64,000 bases of DNA from assembly GCA_963780045.1 (NCBI GenBank), contig CAVZZZ010000005.1, positions 743,255-807,254 on the forward strand, given 5' to 3'. Positions 1 to 64,000 of this stretch are shown here, piece after piece (positions within the stretch are counted from its first letter, which is position 1; each line of letters begins with the position of its first letter). The notes beneath the pieces are model-generated. The model searched no databases, was not told the DNA's origin, and was given only the letters and a program-made list of their open reading frames with translations. A program made the position numbers and the translations under genes. Origin of the DNA: an uncultured Planctomycetia bacterium (GTDB lineage Bacteria; Planctomycetota; Planctomycetia; Pirellulales; Thermoguttaceae).

Positions 1-1017
1 GACACGGCGGGCAATGTGGCCAAGCCCGGCTATCGGCAGGAAAGCGACGTCGATCCGCAGTCGCGAACCGAGACCTACGCCGCCGCGCGGCTGCAGATCG
101 ACAACTGGCGGTGGCAGGGCGTGCCGATCTACCTCCGATCGGGCAAGGCCCTTTGGAAGCGCGGGACCGAGATCATCGTCGAGTTCCGCAAGCCGCCGCT
201 GGGCCAGCTCCGCGGCACGGCGGTCCAATCGCTCGCCGCCAATCGCTTGATCTTTCACATCCAGCCCTACCAGGGGATCGAGGTCCAATTCCAGGCCAAG
301 GTGCCGGGACCGACTCTGCAACTCCAGCCGGTCCACATGAGGTTTGGTTACAGCGACGCCTTCAAGGCTTCCCGCTACACGGGCTACGAGGTGATGCTCT
401 ACTCGTGCAGCCGCGGCGACGCGACGCTCTTCTCGCGCGGAGACCTCGTGGAAGCCGCCTGGCGCGTGGCCCAGCCGATTCTGGATTACTTCGGTGCGAC
501 CGCTCCGGCCGACTTCCCCAATTATGCCCGCGGCGGTTGGGGACCGAAGTCGGCGGCGGACCTCATCCAGCGCGATGGGCGGCAGTGGCACGAAGTCATC
601 ACCGACGAAGTGCTCAAACGGGTGGCCGTGTTCAACGACGGCGACCCGCTCTTCCTTTCGCAACTCGCCCTCTCGCTTCGCTCTAGCCAGGCAGCCGCCG
701 GCCAGACGATCCTGCTCAAAGGCGATGCCGGGCGGGAGATGTACGTGATCGCCCGCGGGCAAGTGGACGTGTTGGACGACGCCGGCCGCTCGATCAAGAC
801 GCTTGGCGAAGGCGATTTCTTCGGCGAGATCGCCCTGTTGCTCTCGACGCCGCGGACGAGCACCGTCCGCGCCAGGACCGATTGCGACCTTTTCGTGTTG
901 GACCGCTCCGACTTGCACCGCATCCTGCACGAGCATCCGCAGTTTTCCGAAGGCGTCGCCAAGGTCGCCCGCGAGCGGTACAACGTCCATTTTCATACGG
1001 CGCCGGCCGGTTCGTAA
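1..1017 (+). CDS. zwf: glucose-6-phosphate dehydrogenase (C-terminal part; 5' end outside window) with a fused C-terminal cyclic-nucleotide-binding domain
   Basis: The frame is open from base 1 (track ORF 16..1017). The first ~200 aa match the G6PD C-terminal domain by eye ('WQGVPIYLRSGKAL', 'RLIFHIQPYQGIEVQFQAKVPGP', 'GYEVMLYSCSRGDATLFSR'). The last ~130 aa are a CAP_ED-type fold with phosphate-binding cassette 'GDFFGEIALLLSTPRTSTVRA'. Confidence 0.8.
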   Translation, partial: DTAGNVAKPGYRQESDVDPQSRTETYAAARLQIDNWRWQGVPIYLRSGKALWKRGTEIIVEFRKPPLGQLRGTAVQSLAANRLIFHIQPYQGIEVQFQAKVPGPTLQLQPVHMRFGYSDAFKASRYTGYEVMLYSCSRGDATLFSRGDLVEAAWRVAQPILDYFGATAPADFPNYARGGWGPKSAADLIQRDGRQWHEVITDEVLKRVAVFNDGDPLFLSQLALSLRSSQAAAGQTILLKGDAGREMYVIARGQVDVLDDAGRSIKTLGEGDFFGEIALLLSTPRTSTVRARTDCDLFVLDRSDLHRILHEHPQFSEGVAKVARERYNVHFHTAPAGS

Positions 1018-1351
1018 GTAAGTCCCGTGCAACATGCTTGTCGGGGCGGTGCTAAGGGTCGAGTTCTTGTCGCGTCGTTCTAGCCATCCCAACCTGTTCA
1101 TCCGGGCGAGCCGAATAGAGTTTCTAGCAGTATGTAACTCATCAGAACTACAATTAATGCCTCTCAGTAGGGGTGCAATGCGAGAAAAACGTATCCAGTT
1201 TAGTCGAGTAGTGTTCCATGAAGCGGGCCCATCGCCGGAGATCGGGAAAAACCTAGATTATTCGTGGCGGCGGACGCGGCCTCGACCTTGAAGTGCCGCC
1301 GGGCAAGGCGGCGCCGCCGGAGTTCGGAATAGTACGTCAATACACTAAACA

Positions 1352-2802
1352 ATGCACACTGTGCCATCTCCGCAGCACGACCGAAATTTGCTTTTCGGCA
1401 TCATGGCCGTGCAGATGGATTTCATCGGCCGCGATGCGCTGATCGCCGGCATGAACGCCTGGGTGTTGGCCAAGGAGAAACCGCTGGGCGAAATCCTCGT
1501 TGCCCAGAACGTCCTGGCGCCGGCCCGCCGCGGTCTGCTGGAAGAGCTGGTCTGCGAGCACCTCAAGCAGCACCACGGCGACCCGGCCCAAAGCCTCGCT
1601 GTCGTCAGCTCGGTCGGCTCGGTCCGCGAAGGATTGGAAATACTCGACGCGGAGGATTCCTTTGCCACGCGCCTGCAATCGGCGGGCGTCCCCGCTACTT
1701 CCGGCGGCCGCTTCCGCATCCTCCGTTCGCACGCCGAAGGCGGACTGGGCAAAGTCTCCGTCGCACGCGACGGGGAGCTGGGCCGCGAGGTGGCGCTGAA
1801 GGAGATCAAAGAGCGTCTCGCCGACGATCCCCCCAGCCCGCGCGATTCCTTCTGGAGGCGGAAATCACCGGCGGACTGGAGCATCCGGGCATCGTGCCGG
1901 TTTACAGTCTTGGCAAGTATGCCGACGGCCGCCCGTATTATGCCATGCGCTTCATCCGCGGCGACAGCCTCCAAGAAGCGGCCGACAACTACCACAAAGT
2001 AGCAGGCACGATCCGCGTGCCGCCCGCCGCCAGCACGCCGTCCGCCGCGGGCGAACGCGCCGTCGAACTCCGGAATTTGTTGCGCCGCTTTCTGGATGTC
2101 TGCAACGCCATTGCCTACGCGCATAGCCGTGGCGTTTTGCACCGCGATTTGAAGCCGGCCAACATCATGCTCGGCCAGTACGGCGAGACGTTGGTCGTAG
2201 ACTGGGGGCTGGCCAAGGCAAGCAACCGTCCGGAGTTGGCCGGTCAGTCGGGCGAAGGTCTGCTCCAGCCTGCGTCGGCCAGCGGCAGCGCCCCGACGCA
2301 GATGGGCTCGGCCATCGGCACGCCTCAGTACATGAGTCCCGAACAGGCCGCCGGCCGGCTCGATTTGCTTGGGCCGGCGAGCGACGTTTATAGCCTTGGC
2401 GCGACGCTTTACTACGTCCTCACCGGCCGGCCGCCCGTTAAGGCTGAGGACATTGGCGCTGTAATGAAGAAGGTGCAGACCGGCGACTTCCCCCCGCCAC
2501 GGTCTGCAAACCCAGAGATTTCCCCGCCGCTGGAGGCGATTTGTCTCAAGGCGATGGCGCTGAAGTCGGACGATCGCTATGCCACGCCCAAGGCACTCGC
2601 GGAGGACATCGAGCGTTGGCTGGCCGACGAGGCAGTCGGCGCATTTCCCGATCCATTGCTTTCTCGCGTCGCCCGCACGGCGCGGAGGCACAAGGTGGCG
2701 ACGGCAACGATTGCGGCACTGCTGATCGCGGCAGTTGTTGGGCTTTCCGTCGGCGCCTTGCTCTTGGGCGGCGCAGGCGCAGACGGCCAAGGCCCGCGAT
2801 GA
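1352..2802 (+). pseudogene. Hanks-type Ser/Thr protein kinase module (STK1), frame-disrupted; probably one gene with WD40 ORF 2735..5350
   Basis: Track ORF 1352..2002 carries the N-terminal 'NLLFGIMAVQMDFIGRDAL' domain, '[11 protein letters not shown]' and 'VALKEIK'. Track ORF 1894..2802 carries '[11 protein letters not shown]', 'DWGLAK', '[10 protein letters not shown]' and TM helix '[19 protein letters not shown]'. Compared with paralogue 5376..7439, this copy has a CG run 1 nt shorter near 1837-1846 and a stretch 2 nt shorter near 2762-2775. Confidence 0.85.
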
Positions 2803-2835
2803 TGCCCTCAGAGCCAAGGACTCCGCCGTGGCAGC
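1646..2835. repeat. direct repeat copy 1 (kinase core + TM + coiled-coil start), near-identical to 5442-6632
   Basis: By-eye nucleotide alignment. Both copies start at 'gacgcggaggattcc' and run to 'gccaaggaytccgccgtggc'. The boundaries are approximate. Confidence 0.8.
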
Positions 2836-5350
2836 GCATCAAGCGGAAACGGCTGCCAAGAACGATTCCGAAGCAAAAAGGAAACAAATCACTCGCCAAT
2901 TGGCACTTTCGTTGATCGATCGCGGCGTCAACGAGATAGAATACGGCAACCGTCGGCGAGGATACGCGATTCTTGGACAAGCGCTTGCCCCCGCGAGCGA
3001 TTCTCCCGATCTCGATACGAGCGTTCGTTCGCTCTTCGGCGCATGGGATCTCAGCCTGCCGCGCATTCTGCAACATCAATACCCCGTAAATGCCGTGGCC
3101 TTCAGTCCCGACGGCGCAAAGATCGCCACCGCAAGTAGCAACATGACCGTGCGCCTTTGGGACGCCGCAACGGGCAAACTGTGCGGCGACCCAATCATGG
3201 GCGGCGGAAATGTCCTCGCGTTCAGCCTTGACGGCGCGAAGATCGCTACCGCGGACGACGAATTGGTGCAGCTCTGGGACGCGGCAACAGGCAAACCCCT
3301 CAGCGATGCGATCGACCACGACGACCTTGTCATTTGCCACGACGATATCGTGAATGCCGTGGCGTTCAGCCCCGACGGGACGAAGATCGCCACCGCAAGC
3401 CAGGACAAGACCGCGCGGCTTTGGGATGCCGCGACCGGCGAACCCCTCGGCGCGCCAATGAAGCACGCCGCGTCCGTGAACAGCGTAGCCTTCAGTCCCG
3501 ACGGGACAAAGCTTGCCACGGCAAGCGACGACCATTCGGCGCGGCTTTGGAACCTTTCGACGAACGAACCGCTCGGCGAGCCGATGAAGCACGCCGCCTC
3601 CCTTAACACCGTGGTCTTCAGTCCGGACGGGACGAAGCTTGCCACCGCGGGCGATGACAATACGGTGCGGCTTTGGAACGTGGCGACGAACAAACCGCTC
3701 GGTGAGCCGATGAAACACGCCGCTTCCGTTAACTGCGCGGTCTTCAGTCCGGACGGAACGAAGCTTGCCACCGCAAGCAATGACCATACCGCGCGGCTTT
3801 GGAACGCGGCGACGGGCAGGCCGCTTGGAGAGCCGATGAAGCACGAGGCCGAGGTGCGGTCCGCGGTCTTCGGACCGGACGGCACAAAGGTCGCCACGGC
3901 AAGCCTCGACGGGACGGCGCGGCTTTGGGACGCGGCCAGCGGCAAGCCGCTCGGCGCGCCATTTAAACACGACGATGGCGTACTTGCCGTGGCGTTCAGT
4001 CCCGACGGCAGCAAGATTGTCTCGGCAAGCAGCGACGGCACGGCGCGCATTTGGGATTCGGCGGCTGGCGGACCGATCGGCGTGCCGATGAGGCACGACA
4101 AGCCTGTGGAAGCGATGGCCTTCGGCCTCGATGGCGCCAAGATCGCCACGGCGAGCGGTGACGGTACGACGCGACTTTGGGACGCGGCAACTTGTAAACT
4201 GCTCAGCGAGCCGATGAAGCACAATGAGACGGTCTGTGCCCCGGCGTTCAGCAGCGAAGGGACGATGATCGTCACTGCAAGTTCCGACAGGACGGCGCGG
4301 ATTTGGGATGTGACAACGGGCAAACTGCTCCTCGCGCCGATCAAGCACGACAAACCTATACTCGCCGTGGCCTTTAGCCTCGACCGAAAAAAGTTTGCCA
4401 CCGCGAGCGGCTTTCGATGGACGGGCGAGAATACAACGCGGGTTTGGGACGTGGCGACGGGCAAATCGTTCGGCGCGCCAATCAAGTATGAAGACGTTGT
4501 GTTTGCCGTTGCCATGAGCCCCGACGGGATGACGAATGCCACCGCCAGCGCCAAGTTCAACACCGCGCGGCTTTGGAGCGTGGCGACGGGCAAATCGTTT
4601 GGCGAACCAATGAAGCACGATGGCCAAGTAAATTGCGTTAACTTCAGCCCCGACGGGACGAAGATCGCCACGGCAAGCAGTGATAAAACCGCGCGAATTT
4701 GGGACGCCACGACCGGCAAACCGCTGACCCAGCCAATGAAGCTCAACGCGGCGGTGCTCAGCGTGGTATTCAGCCCCGATGGGACCAAGATCGCGACGGC
4801 AAGCGGAGATTTGTCGGCCGACGGCAATGGCGAAGCAAGGCTTTGGGACGCAGTCACGGGCAAACCGCTCGGCGAGCCAATGAAGCATGACAGTCGCGTA
4901 TTGACGGTGGCCTTCAGCCCCGATCGGACGATTATGGCCGCCGGCGATCGCTCGGCTGCCCGCCTTTGGAACGTCGCGCGGCAACTTGGCGGCGATCCCA
5001 GGTGGATCGCCGCGTATATCACCGCGGTTTCGGGGTTGGCCGAAGACGCGGATCACGCTCTTCATCCGCTTTCGCTCGAAGCAACGGCGTCGAATTGGGC
5101 AGAAGTCATGAAGTCGCCTGAGTGGCTCGAATACCGCACGTTGATCCTGGACCGGAGCCGACTCGCCCTGCATGAAACCGACGCCGAACATTTCGAGACC
5201 GAAAAGAGCTGGTTCGCCGCGGCCTTCCACCTCAAGTGGCTCGCCGATAAAAGCCCGCACGACATGGACCTCCGCCGCCGTCTTTCCCGCGCGTACGCCG
5301 AGCAGGGCCTCAAGGAAAAAGCCGCCGCTGCGCTGGTTGAGCCGAAGTAA
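2735..5350 (+). CDS. WD40-repeat beta-propeller protein (15 recognisable blades) plus C-terminal helical domain; likely the sensor part of STK1
   Basis: There are 15 repeats of about 42 aa, of the type 'VNAVAFSPDGTKIATAS.DKTARLWDAATGKPLGEPMKH'. The N-terminal '[22 protein letters not shown]' is colinear with the post-TM coiled coil of paralogue STK2. That implies continuity with the kinase ORF upstream. Confidence 0.9.
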   Translation: MLGFPSAPCSWAAQAQTAKARDDALRAKDSAVAAHQAETAAKNDSEAKRKQITRQLALSLIDRGVNEIEYGNRRRGYAILGQALAPASDSPDLDTSVRSLFGAWDLSLPRILQHQYPVNAVAFSPDGAKIATASSNMTVRLWDAATGKLCGDPIMGGGNVLAFSLDGAKIATADDELVQLWDAATGKPLSDAIDHDDLVICHDDIVNAVAFSPDGTKIATASQDKTARLWDAATGEPLGAPMKHAASVNSVAFSPDGTKLATASDDHSARLWNLSTNEPLGEPMKHAASLNTVVFSPDGTKLATAGDDNTVRLWNVATNKPLGEPMKHAASVNCAVFSPDGTKLATASNDHTARLWNAATGRPLGEPMKHEAEVRSAVFGPDGTKVATASLDGTARLWDAASGKPLGAPFKHDDGVLAVAFSPDGSKIVSASSDGTARIWDSAAGGPIGVPMRHDKPVEAMAFGLDGAKIATASGDGTTRLWDAATCKLLSEPMKHNETVCAPAFSSEGTMIVTASSDRTARIWDVTTGKLLLAPIKHDKPILAVAFSLDRKKFATASGFRWTGENTTRVWDVATGKSFGAPIKYEDVVFAVAMSPDGMTNATASAKFNTARLWSVATGKSFGEPMKHDGQVNCVNFSPDGTKIATASSDKTARIWDATTGKPLTQPMKLNAAVLSVVFSPDGTKIATASGDLSADGNGEARLWDAVTGKPLGEPMKHDSRVLTVAFSPDRTIMAAGDRSAARLWNVARQLGGDPRWIAAYITAVSGLAEDADHALHPLSLEATASNWAEVMKSPEWLEYRTLILDRSRLALHETDAEHFETEKSWFAAAFHLKWLADKSPHDMDLRRRLSRAYAEQGLKEKAAAALVEPK

Positions 5351-5375
5351 TATCAATATATAAACGAGGCACACG

Positions 5376-7439
5376 GTGTCATCTCCCCAGCACAACTGCA
5401 ATCTGCTTTTCGGCGGTATGGCCTTGCAGACGGATTCCCCCGACGCGGAGGATTCCTTCGCTACGTGCTTGCAGCCGGTGGGCCTTTCCACTTCCGCCGG
5501 CCGATTTCGCGTTCTCCGTCCGCACGCCGAAGGCGGACTGGGCAAAGTCTCCGTCGCCCGCGACAAGGAACTGGGCCGCGAAGTGGCACTGAAAGAGATC
5601 AAAGAGCGTCTCGCCGACGACGCCAACAGCCGCGCGCGATTCCTTCTGGAGGCGGAAATAACCGGCGGACTGGAGCATCCGGGCATCGTGCCGGTCTACA
5701 GTCTTGGCCAGTACGCCGACGGCCGGCCCTACTATGCCATGCGCTTCATCCGCGGCGACAGCCTCCAAGAGGCGGCCGATCGCTACCACAAGGTAGCGGG
5801 CACGCTCCGCGTGCCGTCCGCTTCCGGCGAACGCGCTGTCGAACTCCGCAAACTGTTGCGCCGCTTTCTGGACGTCTGCAACGCGATCGCCTACGCGCAC
5901 AGCCGTGGCGTCTTGCACCGCGATTTGAAGCCGGCCAACATCATGCTCGGCCAATACGGCGAGACGCTCGTGGTCGACTGGGGACTGGCCAAGGCGACCG
6001 ACCGGCCGGAGTTGGCGGGCCAGTCGGGCGAAGTTCGGCTCAAGCCCGCGTCCACCAGCGGCAGCGCGCCGACGCAGATGGGCTCGGCCATCGGCACGCC
6101 GCAATACATGAGCCCCGAACAGGCCGCCGGTCGGCTCGATCTGCTCGGCCCGGCCAGCGATGTTTACAGTCTTGGCGCTACGCTCTACTACGTCCTCACC
6201 GGCCGGCCGCCCATTAAGGCTGAGGACATTGGCGCCGTCTTGAAGAAAGTGCAGACCGGCGACTTCGCCCCGCCGCGGTCGGCAAACCCCGAGATTGCTC
6301 GGCCGCTGGAGGCGATTTGTCTCAAGGCGATGGCCGTGAAGCCCGAGGACCGCTATGCGACGCCCAAGACCCTCGCGGAAGATATCGAGCGTTGGCTCGC
6401 CGACGAAACGGTCAACGCATATCCTGATCCGTTGCTGTCTCGCGTCGCTCGCGCGGCACGGCGGCACAAGGTGGCGACGGCAACGGTTGCGGCCCTGCTG
6501 ATCGCGGCGGTCGTTGGGCTTTCCGTCGGCGCCTTGCTGTTGGACCGCGAGCAGGCGCTGACGGCGAAGGCCCGCGACGCGGAAGAGTTCGCCAAGGATG
6601 CTGCTATTAAAGCCAAGGATTCCGCCGTGGCGGCCGAGAAACTGGCGGACGCCAACGCCGAGAAGGCCGAGGCGAATGCCAAGCGGGCCGAGGAAAGCGC
6701 CCAATCCGCGGAAGCGCAGGCCCGCCTCTCGCTGCAAGTAATCGACTCCGTGGTCTTCGACATCGAAGGTGGACTGGAAAACGTGCCCGGCGCGCTCGCC
6801 GTCCGTCGCAGACTCCTTAAAACGGCCGTCGACGGACTGAACCAGGTCGCCCGCTTCTCGGAAGGATCGGAAGTGGATCGCGGCACGGCGGTGGCCCTGG
6901 GAAGGACCGGCGACGTGCTTTTGCGCATGGGCGATTCGGAGAAAGACGCCGCTGCCACCGCGCGCCGGTTTTACGAACAGGCCCACGCCATTTTTCAGAA
7001 GTTGGCGGAAGCGCACCCCAACGATGCGCAGGCCCAGCGGGATTTGTCGATCTCGTGCGAGCGGCTCGGTGAAGTTATGGCGAAAACGGGTCAGACCGGC
7101 GCCGCGCTGAAATACTGTCAAGACGGCTTGGCGATCCGCAAGAAGCTGGCTCAGAACGATCCTCGCGATGACCAGGCCCAGCGGGATTTGGCGTTCGCGT
7201 ACAACGATCTTGGGAATCTCATGCTGCAAACGAATCAAATCGACGCCGCGCTGAAGTTTTACCAGCAGGCCTTGGCGGCCGTGGCGGAACTGGCGCGGAA
7301 AAACCCAAACAGCAGCCAGGTCCGCGACCAACTGAACCTGGTGAAGCGGCAGATCGTCCACTGCGAGGACCTGATGCGCCTCCGCGGCCTGCCCGAATTC
7401 CAAAAACCGTTGGACTCCGTCCCGCCGCCCAAACCTTAA
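5376..7439 (+). CDS. Hanks-type Ser/Thr protein kinase with TM helix, coiled coil and C-terminal TPR repeats (STK2)
   Basis: Carries '[11 protein letters not shown]', 'DWGLAK', '[10 protein letters not shown]' and TM '[19 protein letters not shown]'. The C-terminus has repeated 'AQRDL(S/A)..Y..LG' TPR-like units. The start is GTG, because the ATG of the paralogue is AGG here. Confidence 0.9.
5442..6632. repeat. direct repeat copy 2 of the kinase cassette
   Basis: See copy 1 (1646-2835). Confidence 0.8.
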
Positions 7440-7463
7440 ATCCGGCCCCAGACGCACATCCTG

Positions 7464-10150
<2,687 letters not shown>

Positions 10151-10304
10151 GTGGTGCGGAGCAGACTTGAGGCTAGAGTGCTGAGGCTTGAGGCGCCGGC
10201 TGTCATCTAATCCAAGCGTGTGGTGCATATCGCATCGTGTTCTGGCCAGAATATTCTTCAAGCTTTGAACATCGAGTTCTTGGCCTGTTTTTGCCTGTTT
10301 TCCG

Positions 10305-10381
10305 ACCTTGAATGAACCTTGAACGTACCTTGAGTGAACCTTGAACGAACCTTGGACCAACCTTCAACGAACCCACACCGT
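10305..10381. repeat. 11-bp tandem repeat ACCTTGAAYGA, 6 copies plus 1 degenerate copy
   Basis: Units read directly from the sequence: accttgaatga, accttgaacgt, accttgagtga, accttgaacga, accttggacca, accttcaacga, acccacaccgt. The array is intergenic, and the period is not a multiple of 3. Confidence 0.9.
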
Positions 10382-10571
10382 CTCGGAAGTATGCCACGGG
10401 CGGTGCGCTAGACTTTTCGCTGGTCGTGCAGCAGCACGACCGAACCCGGCATCCCACGCGACGGCGGAACCGTCGACCCCCGGCCCAGTATTTGCGGGTT
10501 ACGGCGTTTTCGGGCGGTTTCTGCCGGAACAGGCCCGTTGATTGCCGTGCCGTCTGGATTATATTGGGGTA

Positions 10572-13500
10572 ATGCCAAATACTACGCAAAGGGAATTGGA
10601 GCGGTCGTTGGGCGTTTTGCCGGAGCCGACGCCGGAAGCCTATCACAGCCGGCAAGAACGCTTAAGGCGGTATATCAATCTGCAATTGATCACCGCGGGA
10701 ATGCCCCCGGTGCCGCTGGACAACGCCTCGCCAACCTCGGTCGACGCCGAGGAGCTTTTGGGAGCGTTTCGCGAACGGCTTTCGCTCTTGAACGATCCCC
10801 GCTGCCCGACCGATCGGCGGATCGAGAGCTTCTTGCACGAACACTTTGCGGACCTGCCCGGCGAGGCGGAGCTGCGGCTGCCGGAGCGGACGCTGACGCT
10901 CGATCGCCACGGTTTGGCCCGCGAGCTTTCGCTGCCGGTGGACGGCGACTCGTTTCAAAACGAGCTGATCCACTCCTATCGCGTGCTGAACGGCGTGCTG
11001 CACAATCCGCTCAACGACCGCCGCACGACCAGCGGCACGTTCCACGTTTGCGAAGGGGGCCTGCCGATCCCCGACGACAAGAAGGCGACGCCCAAGGAAG
11101 CCTTCGCGGGGCTCTTCCGCAGGGCGTTCGAGGCGCTGCGCGAGATGTTGGCATTGCCGTACACGGCCAATCGCCCGCAGCCGGTGGCGACCTTCGTGTC
11201 GCTGCTATTGCGGCCGCTGGTCTGTCCCGCGGTGGAAGGCTGTACGCCGGAAAAACGGCTGGAGATCCGCTTCTTCGCGCCGGGCGGGCTGGTGAGCAAT
11301 CTCGATTTCGTGGAGTCGATCTTCGGCAACGCGGGCGATCCGTTCCTGCCGGAGAACGACGCCGGCCTGGACGTCGAGCATTGGACGGGCCACACCGGCG
11401 CGGTCATCCTGGCGCCGCACCTTATCCGCGCGACCAAGCGCGAGCTCGGTCTGCCGCACGTTTCCGAGGCGACCGATCGCCAGCGCCGCGACGGCATGTG
11501 TTGGGAAAACGAGGCCGAATGCTACAACGACGGCCGAGCGTTCAAGCTTACCTGCCGCACCACCGCGGGCGTGATCGTCACGCTCATTGCCGACAACTAC
11601 TTCGGCTACTGCAAGAAAGAAGTGAAGACGCAGATCAGCTACGCGGCCAACCTCTACGGCAACGTGGAAGAGGAGCACGCCGGCGGCGCGACCGTCTTTC
11701 CCAGTTACAACCTGGGCGAAGAGTTCCACGCCGACGTGCGCGTACGGCAACGGCCGCACCTTGGATGACGTGGTGCGCGACTATCCGCAGTTCGTTGACG
11801 CGAAGCCGGAGGGCTACGCGGTCGATCGCCGCTACCCCGACCTGATCTACATCGCCGGCAACGCCAAGGCCGACTTGCACGAACAAAAGCTCTTCTGGGA
11901 GAAGGACGGCGTCGTCCACTCGCTGCCGCTGCTGCCAAGCAAGGTCTACATGACGCCATCGGGATACAACGTGCGGATGGAGAAGCATCCGGGCAGCACG
12001 ACCTGGCGGCTCATCGGCACGGCGGCCGAGGGCGCGTTCTGCCACAAGCCCTGCACGGTGAGCGGCGGCGGCAAGAGCGAAATCAGCAAGTCGCTGGTGG
12101 ATTACATGCACTTTGGGCCGATCTTCGTCGCCGATCCGGAGAAGGATTTCAAGTTGTTGGACGAGATCTTCGAGAAGGACTATTCCGCCCGATACCGGCC
12201 AGACGCGGCGGACCGGCCCGATTACGGCCAGCGGGCCAGCCGCAAAATCCTCGACCGAAACCGGACGCTGGGCAGCGTGATCAAGCTGCTCACTCCGTCG
12301 CCGCAGTATACCGACGAATTCAACGCCTGGCTACAGTCGATTCCCAGCTACATGTACGCCATGGTGTTCATCATCAAACGGTTTCAATCGCCGGAATGGG
12401 TCGGCGGCTGGCGCGAGCATTTCAGCCTGGACATCGTCAACGGTTCGCCGGGTCATGAGTTGAAATACCACGACCGCAAGCTGGTGGGAACCTACTTGCG
12501 CGTCGGCCTTGAGGCCGGCGGCGAGTGGCGGACATTCAAAGTGCGGCAAGACTTCGCCGCCGCCACAAAGATCCAGACCGAAGACGACATCTCCGCCTCG
12601 GTCGTGGTGACGGCCGAGGCCCTGCGCCGCGGCGCCCTCGGGCAGGAGCTGCTCTCGCGATACCAGAATTCGTTGCGCTACAAATTCATTGAGAATTGCG
12701 AATTCCGCCTCTTCCAGCGCCCCGACGAAGCGATCCATCGCGGCATGGACAAGCAGACGGAAACCGATCTGGCCCGGCCGGACAATTTCCTCTCCAACTT
12801 CGAGCCGCTGACTTGCGAGCAGGTACGCGAGCGCGTGCAGCGGGTGGTCGAGTTCGAGAAATTCACCCGACCGATACAGCGGCTGCTGCGGGCCGCCGCC
12901 AAGCGCGAGGCGGGTTACGTCGTCGCCTCGGACTCGCCGCGACTGGTGGACGGCAAGCCGTCGCAGAACCCCCGCTATTTGCAAGACCGGCCCGACCTGG
13001 TCAATCCGATGAAGCGCTACGTGACCGCGATGGGCGCGCGGCTGTCGCGGGCGGTCCCGGCGAAGTTCGGCGTGCCTACGCCGGTGGACTGCGTGCTGCT
13101 AGGGCGCCGCAACAACCCGCCCGACCCCGCGCGGCATCCGCGGCTTGGCCGTCTACAACCCGATCCATTATCAGGAGCTGCCGGAGTTGTTCATGGACTT
13201 CATCTGCTCGCTGACGGGCAAGAGTCCTTCCACGACGGGTGCCGGCAGCGAGGGGGCGTTGACCAAGGGGCCGTTCAACGCCCTGCTGCCGATCAGCGAT
13301 TTGAACAACGCGCTGGTGAGCTTCATCCTCACCGGACTGCCCGGCTTTTCAACAGCGGCCGGCCACATCGGGCCGAACGTGCGGGTCGATCACGATCTCA
13401 GCCTGCTGGTGCCGGAGATTTGGTGCCGGCTCACGCCCGACGAGCGCGATCCGGCCGGGCTGATCCGCGAGCGGCTGTTGGAGCCGTTGGAGGATTTCAC

Positions 13501-14128
13501 GCACAACGGCGAGCTGATCCTGGCGAGCCGCTTGGGCTACCGCATTACGCGGCGCTTCGTAAGCCTGTTCTTCGGCCGCGTGTTCGACAACCCGGCCCTG
13601 ATTTTTGACGATTCGATCCTGCGGCCGGAGACACAGGACCGGGAGGCGTTTGCCGACGGCATCAAGTACATTACCGAGGCGCATCAACGGGTTGCGGCGC
13701 ACTATTTCGACGACGGCTCTTACGAGCTGGCCTGTCCGCCGCTGCAGGCGCTCTTGGACCTGATGGCCCAGTGCCGGCCGCTGCCGCGCGGCCGCTCGCA
13801 GGAAGTGCGGCGGATGTTCACCGCGGAATATCTGCTGGAAAGCGAGTGGTATCGCGGGAGGCTTACAATCAAGCAGCAGCGCGATGTGGCGTTATGGAAG
13901 CGGCACTTGGATTACATCGACGGCTTCATTGCGCAGCATAGCCGGCAGCGGACATTCGGCGCGGTGGACGTGCAGGCGCGGCGGCGGCTGGCGGAAACCG
14001 AATTGGCCCGCGTGCGGTCGCCGCAGTATCTGCAAGAGCTCTTCGGCACGCTCGGCGCCGACCCGCTCGAGCCGCGGACCGTAGCGGAACATCGCAAGCG
14101 CCCGGCGGCCGTCGCGGCGGTGGGTTAA
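10572..14128 (+). pseudogene. large (~1185 aa) conserved enzyme, candidate PPi-dependent phosphoenolpyruvate carboxykinase; two frame breaks as given
   Basis: Three colinear track ORFs (10542..11768, 11761..13608 first part, 13145..14128) join sensibly at about 11735-11745 ('EEFHADV|YGNGRTLDDVV') and about 13125-13140 ('NNPPDPARGIRGLAVYNPIHY'). The size and motifs ('DNYFGYCKKEVKTQISYAANLYG', '[23 protein letters not shown]') recall the ~130-kDa PPi-PEPCK family. That assignment is from memory, not verified. The start is taken as ATG 10572 ('MPNTTQRE'). Confidence 0.45.
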
Positions 14129-14230
14129 ACTATTGATAGGCACTGCGCGGGATGGGCAGAAAGGCGCTTTTTCAGAAAACGTAGAGGACTGGCCACGTCG
14201 ATTGAAGTTACGGGCGATTGGGAGGACCTC

Positions 14231-14563
14231 GTGTCCCGGCCGGAGTTCAGGGGGCACCGCGTGAAAATCACGATCGTGGATGATTCGGCTGAGGAAGCCG
14301 TGACTGATGATTGGCTCAATTCCCTTCGGCAGATGGTGCAAAATGGCGTGCTAGTCGTCCAGCCTGCCGATGACAGTCGAGAGGGTATTTACCAGGCAGC
14401 GAAATGGCAGCGACCTAAGGGCAATTCTCGGGGCGTTGCGCTTCGACCTATCCCAAAGCGCTTGCTTCGGCTGCGCTCATTTTTCGCGGCCATCTTACGC
14501 GAAAGCAACGGCCTAAAATCGGCCGATTCAGCCGGACTCGTCCGATCGCCTCCGCTCATGTAA
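14231..14563 (+). CDS. hypothetical small protein (weak call)
   Basis: This is the only sizeable ORF in a 550-bp lower-GC gap. I recognise no domain. It has a GTG start and no obvious SD. Confidence 0.2.
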   Translation: MSRPEFRGHRVKITIVDDSAEEAVTDDWLNSLRQMVQNGVLVVQPADDSREGIYQAAKWQRPKGNSRGVALRPIPKRLLRLRSFFAAILRESNGLKSADSAGLVRSPPLM

Positions 14564-14678
14564 CATCCGATGCCGTAACGGTTTATGGACTCTCCGGCAA
14601 CTGTGTTTTTATCGCTCTTGTGATTCCGGCGGCGGGCGGATAGACTCCGCCGCGGAAAGGTCGAGCGAAGAAACCATT

Positions 14679-15806
14679 ATGATTGCTTCGTTGAAGCGGG
14701 GATTTCTCGCGACGGTGCTATCGGCCGGACTTGCCGTGTCATTTCAAGTCCCGGCGGCCCAAGCGCAACCTGCCGCAATGCCCATTACCGTGCTGGACGA
14801 CGGCCACACCGCCGCCGCGCCGCTGACGCACTACATGGGCGCCCCATACTCCGCCGCGGGCGCGATCGAACCCAATTCGCCTTCGCAGTTCCTGCAAGCC
14901 CAATACGAAGTAGGGCAGCCTTGGCCGTCCGCTCCGGCGGCGCAGCCTTTGCCGGGGCAGCTAGCCGGGCCGCCATGTCCGGTCGCCGCTCCGCCGCCGG
15001 CCGGTTTCGAGCCGCTGCCCACCGAATTGCCGCAGCCGGCCGCATGGGCCACGCCGTGGACTTGGCAAGTCTTGCCCGATGGTTTGATGTACAAGAACTA
15101 TCTGGCCAGTAACGAGGAGGCCCGGCTGGGCACGGAGTTGTACCACAGCAAGGAACTTGGCTGGACGTGGGACTCGAACCTCGGCGCCCACGTGGGGCTG
15201 ATCCGCTACGGAACGCAAGACGCGGCGTGGCCGGAAGGCTTTCAATTGGATGCCGAAGGCGTCGCCTTGGTGCGATTGGACAGCGACCGCAGCATCGTTG
15301 ACAGCGATTTCCGCTTCGGCTTCCCGCTCACTTGGCGTGAAGGCCCGTGGGAATTCAAGTTCGGCTACTATCATATAAGCTCGCATTTGGGCGATATCTA
15401 CATCGAAAACCATCCGGGCATCGAGCGGATCAACTACAAGCGCGAGCAACTCGTGATGGGACTAGCCTATCGTCCCGTGCCCAGCCTGAGATTCTACAGC
15501 GAGGCGAACTGGGCGTTCAATGAAGAGGGCGGCTCCAAGCCTTGGGAGTTCCAGTTCGGCATCGACTACAGCCCCGTGCAGCCCAACGGCTTCTGCGGCG
15601 CGCCTTTCGCCGCGTTCAACACCAAGCTCATGGAAGACGTGAATTACGCCGGCAATTTCACGGTCGAGGCCGGCTGGCAGTGGCGGGGCCAAACGGGCCA
15701 CACGCTTCGTACCGGGCTGACATACTTCAACGGCTACAGCTACGAGCGGCAGTTCTACAACCAGTGGCAGAGCTTCATCGGCGCGGGGCTCTGGTACGAT
15801 TTCTGA
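14679..15806 (+). CDS. secreted outer-membrane beta-barrel protein, DUF1207-like
   Basis: Signal peptide 'MIASLKRGFLATVLSAGLAVSFQVPAAQAQ'. A Pro-rich linker follows. The body has alternating beta-strand patterns and 'FGYYHISSHLGD', and it ends in an aromatic residue ('GLWYDF'). Confidence 0.6.
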   Translation: MIASLKRGFLATVLSAGLAVSFQVPAAQAQPAAMPITVLDDGHTAAAPLTHYMGAPYSAAGAIEPNSPSQFLQAQYEVGQPWPSAPAAQPLPGQLAGPPCPVAAPPPAGFEPLPTELPQPAAWATPWTWQVLPDGLMYKNYLASNEEARLGTELYHSKELGWTWDSNLGAHVGLIRYGTQDAAWPEGFQLDAEGVALVRLDSDRSIVDSDFRFGFPLTWREGPWEFKFGYYHISSHLGDIYIENHPGIERINYKREQLVMGLAYRPVPSLRFYSEANWAFNEEGGSKPWEFQFGIDYSPVQPNGFCGAPFAAFNTKLMEDVNYAGNFTVEAGWQWRGQTGHTLRTGLTYFNGYSYERQFYNQWQSFIGAGLWYDF

Positions 15807-15814
15807 TTTTAGTG

Positions 15815-15831
15815 TGGCACAAGAAGTGCTC
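15815..15831 (+). promoter_or_regulatory. candidate sigma54 (-24/-12) promoter
   Basis: The sequence is TGGCACaagaagTGCTc, with correct GG-N10-GC spacing. It lies 9 bp after the OMP stop and ~140 bp upstream of ATG 15974. Confidence 0.3.
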
Positions 15832-15973
15832 AATGGCGGTAACAGGATTTATAGGTACGCTTTTTGCAAAACGAAGCAACTTCACCAGGAAAACCTGTCG
15901 AAATCCAACGTTGGGCTTTACTGTTTTCGAAGTGTCGATGTATAAACCGTTTTGCCAAGGAGGCAAAGGCAAT

Positions 15974-16261
15974 ATGACAGCCGAAATCGAACGAACTCCG
16001 CCGGCGGACCGGAATGTCGAGGACTTGGTTTGGGCGATGCTGGACGAGCAAATCTCGGATCATGACTTTCACCGCCTGGAGGAACTGCTCAGGGTCGATC
16101 AAGACGCCCGGCAGATCTATTTACAGTGTGTGCAACTGCACGTCGACCTGATGTACCGCTTCAATCCCGACTACAGTCCGGCCGGCCACGCGCCGGTTGG
16201 CCTTCCTGTCGACATGCCCATGCCGAGCGCCGACGCCTCGGTTTCAGATCCGGCGATCTAG
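15974..16261 (+). CDS. short anti-sigma-factor-like N-terminal domain protein
   Basis: SD 'AAGGAGG' lies 10 nt upstream of ATG 15974. 'VEDLVWAMLDEQISDHDFHRLEELLRVDQDARQIYLQCVQLHVDL' resembles the cytoplasmic N-terminus of FecR-type anti-sigma factors. No TM or sensor part follows. Confidence 0.45.
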   Translation: MTAEIERTPPADRNVEDLVWAMLDEQISDHDFHRLEELLRVDQDARQIYLQCVQLHVDLMYRFNPDYSPAGHAPVGLPVDMPMPSADASVSDPAI

Positions 16262-16371
16262 CATTCTCGTCCATCTATCGAGACCGACGGCCGCGGGGCT
16301 CATCCGCGCGAATTCCGGAGGCGAATTGGCATTGCTTCGGCGGCGTGAGCGTGGCTAGAATCCCGCCCGCC

Positions 16372-17517
16372 ATGAAAACTCTCGCCGCGACATCCGCGTT
16401 TGCCGGCCTTGTGCTGCTGTGTGGAGTAGCACGCGCGCAGTACCGGGAAGCGGTGGTCGTCAACGACTCGCGGGAAGTCCTCACGGAGATCATGGCGATA
16501 CCGGCCAACGGCATCCCGGCGTCGCTCCTGGCCAACGCGCAGGGCATCGTGATCGTGCCGGACCTCGTCAAAGGCGGGTTCGTCTTGGGCGCCCGCTACG
16601 GCCGCGGCATCGCCATGGTCCGCGACGAGCGCGGCTTCTGGCGGCCGCCGGCCTTCGTAACGCTTGCCGGCGGCAGCGTGGGCTGGCAAATCGGTCTGCA
16701 AGTGACCGACATCATCCTCGTGTTCAAGACCCGCGGCAGCGTCGACAACCTGATGCGCGGCAAGTTCACCCTCGGCGCCGACGCAGCCGCCGCCGCCGGT
16801 CCCGTAGGCCGCGAAGCCGCCGCCGCCACGGACGCCGCGCTCCGCGCGGAAATCTACACTTACTCGCGGAGCCGCGGGCTGTTCGCCGGCATTTCATTGG
16901 ATGGCTCGGTCCTGCAAATGGACCACACGGCCAACGCCGCATTCTATCAAGGCCACAATGTCACCGATCCGACGCAGTCGATTCCCGTGCCCGCGTCGGC
17001 GATTGCCTTGATGCGGACGGTAGGCTATTACACGGGCACGCCCGGCGAATCGCTGCGGCCCAACGTGGCGGCCCCGCCGGCCGTAAACCCGACGATCCCG
17101 GCGGTTCCAGGCGGACCCCCTCAGGCCGGGCCAGCAGCGCTCGCGCCGGGCGTCGCGGCAGTCGGCGTGCCGACACCCGCCGCGCCTTCGCCCGCCGACA
17201 TCCAGGCGATGCGTCAGCAGCTTTCGACCGCGTCACTTCGGCTGCACACCATACTTGACGCCAATTGGCGGAACTATCTCATGTTGCCCGCCGAGGTCTA
17301 TGCCGGCAACCGGCCGCCCAACGCGGCAGGTCTTCAACAGTCGCTGAACCGGTTCGACACGGTGGCCCGCGATCCGCAATTCCTGGTGCTTTCGCAGCGG
17401 ATCGAGTTTCGGGCCACGCACGAGTGGCTGAAGCGCTACATCGCAGCGACCGCCGCCGCGTCGAGCGCTCCGGCAACCGCGCGTACCGAGCCGACCCTCG
17501 CAGCCCCGCCGCGATAA
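16372..17517 (+). CDS. secreted SYLF (Ysc84/DUF500) lipid-binding-domain protein with Pro-rich linker and C-terminal domain
   Basis: Signal peptide 'MKTLAATSAFAGLVLLCGVARAQ'. Also 'GIVIVPDLVKGGFVLGARYGRGIAMVRD', 'GGSVGWQIG', 'KFTLGADAAAAAGPVGR' and 'IYTYSRSRGLFAGISLDGSVL'. Confidence 0.7.
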   Translation: MKTLAATSAFAGLVLLCGVARAQYREAVVVNDSREVLTEIMAIPANGIPASLLANAQGIVIVPDLVKGGFVLGARYGRGIAMVRDERGFWRPPAFVTLAGGSVGWQIGLQVTDIILVFKTRGSVDNLMRGKFTLGADAAAAAGPVGREAAAATDAALRAEIYTYSRSRGLFAGISLDGSVLQMDHTANAAFYQGHNVTDPTQSIPVPASAIALMRTVGYYTGTPGESLRPNVAAPPAVNPTIPAVPGGPPQAGPAALAPGVAAVGVPTPAAPSPADIQAMRQQLSTASLRLHTILDANWRNYLMLPAEVYAGNRPPNAAGLQQSLNRFDTVARDPQFLVLSQRIEFRATHEWLKRYIAATAAASSAPATARTEPTLAAPPR

Positions 17518-17528
17518 GCGCCGTCAAA

Positions 17529-19344
17529 TCATTGCCCAAGTTCGTAGCAGGCGAACTGTTCGGAATTGCGAACATAGAGCCGGCCGTGGGCGACGACGGG
17601 ATGGTTCCAAGTCTTCCCTTCAATGGCCTGGAAGCGGCACAGTTCGTGATACGCGGTTGGATCGGCGGCAACGAGGACCGCTTCGCCCTTTTCCGAGATC
17701 ACAACGAGCAACGGCTGGTCGGCCAACAACAACACCTGGCCGCTCCCGTAGCGGCCGCCCTTCCACCGCTGCCGGCCGGTTGCCAAGTCGATGCACGTGA
17801 GCACGCGGGTATCGAACCCGTAGGCGGCATCGCCGCAGACCACGAAATCGTTGAACGTAGGTTTCAGGAACCGCGAGGCCCAGCGCTGCTCTTCGGTCCA
17901 CGATCCGCCGTTGTGCGCGAGCGTCCAAGAGGACCGTGCCGACGCCTGCTCCGCCGTCGAAGAGAACTTCCTTGGAGGCCACGACCCGTGGTTGCACCGA
18001 GCACGGGACCCCCGGACTGCCGGCCGTGGCATGTTTCCACAGCAGATTGCCCGAAGGCGGATCGACTGCGAACAGCCCGGAGTTACTGACGGCCAGGACC
18101 GCTTGAGCATCGCCTATGGCGGCAAGTTGCGGCGAGCTGTAGCTGAGCTTGCCCGCCGGGAAGGACCACGCCGGCTCGCCCGAATCGGCGCGATACGCCC
18201 GCAGCGACCTGAGCGAATCGGCGGCGGCGAAATCGCCACAGGCAAAAACGACGACCAGATCGCCGACTACCAGAGGCGAGCTGGAGAAGCCCCACAAGGG
18301 CGGTTTCGTCTCGGCGTCGCGGGCAATATCGCGGGTCCAGCGCCGCTGGCCCGTCCCGGCATCGAGGCAGTTGAGGATACCTGTACGCCCAGCGAAAAGA
18401 TTCGTCCGGCCGCGAAGGTCGGCGTCGCCCGCGGACCGGGTCCGCCCTGGTCGTCTTCGTGCCGCACTGTGTCCTCGTGCGACCAGATGGTATTCCCTGT
18501 CGCCGCGTCGAGGCAAAGCACGGCTTCCTTGTCGCCGGCTTGTTCTTGCGTGAAGAGCCGGCTGCCCACCACGGCCACGGACGACCATGCCGGGCCGATC
18601 GGCCGCTTCCAGAGCAATCGCGGCGGCTTCTCGTTCCAATTGGTGGCGATGCGGACGTCATGCACCGAGCCGTCGCGGTTCGGGCCGCGGAATCCCGGCC
18701 AATCGCCCGGCTTAAGGGCTAGTTCCAGCTTCGCGGCGGACGACGATTCGGCGACGGCCGCGGGCTTGTTGTTGCTGGCGCGCTCCTTGAGGTAAACCTG
18801 CTCGGCCGTCGGGCTGAAACGAGAATGCACCGCAAACTGAAACGCGCCGTCCACTCCTTCGGTGCGGACCAACAGAAAGCCGCAACCAGCCAGGCCGAGC
18901 AAAACGCACAAGGCGGCCGTGCGGCGCTCGCTCGCCATTGTCCGCAGCACCAGCACGCCAAGGCCCCATACGGTCATGCCGATCGGCAAGCCGAAAAGGA
19001 ATAAAAGGCCGCCGGCCGTTTTGTGGGCGAGCAGCGGCGTGGCGACGCCGACAAGAATGGCCGCGGCAAGCACCCACAAACGCTCCTTCCACCGAACGCG
19101 GCTCCAGGCAAGCCACCATACTAGAAAGAGCAGCACCGCAACGCCCGTAGTGGCCATCAGGAGCAAGAAACGCCAAATAGCCCAAAGAGGCGCCGACTTC
19201 CGTCCAGCGCAGTAGCGCATGAACGATCCAGTAAACGGCCACCAGCGCAATGGCCGGCCAGACCCGCGGCGGCTTCACAGCTCTGCTGGCTGGTTCTTGA
19301 GGCAAATCAGACGAAACGGGGGTATTCTCGGAAGTATTGGACAT
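17529..19344 (-). pseudogene. membrane-anchored PQQ-like beta-propeller repeat protein (BamB-like fold), at least 3 frame breaks as given
   Basis: Four colinear minus-strand ORFs cover the gene. ORF 18712..19344 gives the N-terminus 'MSNTSENTP...WPAIALVAVYWIV'. ORF 18267..19250 gives TM helices, then 'DWPGFRGPNRDG'. ORF 17620..18639 gives 'LNCLDAGTGQRRW'. ORF 17529..18110 gives 'CIDLATGRQRWKG' and 'WNHPVVAHGRLYVRN'. Confidence 0.7.
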
Positions 19345-19477
19345 GCAGTTATTCTAGTGCTTTGCATGAAGCCGCGACAAGGCGTTTGCGGGAGTGGCGC
19401 GGAACTCGCTCAAAAGGTTTTTCCGCGCTTCGATCATCGACGTTCTACAGCCAATTCCAACGAAGTCCAAAAAATGC

Positions 19478-19505
19478 TTGACTACCTTGCAAGAGAGGCT
19501 ACAAT
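19478..19505 (+). promoter_or_regulatory. sigma70-type promoter candidate TTGACT-N16-TACAAT
   Basis: Near-consensus hexamers read directly from the sequence. The site lies ~135 nt upstream of ATG 19640. Confidence 0.4.
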
Positions 19506-19639
19506 GTAGCGGTAGGTTTGATTCCCTTATAAGACCTTTTCACGGAAGCGCACATCCAACCACGAGGCAGCGGCTGATCGGCAAGAGTTACGGCAGCAAT
19601 GCATAGGCGGCCACTGATTTGGCCGCTTGCCGACGAGAT

Positions 19640-20350
19640 ATGGAAACCCGGTTCTTCGCCCGGCGGCCCTTCCCCCGGCGGCTCGGCGCTTTCCGCCTGT
19701 TGATCTCTCTCTTTTGCTTGGCCGCGCGGAACCCTCGCCTGTCGGCCTCGGTTTGCCATCCAGGACCGTCGTTCCCCGTGCCGATCATTGAGTCGCTAAA
19801 CAGCAGTGAAACGGCCAGCGGCTTTTCCGCGGCCGGCAACGTGACGCTTGTCGGCAGCGGGCTTTACGGCATGACGATCGGCGGCGCCAACACGCTTGGC
19901 AACGTTTTTGGCGTCGGGGTCAACAGCACGAACTACCAAAACCTGATTTCCTTTACCGGCAGCGGCGGAACGGCGAGCGGCGCGAACCCGCAGGGCAGCC
20001 TGACGCTCGTCGGCAGCGGGCTTTACGGCATGACAAATGGCGGCGGCGCGGACAGTTACGGCAACGTCTTCAGCGTCGGCACGGACGGCACGAGCTACCA
20101 GGAACTTTACGACTTCACTGGCGGCACGGATGGCGCATTCCCGCTGGGCGATTTGACGCTTAGCAACGGAACGTTGTTTGGAATGACCGACCAGGGAGGC
20201 GCAAGCGGCGTGGGGACCGTTTTCGCCCTCGCCTTGCCCGCGCCCACGCCCGAACCGGGCACGCTCGCGCTTGCCGGCGGCGGCGCGGCGCTCGTGCTGG
20301 CGGCGCAACGCTGGCGACGGCGGCAACCAAGGCGTGGACAGCAAGCATGA
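19640..20350 (+). CDS. PEP-CTERM-anchored secreted repeat protein
   Basis: Three repeats of 'LTLVGSGLYGMT.GGG....GNVF.VG.DGT.YQ'. The C-terminal sorting signal is 'PEPGTLALAGGGAALVLAAQRWRRR'. The track ORF starts at 19619. ATG 19640 gives a signal-peptide-like N-terminus. Confidence 0.75.
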   Translation: METRFFARRPFPRRLGAFRLLISLFCLAARNPRLSASVCHPGPSFPVPIIESLNSSETASGFSAAGNVTLVGSGLYGMTIGGANTLGNVFGVGVNSTNYQNLISFTGSGGTASGANPQGSLTLVGSGLYGMTNGGGADSYGNVFSVGTDGTSYQELYDFTGGTDGAFPLGDLTLSNGTLFGMTDQGGASGVGTVFALALPAPTPEPGTLALAGGGAALVLAAQRWRRRQPRRGQQA

Positions 20351-21807
20351 ATCATCCTGTCTTGATCGTCGGCGCTGGGCCGGTCGGAATGACCATGGCC
20401 GCTGAACTCACGCGCTATGGCGTGCCCGTTCGCATCATTGACAAGGCCCCCGCTCGCACGGACAAATCGAAGGCGCTGGTTATCTGGAGCCGCACCCTGG
20501 AACTCCTGGACCGGGGCGGAGGCGCAAGCGCGTTTATTGACGCGGGTTTCAAAGCCCTGGCGGCGAACTTCATCGTCCACGACAAAACCCTCGGCCGTGT
20601 CAACTTGGATACGATCGAAAGCCCCTATCCTTTTGCCCTCATGCTCCCGCAATCCGAGACGGAGCGCCTGCTGGAAGAAAGGCTCCATGCCCTCGGCGTC
20701 ACCATCGAGCGTCCGGTGGAACTGGTCAGTTTCACGCCCGCGCCCGATGGAGTTGACGCTGTGCTGCGTCATGCGGACGGGCGGCAGGAGAACGTCTCCA
20801 CGGATTGGTTGCTGGGATGCGATGGCGCGCACAGCGCCGTGCGGCACGGCCTTTCCGCGGCCTTTGCCGGGGAAACCATGAAGAGCGACTGGATTCTGGC
20901 CGACGTCCGTGCCAGCGGTTATCCGTTCCCCGACACGGAAGTTTCCATTTATTGGCATCGGGACGGGGTGTTTGTGATATTTCCCATCGCTCCAGGCCGC
21001 TATCGCGTCATGGCCGATCTGCCTCCCACTGTCGGCGATCAGCCGCCCTCGCCGACCCTGGAGCAAGCGCAGGCGGTCGTGGACCGCCGAGGACCGTCCG
21101 GGATGCGCCTCCACGACCCCATCTGGCTGACCGGTTTCCGGATCAACGGGCGCAAAGTAGCGGACTATCGCCGCGGGCGCGTCTTTCTTTCCGGCGACGC
21201 CGCTCACGTCCACAGCCCGGCGGGCGGGCAGGGCATGAACACGGGCATGCAGGATGCGTTCAACCTGTCGTGGAAATTGGCCCTCGTGATCCGCGGGAAC
21301 TGCGGCGAACAGTTGTTGGAAAGTTACAGCCCCGAGCGCAGCGGCGTCGGCGACCATGTCCTCAAGGCGGCTGGCCGATTGACGGAAATTGGCACGATGC
21401 ATAACCCCGTGTTGCAAACCATCCGCAACATCGTCGGCCATGCCGTGCTGGGCCTCGTGCCGGTTCAACGGGCCCTTGCCGCCAACATGAGTGAAATCAC
21501 CATTGGTTATCCGAAAAGCCCGCTGAACGGTTCGGCCTTGGCAAAAGGGCCGAAACCGGGCGAACGCGCGGCCCCGGTCGCCGGTCGCAAGCCCTTCGGG
21601 TCGGGCAGTACCCCGCAATTCAGTTTGTGTGCCGTGGAATCCGCGGCGACAGCGCAACTCGTCAAAGAATTTGAGGACTTGTTGAGCCCTGATTTACTCC
21701 TGCCGCCGAGCCAGGATGGAATCTGGCTCGTCCGCCCCGACGGTTACGTTGCATGCGCCGCCAAAGATGTGTCCGCCATCTCGGATTATTTGACTGGTCT
21801 TACTTGA
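20347..21807 (+). CDS. FAD-dependent aromatic-ring monooxygenase (PheA/TfdB-like)
   Basis: Rossmann motif 'VLIVGAGPVGMTMAAEL', 'CDGAHSAVR' and 'GDAAHVHSPAGGQGMNTGMQDAFNL'. An ATGA overlap joins it to the preceding gene. Confidence 0.85.
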   Translation: MNHPVLIVGAGPVGMTMAAELTRYGVPVRIIDKAPARTDKSKALVIWSRTLELLDRGGGASAFIDAGFKALAANFIVHDKTLGRVNLDTIESPYPFALMLPQSETERLLEERLHALGVTIERPVELVSFTPAPDGVDAVLRHADGRQENVSTDWLLGCDGAHSAVRHGLSAAFAGETMKSDWILADVRASGYPFPDTEVSIYWHRDGVFVIFPIAPGRYRVMADLPPTVGDQPPSPTLEQAQAVVDRRGPSGMRLHDPIWLTGFRINGRKVADYRRGRVFLSGDAAHVHSPAGGQGMNTGMQDAFNLSWKLALVIRGNCGEQLLESYSPERSGVGDHVLKAAGRLTEIGTMHNPVLQTIRNIVGHAVLGLVPVQRALAANMSEITIGYPKSPLNGSALAKGPKPGERAAPVAGRKPFGSGSTPQFSLCAVESAATAQLVKEFEDLLSPDLLLPPSQDGIWLVRPDGYVACAAKDVSAISDYLTGLT

Positions 21808-21885
21808 AAGAGGAGATACATTTTTTGGCTACCTTTGTTCTCTTCCAAAGCGAGCCGCGGCTGCACCTGCCCGCGGCGTGCCTTT

Positions 21886-22947
21886 TCACTTTCCGGCAGT
21901 GAGCGCCGCGAAACCGAACCGGTCTTCGCCCGAATCGAACTCGCCGTTGACGGCATACCACTGGCCGTCGACGCGGCGAAAGAGCTTTTTGACGCTCACC
22001 GTGTCGTTGGTGGCGAAGGCAAGAGCGCCGATGACGCCCAGGGCGAGAAACCCGGTCGTGGATTGGCGCGTCAGCTTGATCTCGCCGGACACTTCGGCCA
22101 GGTCGCCTTCAACTCGCTCGATGCGAATTTTGCGGACGCTGGCTTGCGTACCTTTGTAATGCAGCGCCTTCCAGTAGTCGCGGAAGCCCTCGAACTTGTC
22201 GAAACAGAAAGAGTCGGAATCGAGGCCGAACTTGGGCATCGCCGGCCGCAGCCGAAGCGATTCGTCCTTGTCGGCATCCAATACGCAGTGGTAGGCGAAA
22301 AGATAGCACTTTCGGCAAAGCCTGCCCCAAAATGCCTTGGCACCTTTCAACGGCGTGGTGCGGCCGAAATACTTGACGGCAAACAGGTCCCGGACTCCAA
22401 AGATCAGCGTCAACGCGGCGGCAAATATGCCGATGATCGTCGCTATGAACCCGATGACGAAAAGGCCCGAGCGCTGGTCGTGCGAAAACCCGAACACGGC
22501 GGCAACAATCGACAGCAAGGTCACGGCAGCCAGGATGAGCGTGGACATTGGGAACCAGCCCGTCACCTCCCACGGCAGCTTGCGCGGTGGACCGGCGGCC
22601 GGTTGCGCCAAACGGAGCTCCTTGTCCTTCAACCGGCCGGCCGCCGACTCCTCGTCAAAACCCGGTGGAATCTCCGTTTTGCAAAACTTGCAGCGGACGG
22701 CAACGCGAAGGATCGTCTCGCCGCAGTGAGGGCATTTCTTTGTCGGCTCCGATGCTTTGACGGGCTTTGCAGCCACAGCGGGCGCGGCTGGGACGCGCAA
22801 CGCTTCGCGACAATGCGGACACTGCACGACCTTGCCGAAATGCTGCTCACTGGCCGCAAGCGCTTTGCCGCAAGCCGGACAACGTAGATGCATGAGAGTT
22901 CTCCGCGGGAGTTTCGCGCCGCCGGTCTTAGTGCGCTTCGCCGGCAA
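21886..22947 (-). CDS. zinc-ribbon membrane protein of unknown function
   Basis: Two CxxC...CxxC ribbons ('CPACG...CPHC', 'CPHCG...CKFC'), two TM helices, and a ~170-aa C-terminal domain. An alternative start is ATG 22893 ('MHLRCPACG'). Confidence 0.6.
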   Translation of the reverse strand: MPAKRTKTGGAKLPRRTLMHLRCPACGKALAASEQHFGKVVQCPHCREALRVPAAPAVAAKPVKASEPTKKCPHCGETILRVAVRCKFCKTEIPPGFDEESAAGRLKDKELRLAQPAAGPPRKLPWEVTGWFPMSTLILAAVTLLSIVAAVFGFSHDQRSGLFVIGFIATIIGIFAAALTLIFGVRDLFAVKYFGRTTPLKGAKAFWGRLCRKCYLFAYHCVLDADKDESLRLRPAMPKFGLDSDSFCFDKFEGFRDYWKALHYKGTQASVRKIRIERVEGDLAEVSGEIKLTRQSTTGFLALGVIGALAFATNDTVSVKKLFRRVDGQWYAVNGEFDSGEDRFGFAALTAGK

Positions 22948-23030
22948 GAACCCTCAGACCGGCGCAAAGCAAATCTTAACGTGCATTGCACGCGCGTGTC
23001 AATGATCGTCAGACAGCACGGCTACAACAC

Positions 23031-24647
23031 TCACGGCCCCGGCTGCTGCTGGCAGGCGGGCGGCATGTAGGGCGGACGGGTGGTGTCAACCGGACCGACC
23101 TGGCCCACGGGCCGGTCGCAAACGAGGGTCCGGGCAGGATAGCCCAATGCCCGGTAAAGCTGGAATTGGGCGCGGTTGTAGTTGCTGACCGCGGAGTAAT
23201 AGATGCCATAGGCTCGGTTCAACTGGATGAGCGCGGCGACGGCTTCCTGTGGCCGGTTGGCCATTTGCAGCACGGGTCCGCCAAGGGGTTGGCCGATGCC
23301 CTTGAGCGTGCCGTTGAAGGTGATTGCCGACTGGTTCAAACTAGTTGCCGCCCGTTGGACTTGCACGACGGCCGCTTCGAGAGCGGCGTGGGATTGCACG
23401 ACCTCTTCGGCAACCTGATCCTGGACGGTGGCGAGGTCGATCGCGGCCCTTTGTTCTTGGGCCTCGCGCTCGTGGACGAGTGCCCGGTTGCCCGCGCCCA
23501 AGTTTTGCAGCGTCCAGACCGCGCCCATCTCCACGTCGAAGCGGCCGTCGTACGGATGGGAACCATTGTCGGGTCCGCCGCCGTAAAGGCCGCCGTTGAA
23601 GAATCCGCCCGGCCCCTCGCCTTGAACGTAGACCGAAGGCAGGAAGGGGCGATAACTTTCCTGACGGACGCGCTCGGCGGCGGCGGCTACCTGCGCCCGG
23701 TCCGAGGCCAGCTCCGGGCGATTGCTCATACCGACGGGAATCAAGTCTCCGACCGCCGCCTGCGGCGAGACGAGCGTCACTTGAAGTTGCGGCGGCTCCA
23801 GCGGCACGACCACGGCGCTGGGGTTCAATCGCAGCAGGCGGGTCAGCCGGGCGCTGCTGACCCGCCAGTTCGCCCGTGCCACCGCCACCTGCTGTTGCAG
23901 GTCCGAGAGTTCCGCCAGCGACCGGTTCACTTCGATTCCCGGCACGAGACCGCCGGCAAGTCCTCGGGTCTTTTGGGCAAGTGTCTCGCCCTTGTCCGCG
24001 GCGTCTTGCAAGCCGGCCAACACGCCGCGGGCCTGCTGCACGTCGAAGTAGGCCAACGCCACATCCAGCAGGGCATCGTTTCGCGCCGTCTCCACGTCGT
24101 ATTGCCGGGCGGCCAAATCCTGGCAGTCGGCCAGTGGCCGGAAGATGGCGTCGGTGACAGCGAAATCGGCCGTCGCTCCGGCGCCGACCGCAAAAGAATA
24201 CTTGCGGTCGTAGATCATCAGGCCGTTGGACGCTTGATCGATACCGACATGCCGGTAGTAGTCTGTGCCTGCATTGAGGTTCGGCAGCCAAAGCACCTGC
24301 GAGCCGCGGAGCCGCGCGGCCGCTTCTTCCTCGCTCGCCTGGGCCGACGCGATCACCAGCGAACGCGCATTGGAAAGATACAAGGCCGTGGCAAGATTGA
24401 TCGGCAAGGCCGCGTCGGTCGGCGCGGGCTGTGCCGGCTGGATCGCCGGCGCTTGCGGCGCTTCATTGATCATCGGCGGTCCGACGATCGCGCCCTGCCC
24501 GACGTCAGCCGAGAGAGCCGCCTGCATTTGACCGGGTGGCAGAGGCACGCCGGTCGCTGGCGGTAGCTCTTGCGACTGTTGCGCAACGGCCACGGCCGTT
24601 GTCGTGAAAACGAGCATAAGCGACATGCCGATTGAGAATTGCGACAT
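23031..24647 (-). CDS. TolC-family outer-membrane efflux protein
   Basis: Signal peptide 'MSQFSIGMSLMLVFTTTAVAVAQQ'. Two OEP-type repeats with typical 'A....A..Q.DVETARNDALLDVALAYFDVQQAR' helices. Confidence 0.8.
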   Translation of the reverse strand: MSQFSIGMSLMLVFTTTAVAVAQQSQELPPATGVPLPPGQMQAALSADVGQGAIVGPPMINEAPQAPAIQPAQPAPTDAALPINLATALYLSNARSLVIASAQASEEEAAARLRGSQVLWLPNLNAGTDYYRHVGIDQASNGLMIYDRKYSFAVGAGATADFAVTDAIFRPLADCQDLAARQYDVETARNDALLDVALAYFDVQQARGVLAGLQDAADKGETLAQKTRGLAGGLVPGIEVNRSLAELSDLQQQVAVARANWRVSSARLTRLLRLNPSAVVVPLEPPQLQVTLVSPQAAVGDLIPVGMSNRPELASDRAQVAAAAERVRQESYRPFLPSVYVQGEGPGGFFNGGLYGGGPDNGSHPYDGRFDVEMGAVWTLQNLGAGNRALVHEREAQEQRAAIDLATVQDQVAEEVVQSHAALEAAVVQVQRAATSLNQSAITFNGTLKGIGQPLGGPVLQMANRPQEAVAALIQLNRAYGIYYSAVSNYNRAQFQLYRALGYPARTLVCDRPVGQVGPVDTTRPPYMPPACQQQPGP

Positions 24648-24871
24648 ACCGCCGAGGCCGGACAGCCTTCCCCTTTTGCGATGGCAAAACTATGCCCTAT
24701 TCGTGCTACGCGTACTATTCGGATTGTATCGGAAGTGGAGAGCGCGCAATGGTCGAAATATCGCGACCATCGGCAATGCCTTCCTAGCTTGTGCGAATTA
24801 CTCAACTGTCACGAGTGCTACAATTAACGCAGGTATTCTCCCTGCACAATCCCTGGGAATCACAACGACAC

Positions 24872-26405
24872 ATGCGATGGAACCTGGCAAGCAGGTTTTC
24901 CGCCACGATCCTGGGAGTCGTTGCGCTTGCGACCGTAAGCAGTCTAATGACCTTCTATGGGGCTTGGCGCGTCAATGTCCGTCTGGGGCAGGCGGACCGA
25001 GAGAATCTTCCGCGCGTTCGGGCCGAGGAGGCGGAAGTAGCCTTGGCCGATTGCAACAAATCGCTTGCAATGTACGTTATTGACCGGACCAGCTCCTCCT
25101 GGGCGAACGATTATCATGCCTCGCAGCGCCGCTTTCAGAGCTGGTTGGAAACCGTGCGAAACCTGCCCACTACTTCGGACGACGAACTGGCGAAATTGCT
25201 GCAGAAGGAACGCCATATCTTGAAGCAATTGGAAGAAAAATGGGCAGAAGTTGACACCCAACGCGACAGAGCAATATCGCTATGCAATAACGGGGAAGTG
25301 GACAAGGCAAAAGCGCTTCTGCGAGATATTGACGCCGGCGCTTCCGTCGAAATCCGCGGCTTATGCGACCAATTGATTTCGCTTCAGGAACAGTACAGCA
25401 AGGATATCATGTTGCGCCAGCCGGCGCATTCGCATCACGACGTGGGTGGTCGGCATATCCGGCGGCTTGACGCTGCTGTTGGGCGGTTTTCTTCTTTGGC
25501 TCTTCTTTTATCGCGTGCTGGTGCCGTTGCGCGGCATGGTTGCGGAAGTGCATATCTACCGCGGAAATCCCCAGGAACACGACAATGGCGCGGTGGAGGA
25601 CGAAATGCACATCATGGGCGGCTACCTGCGCAATTTGATGTCGGAGGTCACCGATTCGCGTTCGCGACTGGAGCGAGGCCGCGATCGTCTCCTCGTGGCG
25701 GAGAAGCTCGCCTCCGTGGGCAAACTGGCCGCCAGCGTCGCCCATGAAATCCGCAATCCGCTGACGGCGATGAAGATGTGGCTGTTTTCGATCCACGAAA
25801 TGGCCCGCGGGAATAAGGAGATGGTCCGCAGGCTGGGCATAGTTTCAGAGGAAATCGCGAGGCTGGAGCACATCGTCCGCGATTTTCTGGAGTTCTCGCG
25901 TCCGCCCGTGCCGCAGTGCAGTCCCCGGGACGTCGGCACGGTAATTGACGAGACGCTAAAATTGCTTGAGCCGCGCCTGCAGTGGGGCAAAGTGCGAGTT
26001 GTCCGCATGGCGCGTGGCGCACTGCCGCCGGTCATCGTCGATGCCAGCCAACTGAAGCAAGTCCTGCTCAATCTGCTGGGCAATGCCGTGGATGCCATGC
26101 CTTGCGGCGGCGAAATCCAGATTTCTTCTGCCAAGGAAACAAATGCCGACGGGCATCCTATGGTGGTTGTGCGAATCTCCGATACGGGGACCGGAGTGCC
26201 CCCGGACATACAGCCTCGTATCTTTGAGCCTTTTTTCAGCACGAAGGAAAGCGGCACGGGGCTGGGGCTGAGCATTGCGGCGCAGGTGATGAACCACCAT
26301 GGCGGCACCCTCGTGCTGGAATCTTCCACGGATAAAGGGACTACGTTTGCGGTCTGGTTGCCCATCGCTCCAAAGGACGCTCATGCCGAAGATTCTCATA
26401 GTTGA
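24872..26405 (+). pseudogene. NtrB-like sensor histidine kinase (one frame break near 25405-25415 as given)
   Basis: The N-terminal TM and helical sensor are in track ORF 24791..25747. TM2, HisKA ('LAASVAHEIRNPLTAM') and HATPase_c ('NLLGNAVDAM', 'DTGTGV', 'GTGLGLSIA') are in ORF 25446..26405. The join reads 'DIMLRQ|RRIRITTWVVGISGGL'. Confidence 0.85.
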
Positions 26406-27783
26406 CGACGAACAGAATGTGCAGCGGGCATTCGAGGAAATCCTTTCCGCGCGGGGGCACGAAGTCGCTTCCGTCCGCGGGGCGGAAGACGCGATGCGCC
26501 GTCTGAAGGATGCCGAATTCGATTTGGTAATTCTCGACATCTGCCTGCCGGGGATGAACGGCTTGGACGCGCTAGCTCAGATCAAGCAGATACGGCCGAT
26601 GCTGCCCGTAATCGTCATGACCGGCCAGAGCACAACCGACAACGCCATCGAAGCCACGAAACGAGGGGCATTCGACTACCAGCTAAAGCCCTTCGAGCCG
26701 GCAGAGATGCTGCAGACCATTGCCAAGGCCCTGGAGGCGTACCGGCTGATGAAGGGCCGCCTGGAGTTGGGTCCGGAGACGGCGAAGGCCTCGAACGACG
26801 CCATCGTCGGGCAAAGTCCGGCCATGCAACAGCTCTACAAGGCGATCGGCCGCGTGGCGGCTACGGACGCGACAGTGCTCATCCGTGGCGAGTCGGGTAC
26901 GGGCAAGGAGCTGGTGGCACGCGCGATTTATCAGCACAGCCGGCGAAACGAAAAGCCGCTAGTGGTCGTGAACTGCGCGGCAATCCCCGAAACCTTGCTG
27001 GAAAGCGAGCTTTTCGGCTACGAGCCGGGCGCCTTCACCGGCGCCACGACGCGGAGGATCGGAAAGTTCGAGCAGGCCCGCCGCGGCACGATCTTTTTGG
27101 ACGAGATCGGCGACATCCCTTTGAGCGTGCAGGCCAAAATCCTGCGAGTCCTGCAAGACGGCACGTTCGAACGCCTGGGGAGCAATGCCGTGCTTCAATC
27201 GGACGCGCGAGTCCTGTGCGCCACCAATCGCGATCTCGAGCAAGCCATGGCGGCGGGTCACTTTCGCGAAGACCTCTACCATCGCCTCAACGTGGTGACC
27301 TTGCTCTTGCCGCCCCTTCGCGAGCGGCGCGAGGATATTCCGCGACTCGTCGACTACTTTCTCAGCCGACATTCGAGGACTGCCGGCGTGGAAAAACCGC
27401 CGTTGGCCCCCGAAGCGCTGGACGCGCTGGTGAACTACACGTGGCCCGGCAACGTGCGCGAGTTGGAGCATCTCGTTCAACGCCTAATCATATTCACCGC
27501 CGGCTATACGATCCAGGCTGAGGACCTCTTGCCCGCCATGAGAAGCGACCCGCAATTGGCCGCATCTCCCACGGGAGAGGACCAGTGGCTGAATCTGATT
27601 CAAGCGCATCTTTCCGGCCATGAGGGAGGGCGGGCCGGCGAGGAATTGCTGGAGCAGGTCGAAAAGCTAATGATCGGCGAAGCCCTGCGGCGTTCGCAAG
27701 GCAATCAGACGCAGGCTGCCCGCCTGTTGGGAATGCCGCGTCCCACCCTGCACGCCAGGATGCAGAAATACGGGCTGCTTTGA
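26383..27783 (+). CDS. sigma54-dependent response regulator (NtrC family enhancer-binding protein)
   Basis: Receiver domain ('ILIVDDEQ', 'LVILDICLPGMNG'). AAA+ module with 'GESGTGKE' and an intact 'GAFTGA'. C-terminal HTH 'NQTQAARLLGMPRPTLHARMQKYGL'. It overlaps the HK stop by 23 nt. Confidence 0.9.
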   Translation: MPKILIVDDEQNVQRAFEEILSARGHEVASVRGAEDAMRRLKDAEFDLVILDICLPGMNGLDALAQIKQIRPMLPVIVMTGQSTTDNAIEATKRGAFDYQLKPFEPAEMLQTIAKALEAYRLMKGRLELGPETAKASNDAIVGQSPAMQQLYKAIGRVAATDATVLIRGESGTGKELVARAIYQHSRRNEKPLVVVNCAAIPETLLESELFGYEPGAFTGATTRRIGKFEQARRGTIFLDEIGDIPLSVQAKILRVLQDGTFERLGSNAVLQSDARVLCATNRDLEQAMAAGHFREDLYHRLNVVTLLLPPLRERREDIPRLVDYFLSRHSRTAGVEKPPLAPEALDALVNYTWPGNVRELEHLVQRLIIFTAGYTIQAEDLLPAMRSDPQLAASPTGEDQWLNLIQAHLSGHEGGRAGEELLEQVEKLMIGEALRRSQGNQTQAARLLGMPRPTLHARMQKYGLL

Positions 27784-27792
27784 CGCGAGGGC

Positions 27793-29244
27793 TTAGAGCG
27801 CTTGCCCTTGTGGAGCCGCGGCAAGCCGCGGAGGCGTGAGCGGTGCGTTCGAGCCGAGTTGCTTGAGATAATGCGCTGCCAGCGTATCACCGGGCGAGAG
27901 CTTGGCCACGACGGCAAACTCCGCTTCCGCATTCTGCGCGCACCCATCATCGAAAAGTGATACCCCAGCAGAAAGTGCTCCGCTGCGGAGCCTGGGTTGG
28001 CCGCCGCGGCCTTTTCCAGCGCCCGCAATTGGGACGTGTATTTTTTTACGTCTTCGTAATAGCGATAGAGATTCTTCCACTCAGCTATGGGTCCCATCGC
28101 CATCGCCGCATGCGCCTCGCTGGCGGCTGCCTGGTAGTTACCCAAAGCGAACAGCGCCAGCGAAATCAGTTCATGCACCCTGGGGTTTCCGGGCGCGTCC
28201 AGCTCCGCATGGGCCGCCTGCCGCAGCGCGTCTTGGTAATCGCCCTGCAGGAATGCGGCGCGGGCTGCGGAATAATAGCTGAGAGCGTCGTTGCCTCCCT
28301 CCTCTCCCGCGGCGGTCGTCGGCGCTGGGTGGGGAGGGACCGTTGCCTCTTCCGAGGCCGCGCCGGGAACGACCCCCGCGCTACCGTTCGAATAAGACGA
28401 ATAATAACTGTCCGGCGAGTAGGAATCGTCGTAGTAGCCGCCGTTTGGCGCATAATAGTTGCCGAGCGCAGGATTATAGCCGCCGTCCGCATAATAATTC
28501 ACGGTGGGATAGTAACTGCTGTCGACATAGTAATCGGCACTGGGATAGTAACCGTAGAGAGAATAGACGTAAGGATATCCCCAACTCCAGTCCCATCCGC
28601 CGTACCAAGGCGCGTAGCCGCCATACCCGGGCCAGCCTCCGCCCGATCCCCAACCGCCCCATCCTGATCCGCCCCATCCCCAGCCGCCCGCGTAGCCGCG
28701 GTTGAAGTAATTGCCCCAGCCATTGCGGCCATACCAAGCACCGCGGCCGCCGTACCAATTGCCGCGTGCCGCGCCATTGAATCCGCCATGAAACCCGTCC
28801 AGTCCCCGCGCGGCAAAGCCGCCGTTGTACCGACTGGCCGAGAAGGCGGCGCCGGTGCGCGCGAATTGCCCGCCGCCCCGACCAGAGGAGGCAGCGGCGA
28901 AGCCGCGTGCGCCGCCGTTTAACCCGGCGCCTCCAAAGCCGCCTGGGTGTCCGCCGGCAAAACCGGGATGCCCGCCGGAAAACGCCGCATGACCGCCAGC
29001 AAAGCCCGCATGACCACCGCCAAACCCAGTACCAGCCCCGCCAAACCCAGCGTGGCCGCCGCCGTGCGCACCGCCGAATCCTGCATGCCCGCCGCCGAAG
29101 CTGCTGGCGTGACCTCCGCCTCCATGTCCGCCCCCGCCTCCATGTCCGCCTCCGCCTCCGCGGGCGGCAATCGCCGGGCTTGCGGAGCGCTGCCAGAAGC
29201 GTGGCGAGAATCAATGCTGTTCGCAATTGTGATCTCGCTGACAT
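27793..29244 (-). pseudogene. secreted Gly/His/Tyr/Trp-rich low-complexity protein with conserved TPR-like C-terminal domain, paralogue 1 (two frame breaks as given)
   Basis: The signal peptide 'MSARSQLRTALILATLLAAL' lies in one frame. The next frame is open through 'ARGGGGGHGGGGGHGGGGHASSFGGGHAGFGG...WGWGGSGWGGWGSGGGWPGYGGYAPWYGGWDWSWGYPYVY...' into track ORF 27705..28502. The C-terminus continues in ORF 27793..28080 ('NAEAEFAVVAKLSPGDTLAAHYLKQL'), colinear with paralogue 2. The breaks are near 29170-29185 and 27944-27950. Confidence 0.75.
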
Positions 29245-29290
29245 GGTTGTTCTCTCGTTAATTCCTCATTCCCTTGATAGGTTTCGCAGG

Positions 29291-29809
29291 TCATCGCCGT
29301 TCGCCAGGTAGCGTTCGGGATGCGATCGGTACGGGTTTCGGCGGATTGGTTACGGTTCGCTCCGCGTTCACCCAAATGCCGTTTTCCCACCTCATCCAAC
29401 TATTGTCGGGCATCTGGTAGAACCATTTGCCGTTGGCATAACGATAGTGCGGATCACTGACGACCTCGCGGCCCGCGCTGGGCTGAGTCGCGATAAAGGT
29501 TGCGAGTTCATAGCGCGAGTTCACATCGAAACTCGGCGCATAGTAATACTCCTGAGCATCGTGCTGCGCCTGGCCAACGGCAAAAATGTTGATTCCGCTT
29601 GGAACAGCGGCTGCGTCCGGCCCTGCCGGCTCGAATTGACCCTGGCCGACACCGGCCGCGTAACTGTAGCCGCCTCCGAACAAGAGGCCGCCGCGAGTGT
29701 CTGCCTCATGCTCTCCCTGACCGACGCCTCGCGCCATGACATTGCATGTGAGAGACGCCAGAAACGCAGCTACAACCGCGACTAATCCGACCGATTTTGA
29801 GTACCACAT
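29291..29809 (-). CDS. small secreted protein of unknown function
   Basis: Signal/anchor 'MWYSKSVGLVAVVAAFLASLTCNVMA'. The C-terminus is aromatic-rich ('HYRYANGKWFYQMPDNSWMRWENGIWV'). It sits between the two Gly-rich paralogues with 46-nt and 70-nt gaps. Confidence 0.65.
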   Translation of the reverse strand: MWYSKSVGLVAVVAAFLASLTCNVMARGVGQGEHEADTRGGLLFGGGYSYAAGVGQGQFEPAGPDAAAVPSGINIFAVGQAQHDAQEYYYAPSFDVNSRYELATFIATQPSAGREVVSDPHYRYANGKWFYQMPDNSWMRWENGIWVNAERTVTNPPKPVPIASRTLPGERR

Positions 29810-29879
29810 AAGTCACCTCCGTTAAAAAGTTGCTTGCCACAGTTGCGAAGACCGGCCCATCGTTTTCTCAGTTCAGCGC

Positions 29880-31154
29880 TCAGCGCACCTGCCCCTTCGG
29901 AGTGGCGGCAGACTGCGGTTTTGCGGCCGTTTGCGGCGGCGCGGTGATTCGCGGCGGCGTGAGCGGCTGGTTCGCTTTCAACTCCGCGAGATAATGGGCC
30001 GCCAGCTTGTCCTTGGGCGTCAACTTAGCGGCTTCGGCGAATTGCGACTGAGCGTTGGGACGCGCGCCGATCATCAGGTCCTGATAGCCCAGCAGGAAGT
30101 GATCGGCGGCCGATTTGGGATTGTCCGACGAGGCCTTCTCCAGCGCCCTCAGTTGAGTCGTGTACTTGTTCACATCGTCGTAATAGCCGTAGAGGTCGTT
30201 CCAATCGGCAACCGATCCCATCGCCAATTCGGCGTGGGCCTCGCTGGCTGCGGGGCCATACTTGCCCGACGCGAACAGCGCCAGTGACAGCAACTCGTGG
30301 ACCTTGGCATTGCCCGGCGCGTCGATCTCGGCGTGCGCGCCCATCCTTAGGGCATTCGCGTAGTCGCCTTGCAGGAAGTAGTCGCGGGCCTGCTCATAAT
30401 ACTGCTCGCCTTCGCTGGCGGCCTGCTGTTGATCTTCCGGAATAGTCGCGGCCGTCTGCGGCGCGGTCTCCGCGACGTTGCCGCCGGTTTGAGCGTACGG
30501 GTAGTAATCGTAGCCATAATCGGTGTAAGGACTTTGGTAGTTGTAGGCGTAGTCGCTGTACGGATAGTAGTCATAGCCCGAGTACGCATACGGATAGCCC
30601 CAACCCCAATCCCACAAGCCGTACCAAGGCCAGAAACCGCCCAAGCCGTAACCGTATCCGCCGTACCCACCGTACCCCCCGTACCCGTTGTAGCCGTGCC
30701 GGCCGTAAAAGCCGTGTTTGTAGTAATTGCCATAGCGGCCGTAGTTGCCGAAGTTGCCGTGATTGAAGCCGGTGCCGGCGAAGGAGTTGAACTGGTGATT
30801 TCCACTGAAGCCGCCGGCGGCGCCAAAATTACCGCTGTGGACAGTGGGGGAGGCGAAGCTTCTGGCGCCGCTGTAGCCGGAAAAACCAGAGTAGCCTCGG
30901 CCGCTAAAACCGCCGAAGCTGCCTCCGCGCCACCCACCACCAAATCCGCCGCCGCCAAATCCTCCGCCATGAAACCCGCCACCGCCAAAACCGCCGCCGC
31001 CAAATCCACCGCCGTGGCCTCCGCCGCCTCCTCCGCCGTGCCCTCCGCCCCCTCCGCCGCCACCATGCGCCGACGAAGTCGCGGGAGCAATGCAAAGCGC
31101 CAGCAACAACGTGGCGACGATCGATGCTGTTCGGAAAAACGTCTTGACCAACAT
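29880..31154 (-). CDS. secreted Gly/His/Tyr/Trp-rich low-complexity protein with TPR-like C-terminal domain, paralogue 2
   Basis: ATG 31154 is preceded by SD 'GAAGGAGG'. Signal peptide 'MLVKTFFRTASIVATLLLALCIAPATSSA'. Next comes 'HGGGGGGGGHGGGGGGGHGGGFGGGGF...YGGYGGYGGYGYGLGGFWPWYGLWDWGWGYPYAYSGYDYYPY'. The C-terminal ~170 aa are conserved with paralogue 1 ('FLQGDY..AL', 'DAPGN.KVHEL.SLALFA', 'QLRALEKA', 'HFLLGY'). Confidence 0.85.
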   Translation of the reverse strand: MLVKTFFRTASIVATLLLALCIAPATSSAHGGGGGGGGHGGGGGGGHGGGFGGGGFGGGGFHGGGFGGGGFGGGWRGGSFGGFSGRGYSGFSGYSGARSFASPTVHSGNFGAAGGFSGNHQFNSFAGTGFNHGNFGNYGRYGNYYKHGFYGRHGYNGYGGYGGYGGYGYGLGGFWPWYGLWDWGWGYPYAYSGYDYYPYSDYAYNYQSPYTDYGYDYYPYAQTGGNVAETAPQTAATIPEDQQQAASEGEQYYEQARDYFLQGDYANALRMGAHAEIDAPGNAKVHELLSLALFASGKYGPAASEAHAELAMGSVADWNDLYGYYDDVNKYTTQLRALEKASSDNPKSAADHFLLGYQDLMIGARPNAQSQFAEAAKLTPKDKLAAHYLAELKANQPLTPPRITAPPQTAAKPQSAATPKGQVR

Positions 31155-31204
31155 AAAGTGCCTCCTTCGATGTTTCCAGTTCTTGCCAACCGCAATAAAA
31201 GGGG

Positions 31205-31220
31205 TGCAAACATCGTGCCT
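31205..31220 (-). promoter_or_regulatory. sigma54 promoter (-24 GG / -12 GC)
   Basis: The minus strand reads aGGCACGatgtTTGCA, against consensus TGGCACG-N4-TTGCA, with exact GG-N10-GC spacing. It lies ~50 nt upstream of ATG 31154. Confidence 0.7.
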
Positions 31221-31581
31221 CTGAACGCGAATCCAGCGACGGGGCAATCTTCAACGCAGGCCGCTGCCGCGGTCAATTTCCGCGTGCATGTCAGTCCATT
31301 TCGCGACTGCCGGCGTCGAATTCCTGACAGTGGCAGGCGTCCCAACAGGCCGGTTCCAAGGCTGGGCTCGCAAAACCGCCAGGATCAGGCACTTTGCGAT
31401 GTTCTGGCTCGATTTCCACGGGTCTGGCGCAGGATATGCTACCCCAATGTGAAAAAATGCCGGGAGGGTCATCGTTCGAGGTTGATCCGATCGATCGGCG
31501 AGCGGTAGGGACTGGGCTGAAGATTGAGCGCGAGGAACGCGAGGTAACGGACGTCTCAACATTGAAGGGGCTGATACGGTA

Positions 31582-32004
31582 ATGAAGACGATACTCCTGG
31601 CCGACGACGACAAGAACATCCGCCAGTACTGCCGCGACGCGTTGGCCGATGAAGGATACCGCGTCCTCCAGGCTGAGGACGGCGCCGAAGCCGTCTGGCA
31701 GTGCATGATCGAGTCGCCAGACCTAGTAGTCCTGGACGTTGCCATGCCGCGAACCAACGGACTGGAAGCTCTGGAACTGATCAAGCAGCTTTCCCCTCCG
31801 ACCCCGGTGGTCCTTTTCACGTCGCACGGGGATTGTCTGATCGACCGCCGCGCGCGGTTGGCTGCGGCGTGCGTCGAGAAGAGCGGCGACTTGACCGAAT
31901 TGAAGCGGACGGTCGTACAGGTGCTCAGGGAGCGGGCGCCAGAAAGCAGCGAGTCGCTCCGCATGGGAATGCCGCCGTTTCCGCCGAGACTTGAGCGCGC
32001 CTGA
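31582..32004 (+). CDS. single-domain CheY-like response regulator
   Basis: 'ILLADDDKNIR', phospho-acceptor context 'DLVVLDVAMPRTNG', 'PVVLFTSHG'. Confidence 0.85.
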   Translation: MKTILLADDDKNIRQYCRDALADEGYRVLQAEDGAEAVWQCMIESPDLVVLDVAMPRTNGLEALELIKQLSPPTPVVLFTSHGDCLIDRRARLAAACVEKSGDLTELKRTVVQVLRERAPESSESLRMGMPPFPPRLERA

Positions 32005-32056
32005 TGGCCGCGCAGCGATCTGGCTTGTTGTAATCACACGTCGAAAGAACATCGCC

Positions 32057-32584
32057 ATGCTTGTGTTAACGCGAAAAACCGGCCAACGGATTGTTTTGCC
32101 CAAGCTGGGTATCACGATCGACGTCGTAGATGTGAGCCGGACGCGAGTACGACTTGGAATTGCCGCGCCCTCCGAAGTTCCCATTCAACGCCGGGAGGCC
32201 CGGGACCGGCGCGCCGCCGCCAAACAACCGCCGTTGGCAGGACGCGACGGCGAGCGGGAACGTGGAACAGTGGCCGGAATGGGCGAGGCTTCTGGAGGTA
32301 CTGGCAAAGAACCTGGTGATCTCGATCTTTTGTTGACGCAACGAATTCTCCAACGCACACGAGGCCGCATTAGCGGACTTTCCGTGCAAACTCGTGACGG
32401 CCAAATCGTCGTCCGGGGCCATGCACGGTCCCGCTTCGCCCGACGATTGGCTCTCGCTGCAGTGCAAGAGGTCGTCAATATTTGTAATCGGCCCAAAAGC
32501 TCGGTGGGGTTCGAGATTGACGTCGGGCGGTATTATTGGCGATCCGCCGGTCATACGAGGGGGCTCACGAGATTTCCGGGGTAG
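32057..32584 (+). CDS. csrA: CsrA-family RNA-binding regulator with ~125-aa C-terminal extension (BON-like segment)
   Basis: 'MLVLTRKTGQRIVLPKLGITIDVVDVSRTRVRLGIAAPSEVPIQRRE' is colinear with the whole ~50-aa CsrA fold. The extension contains 'ISGLSVQTRDGQIVVRGHARSRFARRLALAAVQEV'. The track ORF starts at TTG 31991, but ATG 32057 matches the canonical CsrA start. Confidence 0.75.
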   Translation: MLVLTRKTGQRIVLPKLGITIDVVDVSRTRVRLGIAAPSEVPIQRREARDRRAAAKQPPLAGRDGERERGTVAGMGEASGGTGKEPGDLDLLLTQRILQRTRGRISGLSVQTRDGQIVVRGHARSRFARRLALAAVQEVVNICNRPKSSVGFEIDVGRYYWRSAGHTRGLTRFPG

Positions 32585-32757
32585 CCCCATTCTACTCCTC
32601 TTTCGGGCTGTATCGAATTTGCAGGTGCAATGAGCCGGAAACACCACGCAACCTATATTTCTCAGTGTCTTCCCGGCGAGGCAATGCCCGCAGATGTTAG
32701 TTTTTTCAGCTTCCACAATGACCGAAGCCGTCTGCCGCGACGACATATAATCGGAAT

Positions 32758-35700
32758 ATGAGCCTTACTGAATTCGCAATGCGGCGGCCGATCACGCTGG
32801 CCATGGTCGTCGTGGCCTTGATTGGCGGCGGCGTCCTGGCCTTCTTGGGGATGCGGGTCGACATCTTTCCGTCGATTAACGCGCCGCAAATCTACGTGGT
32901 GAACAACTACGCGGGCATGTCGCCCGAACAGATCGAGGGGATCGTCACCAACGTCTACGAGCAAAACTTCCAGTACGTCGACGGCATCAAGACGATTGAA
33001 TCGAAGAGCATTCAGAACTTCGTTCAGCTCAAGCTCACGTTCTATCCGGGCACCGACATGTCGGCGGCGATGTCGCAAGTCGTCAGCCTGACGAACCGTG
33101 CCCGCGGGCAAATGCCGCCCAGCGTGCTGCCGCCGTTCGTCATCCGCTTCGACGCCGCCAGCGTTCCGATCGGCTATTTGGTGATGTCGAGCAAGACCCA
33201 ACCGCTTGGCACGCTCGCCGACCTGGGCCTCTTCCAGATCCGGCCCAAGTTGATCGAGCGGGTGCAAGGCACGGTCGCCTTCTCGCCCTACGGCAGCAAC
33301 ACGCGGGCCATCGTCGTCTCGGTCAATCCCGACCGCCTCCGCGCCCACAATCTTACGCCGGAAGACCTGGTCTCCGCCCTGGAGACGGGCAACGTCGTCA
33401 CGCCGTCGGGAAACCTCTACACCCAGACCGAGATGCCGCTGGTGCCCACCAACGCCATGGCCAGCTTGCAGGAGATGGGCAAGATTCCCATCCAGCCCGG
33501 CAAGCCCGTCTACCTCGGCGACGTGGCGACGATCGAGGACACGACCGACATCAACTACGGCTGCGCGCTGGTCAACGGCCGCAAGTCGATCTTCATCCCC
33601 GTGGTCAAGAAGGACACGGCGTCGACGCTCACCGTCGTCAACCAGATCCACGCCACCATGCCCGAGTTCAAGTCGCTGCTCCCCAAGGACGTCGACATCA
33701 GTTACGCATTCGACGAATCGCCCACGGTACGGGCGGCCATCAAGAGCGTGGTCACCGAGGGCGCGATCGGCGCGGGGCTGACCGGGCTGATGATCCTCTT
33801 GTTCCTGCACGACTTGCGGAGCGTGGTCGTTGTGCTGATCAGCATCCCGTTGTCGCTGACCTGCTCGCTGGTCGGCCTGTGGCTGACGGGCAACACGATC
33901 AACATCATGACGCTGGGCGGACTGGCGCTGGCCATCGGCATCCTTGTGGACGAGGCCACCGTTACCATCGAGAACACGCACGCGCAGATGCGGCTCACCA
34001 ATTCCATCGCCCGCGCTGCGGCCGAGGCGAACGCGACTACGAACACCGCTCGGCTATTGGCAATGCTTTGCATCCTTTCGGTGTTCATTCCCGCGTTCAT
34101 CCTTAATGAGCCGGTCCGCTCGCTCTTCATGCCGCTGACGCTCGCGGTGGGCTTTGCGATGATCGCCTCGTATTTGCTCTCCAGCACGCTGGTGCCGGTG
34201 CTGACCGTCTGGCTGGTGAAGCACGCCGGGCACGACGAGCACAAGGAATCACTCTTCGACCGCTTCCTGGCAGTGTTTGTCAAGGTGGTGGCAGCGACGG
34301 TCCGCCACCGCTGGGCCGTCGTCGGGACGTACCTCGCCGCCTGCGGCGTGCTGATCGTGCTGGTCGGCAGCCGCGTGAGCATGGAGCTGTTTCCCGAGGT
34401 CGATTCGGGCCAGTTCGTGCTGCGATTTCGCGCCCTTCCGGGGACCGAATACGAGCTAACCCGGCGGTGCGCGGTGCAGATCCTCGACGTTATCAACGAG
34501 GAAAGTGGCGGCAACGTGGAAACATCCATTGGCTACACGGGCATGGGCTCGACGAACACGGCCACGAACAACATCCTGCTCTTCATGCGGGCCAGCGACG
34601 ACGGCGTGCTTCGCGTGCGACTCAAAGAAGGCAGCGGTGTGGCCGTCGCTGAGCTTCGCGAGCGATTGCGCAAGGTCCTGCCGCAAAGAATTGAGCCTTG
34701 GCTGCAAGGCTATCTGGCGAAGCACGGCTGGTCCGCGGAAGACGCCGAAGCACGGTCAAAAGAGATGTCGTTCGGCTTCGAGCCGGGCGACATCGTGAGC
34801 ACGGTGATGAGCTTCGGCTCGCCCAATCCCGTCGAGGTCCTGGTGATCGGGCCGAAGCGCGAGGAGGTCAAGGCGCACGCCTTGAAAATACTTGCCGAAA
34901 TGAAGAAGATTCCCGAGCTCCGCGACGTGCAGCTCTACCAGCAATTGGAATATCCCACGGTCCGCGTCGATATTGACCGGCAGTTGGCCGGACTGAGCGA
35001 CGTGAACGTCAAGGACATTACCGAAGCTACGCTGGTGGGCAATTCTTCCAGCCGCTACGTCGTGCGAAATTACTGGCGCGATCCGAAAACGGGCGTCGAC
35101 TACCAGGTCCAGATTCAGGTTCCCACCCAGCGCATGGATCGGCCGCAAGAGGTGGAGAACCTGCCCATCCGAAACGTCAACCGCGACGGCGGCCTGTTGC
35201 TTCGCGACGTGGCCACGGTGCGGCCCAGCACGACTCCGGGCGAAATCGACCGCAGCGCCATGCACCGGTACCTGAGCGTGACGGCGAACGTCGAAGGCAA
35301 CGACCTGGGCAGCGCCGCCCGCGATATCCGGCAGGCCATCGCCGCGGCGGGCGAGCCGCCCCGCGGCGTGCAAGTGAGCGTTCGGGGCCAGGTTGCGCCG
35401 ATGACCGAAATGTTCACTTCCCTGACGATCGGCCTCGCGCTTTCGGTCGTCGTGATCCAGGTGCTCTTGACGGCCTACTTTCAGTCGTTCCGCGTGGCGC
35501 TGGTTTCGATCGGCGGCGTACCGGGTGTCGTTCTCGGCGTGGCCACGATGCTTGTGCTGACTGGAACCAGTCTGAATATCGAATCATTCATGGGCTCGAT
35601 CATGTGCATCGGCGTTTCCGTGTCGAACTCGGTGCTGCTCTCCACCTTCATGGACGACTACTGGTCCGCCGGGGCGATGGTCCAAGAGGCGGCCATCGAC

Positions 35701-36033
35701 GGCGCCCGCGACCGCCTGCGGCCGATCCTCATGACGGCCAGCGCGATGGTCCTGGGCATGGTGCCCATGGCCTTGGCGCTGGAGGAAGGCAGCGGCATGA
35801 CCGCGCCCTTGGGCCGCGCGGTGATCGGCGGCCTGCTGGTTTCGACCTTCGCCACGCTGTTGATCGTGCCTGCCATGTTCGCTATCGTGATGGGAGACTC
35901 CAGGAAGCTCCCGCCTTCTGTCTACCCCGACGATCCTAACAGCCGGCACTACGACCCGCAGTGGCACGAGCGCAAAGCCATCCACGGCGGCCCGGAGCCG
36001 CACGAAGGCCCATACGGACAGGGAATTGAATGA
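32758..36033 (+). CDS. RND-family efflux transporter, inner-membrane permease (AcrB/HAE-like)
   Basis: 1091 aa with 12-TM RND organisation. The TM4 motif 'LALAIGILVDEATVTIEN' resembles the HAE-type DD/DE motif rather than the CzcA 'DGA' type. Confidence 0.9.
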   Translation: MSLTEFAMRRPITLAMVVVALIGGGVLAFLGMRVDIFPSINAPQIYVVNNYAGMSPEQIEGIVTNVYEQNFQYVDGIKTIESKSIQNFVQLKLTFYPGTDMSAAMSQVVSLTNRARGQMPPSVLPPFVIRFDAASVPIGYLVMSSKTQPLGTLADLGLFQIRPKLIERVQGTVAFSPYGSNTRAIVVSVNPDRLRAHNLTPEDLVSALETGNVVTPSGNLYTQTEMPLVPTNAMASLQEMGKIPIQPGKPVYLGDVATIEDTTDINYGCALVNGRKSIFIPVVKKDTASTLTVVNQIHATMPEFKSLLPKDVDISYAFDESPTVRAAIKSVVTEGAIGAGLTGLMILLFLHDLRSVVVVLISIPLSLTCSLVGLWLTGNTINIMTLGGLALAIGILVDEATVTIENTHAQMRLTNSIARAAAEANATTNTARLLAMLCILSVFIPAFILNEPVRSLFMPLTLAVGFAMIASYLLSSTLVPVLTVWLVKHAGHDEHKESLFDRFLAVFVKVVAATVRHRWAVVGTYLAACGVLIVLVGSRVSMELFPEVDSGQFVLRFRALPGTEYELTRRCAVQILDVINEESGGNVETSIGYTGMGSTNTATNNILLFMRASDDGVLRVRLKEGSGVAVAELRERLRKVLPQRIEPWLQGYLAKHGWSAEDAEARSKEMSFGFEPGDIVSTVMSFGSPNPVEVLVIGPKREEVKAHALKILAEMKKIPELRDVQLYQQLEYPTVRVDIDRQLAGLSDVNVKDITEATLVGNSSSRYVVRNYWRDPKTGVDYQVQIQVPTQRMDRPQEVENLPIRNVNRDGGLLLRDVATVRPSTTPGEIDRSAMHRYLSVTANVEGNDLGSAARDIRQAIAAAGEPPRGVQVSVRGQVAPMTEMFTSLTIGLALSVVVIQVLLTAYFQSFRVALVSIGGVPGVVLGVATMLVLTGTSLNIESFMGSIMCIGVSVSNSVLLSTFMDDYWSAGAMVQEAAIDGARDRLRPILMTASAMVLGMVPMALALEEGSGMTAPLGRAVIGGLLVSTFATLLIVPAMFAIVMGDSRKLPPSVYPDDPNSRHYDPQWHERKAIHGGPEPHEGPYGQGIE

Positions 36034-37328
36034 TGCGTAGATTTCCGTTTGCCACTGTGGTTCTGACGGCGACCCTTATGGTCGCCGGCTGCCGCCACGA
36101 AACGGCCGAGAAGAAAACCGAGCCGTCCGAGCCCACGGTCCAGGTAGTGAGGCCGGAGCGACGGACCATCGACCTTGCCATCGAACAGCCCGGCTTCGTC
36201 AACGCCTTCAACCAGACCGCGCTGTTTGCCAAAGTAACCGGCTACATAGAAGATTATTCCGTCGACATCGGCGACGAGGTCAAAAGCGGCCAAGTGCTGG
36301 CCACGATTTTCGTCCCCGAGCTGAAGGAGACGCACGATCAGACGGTGGAGCAGGTCAAGCTGGACAAGCAACTCGTCGTCGTTGCCGAGAAGAGCGTGCA
36401 AAACGCGAAGGCCGAGGTCGCCGAGGCCGAGGCCAAGGTCGGCAGCTACAAGGCGGAGATTGATCGCTGGAACACCGAAGTTAAACGCCTGACGGAGATG
36501 GTGCAGGAAAAAGTCGTCGACCAGGAAATCCTCACGGAGACGATAAAGACCGTTGATCAGAGCGTCGCCGCGAAGAACGCCGCCGAGAAAGCCGTCAACG
36601 CGCGAGAGGCCGACCTGTCCATGGCCGAAGCCAACGTGAAAAAGGCCGTCATCCAGGTAGGCGTCGCCGAGGCCGAGGAGCGCAAGGCCACGGCCATGCT
36701 AAACTATACGCAAATCGTCGCGCCCTACGACGGCGTCGTTACTGTCCGCAACGCGAACAAGGGCGACTACGTGCAGGCGGCCACCGGCGACAAATCGAAC
36801 GCCAACCCCTCGGCGATCTTCGTCGTCGAGCGGACCGACATCCTCCGTGTTTTCTGCTACGTCGATGAGAGCCACGCGGCCTATGTGCAGCCGGGCACGA
36901 AGGCGTCCATTCGGGCCAAGGGGCTCAGCAGCGTCGAAATCTCCGCGACTGTGACACGCACGTCCTGGTCGATCAAATCGGCAACCCGCAGTTTGTGGAC
37001 CGAAGTCGATCTGACAAAGAAGCAGTACGACGGGCTTCGTCCCGGCAGATACTGCACGGTGACGATCTTCATCGATCGGCCCAACGTTTTCGCCCTGCCG
37101 CGGCAAGCCGTGAGGGAAGAGGGCAACACGATGTACTGTTACCTCGTTCACGACGGCAAGGCAGTCAAAACGCCGGTCGAGACCGGGCTTAGCGACGGCA
37201 ACTGGGTGGAGGTCAACATGCTGAAGATCGACGACCCGTGGGTGAAGGTCAGCGGCGGCGAAAAGGTGATAGTCGGCGACACGAGCGACTTGAGCGACGG
37301 GGAGGCGGTGCAAGTGGCAAAGCAATAG
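36030..37328 (+). CDS. RND efflux periplasmic adaptor (membrane-fusion protein, HlyD family)
   Basis: An ATGA overlap joins it to the RND gene. It has a lipoprotein-like N-terminus 'LTATLMVAGC', a long coiled-coil hairpin, and beta-barrel motifs ('IVAPYDGVVTVRNANKGDYV'). Confidence 0.85.
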   Translation: MMRRFPFATVVLTATLMVAGCRHETAEKKTEPSEPTVQVVRPERRTIDLAIEQPGFVNAFNQTALFAKVTGYIEDYSVDIGDEVKSGQVLATIFVPELKETHDQTVEQVKLDKQLVVVAEKSVQNAKAEVAEAEAKVGSYKAEIDRWNTEVKRLTEMVQEKVVDQEILTETIKTVDQSVAAKNAAEKAVNAREADLSMAEANVKKAVIQVGVAEAEERKATAMLNYTQIVAPYDGVVTVRNANKGDYVQAATGDKSNANPSAIFVVERTDILRVFCYVDESHAAYVQPGTKASIRAKGLSSVEISATVTRTSWSIKSATRSLWTEVDLTKKQYDGLRPGRYCTVTIFIDRPNVFALPRQAVREEGNTMYCYLVHDGKAVKTPVETGLSDGNWVEVNMLKIDDPWVKVSGGEKVIVGDTSDLSDGEAVQVAKQ

Positions 37329-37330
37329 CG

Positions 37331-37346
37331 TGTCGGCTAGCCGACA
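37331..37346. terminator. perfect 16-bp palindrome TGTCGGCTAGCCGACA between convergent genes
   Basis: Read directly from the sequence. It starts 3 nt after the adaptor stop and lies 44 nt from the PIN gene stop. There is no T-tract, so terminator function is an inference. Confidence 0.35.
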
Positions 37347-37389
37347 TGCCGCCAGTTGCATGCAACCCTAATCATTGGCATCCGCGCGC

Positions 37390-37943
37390 CTATTGCCCAG
37401 TCTTTGCAAGCTGGTCGCTCCACCACTTGTGGCATGGCATTGACGCGTTCGGCGCAAACTTCGCGAGGAACTGGATGTCTTGCAATGTCTGGCGCAATAC
37501 GGAATCGCTCGGCTGGACCTTGTCCGACCAAGTCTTAACAAGCTCCGGACAGGAAATGACGGTTAGACCCGCCGCCTTTCCAACGCGGATCGCTTTGCGG
37601 TCGTCCGTAGCTACGATCCATCCGCGACTCTCCGCGATGGCCAGACACATCGCCTCGCCGTCCGACCGGAATACGGCGGCATACTGAGTAAAGCGGGCTA
37701 ATTCTTGACTTCCTTCCGGCTGGCAGGCGCAAAGCGCCCGGCGGGAAAAAGCGGAGTGAGGTCTGCCGCGACTGAAATAGTCTGCCCCGGCTGCTGCGGA
37801 TCGTGCTGGCGAACAAATCGGACCTCGCTTTGCACCGATAGAGGCACGTGCCAATCGAACGCCGCCGCGCGAAGAATCGCCTCCGCGTGTCCCGACGCAA
37901 ACAGGTCGATCAAGCAGCAAGCATCCATCACAGCGGACGGCAT
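37390..37943 (-). pseudogene. PIN-domain (DUF4411/VapC-like) putative toxin, one frame break as given
   Basis: The N-terminus 'MDACCLIDLFASG...SVQSEV' is in track ORF 37698..37943. The C-terminus 'SDGEAMCLAIAESRGWIVATDDRKAIRVGKAAGLTVIS' is in ORF 37390..38031. Acidic PIN residues are present. The break is around 37700-37745. Confidence 0.6.
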
Positions 37944-37960
37944 GACGAGTCCTCGTCAAG

Positions 37961-39181
37961 TCAGGAGGTAGCGCCCAAGAGCGACCGCGGAAGCTCCAAT
38001 TCGAGCCGGCGCTCCTCGCCGCTGGGCTCAATCTCTTGGCACGTCCTTGCCTTGGCAGCGATTTCTCGTGCCGAAACGATGTCCGATCGCAAATAGTCCG
38101 CTAGATCGCTTTCCCCAATCTCGCCTTTTTCGTAGGCATTGACGGCAAGGAACACGTAGCGCTCAGGAAAGGCGTAATCGTCGGCCCGTTGCGGCTGCAA
38201 TCCGAGCAACTCGGCCGCATGACGCGGGGCGAACTTCGATTCCCTGATCAAGTTCCAGCTTCCTTTGGGAATCAGGGCAAGCTGCTCCAGCCGGAGCGAC
38301 ATAGCTTCTACCGAAACGAAAAAGAAATGGCTCAGGCGGCAAAGGTCGGCGACTTGGAAGTCCTTCGTCGCGGACACGATTTCGTGAAATCGCTGCCTTA
38401 CGGCGTTGGCCGGCATGAGAAAGCCAAGGGCAAAGGCTTCCGCAAATCGCTCGTTGGCCGGCTTGCGCCCCGGCATATTCAAATAATCGATGCCGGGTTT
38501 ATAGCGATCCACGATCAGGTGGCCGTACTCGTGCAGCATGGAAAGCCGCCGCCGCGCGGCGGGATGCTTGCGATTCACCATCACACAACAACCTGCATCG
38601 TCGGCGTAGGCATACATGCCGGCGATCGGCGATGGCAGCGGCCAATAGAAGATCCGCAGCCCCACGTCCCATTCCAGGAGGCGGCGAAGCTGCTCGACGG
38701 GTTGTTCGGCCAACCCCAACCGCCGCCGCTCTTGCCCGGCCAGCGACTCGGCCAACTCGGCCACATCGACGGGCGTTTCCAGGGCCACCTGCGGCGGATA
38801 ATTGTAGCGCAGCGGGGCGTTCATCATTCGCTCCAATTCGCAGTAGTCAGACGCGAGGGATTGAAGATCGCCTATCGCCGCAATAAGCCCGCGCTGCTCG
38901 TCCGCCTTGATTTTTTCTGCCGCCGCGCGCAGATGCGGCTGGAAGTCAATGACCGGCTCGCCGGGGCGGACAAGTTCCGAGACCTTTCGCCCGAAGTAGG
39001 CAGCCAGTTTCACGATTTCTTCTGGCTTTGCCGGACGCTCGCCCTTTTCGATGCCGATGTACGTTGGCCGGCTACAGTTCAAGAACTCGGACACGTCCTC
39101 TTGCGTGACGCCCCTCGCTTTGCGAGCCTCCGCAATACGTTGACCGAGAATTCGCGGATCGATCGATTCAAGCGAAAACAT
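37961..39181 (-). CDS. XRE-family HTH fused to ImmA/IrrE (COG2856) zinc metallopeptidase
   Basis: HTH 'LGQRIAEARKARGVTQEDVSEFLNCSRPTYIGIEKGER'. HEXXH motif in 'RLSMLHEYGHLIVD'. It ends 17 nt before the PIN gene start. Confidence 0.85.
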   Translation of the reverse strand: MFSLESIDPRILGQRIAEARKARGVTQEDVSEFLNCSRPTYIGIEKGERPAKPEEIVKLAAYFGRKVSELVRPGEPVIDFQPHLRAAAEKIKADEQRGLIAAIGDLQSLASDYCELERMMNAPLRYNYPPQVALETPVDVAELAESLAGQERRRLGLAEQPVEQLRRLLEWDVGLRIFYWPLPSPIAGMYAYADDAGCCVMVNRKHPAARRRLSMLHEYGHLIVDRYKPGIDYLNMPGRKPANERFAEAFALGFLMPANAVRQRFHEIVSATKDFQVADLCRLSHFFFVSVEAMSLRLEQLALIPKGSWNLIRESKFAPRHAAELLGLQPQRADDYAFPERYVFLAVNAYEKGEIGESDLADYLRSDIVSAREIAAKARTCQEIEPSGEERRLELELPRSLLGATS

Positions 39182-39474
39182 GATCCTTGAGATATTGAGA
39201 TTCGATCGCTGACGTCAGAGTATCCTCCTGGTCCCTACACTGGCACACGATCAAGTCCACACTGTCATTATCGGATAAGTTATTACAAAGTCAATATTAA
39301 AGACTTGATTTGGTATAGAAATGTAAAATCCTGTGCTTCGATCTACCAGATCATCAACTGCATGGCATACAAGTGGGGTTCCACGGAGAATGGGCCGACT
39401 TTGGTTGTAGTCCGAGCACATTGACGGGGTTTTGCAAGCAGTCGAGTTAGCGCTAGGGCTATCAAGCGCTGCCT

Positions 39475-42400
39475 TTAGGGAGCGGGCCTGCCCGCAACGT
39501 TCGACTGAGAATTGAGCTTTGACATGTCTAGTTGCCCGCCGAAAGGCCAGTCGCCGTCAGTCAGCGCATTCTGGTCTTGGCTGGGCCAAGCGGCCGCGTC
39601 GTCCCAAAAAAGCTCCACGGGCCGATGGGCGGCGACTTCGCCGTTAACGAGTGCAGCCAATTCGTCGTTCAGCTTCGGCGGCTTTCCTTTGGCAGTCTTA
39701 ACCTGATCGCGGGTCAGGCCCAATTCGAAGCGCTTGCCGGGCCGCCCGTCTTGCGGCAGGAATAGGGCGAAGTTGGCTTTTGGCGTGAAGCTGAAGATGA
39801 GGAGCGTCGCTTGGGAACTGGACGCAGCTTGGGGATGCGCCATCCGCGAGTCCAAAACGTAGTGCGCGATCTGAACGAGGTCGATCTTTGCTGGTTCCGC
39901 GGTGCAATATGCCTCGACGGCCAACTCGTAAAAGCGGCGGAGATACGGCCGCACGTCGCGGCGGCCCTGAAAGAGGGCCAAGAGCGCATCCAGATACTTC
40001 AGGTCCCGTCGGGCACTTTTCGGGTCCGCGGCCAAGTCTGAATTGACGAGCATCTCAGCGGCGAATAGGCACATCTCGACGACTTCTCGCCTGTCAGAAC
40101 CGCGAGCCGACGGGTTGAGCTTGAACTGATCGAGGAATGCCCGCAGCAGCGATCGTTCGTCCTTTGGCGCCGGTCCCGCGGCGAGCATCGCATCGGCCAA
40201 TTGCACCAACAGCCTGGCCCGCTGGTTTGGAGCGCCTATTTGCAGGGGGCCCGGCGCCGGCCGGAGCGCCGGGTCGACGGAATCGTTGTTCAGCCGGCGT
40301 ACAATTAGGAGTTTGCTGCCAAGCGCGCCGGCATGAACGGCATCGGCGGTCAAGAGGCGGCCCTGATTGTACCTGTCGGCCGCCTGCACAAGATTGACCT
40401 TGCCGCCGGAGGCCGCGCCGCCGTAAAGCTCACAATCGCCCCAGGCCTCCAAGGTGTTGGCGAGTTGATCGCGAAGGGCGTCGGGGCCGATTGGTGCGGC
40501 GGCAGCGCTTTGGTTGTGATCGGCTTTCTCGATAGCTGCGCGAAGTTCGCCGGCCAAGTTCTTGCAAGCCCGCCGTGTCGCGTCGACGTTGCCGCGGTAG
40601 CGATTGGCGACAGCCGAGCCGAGGCGATCGCGAAACACGTAAACTGCGGCCGAGGGGTCCTTTTCCTCTTGATTGGTCAGTCGGACGTGATACGCCGCCT
40701 GGAACTGCCGTATCGCCTCATCGACCTTCCATTGATCCAGAAGGCTCGCGGCGTAGTTCTCGGCGATGCAAGCCGCCAACGGATGAACCGGCTTGAGCGC
40801 CTGGCAGCCGTCCAGCAACTTTTTCGCATACACGAAGCGATAGTCTTCGAACTCGCCCGCACTAGCGGCCGATTCCGCGGCTAGCCGCCCGCGCTGGACC
40901 AATGCGCTGACGTGGAAAAGCGGCGGCAGGTCTTTTTCAGCAAGCAGTTCGTCTGAAACGTGCCTTTCGTTGATGATGTCGTCGCGAAGTTCCTCCGCGA
41001 AGACCGCCGAATCGAACAAGCAGAGCGGCTGCAGCCAGCTTTTGGCCTTGGGCTGCATGGCGTAGGCTTGCAGGGCCCGGAGGTAGCTCGACCTCGCCTT
41101 CGCGCTCATCGGCGCGAGGAGTTGACGCTCCTGGCGCGTGAGCTGCGGCGATACCTGAACTGCCGCGATTGCATGCTGCATCAGCGCGATCGTGTGCCGA
41201 TCGACAGCCGACACGTCATCGCCGGAATGTGCGTCCGCAAACTGCTGCAGCGCACTTTGAAGCGATTGGACCACGCGTTTGCCGTCGTCGTGATTCTCGT
41301 CCGAAAGCGCCTTGAGTTGGTCCATTAGCTTCTGTTGGCAAGGCGAGAGTTCAGCCCGGCAGCGCTGCGCGGCCTGCCAAAGCCATTGACGGGCTTTCAC
41401 CGTATTCGCGTTCAAATACGCTTGCGGGCGGTCGCCGAGCACAGCGCTCAAGTCCGGCGATGAAAGCACTTTATCGGCGATCGCCTGCCGCACGAAGGGA
41501 GTCAGCCAGGGCATTTCGTCGAACCACCAGCCGCCGTTCAGACCCGGCAGCAGCGCCAGATCAGCGGCCACGGCTTCCCGCGAAACCGCGCTCGTAGTGC
41601 CGCCTTTAGGCGGCTCCCCTAAATTCCGGCTGAAGCCGGTACTACGAGCGCTCGGCAGTCCGTGGCCATGCGGGCGGATCGCGCTCCACACCAACACGCT
41701 GCCGGCGACAGCCGTCAGACCGGCCGCAATGCCGATCGTCACGTTGCGGCGGAACTTCTGGCGGCTCGCCCAGCGGCTCGATCGGCGGCGCGGGTAACCG
41801 CTAGTGGGTGAGGATCCGGACGCGGAATCGCGCTGCGGCGGAGTAATCGCACCGGGGCCGTGAGCGCCGGTGTTCTCCGCGCCCACGCAGACGTCGTGCG
41901 GCGGCAGCGCGGCTGCGATTTCGGCCAACTCTTCCGCGTCGGCGAATTCGGCCACAGCTTCCGCGACTTCCGCCGGCGTGGAGTAGCGGTCCTCCGGCTT
42001 CTTGGCCAGCATTGCCTCATAGACCTCCTCCAATTCTTCCGGCACGTCGGCGCAGCTTTCGCGCAGCGGTGGAATCGCCGCGACGGCGTGGGCCATGAGC
42101 TTTTTGCGGCTACTGTCGTAGTCCGGCGCACCGTAAGGTGGCTTGCCCGTCAGAAGGAAGAACAGCGTGCAGCCGAGGCTGTAGATGTCGGCGCGGATGT
42201 CGGCAGCGGCGGAATTCTCCCATTGCTCCGGCGCCATGTAATCGACGGTGCCCATCGTGGCGCCGGGCAGTGTGAGGCGGTCGTCGCCGCGGCTTTCCGA
42301 GTGCAGCTTGGCCAACCCCAGGTCGAGGATTTTCACCTGGCCTTCGCGGGCAAGCATAAGATTGGCCGGCTTAATGTCGCGATGCACCAACTGATGTTCG

Positions 42401-43068
42401 TAGGCGTGTTGCAATCCCGCGGCTGCCTGGCGGACGATCTCGCATGCCGCGCCAATCCCCAAGAGTCCTCCCTGCGGCGGACCGACGCCGACGAAGCGCT
42501 GCAGGCTGATGCCGTCGACGTATTCCATCACCAGAAAATGGACGCCGCTTGCGCTGCCGGCATTGTACGCCCGCACGATGTTCGGGTGGCCGAGCGCGCC
42601 GATCGACTGCATCTCGCGGAGGAAGCGGTTGACGGCCTGCGGATCGTCGAGTCCGCGCCGCGGCAGGATTTTGACGGCCACGACCTGGTTGAGAAAGACC
42701 TGCCGGGCTTTGTAAACCGTGCCCATTCCGCCGCGGCCCAGCTCTTCCAGCAACTCGTAGTCTCCCAGACGGCGGGTTTTCACCACGCGGCGGAAGACGC
42801 TATCGACCAGCTCCGCCCGGTCGGGAAAACGAACGCGGTAGTCGTCCGCATCGACGAACGTTCCAGTCCGCTGGCGGCAGTCCAACTCGATTTCCAGCAG
42901 TTCGGCCAGCAGCCGGTCGCGCTCGCCCGGCGGGGCGCGGAGCAGGAATTCCTCGATAATCGCCGGGCGGCCGGCACGGCAGGCGCGCTCGAAGTCGTCG
43001 CACACCTCGTCAATATGCGTGGCGGGCGTTATAGGGGGCGGCGGTCCCTGGCTTCCGTGCTCGCTCAC
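39475..43068 (-). CDS. Hanks-type Ser/Thr protein kinase with TM helix and ~760-aa uncharacterised C-terminal domain
   Basis: 'GRGGMGTVYKA', 'HRDIKPANLML', 'DLGLAK', 'GTVDYMAPEQ'. TM helix 'VTIGIAAGLTAVAGSVLVWSAI'. I recognise no domain in the remainder. Confidence 0.9.
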   Translation of the reverse strand: MSEHGSQGPPPPITPATHIDEVCDDFERACRAGRPAIIEEFLLRAPPGERDRLLAELLEIELDCRQRTGTFVDADDYRVRFPDRAELVDSVFRRVVKTRRLGDYELLEELGRGGMGTVYKARQVFLNQVVAVKILPRRGLDDPQAVNRFLREMQSIGALGHPNIVRAYNAGSASGVHFLVMEYVDGISLQRFVGVGPPQGGLLGIGAACEIVRQAAAGLQHAYEHQLVHRDIKPANLMLAREGQVKILDLGLAKLHSESRGDDRLTLPGATMGTVDYMAPEQWENSAAADIRADIYSLGCTLFFLLTGKPPYGAPDYDSSRKKLMAHAVAAIPPLRESCADVPEELEEVYEAMLAKKPEDRYSTPAEVAEAVAEFADAEELAEIAAALPPHDVCVGAENTGAHGPGAITPPQRDSASGSSPTSGYPRRRSSRWASRQKFRRNVTIGIAAGLTAVAGSVLVWSAIRPHGHGLPSARSTGFSRNLGEPPKGGTTSAVSREAVAADLALLPGLNGGWWFDEMPWLTPFVRQAIADKVLSSPDLSAVLGDRPQAYLNANTVKARQWLWQAAQRCRAELSPCQQKLMDQLKALSDENHDDGKRVVQSLQSALQQFADAHSGDDVSAVDRHTIALMQHAIAAVQVSPQLTRQERQLLAPMSAKARSSYLRALQAYAMQPKAKSWLQPLCLFDSAVFAEELRDDIINERHVSDELLAEKDLPPLFHVSALVQRGRLAAESAASAGEFEDYRFVYAKKLLDGCQALKPVHPLAACIAENYAASLLDQWKVDEAIRQFQAAYHVRLTNQEEKDPSAAVYVFRDRLGSAVANRYRGNVDATRRACKNLAGELRAAIEKADHNQSAAAAPIGPDALRDQLANTLEAWGDCELYGGAASGGKVNLVQAADRYNQGRLLTADAVHAGALGSKLLIVRRLNNDSVDPALRPAPGPLQIGAPNQRARLLVQLADAMLAAGPAPKDERSLLRAFLDQFKLNPSARGSDRREVVEMCLFAAEMLVNSDLAADPKSARRDLKYLDALLALFQGRRDVRPYLRRFYELAVEAYCTAEPAKIDLVQIAHYVLDSRMAHPQAASSSQATLLIFSFTPKANFALFLPQDGRPGKRFELGLTRDQVKTAKGKPPKLNDELAALVNGEVAAHRPVELFWDDAAAWPSQDQNALTDGDWPFGGQLDMSKLNSQSNVAGRPAP

Positions 43069-43266
43069 TGCGGGGCTTTCTCGGGGTCGCGGATACGTAA
43101 GGATATGGTATCCGTTGCGCCGGGTTGTCGAGAATCGGCAAGACCGGGGATTCCCACTGGGTAGACGAGAAGTTCCAATAATTGACGGGTTTCCGGCCGT
43201 CTGCTACGGTCGCGAGTATATCAGAGCGACAGCGTTTGAATTACAATGGAAGGAAGGAGAACAACA

Positions 43267-43518
43267 ATGGTATCAGCCAAAACGAGGTCGATTGTTGACC
43301 GTGCCAAGCAGCTATACGCCAGCCAACTCAAGGCGGACCTTGAGTCCCGTCATATGGATCGCTTCGTGGCGATTGAGCCGGAATCCGGCGAGTATTTCCT
43401 CGGCGACACGTTCGATGAAGCGGTGACTAACGCCAGGACGAAGTATCCGACGCGCGTGTCCCACACGATCCGAGTCGGCCATCGCGCGGCATTCCACATC
43501 GGAGTGACCGAACTGTGA
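43267..43518 (+). CDS. small protein of unknown function, partner of the retropepsin-like protease
   Basis: ATG 43267 is preceded by 'GGAAGGAAGGAGA'. The stop overlaps the next start (GTGA). The track ORF begins at 43246. Confidence 0.6.
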   Translation: MVSAKTRSIVDRAKQLYASQLKADLESRHMDRFVAIEPESGEYFLGDTFDEAVTNARTKYPTRVSHTIRVGHRAAFHIGVTEL

Positions 43519-43877
43519 ACGGATACGTCGACGACCGTCTGCGAGCATTGCTGCACGTCCAAGTTTCTGCCACAGGCGGAGGCGCGCGAACGACGCTGGC
43601 CGTTTGGGTCGACACGGCCTTCAACGGCGCAATGGCCATACCGCGAAAGCAGATCGCTGAGTTAGGTCTTGTGGAGGAGTCGACTGCGGAGGCCGTATTG
43701 GCCGACGGTAATATGGTCGAGTTGGAAACTTTCGCCTGCCACTTTGATTGGTTCGGCAAATCGTACAGGACTCAGGTCGTTGCCAAGGAAGGAGAGTATC
43801 CTCTGCTCGGAACAATGCTCCTGGATGGGCGCCATTTGGACATTGACTACAAGGCGAAAACGGTACGACTTACATAA
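43515..43877 (+). CDS. retropepsin-like clan AA aspartic protease (AF_0612/TIGR03698-like)
   Basis: 120 aa. 'LAVWVDTAFNGAMAIP' matches the 'hhhDTGF.G.L.LP' active-site flap, with DTA instead of DTG. 'LLGTMLLDGRHLDIDY' matches the family C-terminus. Confidence 0.55.
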   Translation: MNGYVDDRLRALLHVQVSATGGGARTTLAVWVDTAFNGAMAIPRKQIAELGLVEESTAEAVLADGNMVELETFACHFDWFGKSYRTQVVAKEGEYPLLGTMLLDGRHLDIDYKAKTVRLT

Positions 43878-44037
43878 TGATATGACGCCAAGTCGCCTTG
43901 AACTAGGCGGTTACATCGTTGAATTTGATCGTGGCTCTACGATTGCGTTTGGCGGTTCAGCGGTTTGCGAGCTGCACTTTTTTACTGAAAGCGCCCGATT
44001 TCGCACCAAACGCAAGCGCGCAAGCCCCCTCCCCATA

Positions 44038-47031
44038 ATGTTCGCGTACTTCGCCGATTTGCACCGCCGACATTTGCTGTTGACCGTCACCGTCGGGGCC
44101 TGTCTGTTGGCTTATGTTAGCGGCGCGGTGCGGACGGTCTACGATTTTGATCTGGCGATGCTGCTGGCGCTCGTCGGCGGGTATCCGACCTATGCCGGCG
44201 CCCTCTCCGGCCTGATGCACCGCAAAATCACCGCCGACCTGGCCGTGGCCCTGGCGGCAATGGCCGCGCTCTGGATGGGCTGGCACGCACAGGACCCGTC
44301 GCCCTGGTTCCTCGTCGCGGCCGAAGTCATCTTCATCATGCTTGTCGGCGAGGCGCTGGAAAACGTGGCCATCGGCCGCACGCGATCGGGCATCGCGGCC
44401 CTACTGACCCTGCGGCCGCACACCGCCCGCGTCCGCCGCGGCGAGCACGAACACGAAATCCACGTGCCTGAGGTGCGGCCGGACGACATCGTCATCGTCC
44501 GACCCGGCGATCGCTTGCCAGTCGATGGCCGCGTCCTCCGCGGCGCGTCGTGGATCGATCAAAGCCCGATCACGGGCGAGTCGGCGCCGGTAGAGAAGAA
44601 GGCGGGCGACGAGGTCTTCGCGGGCACGCTGAACACCATCGGCGCGCTGGAATTGGCGATCGAGCGCCTGGGGCACGACACGACGCTCGAACGGATCATC
44701 CATCTCGTTGAGCACGCCGAGGAATCGAAGGCTCCGGTGGAGCGGCTGGCAGACCGATACGCGGGCTACTTTGTTCCCGCGGTGCTGATCGCGGCCGGAA
44801 TCACTCTCTGGTTCACGCGCGACGTGTCGCGGAGCGTGGCCGTGCTCGTCGTGGCCTGCCCGTGCGCGCTCGTGCTTGCCACGCCGACCGCGGTCGCCGC
44901 GGGGATCGGCTTTCTCGTTCGCCACGGCATCCTCGTCAAGGGCGGCGCGGTAATCGAAAACCTCGGCCGCTTGAAGACCGTCGTGTTCGACAAGACGGGC
45001 ACGCTCACCCTTGCCCGGCTCCGCATCGAACGGATTGAGACAACGGCCGGCTTTACGGAAGCCGCGGCCATCAGGTTGGCAGCCGCGGTCGAGCAGAGTT
45101 CCGAACATCCGATCGCGCGACTGATCGTTGACCGCGCCCGGCAAGACGGCATCGCAATTCCAGCCGCGGAGCGATTTCTTTCTCAACCGGGGCTGGGCGC
45201 GGAGGCGGAAGTTGACGGGCGAACTGTGCGGCGTGGGCAGCCCGCGGGCCGCGGAGTTGGCGGGCGTGCGAATCCCCGACGATTTGCGCGGCCGTATCGA
45301 AGCGATGCAGGCCGACGGCAGCACGATCGTCGTCGTCGCCGCCAACGAGACGGCAGTAGCCGCCATCGGCATTCAAGATACGATCCGGCCCGAGGCTTTC
45401 GACGCGATTCACGAGTTAAAACACCTGGGCGTTTCGCGAATTGTCATGCTCACCGGCGATCACGAGGCGGCCGCGCACGCCGTCGCCGCCAAACTCAAAA
45501 TCGGCGAATTCCACAGCGGACTGTTACCGACGGAAAAAGCCGAGTGGCTCAAGAAGCTCCGCGACCAACGCGCAGGCGCGGCAGGCTGCGCCGGTGGCCA
45601 TGGTCGGCGACGGCGTGAACGACGCCCCGGCGCTCGTCTCGGCCGATATCGGAGTGGCCCTGGCCGATATCGGCAGCGACGTGACCGTCGAATCAGCAGG
45701 GCTGGTGCTCATCGGCGACGATCTGCTGAAGCTGCCCGAAGCGATTGCTTGCGGACGCCGCGTGCTGCAAACCATCCGCCAGAACATCATCGGCTTCGCC
45801 ATCGTCTTCAATCTGGTTTGCGTGGCGGCGGCCTCCAGCGGCTGGATTTCGCCCGTAACCGCGGCCGTGCTGCACCAGGTCAGCTCGCTGACGGTCGTGT
45901 TGAATTCCCTACGGCTGTTGATTGACTTCCACGCCTGGCAGCACCGCGTCGGCGACGCATGGTATGAAATCAAGCGCCGCCGCCGAAAGCTGCTCGCCGC
46001 GACAGCCGTGATCGTCGCGGCCGGCTACTTGCTTAGCGGAGTGCATTCGATCGGCGTCGGCGAATTGGGCGTCGTGCAGCGGTTCGGTCGCCGGGTGTTG
46101 CCGCTTGAGCAGCCCGGCCTGCACTATCGTCTTCCCCGGCCATTTGCCCAGCATGCCGATCATTCGTCCCGATGAATATCGCCGCATCGAGATCGGCTTT
46201 CGCAGCGCTCCGGGCGAATCGCAGGAGCCGGCCGCCTATGAATGGAACCTCCAGCATCGCGGCGGGCGGTACGTGGCGCGGGCCGACGAGTCGTACGTCT
46301 GGACCGGCGACGAGAACCTGATGGACGTCAACTGGATCGTGCATTACCGCGTGACCGATCCGGAGGCGGCCGTTTTCTCCGTCGGCATCGGCGAGGGCGA
46401 AGGTGAATCGAAGTGGGACCAGTTGGTGCGGGCGGCGGCCGAGACTGCTTTCCGCACGGAAATGGCCCACCGCGAGGCCGACGACTTGTTCACTTCGGCG
46501 CGGCAGGAAATTGCGGCGGACGTCGTCCGCCGGACCAATGCGCTGTTGGTCGGATACGGCGCGGGCCTGGAAGCGGCGGAGGTATGTTTCGGCGACATTC
46601 ATCCGCCACTGGAGGTCGTGCCCGCCTTTCGCGACGTTTCCAGCTCGCTGGAGGAGAAAGAGGCGGCGATCAACGAGGCCCAGGCATATCAGGTGCAAAC
46701 GGAAGCCGCCGCGCGCGGGCAGGCCGCCGAGCGGATTGCGGCGGCGGAAGGTTTCGCGGCCGAGCGGACGCAGCGCGCGGCGGGCGCGACCGAGCGGTTT
46801 TTGGCCGTCGCCGCGGCAGTGGCCGAGTCGCCCGGCGTGGCGCGGATGCGGCTTTATTTGCAAACGGTGGAAACGGCGCTGGCGGGCCGCCGCAAGGTGA
46901 TCCTTGACGCCGGCCACTTGGGCCGCCGCGCCTTGTACCTTGGCCGCAGAACGCTCGACGCGGCGCAACTGCCCGCGCCGGCCGTTCTCGATGCACCGTT
47001 CGACAGCTCCAACAAACCAACCACACCATGA
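44038..47031 (+). pseudogene. P1B-type (CPC) heavy-metal P-type ATPase without N-terminal metal-binding domain, fused in frame to an HflK-like SPFH protein (three frame breaks as given)
   Basis: ATPase motifs: 'TGESAPV', 'ACPCALVLATP', 'DKTGTLT', 'SEHPIA', 'MLTGD', 'GDGVNDAPAL', 'VVLNSLRLL'. They are spread over track ORFs 43669..45618, 45128..45925 and 45441..46175. The last ORF runs without a stop or Met into 'KRRRRKLLAATAVIVAAGYLLSGVHSIGVGELGVVQRFGR..PGLHYRLP'. ORF 46105..47031 then gives the SPFH body and coiled coil ('NLMDVNWIVHYRV', 'EVVPAFRDV', 'AINEAQAY'). The breaks are near 45225-45240, 45565-45590 and 46110-46150. Confidence 0.75.
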
Positions 47032-47910
47032 AGAAGTCGCTGCTTGTTTTCCTGGCCGTCGTAATTGCCGTCGTCGCCTGGCGGTGCCTGTTGTTTGTCG
47101 ACGAGACACAGTACGTCATCGTGACGCAATTCGGCCGTCCGGTGGCGACGCTCAGCGAGGCCGGGCTCTATTTCAAGCCGCCCTACCAGTCCGCGCTGGC
47201 CATCGACCGGCGGATGCAGATTTACAACCCCCGTCCGTCCGAATTCCTCACGAGCGAAAAGAAGAACGTCGACCTGGATGTTTACGTCCTCTGGTCGGTC
47301 GAGGACCCGCAGAAGTTCATTGAAACGGTCAACGACGCGGCCGGGGCCGGATCGCGGATTCACGACGTCGTCTGGTCGAAGCTGGCCGCGGCCGTGGGCC
47401 GCAATCCGCTGGAGAGCCTCGTCTCGATCGACTCCAAGAGCCACGGCCTGGAGCCGCTCGTTCAAAAGGTTGAGACCGAATGCGCGAACGAAGTTCATGA
47501 CAAGTACGGCATCCGCATCGTCGACGTGCGGATCAAGCGGATCGGGCTGCCGGAACAGGTCCGCGAAAGCGTTTTCGACCGGCATGCGCAAGGAACGCGC
47601 CCGCATCGCGCAGCGCTACCGCTCCGAAGGCGCCGAAGAGGCGACGAAAATCCGCGCGGCGGCCGACAAGGAGCGGGCGGTGCTCCTGGCGGCGGCGAAC
47701 GCCAAGGCCGAGATCATTCGCGGGCAGGCCGAGGCCGAGGCGACGCGGACCTACAGCAAGGCCCATCAGAAGGACCCGTCGTTTTTCGAGCTGACGCGGA
47801 CGCTTGAGGCCTACAAGAAGTTCCTCGACGAAAAGACTACCATCCTGCTCTCGGGCGATTCGGAGCTGCTGAAGTACCTTCGCGGGCCGGGCGAAGGAGG
47901 AAAGAAGTAG
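47028..47910 (+). pseudogene. HflC-like SPFH/band-7 protein (one frame break near 47583 as given)
   Basis: An ATGA overlap joins it to the preceding gene. TM 'LLVFLAVVIAVVAW', then 'YVIVTQFGRPV', 'GLYFKPPYQS' and 'GIRIVDVRIKRIGLPEQV'. The sequence continues in ORF 47278..47910 ('RKERARIAQRYRSEGAEEA'). The break sits at 'gaccGGcatgcgc' (extra G). Confidence 0.8.
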
Positions 47911-47913
47911 ACC

Positions 47914-48906
47914 ATGCATCGTCGCGCCACACCCGACCACCATCATCACGATCACCATCATCCGCACGTCCACGGCGGACCGGAGTGGCGGCGCGTGCTT
48001 GCTTTCCTCGCACTGGCGGCGCTCGTCGCGTGGGCCGTGTCCGGCATTTACATGGTGGGGCCGAACGAGCGGGCCGTCGTATGGCGATTCGGCCGCATCC
48101 TGCCGGAAACGCGGCCGCCGGGGCTGCACGCGGGACTGCCCTATGGCTTGGACCGCGTGACGCGGGTGAAGATGTACGAGCAGAAGAGGGTCGGGATCGG
48201 CCTCGGCCTGGAAGACCGCAACCTGGGTCGCACGGCCCAGCCAAGCCGCGCGGAATGCCTGGCGGGCGACCGGAACCTGATCGAGGTCTCCGCCGTCGTG
48301 CAATACGAGATCGTCGACGCGAGGAGCTTTCTCGCCCGCTCGGCCGAAGTCTCCGCGACGATCGAGAACATGGCCACGGCCGAGCTGTCGTCGCAAATCG
48401 CCTCGCGCGCGGTGGACGACATCTTTACGACCGGCCGCGCGGAGATCCAGCAGAATGTCTTGGCGGCGCTACGGGACCGGCTCGCGCATTTGCAGCGCGA
48501 CGGCCGGGGGATCGGCGTGCAGGTAAACTCCGTGACTTTGGAGGCGGTGGCGCCGCCGCAGGAGGTCGCGCCGGCCTTTCGCGACGTGGTGGCCGCCCGC
48601 GAAGACCGGCAGCGGGCGGTGAACGAGGCGCAAGGGTACGCGGCCGCCTTGTTCCCGTCGGCCCGCGGCGAGGCGGAGCGGATTCGCCTCGACGCCGAAG
48701 GCGCCGCGGCCGAAACCACCGAAAAAGCACGCGGCGAGGCCGACCGCTTCGACCGCATGTTGGCCCAATTGACCGCCGGGCGGCAGCTCACCCTCCGCCG
48801 CCTGGTCCTGGAAGCGATGGAGGAAGTCTTGCCGCGCATGAAGAAGATCATAGTCGATGAACAATCGGATAAACCGGTTGATTTGGGGGTAATCGACGAT
48901 CAATGA
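47914..48906 (+). CDS. HflK-like SPFH/band-7 protein with His-rich cytoplasmic N-terminal tail
   Basis: 'MHRRATPDHHHHDHHHPHVH', then TM 'VLAFLALAALVAWAVSGIY', 'ERAVVWRFGR', 'PPQEVAPAFRDVVAARED' and 'VNEAQGY'. It starts 3 nt after the HflC-like stop. Confidence 0.85.
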   Translation: MHRRATPDHHHHDHHHPHVHGGPEWRRVLAFLALAALVAWAVSGIYMVGPNERAVVWRFGRILPETRPPGLHAGLPYGLDRVTRVKMYEQKRVGIGLGLEDRNLGRTAQPSRAECLAGDRNLIEVSAVVQYEIVDARSFLARSAEVSATIENMATAELSSQIASRAVDDIFTTGRAEIQQNVLAALRDRLAHLQRDGRGIGVQVNSVTLEAVAPPQEVAPAFRDVVAAREDRQRAVNEAQGYAAALFPSARGEAERIRLDAEGAAAETTEKARGEADRFDRMLAQLTAGRQLTLRRLVLEAMEEVLPRMKKIIVDEQSDKPVDLGVIDDQ

Positions 48907-49063
48907 CGACAAGATAGTCCTAGGTATTGACAGAAACATGATTGACATAAGAATGATCTTTCTGTCAGTCATTTTTCTGTCGAGTAATGGGCGTGCGTAT
49001 CCGATCGATTATTCGTGTGATTCGTGGTTCTGAAAGGTGTTCGTGGTGGTTTTGTCAAGGCGT

Positions 49064-49573
49064 ATGCTTGTGCCGATCTTGCTCGCGGTTTGCCTTGCCG
49101 CGGTGGCGATCGCGCTGCGAGGCAAGGGCCGGCTGCCGGAGACTCCCGAGGCCGCGGTGCGGGCGTTCTTTGCCGCGGCCGAGCAGGGCGACGCCGCGGC
49201 CTATCTTTCGCTCGTCGCCGGAACGTTGAAAAGTTCCTTCCAAGAGACGCAGTCGCAGCTCGGCAGCGCGGCGTTCCGCGACAGTCTGCGCAATTCGGCA
49301 GCCGGCCTGAAGGGTTTTGCCGTTAGCCGTTCCGGCGATTCCGCCGACGAGTCGGCCGCAAAGCGCGCCGCGCTGGACGTCGAGCTTGTCTTTGCCGACC
49401 GCACGGAACGGCAGCGATTTGCACTGGTTCGCGACGGCCGCGGCTGGGCGATCGAATCAATCGACCGCGCGGAGGTCGAAAAGCCGGCGATGCCTTACGG
49501 GGCTACCGTCTACGACATTCAGCCATCGGTCGAAGCCGATGCGGAACCGCCGCCCAGCGCGACGCAGAAATAA
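49064..49573 (+). CDS. membrane-anchored hypothetical protein
   Basis: TM anchor 'MLVPILLAVCLAAVAIAL' and a ~150-aa soluble part with no recognisable motif. The track ORF starts at GTG 49037. Confidence 0.5.
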   Translation: MLVPILLAVCLAAVAIALRGKGRLPETPEAAVRAFFAAAEQGDAAAYLSLVAGTLKSSFQETQSQLGSAAFRDSLRNSAAGLKGFAVSRSGDSADESAAKRAALDVELVFADRTERQRFALVRDGRGWAIESIDRAEVEKPAMPYGATVYDIQPSVEADAEPPPSATQK

Positions 49574-49778
49574 ACGTAGCGGTTGGCGGACCGCGCTTGG
49601 ATGATCGAGTCCCGCAGGCGTTGCCAGCCCACCTTCGCGGGCTTGACACGCCAGTTCTTCCGACTAGACTGGCTCTTGATGAACAAATGACACTTCCTGT
49701 CAGTCAGCTCCCATCAGTCAGATTCGATTGCTTTCTTGCATTGGAGCCGGTGTCGCCGGCTATGAACCGGAGAATCAC

Positions 49779-51402
49779 ATGCTGTCCGTAGTCGCCGCAC
49801 TTCTGGTCATATTTGCCGCGGCCCCGGCCGAAAAAACGGCTGCGGATACTTCCTTCGATACGGTCGTCGTCTGCCCGGCCGCCTTTCACGAAGCGATGAA
49901 GCCCTGGCTCGAATTGCGTGCCGGGCAAGGGCGTCGCGTCAAGCTGATATCGAACCGCGGCTCGGCCGAGGAGATTCGCGACGAGATTCGCAAAACGGCC
50001 GGCGGCGGACGGCTCCGCTTTGTCCTCCTGGTCGGCGGGGCGGACCCGAGGATGAATAACGACGCGGGAGTGCGCGCCCGGAGCGTGCCGATGCATTACG
50101 CCGCCGCGCGGATCAACGTGAAATGGGGGTCCACGCCCACGATCCCGACCGACAATTGGTACGTCCAAGCGGCAGGCGCCGATGACGCAAGCCCGCTGCC
50201 CGCGATCGCCATCGGCCGCTTGCCGGCGACGTCGCCGGAAGAGTTGGCGGTGATGGTCAAGAAGATCGTGGACTACGAGCGCGGAGGACTTCAGTTCCTG
50301 GCGACAGCGGTTGAACATCGTCGCCGGGGTGGGCAACTTCGGTTACGTGGCCGATACGCTCCTGGAAGCGACGGCGACGTCGATCCTGACGGAGAGCGTT
50401 CCGGCCGAGTACCGCGTCTCGATGACTTATGCCAACTGGCGCAGCCCGTACTGCCCTGACCCGCGGCGGTTCCATGCGGCGGCGATCGAGCGGTTGGACG
50501 AGGGTTCGCTACTTTGGGTCTATATTGGCCACGCCGCGCCGTGGGAAACGGCACGGTTCGAAGTGCCCGGCCACAAGTATCCGATCCTGAACATGCCCGA
50601 CGCGGCGGCGCTCCGCGGAGGTCAAGGGCGGCCGATCGCCTTGTTCCTTTCCTGTCTGGCCGGCGCGTTGGACGCCCGCGGCCAATGCCTGGCCAGCGCC
50701 CTCGCGGCAGCGCCGGGCGGGCCGATCGCGGTCGTGGCCGCCAGCCGTGTCACCATGCCCTACGGAGAGACCCTCTTGGCAACGAACTTCAGCGACGAAT
50801 TGTTCCGCGGGCAGCGGGAAACGCTGGGCGAGGCGTTGCAGGACGTCAAGCGGAAGATGCTCGCGGCGCCGAAGAAGGACGACGCCCGGCGGGCCGTGCT
50901 CGACGCCCTGGCCGCTGCCTTCGTTACTTCCGGCAAGAATCAGGCGGCCGAGAGGGCCGAGCACGTCTTGATGTACAATCTCATCGGCGATCCGCTTTTG
51001 CGCCTGCGGCGTCCTCAGCCGGTCAACATTCAGCTTGCCAAGCGCGCCGCAGCCGGCGGCATCCTGCAAATCGACGGCCTTTCGCCGATCGCCGGGCGGG
51101 CAACCGTGGAGCTTGTCGTCCGCCGCGACCGGACCCGCCGCCCGCGACCGGTGCGCAAGTCTTATCCGGCAGACGCCAAGGAACTGGCCGCCTTTGACGA
51201 GGTCTACAAAGAAGCGAACGACCCTTGCCTGAAGTCCGTGCAACTGGCGGTTGAGAAAGGGCCTTTCCAGGCAAAATTCGCCGTTCCGCGCACGGCGATT
51301 GGGACCTGCGCCGTCACGGTATTGATAGGCGGCAAGGGCGAGCTTGCCACGGGCTCGGCCCCGGTAGAGATTGTGCGGGCGATCTCGTCCATCCGCCAGT
51401 AG
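49779..51402 (+). pseudogene. peptidase C25 (gingipain)-like cysteine protease family protein (one frame break near 50285-50300 as given)
   Basis: Signal/anchor 'MLSVVAALLVIFAAAP'. 'FVLLVGGAD', 'IPTDNWY' and 'IGRLPATSPEELAVMVKKIVDYE'. Candidate catalytic His is in 'WVYIGHAAPW' and candidate Cys in 'IALFLSCLAGAL'. Confidence 0.5.
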
Positions 51403-51505
51403 GTCCTTCTTGCCGAGATGGACTATTGCGGTCACGTTTCGCGAATACCCCAGCCCGCGCAAAATGGTTAGCCGCACTAGTCCATTCCCGCAGAAAGGAC
51501 CTATA

Positions 51506-54447
51506 TCACTTCTCGAACCGGGCGAGCCGCTCTTTGTAAAGCGTGCGGTCGCCGTCCATCTCGATGCAGCGTCGGGCAAGCCGCACAGCCTCGGCGCGGC
51601 TGCCGCGGCGGAATTGCACCTCGGCTAGCGTGTCGAGGATGCCAGGCGATTGCGGGGCAAGCTCCACCGCCCGTTGCGCGTTGACCAGCGCCATGTCCAG
51701 ATCGCGGTCGAGGTTTGCCGCGAGCCAGGCGAGATCGTTGCGGCAGCCGGCGCAACGGGGAAAATCGCGGCAGTCGGCCTGCAGCCGGTCGGCCATGCGT
51801 CGGTAAAGAGCGTCGGCCTCGGCCGCGGCGCCCTGCTTGCGCAAAGCGGCGTCGCAGTCCAACGCCAACTGCACGTTGACCGGCATGACCGCCTCCGCCC
51901 GGCGGATTTCCTCGACCGCACGGGCCGTTTTGTTCGCGGCCTCGGCGGATGGCACGCGGAGCGTGCCTGCTACATTAAGGAAAGTCAGTGCCCGGCCGCG
52001 GTGGAGCGAGTAAGACATATTGAGATAGAAGCGGGCGTCGGGCATGGAGAGTCCGCCGGCAGCGACCAGCGCGATGGTCCGTTCCATGGCGGCCGCCCAT
52101 GGAGGCTCGGAGCCGGGCGCGGGGACCGCGGAGTTGCCGGCACCACTGGCCGCTCCTTGCTCCTTGCTCTCCGCCTCGCCGAGTTCCCAAAGCGTTTGCA
52201 CAAGCGACCGGTCATCGAAATCGGCCGTCCGCAAGAGCAGCTTTTGCTGGCGGCCGGCTTCGTCATTTTCGTGAAGCCGAACCAGCGTGCGGACCAGGTC
52301 CAGCCGGGCCTCGCCGTCGCCCAGCGCGACGGTGAGTGCCGCTTCCTTGTTCTTGCCGCCGGCCGCGTCGCCTTTCTTGGTTTGCACCCAACCGAGCTGG
52401 TAGAGCGCCGCGGCGCAGTGCGGGTCCTTGTTCCAGGCGGCATTGAAGGCCCGTTCGGCAAGGTCCCATTCCTTGTGCTCCACAAGGAAGTTGCCCAATT
52501 CCAAGAGCGTCGCGCGGAAAGTCCAAACGTGGACGTGAGCGCGGCATAGCGTACGGCGGTCGCGTCATCGCCGCAGCGGTGGTAAAGCGCGGCCAAGGCG
52601 AGCATGCGGCGGGCGCGGCGTTCGCGGCGCTCCTCCAGGCCAAGCTGGTTTCCCCCCGCGGCGAGAATTGCGACGCGCGTTGCCCGCGGCGCGAGCTGGT
52701 TCAGCTCGGCAAGCAGCTTGTCGTCAGGCTTGGCCGTCAGAATCCGCCGGATGTTGCCAAGCGTTGCCTTCGGCTCTTCGTTGGGCAATTCGCCCCGCCG
52801 GGCTTCCCACAACATGACGGCTGCCTCTCCCTGCTGGGGATGCAACGTCCTCAGGGCGTCTTCGACGATTTCGGAATCCTTCGCGATCAGTCTGGCAGCC
52901 AAGGCGTCGGTACGATCGGGCCGGGCAAGCTCGATGGCGGTCTCGATCAGCCCCAGACGAAGGCCGCCCGGCTGCGAAGCCAGCACTTCGTCTGAAATGG
53001 CTGTCAGCAATTGCTGTGCGCGATCATCCTCGCCGATCTCGTGCAGGGCTTTGGCCGCGGATTCGCCCAAGGCGACGCGCTCGGGCGAGACGCGCCTCTC
53101 GCCGGCCTTCAACCATGCGGCCCAATCGGTTTTGCCGGCATTAGGATCGATCTTGGCCAGGCGCAAGGCATCGTTCATGCGGTCTTGCCCGGCCAGCAAC
53201 TCAAACGCCGTCGCGGGCGCGACGGGCGTCATCATCTCGACGCAGGCATCCACGCGATCCGCAAGGACCAACGGCTTGACCAGAAACCGCGGATCGAGCT
53301 TCTGGGTCTTCACGGCTTCGACGGAAGCGGCAACCGCGGAATCGCGGGCGACTTTGTCGCCGGCGAGGTGGCGGAAGGCGATGACCCGCGCAACGCGGCC
53401 CGGTCCCGTGGGAAGACCGGCCAACGTGCCGATGGGAATCTGCGCGTCGATCTTGGCAAGTTCTTTCCAGTTGCACGATTCGACCAGCAAGTTGTCTCGC
53501 AGGGCAGAGTCGCCGGCCGCGTTGGCCGCCGCGATCGCGCCGGGCAGGTCGCCATTGACGCGCAGAAACCAAGCGAGCTTCCGCTGCGCGGCGGCATCGC
53601 CCGGCTTCAGCCGGCCGCGGAGCTTTGCGATCTCCGCCGGCAGTTTGTTTCGCGCCAGCAGCAGCGCTGCGTAGTCGCGAAACAAGGGCCCGCTGTCGGC
53701 GTCGCGGAGAAGCACTTCGGCGGCGTCCAGCTCGCGCTGGGCTATTCTCGTTCGCACCTGGCTGGCGGTATCCGGCTCCACTGGCGCGGCCGCGGGACCA
53801 AACACAACTGTGTTGCCGTAGTATCTCCCGCGGCCGCGGCGATTCAATTGGTCGCGCAGGCTTTGGTCCGGCTCGGCAGCCAACAACTGTTGCAACAGAT
53901 CCTGCTTGCCGGAATTCCTCAGCTCTTGGGCAATCTGCAATTTGACGTTGAAACTGCCCAGGTGGAACCGCGCGATCAGCTCCGCCGTCTCGGCGGGCGT
54001 GTCGGGGTATATGCCCATGCGAAACAGAGCGAGGATTTGACGGGCGCGGTAAACCGTCTCGAAGTCGTCGCCTTCGGTAATGACGCGCTCCAACGCGGGC
54101 TGAGCCTCGCGTCCAACCTTCCAGAGCCGCTGGGAGGCACCTTCCCGAATGATGAAGCTGGGGCTTGCAAGCTCGGCAACCGCCTTTTCAATCGAAGATT
54201 TCGCCGCGGTCGCGGATTCGCTCGGCTTGGTTTTCTTCGCGCGATCCGTCGGGGGCGTCTGGGCAAAACAACGCCCTGCGACCGCGAGCATTGCCACAAG
54301 AGCCAGCCACCGGCCTGCCAGTCCGGCGTCCCATTGGCGATTCGTGGGGAATGGCACGATCATTGGCTTATCGGATCGGCGGTAAGGCGGGAATCTGCGT
54401 GTCACATGGCCGAGACCTCCTATTATATCAGCGAGGCGAGATTTCAT
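51506..54447 (-). pseudogene. large secreted HEAT/TPR-repeat protein (one frame break near 52510-52530 as given)
   Basis: ORF 51985..55305 is meaningful only from 'MKSRLADII' (ATG 54447) or 'MIVPFPTN...LALVAMLAVAGRCFAQ' (ATG 54363). The C-terminal TPRs are in ORF 51506..52504 ('AALYQLGWVQTKKGD', 'LAWLAANLDRDLDMALVNAQRAVELAP'). Confidence 0.65.
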
Positions 54448-54600
54448 GGCATACCCCCCATGCGGGAAATGCGGCCAGAATTGGCAGCCTTTTATCCTCT
54501 GGCGTATGATTCTATACTTATTGTGCGACGCCGAGACGGCAAAAAACGCGCCGCTGGTCTGGCATGGCTTTCGGCGCCGCAGAAAAGGAACGCAATTGAA

Positions 54601-55344
54601 ATGAATCGCTATGGCTCTTTGAGCGATGATTTCTATGTCAATATGAACCTCAGTACGGAAATGGAGCTGCCGGCCGGTCGCGAGACCGTGCTCCATTTCT
54701 TCGAGCGCGTGCAGAAGACATTTCCCACGATGAGGAATTTCTATTCCCGCGACCGGGGGGATTTTATCCTCGAAGAGGACAAAGACGGCGGCAACTACCG
54801 CTGGAGTACGATCGAACCGCGGCGGGTCTGCTCCGGCTACGTCAATCCGCCCTCGGTGGACGACGCCATGCGCCAGCACGAGCTGGTCCTCGACCTGGCC
54901 CCCTACATGCTTTCCGTCAGTCCGCTGGATTGCGAAGCTTTGGATCTGTTGTACGGCTTTGACTTTACCTATCGCGGCAATCACAACGAGCTGATCGCCG
55001 AAGCCCTGGGAATCGGCACAGCGCTGGAGCGAGTCCTGGACGTGCCGGGCGCCACGGTCATCAACTGCGAGCCGTCCATCACCGTCGCCCTGGACGAGGA
55101 GTGCCGAGTCCAGTTCCGAATCGGCATGGAGACCCGCACCAATGCCTACCATGTTCGCACGGGCGATTTCCCCGAGGAGCAACTGAGCGTCTACGTGACC
55201 GCCCGGCAGTATGGAAGTTTGTCCGCGGAAAAGACTTACGTCGAGACCGTCCGACACCTGCGGGAGATTTGCGAGGACATGCTGGACAACCACGTAATTG
55301 AGCATGTGATTAATCCCTTGGCACGAACGATCTCCATGAAATAG
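54601..55344 (+). CDS. conserved hypothetical protein (~247 aa)
   Basis: This is the 3' part of track ORF 53011..55344, starting at ATG 54601 ('MNRYGSLSDDFYVNMNL'). Its composition is normal, unlike the Arg/Gly-rich upstream part that lies antisense to the TPR gene. Confidence 0.6.
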   Translation: MNRYGSLSDDFYVNMNLSTEMELPAGRETVLHFFERVQKTFPTMRNFYSRDRGDFILEEDKDGGNYRWSTIEPRRVCSGYVNPPSVDDAMRQHELVLDLAPYMLSVSPLDCEALDLLYGFDFTYRGNHNELIAEALGIGTALERVLDVPGATVINCEPSITVALDEECRVQFRIGMETRTNAYHVRTGDFPEEQLSVYVTARQYGSLSAEKTYVETVRHLREICEDMLDNHVIEHVINPLARTISMK

Positions 55345-55430
55345 CGGATAGACACCCCCGGCGGCGTTCGGTTATAATCGGGGGCTGGTCGGAACCGCTT
55401 AATCTATTCATTCAAAGGGCTGTAACTACC

Positions 55431-55753
55431 ATGCCACTTTTTGAAATCGAAACTCCGTCGCATATCATCATCACCTGGGCGAACGACGAGCAGTCGGCTG
55501 TCGGTGTTGTCCAGGAAAACTACCCCAAGGAGGAAGCCCTTCGCATTACCAAGCGCCCCGCGACACGTGGGTCATCTCCAAGGCAGCCTTGGGGATCAAC
55601 GGCGCCGCCGACCCCTGTTCCACCGCCCGCGATTGCCTTGCCAAGGCGGAGGGCGACAAGCTGCACGCGATCCGCCTCTACATGCATCATACCGGCACCG
55701 ACCTGGAGCACGCGCGGAAGGCGATCGAATCGAACATGGTCATGGGCTGGTAG
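55431..55753 (+). pseudogene. small protein with bL12-CTD-like helix-turn segment (frame break in C-run 55556-55559 as given)
   Basis: The first frame reads 'MPLFEIETPSHIIITWANDEQSAVGVVQENYPKEEALRITKRP'. The second reads 'RDTWVISKAALGINGAADPCSTARDCLAKAEGDKLHAIRLYMHHTGTDLEHARKAIESNMVMGW' and ends at TAG 55751-55753. Confidence 0.45.
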
Positions 55754-55755
55754 TC

Positions 55756-57171
55756 GTGGAAGGTGACATTGACGCTGTAGTGGACTTCCAGCCATTTGGC
55801 CGGGAAGACTGGCGCCGTTTCTGGCACGAATTGAGCGCGGACGACCGCCAATCGCTCACGCGACAATTTCGGGAGATCAATTTCCCACTGGTCCAGAGGC
55901 TCTTCTCCCAACGGCAAGACCAGAGCAACTTTCGCGAGTTGGCGATGCGCGCGCCGCCGCCGGCCTTTCGTCTGAACACAACCCATAACCGCTTCTCGCC
56001 CGAGGAGGCCCGCGCGGGGTCGGCAAGCGCTCGCCGCCGGAGAAGTGGGAGTGATTCTCGTCGCCGGCGGGCAGGGAACCCGCTTGGGCTTCGATCACCC
56101 CAAGGGCATGTTTCCCATCGGGCCTGTCTCCGACCGCACGCTCTTTCAGATCCATATCGAAAAGCTGCTGGCCGCGGCGGGTTGCTATGGCGTTCGGATA
56201 CCGCTTTACATGATGGTCAGCCCCGCAACCTATGGGGAGACAGTCCAGTTTCTGGCCTCGCACGACCGTTTCGGACTGGCAGCCGAAGATCTGCAAGTCT
56301 TTAGCCAGGGGACGATGCCTGCGTTGGATGCGACGACCGGCCGACTGCTGCTTGAATCGCCCGGCCGCTTGCGCGGAGTCCCGACGGTCACGGTGGAATG
56401 TTGGCGGCGCTCGCCTCCAGCGGGGCGATGGACGACGCCCAGCGGCGCGGCTTGCGGCAGTTGTTCTATTTCCAGGTCGATAATCCGCTGGTCGATATCG
56501 CCGGGCCGGAGTACATCGGCTATCACATTCTTGCCGGCGCGGAAATGACGACGCAGGTCATCGCCAAGCGCGACCCGCTGGAGAAGGTGGGAAACGTGGC
56601 AGTCGTCGACGGACGCTTGATGGTCATCGAATACAGCGATCTGCCGGACGACGTCGCTCGCATGACGAACACGGACGGCACCTTGAAGATTTGGGCGGGC
56701 AGCATCGCGGTCCACGTGTTCGATTTGGACTTCCTTCGTCGAGCGACAGAGCAGCTAGACTCAGGGCAGCTCGATTCGCAATCGGACGTGCTGCCATTCC
56801 ACATCGCGCACAAGAAGGTCGCCTTTATCGACCCTTCGGGCCGCCGCATCGAGCCAGACAAGCCCAACGCCATCAAGTTCGAGCGGTTCATATTCGACCT
56901 GATGCCCGCCGCGCGCAATGCGATCGTCGTGGAAGTCGACCCGGCCACTGCCTTCGCGCCGTTGAAGAACGGCTCCGGCGCCGCGACGGACACGCCCGAA
57001 TCGGTGAAGGCGCAGATGGTCGCCGTGTACCGCCGTTGGCTCGAGGCAGCGGGCGCGAAAGTTGACGACGTTGCGGTGGAAATCAGCCCTTTCCTGGCAC
57101 TGGACGCCGAGGAGCTATGCGGCAAGTTCCGTCCAGGAAGGAGAATAGCAGAGCCGACTTATCTGCAATAG
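55756..57171 (+). pseudogene. UDP-N-acetylhexosamine / UTP-sugar-1-phosphate pyrophosphorylase (UDPGP family), two frame breaks as given
   Basis: 'FQPFGREDWRRFWHELSADDRQSL', '[28 protein letters not shown]', '[11 protein letters not shown]', 'KVGNVAVVDGRLMVIEYSDLP', 'NAIKFERFIFD'. The three fragments are in track ORFs 55441.., 56045.. and 56398..57171. The breaks are near 56005-56015 and 56370-56395. Confidence 0.75.
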
Positions 57172-57269
57172 CTCGCTGCTGAAAACCGGCTTACAAAAAA
57201 TCCTTGTCACGTTTTCCGCGGTTTGCTTTATAGAACTGTAGAGGCCCGAATCAACGTAGGGATCCGGCT

Positions 57270-58787
57270 ATGAGCGAACCTGTACTTTGCCCCCAGTGCG
57301 GCACCGAAATCCCCAGCGGCGCCGCCGCCGGGCTTTGCCCGAAATGCCTGGTGCTGGCCGGTCTGGAAAGCAATAAGCCGAACGATCCTCGCCTGGAGCC
57401 GACATTTGCCTCGCCGCCGCCGGCAAGCTCGCCAGAAGTGGCGGCCTACAGTGTGGAAGAACTGACGGCGCGGTTTCCCCAACTGGACATTCTGGAATTG
57501 CTAGGCCGTGGCGGGATGGGCGCCGTCTACAAGGCGCGGCAGAAGCATCTAGACCGCCTCATCGCCGTGAAGATTCTGCCTCCGGAGGTCAGCGGCAACC
57601 CGGCCTTCTCCGAGCGCTTTACCCGCGAAGCACGAGCTTTGGCTCGATTGAGCCATCCTAATATCGTCGGCGTGCATGATTTTGGCCAGACCGCCGACGG
57701 CCTCTTCTACTTCATCATGGAATACGTCGACGGCGTGAACTTGCGGCAGGCAATCCAGTCGGGCAACATCGATCCGAAGCAGGCCCTGGCGATCGTGCCG
57801 CAGATTTGTGACGCTTTGCAATTCGCGCACGACGAAGGCGTCGTGCATCGCGACATCAAGCCGGAAAACATCCTCATCGACAAGCGCGGGCGGGTGAAGA
57901 TCGCCGACTTCGGCCTGGCCAAGCTGCTGGGCCAGGAGGCCGCCGACCACGGTCTGACCGCGACGCAGCAGGTCCTGGGCACGCTCCGCTACATGGCGCC
58001 GGAGCAGATGGAAGGCAAGAAGAGCGTCGATCACCGCGCAGACATCTATTCGCTGGGCGTGGTGTTCTACGAGCTTTTGACCGGCGAGTTGCCCATCGGC
58101 CGCTTCGCGCCGCCGTCGAAGAAGGTAGAGATAGACGTGCGGCTGGACGAGGTTGTCTTGCGGGCGTTGGAAAAGGAGCCGGAAAAAAGGTATCAGCACG
58201 CCAGCGACGTGAAGACCGAGGTAGAGCAGATTCGCAGCGGGCCAGCGGCGCCCAAGGGCAACGTCGGCGCGGCCGTTGCGAACGATCGTGGGTTCGCCGC
58301 CGCGCTGGTGATTGCTTTGGCGGCGGCATGGGCCGCGCTACTGTTCATCACAGACGGCAACAGACTGCCTTCGTTCCTTCCGCTTAACCCGGCCGTAATC
58401 GTCGGAGTCCATCTACTTTTTCCGCCGGCAGTCGCGGTGCTGGCGGCGTGGCTCTTTTGGCTGCGATCGAGGCGGACGAACGAATCATTCCTCGACCGGC
58501 TTGCCCGGCCCGCGCCGATGCTCGCCGGTTGCCATCTGCTGGTGTTCACGATCTCCCTGTTTGCCTCGGGATACGACCGCCTGGCATGGGACCGCGTCTG
58601 GTTCTCAACGCCGGTTAGCAGTGTTAGCGCTGCCGACTTGTTCGGCGCGAAGACCTGGCTTACGTGGTGCGGCCATGGGACAGTTGGGTCGGACCGCTGG
58701 CGGCGATCTCGGCCGGCCTGGGCCTTTTGGTACTGGTGGCAACGGCCGCCTTGCCGCGCTATACGCGGTTGCGGGCCGCGGTCTTGA
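57270..58787 (+). CDS. Hanks-type Ser/Thr protein kinase with N-terminal zinc ribbon and TM segments (STK3)
   Basis: 'CPQCGTEIPSGAAAGLCPKC', 'GRGGMGAVYKA', 'HRDIKPENILI', 'DFGLAK', 'GTLRYMAPEQ'. Hydrophobic helices follow. The last ~40 codons look out of frame (Arg/Trp-rich). Confidence 0.85.
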   Translation: MSEPVLCPQCGTEIPSGAAAGLCPKCLVLAGLESNKPNDPRLEPTFASPPPASSPEVAAYSVEELTARFPQLDILELLGRGGMGAVYKARQKHLDRLIAVKILPPEVSGNPAFSERFTREARALARLSHPNIVGVHDFGQTADGLFYFIMEYVDGVNLRQAIQSGNIDPKQALAIVPQICDALQFAHDEGVVHRDIKPENILIDKRGRVKIADFGLAKLLGQEAADHGLTATQQVLGTLRYMAPEQMEGKKSVDHRADIYSLGVVFYELLTGELPIGRFAPPSKKVEIDVRLDEVVLRALEKEPEKRYQHASDVKTEVEQIRSGPAAPKGNVGAAVANDRGFAAALVIALAAAWAALLFITDGNRLPSFLPLNPAVIVGVHLLFPPAVAVLAAWLFWLRSRRTNESFLDRLARPAPMLAGCHLLVFTISLFASGYDRLAWDRVWFSTPVSSVSAADLFGAKTWLTWCGHGTVGSDRWRRSRPAWAFWYWWQRPPCRAIRGCGPRS

Positions 58788-60722
58788 CAATGGTCGCTCT
58801 GATCACCCTGGGGGCGGTCGTGGAATACGTGGCCGTACGGCCTCCGAAGTCGGCAACGTACACCCGCCAGCAATATCGGGAAATCGATCGCGAGCATGCC
58901 GACGGTTTCTCGGATTACGACTCGTTTATCCGAATGGCCGATGCCGATTTCGAATCGTTTCGTCAGAGGTATGATCGGCATGTCGCGGACGGAGCCCGGC
59001 CGACCGTGGATAAAAGCCGCGCCGTCACCGACGGCGAGCTTTCCAAGATAAAGGCCGAACATTCCCAGATAGTCGTCCGCCATTACTTTCAGGACGAAAT
59101 CGCATGGTTCTTATTGCCCGGCGGACTGCTTCTGCTTTGCGGGGCGTTGACCTGGCGGCTCGCGCCGGCGACGGAGCGGTTCGCGTCCTCGGCGCCGCGG
59201 CTCGCGCCGCTGGCCATCGCCGGGCTGGTCGTAGGCATCGTCGGTCTCTTATGCGTCACACTGCTGCTTGCGATTCTCTTCACACGGGGCGAGGAACACG
59301 TGGTCATGTATCACGGCACGCCGGAACAATATGAATTGTTGCTGGAACAAGCGATGCAGAAACGAGCTTGGGAGAACATGGTGGCAGCCAGCCTCACATC
59401 GGGCATGGCCGTTTCCTGGCTCGCAATGTCCGTACTGGGCGCGATTGCGTTCGCGCAGATTCGCCGCTCGGGCGACAAGCTTTACGGCTTGCGGCTGTCG
59501 CTGTTGCAAGCTCTTGTGGCGCCCACGATTCTGGCCGATCTCGCCCTCATGGCCGTGGTGAGCGCAATTGTTGTCGCTTGGCAACAGCAAAATCCGGGAC
59601 GAGGAGGCGACATTGCGGTGCCGCTTGCGACGATGGCTATTGGCACGCTTGTCGTGCTTGTCGCGGACGCCCTGGTTTGGCGGCTGGTTTGGAGAAAGCT
59701 CCTCGGTCCGCCGGTTGCCCAGAAGCAATCCCGCGGCTCGCGCCGGCGATTGCTTGTCGCTGTCGCGGCCTTGGTCCTCTTTGGTTCCGCAGTGGCCGCA
59801 TGGTATGCATGGTTTCCGCCGGCGACTACTCCGCTGAGCGCGCGCCTCGTGGGAGCGTGGAACGGCGCCGCCAGCAACGTGCCGGGCTGGCAGTACAGGG
59901 CCGAAGCAGTTTTCAAAGACGACGGAACTTATTCATGGTCGGATGAAAGCGTATCCGACGACGGGCGCTCCAGAGCGAGCAGCCGGCCCCAGGGCGATGC
60001 CCGGTGGAATGTGGTCGGAGAGCAGGGAAACGAACTGCGACTCCACATCCATTGGGGCAACGAGACCGTCTTGGACTTCAACGGCGAGAATGAGTTCGCG
60101 ATGACGGTGCTGGGAGCCGGGCCCGGCGTCGCCAGGCCAACCTTCCATCGCGCCGGCAACGGCCGCGCAAGCAAACCCGCTTGCCGGCTCGGCCTTCTTG
60201 GGCATCGCGGCGCTTTCGTTTGCATCGATCGCGGCGATGGCCGTAGGGGGACGTCGTCGCAATCGCATAGCAACGCAGCCGGCTGGTGGCCTGGCCCCGC
60301 CGCTCGTCATCTCCGATCAGGTCCGCACGATGGGCAGGATCAGCCTTTGGACCGCGATCGTCGGCCTGGTAGGGCCGATACTGCTCGCCTTGAACGGGAC
60401 GCTGCTGGGAATCTTCGTGCGCCTGCCGGAGGGATACTACATTCTCTGTGCCGCGCTGATGGTTCTCCTGGAGCTTGCGGCGCTGGTGTGCGGAATTGTC
60501 GGCCGGCGCACAGCGTCCGGCAAAGCGGGCATCGCGATCGCCGTCGTCGCGGTCGTGCTCGTGGCCACAGTGGTGACGTTCCTTCTTTTCGTCGTCAAGG
60601 AGGACGACAGGAAGGCCACCACGACCGCTACGATACAAGTTCCTCCCACCATGCAGAGAGCACCGGCGAGCACGGCGCCGGGCGTCCAAAAGCCTGCCGC
60701 GAAGAATGCCGGCAAACATTGA
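58664..60722 (+). pseudogene. polytopic membrane protein, probably the C-terminal continuation of STK3 (frame breaks near 58650-58665 and 60180-60195)
   Basis: Track ORF 58664..61012 is meaningful up to about 60180 (TM helices, then 'WNGAASNVPGWQYRAEAVFKDDGTYSW'). It continues in ORF 60198..60722 (four more TM helices). It overlaps the kinase ORF by 124 nt. Confidence 0.5.
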
Positions 60723-60778
60723 GCGAACGGCAGCATTGCTCCCAGCGTAAGGGTTGCGGTAGAATAACGCGTAGTGCC

Positions 60779-61012
60779 ATGTTGGTTTTGGCACCGCTCG
60801 TTCACGTCATGTCCAGCAAACCCCGCACAGGTTCGGCACGCGAATCGAAGGCTTCCACGCCGCAAGCGGCATGGCGACTTCCTGAGGCGCCCGTTTCGGC
60901 GCCGCGGCCAAGCAGCAGAGCGCGGTGGCTATTGGCCGCGGCAGTCGCGCTGCAAGCCGCCTGGATCATCGGGCTGGCGGCAATGGCCGTGTGGGTGCAT
61001 TGGAAGCGGTAG
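60779..61012 (+). CDS. small single-TM hypothetical protein
   Basis: ATG 60779. The C-terminal helix is 'WLLAAAVALQAAWIIGLAAMAVWV'. This is a weak call. Confidence 0.3.
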   Translation: MLVLAPLVHVMSSKPRTGSARESKASTPQAAWRLPEAPVSAPRPSSRARWLLAAAVALQAAWIIGLAAMAVWVHWKR

Positions 61013-61015
61013 ACG

Positions 61016-61152
61016 GTAGGGTGCGTGAAGCGAATCGCCGCGGAAATGGTGGGTTTCGCACCGAGTCAAACGTGCCGCAACGCCTGACCGTGGTTTGAAT
61101 GATTCGCGTAACGCACCATCTACTGGCGAGCTCCGTGCTGCACCCACCCTAC
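61016..61152. repeat. imperfect inverted-repeat element between convergent genes
   Basis: The left arm 'gtagggtgcgtgaagcgaatcgc' (61016-61038) pairs with 'gattcgcgtaacgcac' (61101-61116) and 'cacccaccctac' (61141-61152). Confidence 0.5.
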
Positions 61153-61164
61153 AGCTCCCTGCGT

Positions 61165-61797
61165 CTACACCAGCCCCTTCCGCACCGCCCAGACCGCCGC
61201 CTGAGTCCGATCGCTTACTGCGATCTTGCGTAAGATGTTTTGCACGTGTTCCTTCACGGTTTCCACGCTGATCTCCAGCGAGCGGCCGATTTCCTTGTTG
61301 CTCAGCCCAAGGGCCACGTGCCGCAAGACCTGCGTTTCGCGCTGCGTGAGCGGCACGTCGTCGTCGTCCACCACCTGGCGGACCTTCATCATCGTCGCTA
61401 CTTTCTTCAGCTCGCCCGCCCGGCTGGGCGATTCGCCGTTCGCCGCGGCCGCAATGGTGGCAATGATGTCGTCCCGCGACGAACCCTTGAGAACGTAATC
61501 GGTCGCGCCGAAGGCAACGGCGCGGGCAATGTAGGTCGGATTGTCGTAGGTGGAGAGCATCACGACCTTTGACTCGGGCACCTTCGCGCGGAGCTTCTCC
61601 AGCGTTGAAAGGCCGTCGCCGTCGGGCATGCGGATATCCAGCAGAATAACGTCGGGCTTGAGCTTCAGCGCCTGCTTGAGCGACTCCTTGCCGTTCTCCG
61701 CCTCGCCGACGATTTCAACCTCGCTGCCCTGGAACAGGCTCGCCAACCCAGTGCGAATGACATGGTGGTCATCGCAGATCAAAACTTTGATACCCAT
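61165..61797 (-). CDS. NarL/FixJ-family response regulator (receiver + LuxR-type HTH)
   Basis: 'VLICDDHHVIRTGL', 'DVILLDIRMPDGDG', 'LTQRETQVLRHVALGLSNKEIGRSLEISVETVKEHVQNILRKI'. Confidence 0.9.
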   Translation of the reverse strand: MGIKVLICDDHHVIRTGLASLFQGSEVEIVGEAENGKESLKQALKLKPDVILLDIRMPDGDGLSTLEKLRAKVPESKVVMLSTYDNPTYIARAVAFGATDYVLKGSSRDDIIATIAAAANGESPSRAGELKKVATMMKVRQVVDDDDVPLTQRETQVLRHVALGLSNKEIGRSLEISVETVKEHVQNILRKIAVSDRTQAAVWAVRKGLV

Positions 61798-62264
61798 GGA
61801 ACCTCCAACAACTCGTTAGTTTCCGCGCCAGCGCGCTTAGGAGTCCCTGACAAAACCGATACCAGGTGGATAAACTCGTTGCCAAACGATCGGTTCTCAG
61901 GCACGGACTCTAAATTACCTCCTGATATTGTAATCCACCTGCGGGCGATTTGAAACCCCCCAAACATACATAATTTCCCCCCCGACTCAGTGGGTTTTTT
62001 GGCCTGTTACGCGGCAATTGGAGGGGGATAGCCCAATCAGAGGGATGTACCAATTCTACGTCATTGTAGTTCGACCTCGCTGGGTGTCAAAGCGCCTCGC
62101 GCGTTGACTTGTCGTCTGCGTAACGTAGATATTTGGCAACGGAAGTACGCCAGGCTTTCCAGCCGGACAGGACCGAAATTGGGCCGGCCGCAAGGGCAGT
62201 TTTGCGCACATTCAAGATGTCAACCTTCAAAAGCTGACGTACTCTCACAGCGGACAAGCACCCT

Positions 62265-63644
62265 ATGAAGAACCAGGCCATGCTGCTCTTGGTAGATGAC
62301 GATCGCCACGTGCTCGGCTCCATGTCCGAGTGGCTCCGCGAGCAAGGCTATAAAGTCGATGCGGCCGCCACGCTGGCTGAGGGCACCGCGGCCGTCGATC
62401 GCAAAAATTACGACTTGGCGCTGGTCGATATCCGCCTGGGTGAGCACGACGGCTTCGACCTGCTGGCGCACGTGCGGCAAAAGCGGCCGGATACCTCGGT
62501 CATCATGCTTACCGGCTATGGTTCCGTGGAAGCGGCCGTCGAGGCGATCCGGCAGGGCGCGTTCGACTTTCTCACCAAGCCGCTGATCGACGAAGAACTC
62601 GACATGGCCATCCAACGGGCACTCAATCAGCGCGAGGTTCTGGAAGAGAACAAGACGCTCAAGGCCCAGCTCGATCTCCGCTTCGGCATGGAGAACATCA
62701 TTGGCCACGACCGCCGCATGCAGAAGATCTACGACATGATCGACAGCGTGGCCGACACCCGCGCCACGGTGCTCATCACCGGCGAAAGCGGCACCGGCAA
62801 ATCAATGATCGCCCGCGCGGTCCACCGCCGCAGCGGCCGGCGTGACAAGGCGTTCGTGGAAGTGGCCTGCGGCGCGCTGCCGGAAACGCTGCTGGAAAGC
62901 GAGCTTTTCGGCCACGTTGCCGGAGCGTTCACCGGCGCGACGGGCGACAAGCTCGGCAAGTTCAAACAGGCCGACGGCGGCACGATCTTCCTCGATGAAA
63001 TCGCCACCGCCAGCCCCGGCATGCAGGTCAAGCTGCTGCGCGTGCTGCAAGACCTGGAGTTCGAGCAAGTCGGCGGTACGAAGACGTTCAAAGTCGATAC
63101 TCGTGTGATCTTGGCCACGAACGAGGACCTTGGCCGCGCGGTGGCCGACGGCCGCTTCCGCCAGGACCTTTACTACCGCGTCAACGTGATCAACATCGAG
63201 CTGCCGAACCTGCGCGACCGCATCGCCGACATTCCCTTGCTGGCCGAGCACTTCCTCCGCCAGGTCTGCACCGAGTCGGGCAAGAAGGTCAGCGGCTTCA
63301 GCGACGAAGCGTCGGCCGTCTTGCAACGCTTCCGCTGGCCCGGCAACGTCCGCGAGCTGCAGAACGTGATCGAGCGGGCCGTGCTGCTGGGCAAGAGCAC
63401 TACAATCGGCCTTGAAGATCTACCGGCGCATCTTTTGGCCGACTGCCCGATAGCTTTGGAGTCGGCCGGCACGCGGGGGTTAAAGGAATCACTGGCCGCC
63501 CCGGAGCGACAAATCATTCTGAACGTGCTTGAGGCGAACCGATGGAACCGCCAGGCGACCGCCGAGGCGCTGGGCATCAATCGCACCACGCTTTACAAGA
63601 AGATGAAGCGCCTGGGGCTGGAAGAGATGGCGGCGGCGAGGTAA
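62265..63644 (+). CDS. sigma54-dependent response regulator (NtrC/AtoC family)
   Basis: Receiver domain ('[10 protein letters not shown]', '[13 protein letters not shown]'). AAA+ module with 'GESGTGKS' and 'GAFTGA'. HTH '[25 protein letters not shown]'. Confidence 0.9.
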
Positions 63645-63727
63645 GAGCGCCTGCGACTTTCCAAATCGCCGCACATCGCTTATTCTTGCGATAGTGCAAC
63701 TTCGCTTTTCGCCCAACAGGTGCCCGC

Positions 63728-64000
63728 GTGCCGACAGTCGTTTCGTGTCCGAATTGTGAAAAAAAGCTGGCCGTCAAGGACCAGTTCAAGGGCCGAAGTT
63801 TGATATGCCCGCAGTGCAAGCGCCGGTTCACCGTACCTGCGGACGATGTGCTGGTGCTCGGCGTCAGTTCAGCGCCGAGCGATGGCGGAATGGGTTTTCT
63901 CGACGGCTTGGGACCGTCTTCGGCACGTCCGGCAAAAAGCGTCGGCTCGCGTTCGACGACCGGCTACTCGCCTCGCACTGCGGTCGGCGGCGCGGCCCGT
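63728..64000 (+). CDS. zinc-ribbon protein, 3' end outside window
   Basis: The frame is open from GTG 63728 to the window end. 'CPNCEKKLAVKDQFKGRSLICPQCKRRFTVP' is similar to the N-terminus of the 21886..22947 protein. It is absent from the ORF track because there is no stop. Confidence 0.5.
   Translation, partial: MPTVVSCPNCEKKLAVKDQFKGRSLICPQCKRRFTVPADDVLVLGVSSAPSDGGMGFLDGLGPSSARPAKSVGSRSTTGYSPRTAVGGAAR

Follow-up and report, generated by a model that had tools for sequence, protein, structure and literature searches.

A sigma54-controlled operon in this planctomycetal locus encodes two exported proteins, paralogue 1 (P1) and paralogue 2 (P2), each joining a low-complexity region rich in glycine and aromatic residues to a C-terminal TPR domain. 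We consider it on balance probable that the locus is an inducible envelope module in which P1 and P2 make up a self-associating material of the envelope or periplasm. Comparison with related loci supports the regulation and export parts of this proposal well, and the material role, suggested by composition, is plausible.

The analysis covered a 64-kb stretch of DNA, hereafter the window (Table 1), together with related loci, which carry L numbers below. The host is an uncultured soil Planctomycetia bacterium.

Table 1. Features of the locus, with positions counted from the first nucleotide of the window.
Feature	Position	Strand	Basis or remark
Sensor histidine kinase	24872-26405	plus	Pfam: 4HB_MCP_1, HisKA, HATPase_c
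NtrC-family sigma54 enhancer-binding response regulator (activator)	26383-27783	plus	REC, AAA+ with GAFTGA, Fis-type HTH
Paralogue 1 (P1), ~484 aa once repaired	27793-29244	minus	three-frame translation
Small exported protein, 172 aa	29291-29809	minus	signal peptide, Gly-rich N-terminal part
Paralogue 2 (P2), 424 aa, intact	29880-31154	minus	translation, composition
Shine-Dalgarno sequence GGAGG	31161-31165	minus	6 nt ahead of P2 ATG (31154)
Sigma54 promoter AGGCACGATGTTTGCA	31205-31220	minus	GG 31218-31219, GC 31206-31207, spacing 10 nt
Candidate upstream activator site 2, GTCGCGAAATGGAC	31294-31307		GTC-N8-GAC palindrome, centre near -106
Candidate upstream activator site 1, GTCAGGAATTCGAC	31315-31328		GTC-N8-GAC palindrome, centre near -127
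62-codon ORF	31394-31582	plus	last 22 codons a remnant of a 150-aa exported-protein gene
Candidate divergent sigma54 promoter TGGCGCAGGATATGCT	31425-31440	plus	97 nt from site 1; faces the response-regulator/CsrA genes
Stand-alone receiver-domain response regulator	31582-32004	plus	Pfam Response_reg 8e-22
CsrA-like RNA-binding domain with weak BON-like C-terminal region	32054-32584	plus	Pfam CsrA 1.4e-15

Promoter, operon and regulators

P2, the small exported protein and P1 follow one another in this order on the minus strand, with 9 nt between the P1 stop (27793) and the point at which the convergent activator gene ends (27783). An earlier sequence-only reading of the window had described this three-gene operon, a good sigma54 promoter and a strong Shine-Dalgarno sequence ahead of P2, and a convergent activator with its cognate kinase upstream; all of these were recovered here. 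The predicted transcription start of the operon falls near 31194. Allowing at most one mismatch, TGGCACG-N4-TTGCW matches twice in the 64 kb, the promoter being one of the two, where 0.79 matches are expected, so the promoter match alone is not significant. The same sequence is present in L001 and L004, and variants occur at a similar distance from the ATG (-65 to -81) in L008, L082 and L003. Among the 93 signal-peptide starts recovered across family loci, several being alternative Met starts within a single gene, 13 have a promoter with at most two mismatches within 260 nt upstream (random windows, 1.5%). No recognisable sigma54 promoter was found for the other ~80, and sigma54 control thus characterises one clade rather than the family as a whole.

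In the kinase, a four-helix-bundle periplasmic sensor (4HB_MCP_1) sits between two transmembrane segments, the first of them N-terminal, and HisKA and HATPase_c follow the second. The activator matches Pfam Sigma54_activat (3.7e-72), Response_reg and HTH_8 and carries its GAFTGA motif at 27028; its top NCBIfam matches are NtrC, AtoC, PrsR and ZraR, every one scoring below its own cut-off. Two activators are encoded in the 64-kb window, both with GAFTGA, and no rpoN gene was found within it. Activator orthologues with 74-90% identity converge on the operon in L001, L004, L005, L006 and L008; in five species-level loci besides the window, orthologous activator and kinase genes face a tandem paralogue pair in this convergent manner. 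Promoter, upstream activator sites, tandem paralogues and convergent regulators are all kept in related species, and the regulation of the operon by sigma54 through the adjacent kinase/activator pair, as first proposed, is well supported by this shared arrangement.

Candidate activator sites and the divergent side

An inverted TGTCAG/CTGACA pair had been pointed out where activator sites usually lie. The pair exists, but the 6-bp repeat is not kept in the closest relatives; what is conserved lies between its arms, namely two 14-bp GTC-N8-GAC palindromes spaced 21 nt apart. Across the 64 kb the pattern GTCNNNAWWTNGAC has just two matches, which are neighbours (0.25 expected). Both palindromes are present in L001 and L004, and the 17-mer CTGTCAGGAATTCGACG is the same in the window and these two loci. 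In eight related loci a GTC-N8-GAC motif precedes the sigma54 promoters of family members by 87-145 nt, with L003 and L006 as exceptions at 218-239 nt. On the strength of this phylogenetic footprinting, the two palindromes are likely activator sites.

On the other side of these sites, the candidate divergent promoter TGGCGCAGGATATGCT has three mismatches to the sigma54 consensus; better copies occupy the matching place in L001 (TGGCACCGGAAATGCA), L004, L005 and L008. The 62-codon ORF is 82% identical to an exported protein of L001 over 22 aa only (tblastn), and the 150-aa gene for that protein is intact in L001 (7026-7478). Syntenic orthologues were found in L001, L003, L004, L005 and L008 for both the receiver protein and the CsrA-BON protein, and additionally in L006 for the former. 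The BON match of the CsrA-BON protein (1.7e-4) is below the Pfam cut-off.

Architecture of P1 and P2

P2 opens with a signal peptide (residues 1-29). Its low-complexity part passes from Gly runs with His and Phe (31-90) through a G/Y/F/N/S zone (91-170) to a Y/W/P/D zone (171-225), and a linker connects this to four TPR repeats (~250-395), after which comes a Pro-rich tail. GYGGYGGYGGYGYG, W/Y motifs and the TPR domain follow one another in this one chain. P1 likewise opens with a signal peptide and closes with four TPR repeats and a Pro-rich tail; between them lie a Gly/His/Ala/Phe zone containing six GH[AP][GA]F units, a Gly/Trp/Tyr zone and then a linker. The disordered Gly/Tyr/Phe/Trp regions span ~215-270 aa and are nearly without aliphatic or charged residues. 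Both peptide strings quoted in the earlier reading occur in P2, and its description of the region as made almost only of G, H, F, Y, W, S, N and R is an overstatement, since these residues make up ~77% of P2 residues 30-245 (His, 4%).

Signal peptides were present on both paralogues as claimed, that of P1 in a different frame from its Gly-rich body in the window; in L001 the P1 signal peptide is intact (MSARSLLRAASMVVTLIAALCASPAIAAHGGGG). Dozens of loci show a signal peptide leading into A-x-[H/R] and then GGGG, and the sequences support P1 and P2 being exported proteins composed of a low-complexity region and a TPR domain. The C-terminal domain, correctly recognised as TPR-like, is a four-repeat TPR (PDB consensus TPR profile, E = 1e-12) and the most conserved part of both proteins. 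In the AlphaFold model of P2, residues 25-229 have pLDDT < 50 and residues 250-400 pLDDT > 94, and no part of the disordered region is docked in the groove of the TPR domain. Foldseek matches of the domain include peptide-binding or self-assembling TPR domains. The Gly-rich low-complexity region is under purifying selection: compared with L001 and L004, its pN/pS in P2 is 0.21-0.22, next to 0.15-0.20 for the TPR domain, at pS > 0.5.

P1 and P2 have no curated family and only weak TPR matches in Pfam and NCBIfam. Their family, found in Planctomycetota and Verrucomicrobiota and comprising ~1,350 cluster representatives, is large and uncharacterised. Gly (median 24.5%) and aromatics (19%) are conserved family-wide, and the idea of a matrix or material, raised in the sequence-only reading, fits this composition.

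Frameshifts and assembly errors

Neither P1 nor the kinase is the single open frame previously assumed. P1 shifts frame near 29185, between signal peptide and Gly-rich body, and again near 27937, leaving its last ~50 codons in a third frame; the kinase frame is broken near 25411-25430, where the window is short of one G relative to L004 (GCGC(G)CC context). A decaying locus, with P1 and the kinase as pseudogenes and the promoter as a relic, would account for these three shifts and for the kinase break being common to both assemblies of the strain. We regard it as very improbable. The second assembly (L079) has an additional TG at 29185 and an additional C at 27937, each restoring the P1 frame, yet has different breaks of its own; one example is a deletion of 2 nt in P2 (30066-30067), a gene that the window has intact. 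In the 6.5-kb core, ~19 of the 25 alignment columns at which the two assemblies differ touch a GCGC motif. Of 62 indel columns, 22 are near GCGC (background 9.4%). The same GCGCG-rich codon stretch after 'GAR' is broken in three independent assemblies. The kinase orthologue of L001 is a single intact 535-aa ORF. Frame breaks are scattered through all relatives whose assemblies bear an MFD or contig_ name, as in the RND gene of L001, which is split in three. The source MAGs are Nanopore-only, Medaka-polished assemblies (PMC12313526), and the coding sequence is under purifying selection. Given the clustering at GCGC, the P1 frameshifts are most likely Nanopore sequencing artefacts and not gene decay, and that of the kinase is probably one as well.

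Proposed mechanism and alternatives

In the proposed mechanism, the membrane kinase would sense a periplasmic signal via its four-helix-bundle domain and, as its domain architecture suggests, phosphorylate the NtrC-family activator, which would bind the two palindromes near -106 and -127. The bound activator would then drive open-complex formation at the minus-strand sigma54 promoter, giving a transcript for P2, the lineage-specific small protein and P1, and probably also at the weaker divergent plus-strand one, giving a transcript for the receiver and CsrA-BON proteins. P1 and P2 would be exported by Sec, with cleavage probably after A-x-A and ahead of [H/R]GGGG. Disordered G/H/Y proteins and YG domains form coacervates and hydrogels (PMC6884462, PMC9795577); here the disordered region, running from Gly runs via G/Y/F/N/S to the Y/W/P/D zone ahead of the four-repeat TPR, may likewise self-associate with aromatics as stickers and Gly runs as spacers. 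The TPR domain would provide docking or oligomerisation, and the few His residues could render the assembly pH- or metal-sensitive.

A metal-buffering role, also suggested by the earlier reading, would follow the model of ZraP, with the mature N-terminal HGGGG tracts binding Cu, Zn or Ni and the kinase sensing metal. ZraP has Gly/His-rich ends. P2 begins HGGGGGGGGHGGGGGGGHGGG, P1 has 11 His within its G/A/F repeats, and the named NCBIfam matches of the kinase and activator include ZraS and ZraR; ZraP itself is a periplasmic zinc-binding protein with a ZraR-dependent sigma54 promoter (PMC4987338). Genes for an RND pump, an adaptor and an outer-membrane factor lie beside the locus here and in relatives, but the pump is closer to multidrug models (479 bits) than to CusA/CzcA (348 bits), both below cut-off. 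The scores for ZraR, ZraS, NtrC and AtoC all fall far short of the equivalog cut-offs, and ZraR is not the top match. The case is weakened mainly because His is scarce in the low-complexity region, at 4% here and with a family median of 1.5% (range 0-14%, not conserved). In many orthologues the first mature residue is Arg rather than His, and the HGGGW unit is absent from P1 and P2, so that we judge metal buffering unlikely.

More doubtful still is a membrane-tethered TPR receptor, in which the signal-peptide Cys (ALC) would be lipidated and the Gly-rich region would serve as a long flexible tether. This Cys, 8-10 residues ahead of [H/R]GGGG, is kept in most close-clade members (in contexts such as LALCIAP, AALCASP and VALCASL), and the PrsT TPR lipoprotein model gives a weak match to the TPR domain (E = 0.001). 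However, the residue before the Cys is Leu, a poor fit to the usual lipobox with G/A/S at -1; many distant members are without the Cys yet keep the A-x-A/HGGGG junction, and a simple tether would need no strongly conserved aromatic zones. The composition also recalls peptides of plants and arthropods that are rich in Gly/His or Gly/Tyr, and secreted antimicrobial or adhesive peptides might be freed from a TPR carrier. Processing sites are absent, however, the conserved neighbourhood offers neither immunity nor export genes nor any secretion system other than Sec, and the best-conserved part is the TPR domain itself, which makes this the least credible of the roles considered.

Comparison with known systems

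The closest regulatory analogue is ZraPSR, an envelope-stress system of Enterobacteria in which ZraS/ZraR and periplasmic ZraP are expressed from divergent sigma54 promoters (PMC4987338). In both, a periplasm-sensing kinase and an NtrC-family activator adjoin their target, divergent sigma54 promoters flank one shared group of activator sites (PMC4987338), and the product is a small exported protein. The earlier statement that no characterised bacterial counterpart exists therefore holds for the proteins but not for the architecture (PMC4987338). P1 and P2 differ from ZraP in not belonging to the CpxP/Spy/ZraP family (no LTXXQ-type Pfam match), and the activator and kinase are far below the ZraR and ZraS cut-offs. 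Here, moreover, the regulators are convergent rather than divergent to the target operon, and the divergent partner is the receiver and CsrA-BON operon.

PEP-CTERM/PrsK-PrsR-PrsT systems likewise combine a sigma54 activator and kinase, a TPR protein and sets of exported low-complexity proteins; PrsR is the fourth-best NCBIfam match of the activator, and PrsT a weak match of the TPR domain. These scores are below cut-offs, however, the tail (PLTPPRITAPPQ...GQVR) has neither a PEP-CTERM sorting signal nor a transmembrane helix, and no exosortase was found in the gene lists of L001 and L082-L085.

Among materials, squid beak histidine-rich proteins (HBPs) and other G/Y/F sticker-spacer proteins are extracellular, disordered and Gly/His/aromatic-rich with short modular repeats, to which the six GH[AP][GA]F units of P1 compare. 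Phase separation of HBPs starts on deprotonation of His, and Tyr stacking stabilises it (PMC6884462). The analogy is one of composition and not homology: His is much scarcer here, a folded TPR is attached and the host is bacterial. In peroxisomal import, the YG domain of PEX13 forms a hydrogel-like selective phase into which the TPR receptor PEX5, a protein with aromatic motifs, partitions (PMC9795577), and P2 unites such elements in one chain; the likeness is compositional and conceptual only, PEX13 being a membrane protein with an SH3 domain, and implies no transport role. The copper sites of the prion octarepeat (PHGGGWGQ) share Gly runs with occasional His and Trp, whereas in P1 and P2 His and Trp occupy separate zones.

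The small exported protein

The 172-aa protein has no Pfam or NCBIfam match, and its AlphaFold model reaches a pLDDT of 43. It was found in none of the related loci examined and is thus not part of the conserved module. Only six homologues were found among 5.8 billion proteins, with a conserved DPHYRYANGxWFYQMPDNSW motif; the homologue in L080 lies in an unrelated redox context.

Regulatory region and conserved neighbourhood

The operon that encodes P2, a small protein and P1 lies behind a sigma54-type promoter, convergent to the genes of a histidine kinase and a sigma54 activator. The features of the locus are collected below.

Features of the P1/P2 locus and of its divergent side in the window
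Feature	Position	Strand	Details
Histidine kinase	from 24872	plus	Pfam 4HB_MCP_1, HisKA, HATPase_c
NtrC-type activator	26383-27783	plus	Response_reg, Sigma54_activat (3.7e-72), AAA_lid_14, HTH_8; GAFTGA loop
P1	ATG 29244, stop 27793	minus	Third ORF of the operon
Small protein ORF	29291-29809	minus	172 aa
P2	29880-31154	minus	424 aa; ATG at 31154 with GGAGG 6 nt before it
Sigma54 promoter AGGCACGATGTTTGCA	31205-31220	minus	51 nt upstream of the P2 ATG
Candidate activator palindromes	31315-31328 and 31294-31307		Only two matches to GTCNNNAWWTNGAC in the window vs 0.25 expected
62-codon ORF	31394-31582	plus	All that remains, as its last 22 codons, of a gene for a 150-aa exported protein (intact in L001)
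Candidate divergent sigma54 promoter, weaker copy TGGCGCAGGATATGCT	31425-31440	plus	Would use the same candidate activator sites
Receiver	31582-32004	plus	Stand-alone
CsrA-BON	32054-32584	plus	CsrA with a weak BON-like C-terminal region

The promoter differs from TGGCACG-N4-TTGCW at one position, and its GG (-24) and GC (-12) are 10 nt apart, which is the spacing of sigma54 promoters. With at most one mismatch allowed, two sites were found in the 64-kb window against 0.79 expected; the match by itself is therefore not significant. The -24/-12 element is, in addition, kept at the equivalent position in orthologous loci of other genomes (identical in L001 and L004, with variants in L003, L005, L006, L007, L008 and L082), which supports the sigma54-dependent promoter that the sequence-only reading had placed upstream of P2. 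No RpoN box occurs in the 64-kb window; the two activators with GAFTGA encoded there imply sigma54, and sigma54 regulons have been described in Planctomycetia (PMC12316311). An 11-nt inverted repeat (91% complementary, 31168-31178 with 31205-31215) pairs the -12 half of the promoter with the stretch just 5' of the Shine-Dalgarno sequence; it is partly kept in L004 and not in L001.

Alignment of the upstream regions of the window, L001 and L004 showed that the intergenic sequence has mostly diverged save two blocks, namely the promoter block GAGAGGCACGATGTTTGCA and C[A/G]CTGTCAGGAATTCGACG-N5-6-GTCG-GAA-TGGAC. The latter consists of two 14-bp GTC-N8-GAC palindromes (consensus GTCSGRAWWTSGAC), 21 nt apart centre to centre and near -127 and -106 from the inferred transcription start. 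This motif, mostly in pairs, is found 87-145 nt 5' of a sigma54-type promoter before the first family gene in L001, L004, L005, L007, L008 and L082, and at a distance of 218-239 nt in L003 and L006. The TGTCAG/CTGACA repeat previously taken for the activator site only brackets both palindromes; it is not conserved in L001 or L004 (the right arm differs), and we put the GTC-N8-GAC palindromes in its place as the candidate operator.

The activator has the domains of an NtrC-family enhancer-binding protein (REC, AAA+ with GAFTGA and a Fis-type HTH), and its gene ends 9 nt from the P1 stop codon. Scored against the NCBIfam equivalogs, it fell below the cut-offs of NtrC (506 vs 559), AtoC (451 vs 714), PrsR (416 vs 503) and ZraR (393 vs 760). 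In five further species-level loci (L001, L004, L005, L006 and L008), a tandem pair of family genes comes before a kinase and an orthologous activator (74-90% identical) in convergent orientation. The receiver and CsrA-like pair is also present upstream in four of these five and in L003; in L006 only the receiver query matched. Conservation of the promoter and of the kinase/activator neighbourhood had been named as a check on the locus, and both are kept in the related species-level loci.

A graded promoter search across the loci of the family, i.e. of proteins with the P1/P2-type C-terminal TPR domain, recovered a promoter with at most two mismatches within 260 nt upstream of 13 of 93 signal-peptide starts, several of which are alternative Met codons of one gene; the rate in random windows was 1.5%. 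The strict sigma54 pattern matched upstream of only 3 of 77 genome loci. With 13 of the 93 starts carrying a promoter, sigma54 control therefore characterises one clade rather than the family as a whole.

Candidate operators were also seen before other genes. A cytidylate-kinase-like gene (Cytidylate_kin2; L001 11893-12743, L003 14684-15620), absent from the window, probably belongs to the same regulon in these relatives, because it has its own GTC-N8-GAC site and sigma54 promoter there. Paired sites stand upstream of another exported protein gene in L008 (16819-16000, minus; promoter GGGCACTCCATTTGCA) and upstream of the kinase gene in L005 (15283-15252, minus), where no promoter was recognised; the latter arrangement suggests autoregulation. 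At 62238-63644 (plus) the window encodes another NtrC-family sigma54 activator, which has GAFTGA and shares 39% identity with the first, and the ORF beside it (61165-61815, minus) gives a weak receiver-domain match at 61546-61785.

The divergent side of the locus

Beyond the palindromes lies a second, divergent sigma54 promoter, which reads TGGCACCGGAAATGC[A/T] in L001 and L004, TGGCACGGGGAATGCT in L005 and TGGCACGGCGACTGCT in L008. In L001 it is followed by the genes for a 150-aa exported protein, the receiver and CsrA-BON, and in L005 and L008 by that of an exported protein whose sequence resembles a PRC barrel. A Pfam PRC gene also occupies the corresponding position in L082. The window is ~360 bp shorter than L001 at the remnant of the 150-aa protein gene; with this gene cut to its last 22 codons, the divergent promoter would read into the receiver and CsrA-BON. 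CsrA, CheY-like and TPR orthologous groups were found to be enriched behind predicted sigma54 promoters of Planctomycetia in an in-silico survey (PMC12316311).

Frameshifts in P1 and in the kinase

P1 is spread over three frames in the window, the first holding the signal peptide MSARSQLRTALILATLLAAL, the next the Gly-rich body with the TPR domain, and the third the last ~50 codons, which read …AQNAEAEFAVVAKLSPGD…PQGQAL*. The kinase frame is broken between the sensor and the second transmembrane segment. An exact-sequence look-up of the frameshifted P1 ORF (P0050) returned no record; that of the small protein (P0068) led to another assembly (ENA ERZ25039465 contig_65560, loci L079 and L081), essentially of the same strain and 99.6% identical to the window over a 6.5-kb core and 99.2% over 20.5 kb. 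This assembly has two extra bases at 29185 (…CTC TGC GCA AGC…, L-C-A-S) and one extra C at 27937 (…CGC CAG AAT GCG…, R-Q-N-A), which restore both P1 frames just as the L001 and L004 orthologues predict. It has breaks of its own where the window is intact, e.g. P2 lacks 2 nt there at 30066-30067.

The disagreements gather at a single motif: of the 25 alignment columns that differ in the core, ~19 fall within or beside GCGC, and over 20 kb this motif is within 6 nt of 22 of 62 indel columns, compared with a background of 9.4%. A GCGCG-rich stretch just after the 'GAR' codons is broken in three independent assemblies (in P1 of the window, P2 of L004 and the first gene of L008). The relatives were assembled from Nanopore reads only and polished with Medaka (PMC12313526). 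We considered whether P1 is a pseudogene and discarded that reading: since the second assembly restores the frames, the differences gather at GCGC and the relatives are Nanopore-only, the P1 frameshifts are sequencing errors, most likely, we infer, linked to methylation. The kinase break, one G missing in GCGC(G)CC relative to L004, is probably a sequencing error as well; it is common to both assemblies of the strain, and the L001 orthologue (535 aa) is intact.

Between 19300 and 39762 the window differs from L081 chiefly at GCGC, through C/T changes and indels of 1-2 nt (also at 31855-31856, 28863 and 28197), which suggests motif-linked, probably methylation-linked Nanopore base-calling errors and false frameshifts in both assemblies. 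The three successive 1-kb bins of 35000-37999, which cover the RND pump C-terminus, the adaptor gene and the stretch beyond, hold 27, 52 and 12 differences between the two assemblies, and other bins mostly 1-9 (12 in the 39-kb bin); the excess may be true strain variation or recombination in the efflux genes. A P-type ATPase (E1-E2_ATPase, 43666-47807, plus) is apparently split into overlapping frames (43666-45618, 45420-46175, 46012-47031 and 46908-47807), and these may be further frame errors. As a practical point, the locus illustrates how motif-linked Nanopore errors at GCGC produce false pseudogenes in long-read MAGs.

Architecture of P1 and P2

P2 and the repaired P1 follow a common plan. 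From the N-terminus, a Sec signal peptide ending in A-x-A is followed by H/R and Gly runs, a G/Y/F/N/S zone, a Y/W/P/D zone (…GGFWPWYGLWDWGWGYPYAYSGYDYYPY…), an A/P/Q/T/E linker, a domain of ~150 aa and a Pro-rich tail. Residues 31-90 of P2 are 72% Gly, with F and H, and the Gly zone of P1 has six GH[AP][GA]F units. Over residues 30-245, P2 contains 36% G, 14% Y, 8% F, 4% H and 3% W (Y+F+W 25%), with 14 charged and 5 aliphatic residues. In its predicted disorder, its aromatics spaced by Gly/Ser/Asn and its few charges, P2 has the composition of a phase-separating or hydrogel-forming G/aromatic protein. AlphaFold gave pLDDT <50 for residues 25-229 and >94 for residues 250-400, which form nine helices; in the full-length P2 model the aromatic zone was disordered and was not seen docked in the TPR groove.

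The C-terminal domain is a TPR domain: a profile of 36 sequences matched designed consensus TPR proteins over four repeats and 136 residues (E = 1e-12), and Foldseek, whose top matches were TPR domains, gave consensus TPRs, Hsp90-peptide-binding TPRs, MamA and OGT. PDB sequence and fold searches returned generic TPR domains only, with no specific relative. In Pfam, P2 had no match at E 0.01 or better and the reconstructed P1 had three TPR-type matches, all below cut-off; in NCBIfam, P2 matched MamA only (E = 0.008) and the C-terminal domain only MamA and PrsT (E ~0.001).

Export is predicted from pattern, the Sec/signal peptidase I features placing the cleavage between MLVKTFFRTASIVATLLLALCIAPATSSA and HGG, with a like pattern in dozens of homologues. 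The close clade keeps a Cys (…ALC…) that stands 8-10 residues ahead of the [H/R]GGGG tract; in P2 it lies at window positions ~31092-31094. The bacterial lipobox follows the rule [LVI][ASTVI][GAS]C. A lipoprotein was not supported, the conserved Cys being preceded by A-L, though the rule may vary in planctomycetes. Nor does a PEP-CTERM protein fit, for which a PEP motif, a transmembrane helix and a basic cluster are expected as opposed to the Pro-rich, hydrophilic C-terminus found. A prion-type Cu(II) octarepeat was discarded as well, with zero repeated HGGGW units in P1 or P2.

The sequence-only reading would have been refuted had the Gly-rich frames proved not to be the translated ones; they are the translated ones. 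The junction of signal peptide and [H/R]GGGG recurs in dozens of loci, the GC3 of the frame (0.73) is typical for genes of the window, and pN/pS against the L001 and L004 orthologues is 0.21-0.22 in the low-complexity region (pS >0.5) and 0.15-0.20 in the TPR domain, as expected under purifying selection.

A large family in two phyla

Searching with the C-terminal domain alone, as the sequence-only reading had advised, uncovered a large family. A word-indexed search gave 67 proteins, named by automatic pipelines only as 'TPR repeat protein', 'hypothetical' or 'TadD'. When 1.84 billion cluster representatives (50% identity) were searched exhaustively with an HMM, 1,349 matched at E <= 1e-30 and 3,090 at E <= 1e-10. 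With one genome per species, a relative was encoded in 279 stretches; the best 77 of these 279 loci are almost all from Planctomycetota (Planctomycetia, Pirellulales, Thermoguttaceae, Isosphaeraceae, Gemmataceae), with some from Verrucomicrobiota, e.g. Haloferula and Akkermansiaceae. The ~1,350 representatives share a TPR domain, preceded by a Gly/aromatic-rich region where the N-terminus was read, and none has a known function. The N-terminal regions range from 150 to >700 aa, some being NRPGGG-type repeats, with a median of 24.5% Gly and 19% aromatics. The family is confined almost wholly to two phyla with unusual and poorly understood cell envelopes.

The small middle protein lies outside the conserved module, being absent from every related locus. 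Its homologues number six, and one of them has an unrelated neighbourhood of redox genes; the Pfam and NCBIfam scans gave no family assignment, and its AlphaFold model is unusable (pLDDT 43).

Possible function and comparison with known systems

Comparative evidence shows a conserved putative operator and sigma54 promoter, conserved linkage to the kinase and activator, and predicted exported products, under purifying selection, in which a disordered region is joined to a TPR domain; the operon is a real feature, and the regulation read from it has good support. In the mechanism that we propose, the kinase would sense a periplasmic cue, the activator would bind the GTC-N8-GAC palindromes, and the P1/P2 products would act in the envelope.

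As to what these products do, the conserved features are Gly spacers and aromatic stickers with almost no charge, on a fold type known for peptide binding and self-assembly. By analogy, this Gly-aromatic, low-charge composition is that of known coacervating or gelling proteins. Squid beak G/H/Y proteins start to assemble when His is deprotonated, and the assembly is stabilised by Tyr stacking (PMC6884462); the phase formed by the YG domain of PEX13 takes up PEX5, a TPR receptor (PMC9795577). Because the composition matches proteins that coacervate or gel, we favour an envelope material or scaffold that self-associates, in which His may act as a pH or metal switch in this clade. The locus had earlier been read as encoding a matrix or a metal-buffering material; composition favours the matrix, and a dedicated metal buffer is less likely, His not being conserved in the family (median 1.5%, range 0-14%). 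Should the disordered region self-assemble, it would be a rare bacterial case of regulated phase separation or gelling outside the cytoplasm. A more specific and rather improbable version holds that this is a family of disordered, YG/FG-type exported proteins which, once induced, build a gel or condensate of selective permeability in the periplasm of planctomycetes or at their cell surface, with the TPR domain as docking or cross-linking module. P1/P2 would then be a bacterial extracytoplasmic counterpart of the FG-nucleoporin, PEX13-YG and squid-beak phases under a dedicated sigma54 two-component system.

ZraP is a small periplasmic protein with G/H-rich ends. Its system, ZraPSR, is architecturally the closest one characterised, as it combines a kinase and a sigma54 activator with divergent sigma54 promoters and ZraP itself (PMC4987338). 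The P1/P2 effector is unrelated to ZraP, and the regulators of the locus fall below every equivalog cut-off. P1/P2 were also rejected as periplasmic chaperones of the ZraP/CpxP/Spy kind, to which they show no homology, the Pfam and NCBIfam matches being TPR-type, MamA and PrsT only. A literature search for a described bacterial counterpart of P1/P2 found nothing relevant. The earlier statement that there is no characterised bacterial counterpart stands for the effector proteins and fails for the regulatory architecture. With a ZraPSR-like architecture but an effector unrelated to ZraP, the locus is a variant of a known regulatory type, controlling an uncharacterised effector family. It also offers a regulatory handle: given a defined kinase/activator pair, the putative operator GTC-N8-GAC and a sigma54 promoter, a reporter can be used to look for the condition that induces it. 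The interest of the family lies in its size, its restriction to two related phyla and its unusual composition, all of it approachable by experiment through operator and promoter.

The locus is flanked by an outer-membrane factor gene (23031-24647, minus) and by RND pump and adaptor genes (32758-37328, plus). L001 and L082 likewise have both RND pump and outer-membrane factor genes, and L085 has RND pump genes. We considered a heavy-metal RND context and rejected it, as the flanking pump fits multidrug models better than CusA/CzcA. Elsewhere in the window, a large WD40 protein and three Ser/Thr protein kinases, one with TPR repeats, are encoded (2726-5350, 5364-7439, 39475-43203 and 57234-58787), a content that is common in Planctomycetota.

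Follow-up and report, generated by a model that had tools for sequence, protein, structure and literature searches.

Within the window, the 64,000-nucleotide stretch of planctomycete DNA analysed here, a metal-transporting P-type ATPase continues into an HflK-like SPFH protein, K1. The fusion is real and ancient, and the trio of K1, an HflC-like protein and a second HflK-like protein, K2, is conserved. The region is best explained as a co-translated four-gene module made up of the ATPase-K1 fusion gene (positions 44038-47031), an HflC-like gene, K2 and an NTF2-like gene 4 (Table 1). Since the pump and an HflK form one protein, two partner scaffold genes accompany it and the same scaffold is found on two other kinds of exporter, the module appears to be a scaffolded metal-efflux machine that has not been described. 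No published description of an exporter-HflK fusion module was found in the literature.

Table 1. Positions of the module's features and of the insertions mapped within it
Feature	Position in window	Strand	Basis
Fusion gene, P1B-type ATPase part	44038..45920	+	Pfam, NCBIfam, structure match, motifs
Junction: basic linker helix and single TM helix	45921..46043	+	ORF 45441..46175, AF2, spacing
K1, HflK-like SPFH protein	46044..47031	+	Band_7, TIGR01933, 7vhp alignment, AF2, indel mapping
HflC-like gene	47028..47910	+	TIGR01932, identity to L006 HflC, indel mapping
K2, second HflK-like gene	47914..48906	+	TIGR01933, grouping with other K2, His-tail survey
Gene 4, membrane-anchored NTF2-like	49064..49573	+	homologues, AF2, Foldseek
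Insertion of 1 nt, ATPase part	45230		
Insertion of 16 nt, ATPase part	about 45566-45581		
Insertion of 1 nt, K1	46156-46159		
Insertion of 1 nt, inside hflC next to a GCATGC site	47581-47583		

The fusion protein and its partners

The ATPase part starts at the ATG at 44038. The reconstructed fusion product has 995-997 aa and Pfam matches to E1-E2_ATPase (residues 125-295), Hydrolase (313-535) and Band_7 (669-881), and its NCBIfam match was TIGR01525 ('heavy metal translocating P-type ATPase'; score 562 bits). The CPC, DKTGT, SEHP and GDGVNDAP motifs lie where the original prediction had placed them and are invariant across the family. As it had also proposed, Pfam and NCBIfam profile searches of the reconstructed product found no HMA domain in the ATPase part; a short His-containing stretch, RRGEHEHEIHVP, is located upstream of the A-domain. 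Eight TM helices are predicted, MA, MB (with a GG kink) and M1-M6, for which the AF2 model of the orthologue P0001 was used. The best match among solved structures was the P1B-4 ATPase sCoaT (7qbz, 356 bits). Like the P1B-4 ATPases sCoaT, CtpD, PfeT and CzcP, the ATPase part lacks a classical HMBD, has MA/MB helices with the GG kink and has in M6 an invariant His at the position equivalent to H657 (PMC8880997). In contrast to these, its M4 has CPC rather than SPC, its M6 has HQ(V/I)(S/G)S ('HQVSS...N' in the window) rather than HEGxT, its M5 retains the Asn of the Cu-type 'YN' position, and its C-terminus runs on into an SPFH protein. Classification by the signature residues of M4, M5 and M6 gave a fit to no defined P1B subgroup. 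The ATPase is best explained as a P1B-4-like transition-metal efflux pump, with a divalent metal of the Zn/Co/Ni/Cd/Fe class as its most likely substrate.

The last ATPase helix, M6 ('VVLNSLRLL'), leads through IDFHAWQHRVGDAWYEIKRRRRK, a basic cytoplasmic linker helix, and the TM helix of the HflK part, LLAATAVIVAAGYLLSGV, into the first SPFH strands. This continuity, recognised in the original prediction, is contained in a single unbroken frame (45441..46175), so the fusion is evident without any sequence repair. In the AF2 model of P0001 the two junction helices span residues 625-641 and 643-660 with a pLDDT of about 81-86, and NSLRLL and PGLH are spaced exactly 64 aa apart in 102 of the 109 homologues. 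K1 itself is predicted to be periplasmic and consists of an HflK-like SPFH domain (Band_7, E=2.9e-16), a long coiled coil and C-terminal strands. It scored 147.8 bits against the NCBIfam hflK model TIGR01933, under the cut-off of 159.4, and aligns with residues 83-344 of E. coli HflK (7vhp) from the TM helix through the coiled coil, an architecture also visible in the AF2 model of a fusion orthologue. A K1-specific insert of ~33 aa, predicted to be periplasmic and modelled by AF2 at very low confidence, carries the conserved motif YEWNxQHRGGR; its invariant Trp and His are common to K1 of the ATPase type and of the CDF type described below.

The K1 stop codon (TGA, 47029-47031) overlaps the hflC start in an ATGA at 47028-47031, and K2 begins 3 nt after hflC with the ATG at 47914, both in agreement with the original prediction. 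The overlap and the 3-nt spacer suggest translational coupling across K1, hflC and K2. The HflC-like product scored 208 bits against TIGR01932 hflC (cut-off 134) and, across two frames, is 87% identical to the intact HflC of locus L006. K2 is an unfused, intact HflK-like gene whose product exceeds the TIGR01933 cut-off at 192.7 bits, is about 30% identical to K1 within the window and groups with K2 of other loci. Its cytoplasmic N-tail contains the expected poly-His sequence, DHHHHDHHHPHVH, at about 47935-47973. The His-tail survey found this tail to be missing from most orthologues, so it cannot serve to define the family. The earlier idea that the tail acts in trans is thus only partly supported, but the tail recurs independently in Planctomycetota, Acidobacteriota and Verrucomicrobiota. 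It also tends to alternate with a His-rich insert present in 18 of 96 ATPase loops, loci having mostly one or the other, a pattern drawn from few loci. The 169-aa product of gene 4 carries a membrane anchor at its N-terminus and has a domain of the NTF2-like type, a cone-shaped alpha+beta fold. An identical protein (P0241) and 38 homologues were found, none with a Pfam match; a weak match to SnoaL_3 (E=0.004) was detected, and the AF2 model (pLDDT 79) gave Foldseek matches to NTF2-like folds. Of the 51 ATPase-type loci with sufficient sequence, 41 have gene 4 after K2; of the 14 CDF-type loci, none does.

Frame breaks in the window copy

Mapping against the intact orthologous loci L006 and L001 revealed four frame-disrupting insertions in the window rather than the three indels originally counted, and the K1 frame switch, formerly put at 46105, maps to about 46156-46159. 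All four are absent from the orthologous loci, suggesting that they are probably Nanopore assembly noise. It was also proposed that the ATPase stops at 46175 and that an N-terminally truncated SPFH protein starts from the ATG at 46152/46153. The downstream frame does have an ATG at 46153, and gene callers split the gene of a related assembly close to 46152/46175. However, this arrangement is highly improbable: it is contradicted by L006 and L001, which read through with one base fewer, 120 intact fusions are known, the junction spacing is invariant, and the SPFH fold would be cut behind its first strands. Alternatively, the operon could be decaying in this organism, the breaks being true mutations in a family that is functional elsewhere. 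Decay of this strain's copy is possible because of the four breaks, which fall inside 2.4 kb, and a TAG in the same gene of a 98.75%-identical assembly (L087; CAG to TAG at about 46147). L087 also has the +1 at 45230, and the adjoining 3.6-kb kinase gene is unbroken. We nevertheless consider decay decidedly unlikely, as three of the four indels are absent or different in L087, which has indels of its own, and frame breaks also occur elsewhere in the window, in a Peptidase_C25 gene (~50300-50460), a TPR gene (52510) and a kinase gene (~1816). GCATGC, a motif that occurs only 14 times in the 64 kb, directly adjoins two of the four breaks, an arrangement that fits motif-linked base-calling error, and the contigs of the nearest relatives, with MFD isolate and contig_N names, are taken as long-read Nanopore MAGs. 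Breaks aside, the protein shares 85% identity with intact orthologues and retains all motifs.

Conservation and other exporters on the same scaffold

At least 120 intact fusion proteins of ~990 aa, with 53-85% identity, are present in the database. The search for fusions of E1-E2_ATPase and Band_7 that the original prediction had suggested returned E1-E2_ATPase, Hydrolase and Band_7 in 120 of 120 best homologues, all intact at this length, which rules out a fusion by chance or artefact; the present evidence likewise argues against sporadic gene-calling artefacts. The neighbourhood search suggested alongside it revealed linkage of ATPase-K1, HflC and K2 in several phyla. Copies of the operon occur in Planctomycetota, Verrucomicrobiota, Armatimonadota, Acidobacteriota and Gemmatimonadota, with the gene order fusion-HflC-K2-gene 4 in loci L001-L006. 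HflC and K2 lie downstream in 51 of the 56 ATPase-type loci with enough sequence, from at least five phyla, while in five ATPase-type loci K2 and/or HflC were not nearby. A signal-peptide protein of ~1000 aa, with a propeller and a DUF3604 domain (unknown function in Pfam), adjoins the operon in 19 loci from several phyla; neither the window nor most of the loci contain its gene.

In all 15 loci that lack the ATPase, K1 is fused to a CDF transporter instead (matches to Cation_efflux, E about 1e-25, and to Band_7), and HflC and K2 come next in 14 of 14. Such fusions form at least 110 database clusters and were found in other phyla, their K1 is orthologous, and their CDF part has HxxxD motifs in TM2 and TM5 (an H-D/H-D site). 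ATPase-type K1 is 38% identical to CDF-type K1, compared to 32-34% to K2, and HflC of the two types is 48% identical. A third architecture combines an SO_0444-type Cu/Zn efflux permease (324-350 bits, cut-off 300) with a more distant HflK, with znuABC upstream and an HflC-like ORF next downstream. K1-type or HflK-type proteins are therefore found fused to metal exporters of three classes unrelated to one another: P1B ATPase, CDF and SO_0444 permease. Together with the conservation of the fusion and the trio, the CDF and SO_0444 fusions strongly support the core of the original prediction, an SPFH assembly around a metal pump.

A candidate metal-efflux platform

We think it fairly probable that the module forms an HflK/C-type ring or cage with a divalent-metal exporter as its built-in client. 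K1 and K2 would alternate with HflC in this ring or cage on the periplasmic face, which would make the exporter a built-in client of the SPFH scaffold; the cage geometry is suggested by homology to E. coli HflK/C. The ATPase is joined to K1, which is predicted to be periplasmic, by a cytoplasmic linker of fixed length and a single TM helix. K2 would occupy HflK positions sterically unable to carry a pump, and His-rich cytoplasmic segments on K2 or the ATPase loop may bind or sense metal. The module resembles E. coli HflK/HflC-FtsH (7vhp, 7wi3; cage architecture from PMC12005517) in several respects: K1 and K2 can be aligned to HflK over the TM helix, SPFH1/2 and the coiled coils, the HflC-like partner scores above the cut-off of the curated HflC model, an HflK-type gene precedes an HflC-type gene with translational coupling, and the predicted topology is a cytoplasmic N-terminus and a periplasmic body. 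In contrast to E. coli, a metal exporter, attached covalently, takes the place of the FtsH protease as client, HflK is present not once but as two paralogues, of which one is loaded and the other free, ftsH and hflX are not in the neighbourhood, and K1 has the extra ~33-aa periplasmic insert and scores under the HflK cut-off.

K2 and HflC could instead be the organism's ordinary HflK and HflC, modulators of FtsH, with the pump inside or beside an FtsH-HflKC cage. FtsH, a Zn metalloprotease, would then control turnover or insertion of the pump, and the ring would not serve the pump as such. The E. coli HflKC cage encloses FtsH hexamers (PMC12005517), K2 and HflC both exceed the NCBI curated equivalog cut-offs, and in NCBI and JGI records the CDF-K1 proteins are named 'FtsH protease activity modulator HflK'. 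However, a scan of 86 loci turned up no FtsH-like signature (Walker A plus HExGH), and the K1-C-K2 trio accompanies three exporter classes, not ftsH or hflX, which makes this explanation unlikely, if still worth weighing. It is quite unlikely that exporters inside the ring pump metal into a closed periplasmic K1/C/K2 vault, a confined high-metal space that would load exported metalloenzymes or keep toxic metal from the rest of the envelope. Consistent with such a vault, the transporters of all three fusion types are exporters that carry metal outward, to the side of the SPFH dome, the Trp and His of the periplasmic K1 insert are conserved in the ATPase and CDF types, the DUF3604 protein is found beside the operon in 19 loci, and gene 4 encodes a membrane-anchored accessory protein. 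In contrast, the DUF3604 gene is not in the window nor in most loci, and the K1 insert was modelled at very low confidence. By rough size estimates, a ring as large as that of E. coli would also be too small to hold twelve P1B pumps together with their cytoplasmic heads.

SPFH scaffolds physically coupled to an ion-transport protein that they modulate are found in eukaryotes, in stomatin-ASIC, MEC-2-MEC-4 and podocin-TRPC6. Unlike the module, these systems use another SPFH subfamily on the cytoplasmic face, associate non-covalently and target channels, not metal pumps. In function, the PacL 'effluxosome' of Mycobacterium tuberculosis comes closest. It is SPFH-independent and comprises CtpC/CtpG/CtpV with PacL1-3, and in it operon-encoded single-pass membrane scaffold proteins organise P1B-type metal-efflux ATPases, bear metal-binding motifs and stabilise the pump (PMC9374683, PMC13043812, PMC13460109). 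PacL proteins are small DUF1490-type proteins that associate non-covalently, in platforms reported to be flotillin-independent (PMC9374683, PMC13043812), whereas the scaffold of the module is an HflK/C-type trio linked to the pump by gene fusion. The shared concept is a membrane metal-efflux platform. With the exporter built into an HflK/C-type ring or cage as its client, the scaffold would stabilise, cluster or gate the exporter and may thus act as an 'efflux platform'.

The fusion gene and its operon

The ATPase gene starts at an ATG at 44038 on the + strand, and its frame steps +1 three times, both in the ORF listing and on direct reading. The ORF listing places one more +1 step in the HflC-like gene that follows, and then an intact second HflK-like gene (K2). 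Joining the frames by eye, with orthologues as a guide, gave a fusion product of 995-997 aa. Pfam recognised E1-E2_ATPase, Hydrolase and Band_7 domains in this product (table), which scored 562 bits against the NCBIfam model TIGR01525 'heavy metal translocating P-type ATPase' (cut-off 346). The HflK-like part of the fusion (K1) scored 147.8 bits against TIGR01933 (hflK), just below the equivalog cut-off of 159.4, K2 was above it at 192.7 bits, and the frame-repaired HflC scored 208.3 bits against TIGR01932 (cut-off 134.4). The original prediction that the pump runs into an SPFH protein without a stop was borne out: the 'VVLNSLRLL' helix, the basic linker, the TM helix and GVVQRFGRRVLPLEQPGLHYRLP all lie in one uninterrupted ORF. 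Since this critical stretch is within a single ORF, the fusion does not depend on any sequence repair. The ATGA overlap between K1 and hflC, the 3-nt spacer ahead of K2 and the K2 tail, DHHHHDHHHPHVH, are likewise as first described.

A search of 5.8 billion proteins was run with the fusion. The best 120 matches were all intact (120/120), mostly about 990 aa in length with mostly full query coverage, 53-85% identical, and each with E1-E2_ATPase, Hydrolase and Band_7. Where these homologues had names, they were 'cation-translocating P-type ATPase family protein' or 'Cu+-exporting ATPase'. In the neighbourhoods of five homologues, of which P0001 at locus L006 is the closest, the fusion is followed by an HflC-like gene (about 300-320 aa), by K2 (about 320-340 aa) and then by an unannotated gene (161-177 aa). 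Each GTDB species, represented by one genome, was then scanned with a profile spanning the junction and K1, and the components were mapped by tblastn. This gave 67 distinct loci of the ATPase-type operon, in Planctomycetota, Verrucomicrobiota, Armatimonadota (Fervidibacter), Acidobacteriota, Gemmatimonadota, 'Zipacnadia' and Lentisphaeria. Where the sequence extended far enough (56 loci), HflC and K2 were downstream in 51, showing that the ATPase-hflK-hflC neighbourhood is conserved in relatives across several phyla, and the gene after K2 (gene 4) was present in 41 of 51. An origin of the fusion in frameshifting or faulty gene calling was rejected, given the intact orthologues and the single-frame junction in the window; the fusion is genuine and ancient. 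Matches to K1 of 640-800 aa were considered as new architectures and rejected, as Pfam showed them to be N-terminally truncated ATPase fusions at contig ends.

In the AF2 model of the orthologue P0001 (pLDDT 76.6), M6 leads into a linker helix (residues 625-641), a TM helix (643-660), SPFH strands and then a 73-residue coiled-coil helix. The distance from 'NSLRLL' of the ATPase to 'PGLH' of the SPFH domain is exactly 64 residues in 102 of 109 proteins. This near-constant spacing indicates that the junction is structurally constrained and is no floppy tether. K1 aligned to E. coli HflK (7vhp residues 83-344) from the TM helix to the end of the coiled coils, and has the HflK architecture of an N-terminal TM, SPFH domain, long coiled coil and adjacent HflC, the last adjoining K1 in 51/56 ATPase-type loci and in 14/14 loci of the CDF type described below. 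In contrast to E. coli HflK, K1 has an extra periplasmic insert of about 33 residues with the motif Y[EQ]W[NE]xxH[RV]xG[RK][YF], which is conserved in ATPase-fused and CDF-fused K1 and was modelled at pLDDT 35-40.

The 5' leader of the ATPase gene contains a 13-nt inverted repeat (CGATTGCGTTTGG / CCAAACGCAAGCG) flanking a terminator-like hairpin and T-run, without an Rfam match. Over 43200-49800, Rfam (E<=1) gave nothing meaningful in the way of a metal riboswitch or other RNA leader. Two small overlapping ORFs of 90 and 120 aa upstream of the operon have no Pfam match; L006 has syntenic counterparts of both (84% and 65% identity), and none were found beside the operon in more distant loci.

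Coordinates of the features discussed (window positions unless a locus or residue numbering is named)
Feature	Position	Remark
Fusion gene	44038-47031	+ strand
ORF spanning the junction	45441-46175	uninterrupted
E1-E2_ATPase	residues 125-295	Pfam, joined fusion product
Hydrolase	residues 313-535	Pfam, joined fusion product
Band_7	residues 669-881	Pfam, joined fusion product
K1 periplasmic insert	about 46230-46340	P0001 residues about 716-753
HflC-like gene	47028-47910	
K2	47914-48906	
Gene 4	49064-49573	
Window-specific insertion	45230	1 nt
Window-specific insertion	about 45566-45581	16 nt
Window-specific insertion	46156-46159	1 nt
Window-specific insertion, hflC	47581-47583	1 nt
Indels of L087 alone	44798, 46774, 47608	
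CAG->TAG in L087	about 46147	
Peptidase_C25 gene	49728-51402	+1 frame break near 50300-50460
TPR-repeat gene	~52510	- strand; orthologue of L006 18930-21698
Ser/Thr kinase paralogue	~1816-1831	+ strand
Kinase, 1197 aa	39475-43068	intact
Inverted repeat, 5' leader	43940-44018	13 nt
Hairpin and T-run	43960-43975	terminator-like
Two upstream ORFs	43246-43877	90 aa and 120 aa
AT-rich element	48927-48985	between K2 and gene 4
znuA-znuC-znuB	L088 2916-5832	
Fur-like, FeoA/FeoB-like genes	L084 3520-6141	
Protein at gene 4 position, CDF type	L069 9997-10434; L067 10051-10443	
Propeller-DUF3604 protein	L006 15768-18707	
Propeller-DUF3604 protein, further loci		L016, L028, L032, L034, L037, L038, L047, L048, L064, others

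Frame breaks and the pump subgroup

The window DNA was aligned to two orthologous loci that are intact: L006, a JGI metagenome contig that is syntenic with the window and 83% identical at the nucleotide level, and L001, on a 2-Mb MAG contig. This mapped four window-specific insertions, where three indels had originally been counted. The assembly of a close relative, L087 (ENA ERZ25039465, 98.75% identical), had only the break at 45230 in common with the window; it contained the second insertion as an in-frame 12-nt version, lacked the third and fourth breaks, and had three indels of its own. It also carried a CAG->TAG change 9 nt upstream of the window's third insertion, and the two near-identical assemblies thus bear different lesions at the same spot (~46147-46159). 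The hexamer GCATGC, with 14 copies in 64 kb, abuts two of the four breaks (the 46156-46159 site and hflC ~47582), which fits a motif-linked base-calling error. Elsewhere in the window, a Peptidase_C25 (gingipain-family) gene is split into two ORFs, a further sign of indel noise in the assembly; a TPR-repeat gene and a Ser/Thr kinase paralogue change frame mid-gene, and a kinase of 1197 aa is intact. Contigs of the closest relatives carry MFD isolate names and contig_N contig names, which we take, from the names, to denote long-read Nanopore MAGs. The differences from L087, the other frame-broken genes, the Nanopore-style naming and the GCATGC context together suggest that the four breaks are probably assembly noise. 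Real decay of the operon in this strain is unlikely. A dN/dS comparison of the window with L087 had only about 10 differing codons to draw on, too few to bear on decay. A GC3 frame-plot over the whole window missed known breaks and hence was not used for counting. Programmed frameshifting was rejected, as the four +1 sites are unconserved in L006 and L001 and differ even in L087.

The ATPase has DKTGT, ITGES and GDGVNDAP motifs that are invariant in 44-120 homologues, and the M4 CPx motif, VVACPCALVLATP, and the GG kink motif in MB are also invariant. The transport signature residues on which the original prediction depended were found on profile analysis, in the TIGR01525 match and the invariant catalytic motifs. 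In the AF2 model of P0001, eight long helices flank the A and P/N domains. By its catalytic motifs, TIGR01525 match, CPx motif and eight-helix membrane domain, the pump is of P1B type.

Its subgroup was sought in the membrane motifs. In the Arguello classification, P1B-1 (Cu+) pumps are marked by N-terminal HMA domains and by the motifs CPC (M4), N(x)6YN(x)4P (M5) and M(x)2SS(x)5N (M6). The window ATPase has CPC and the SS(x)5N part. In M5 the Asn of 'YN' is kept, but its Tyr has become Phe and the spacing is off by one residue; the M6 pattern, H(x)2SS(x)5N, is similar to the Cu(I) motif except that His stands in place of Met. Pfam found no HMA domain (the classical HMBD) in the fusion. P1B-2 (Zn/Cd/Pb) pumps combine CPC (M4) and DxG (M6) with an invariant Lys in M5. 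There is no Lys in M5 of the window ATPase ('QNIIGFAIVFN') and no Asp in M6 ('LHQVSSL'), and it scored 379 bits against NF033775 (ZntA), for which the cut-off is 1240; ZntA itself has a K693-D714 pair (PMC8880997). The best PDB match was the P1B-4 member sCoaT (7qbz, 356 bits), followed by CopA (341) and ZntA (331). Like sCoaT, which is closest overall, the window ATPase has no classical HMBD, a GG kink in MB and a His in M6 (PMC8880997). However, sCoaT has the P1B-4 motifs SPC in M4 and HEGxT in M6 (PMC8880997), whereas here M4 is CPC and M6 is HQ(V/I)(S/G)S (HQVSS in the window), with only the His in common. Assignment to P1B-1, P1B-2 or P1B-4 fails at least one defining motif in each case, and classification by signature residues, proposed alongside the original prediction, therefore placed the ATPase in none of the three. 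The substrate may be a divalent metal of the Zn/Co/Ni/Cd/Fe class, as suggested by the exchange with CDF exporters, a znuABC neighbour and His-rich segments.

Other exporters on the same scaffold

Fifteen loci of the same scan lacked the ATPase. They were candidates for unfused K1 trios in an ancestral state, which ORF inspection rejected: all 15 encode a cation diffusion facilitator (CDF) fused to K1. Their hosts are Eisenbacteria, Zixibacteria, Gemmatimonadota, Nitrospiraceae, Tritonobacter and unclassified lineages. The protein (568-632 aa) has the CDF as its N-terminal and K1 as its C-terminal half, with Pfam matches to Cation_efflux (E about 1e-25) and Band_7 and none to a CDF cytoplasmic domain. 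The motifs 'ADAxHSxSD' in TM2 and 'ADGxHSRMD' in TM5 give an H-D/H-D site A, as is typical of CDFs of the Zn/Co/Cd type. One such protein, P0122, scored 222.6 bits against TIGR01933 (cut-off 159.4) in its K1 half. HflC and K2 follow in 14/14 loci, and the architecture is found in at least 110 database clusters, all annotated HflK. Between the ATPase and CDF types, K1 is 38% and HflC 48% identical, and ATPase-type K1 is 32-34% identical to K2. These identities indicate that the K1-HflC-K2 trio is orthologous and that the transporter was swapped.

A third architecture came from an exhaustive HMMER search with the window's K1 part as query. P0381, P0410 and P0422 combine a Cu/Zn efflux permease of the SO_0444 family (324-350 bits against NF033936, cut-off 300) with an HflK part. 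The gene for P0422, at locus L088, is directly downstream of znuA-znuC-znuB, and an HflC-like ORF is next. Three unrelated exporter families on one scaffold type speak, as a Rosetta-stone argument, for a functional SPFH-metal-efflux unit. The znu genes of L088 are Pfam-annotated and lie immediately 5' of the SO_0444-HflK fusion. At L084, a Fur-like regulator and FeoA/FeoB-like genes, labelled by eye from their N-terminal sequences, are directly upstream of a CDF-K1 fusion.

The idea of a His-rich tail supplied in trans stood in part: such tails recur on K2 of several phyla but are not universal. They contain 6-21 His in ATPase-type operons of Planctomycetota, Acidobacteriota and Verrucomicrobiota. 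In 18/96 fusion proteins, a His-rich insert (up to 21 His) lies in the cytoplasmic loop just before the A-domain, where the window has RRGEHEHEIHVP. Among the loci compared, which were few, long ATPase inserts pair with His-poor K2 tails, and His-rich K2 tails with short ATPase loops. This alternation fits a putative metal-binding segment that is provided either by the pump itself (in cis) or by K2 (in trans), on one and the same cytoplasmic side.

Gene 4 is identical to the database protein P0241, and none of its 38 homologues had a Pfam match. It was modelled as a TM anchor with an NTF2-like cone (pLDDT 79); its similarity to YbjP, an efflux-pump-binding lipoprotein, was weak (TM about 0.43) and was not taken as evidence. 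The AT-rich element ahead of it comprises a sigma-70-like TTGACA-16-AAGAAT and two overlapping inverted repeats whose 22-nt arms are 86% complementary. L006, where the gap between K2 and gene 4 is 16 nt, lacks the element, which may be a small insertion or may serve as an internal promoter or operator. At the gene 4 position, the CDF-type operons of L069 and L067 encode a protein (about 130-145 aa) whose CxxC...CxxC motif resembles a zinc ribbon. The ATPase-type operon is flanked in 19 loci of several phyla by a signal-peptide protein of about 900-1100 aa with a BNR/Reg_prop-like propeller and DUF3604 (a Pfam domain of unknown function), a gene absent from the window.

A possible cage with a metal exporter as client

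Judged from sequence, the operon most likely encodes an SPFH system of the HflK/C type into which a metal exporter is built as client, a system undescribed in the literature searched. The full texts searched, including a paper on prokaryotic SPFH evolution, describe no P-type ATPase or CDF that shares an operon with, or is fused to, an SPFH, HflK or Band 7 protein, and the sequences are in public databases under generic annotation only. PADLOC, searched for anti-phage defence, matched none of the fusion, HflC, K2 or gene 4. There is also no PacL-type protein in the operon, the accessory proteins being SPFH (Band_7) and NTF2-like. The effluxosome literature describes PacL platforms as independent of a flotillin-like protein, and PacL scaffolds serve the CtpC/G/V pumps of M. 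tuberculosis (PMC9374683, PMC13043812). In contrast to PacL, the scaffold here is of a different protein family and is linked covalently to its pump, and the His-rich tail of K2 is N-terminal and on an SPFH protein.

The E. coli cage is periplasmic, consists of 12 HflK-HflC heterodimers and covers a membrane patch with four FtsH hexamers (PMC12005517). By homology, K1 and K2 would take the HflK positions, alternating with HflC, and with each K1 would come one exporter at a set distance from the ring. Ring positions without room for a pump would go to K2; by a rough size estimate of ours, twelve pumps with their cytoplasmic heads exceed the area that the ring encloses. The scaffold may cluster, stabilise or gate the exporter, as PacL does for CtpC/G/V. 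What the sequences show is the architecture, its conservation, the exchange of exporters and the rigid junction; the ring, the part played by K2, the metal and any effect on the pump are inferred. An FtsH-linked quality-control role is unlikely. Scanning about 7 kb at each of 86 loci gave no signature like that of ftsH, though ftsH need not be linked. A closed periplasmic metal chamber is a further reading, and a somewhat less likely one. The most far-reaching form of the exporter-as-client reading is that these are widespread, unrecognised HflK/C-type cages whose dedicated covalent client, interchangeably a P1B ATPase, a CDF or an SO_0444 permease, exports metal into, or is gated by, an enclosed vault in the periplasm, while the second HflK paralogue tunes the pumps per cage. 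Taken jointly, this is tentative and rather doubtful; if true, bacteria would have a membrane-bounded nano-compartment for metal handling.

The role and clients of bacterial SPFH assemblies (HflK/C, flotillin, stomatin) are a long-standing open question, and most clients besides FtsH have been deduced from weak phenotypes. In a natural gene fusion, an SPFH client is named outright, and one scaffold paralogue on three unrelated exporter classes makes a functional link between SPFH proteins and metal efflux hard to dismiss. The fixed K1-to-pump ratio and the rigid junction make the fusions attractive for cryo-EM and suit them to the question of what an SPFH ring does to a transporter, be it gating, stabilisation or compartmentalisation. 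For annotation, the finding concerns hundreds of proteins that carry no more than the label 'cation-translocating P-type ATPase family protein' or 'FtsH protease activity modulator HflK'. The family defines a P1B subgroup with CPC / HQxSS and no HMBD. For metal homeostasis, it would add another kind of efflux platform to the PacL effluxosomes of mycobacteria, and one independent of them.
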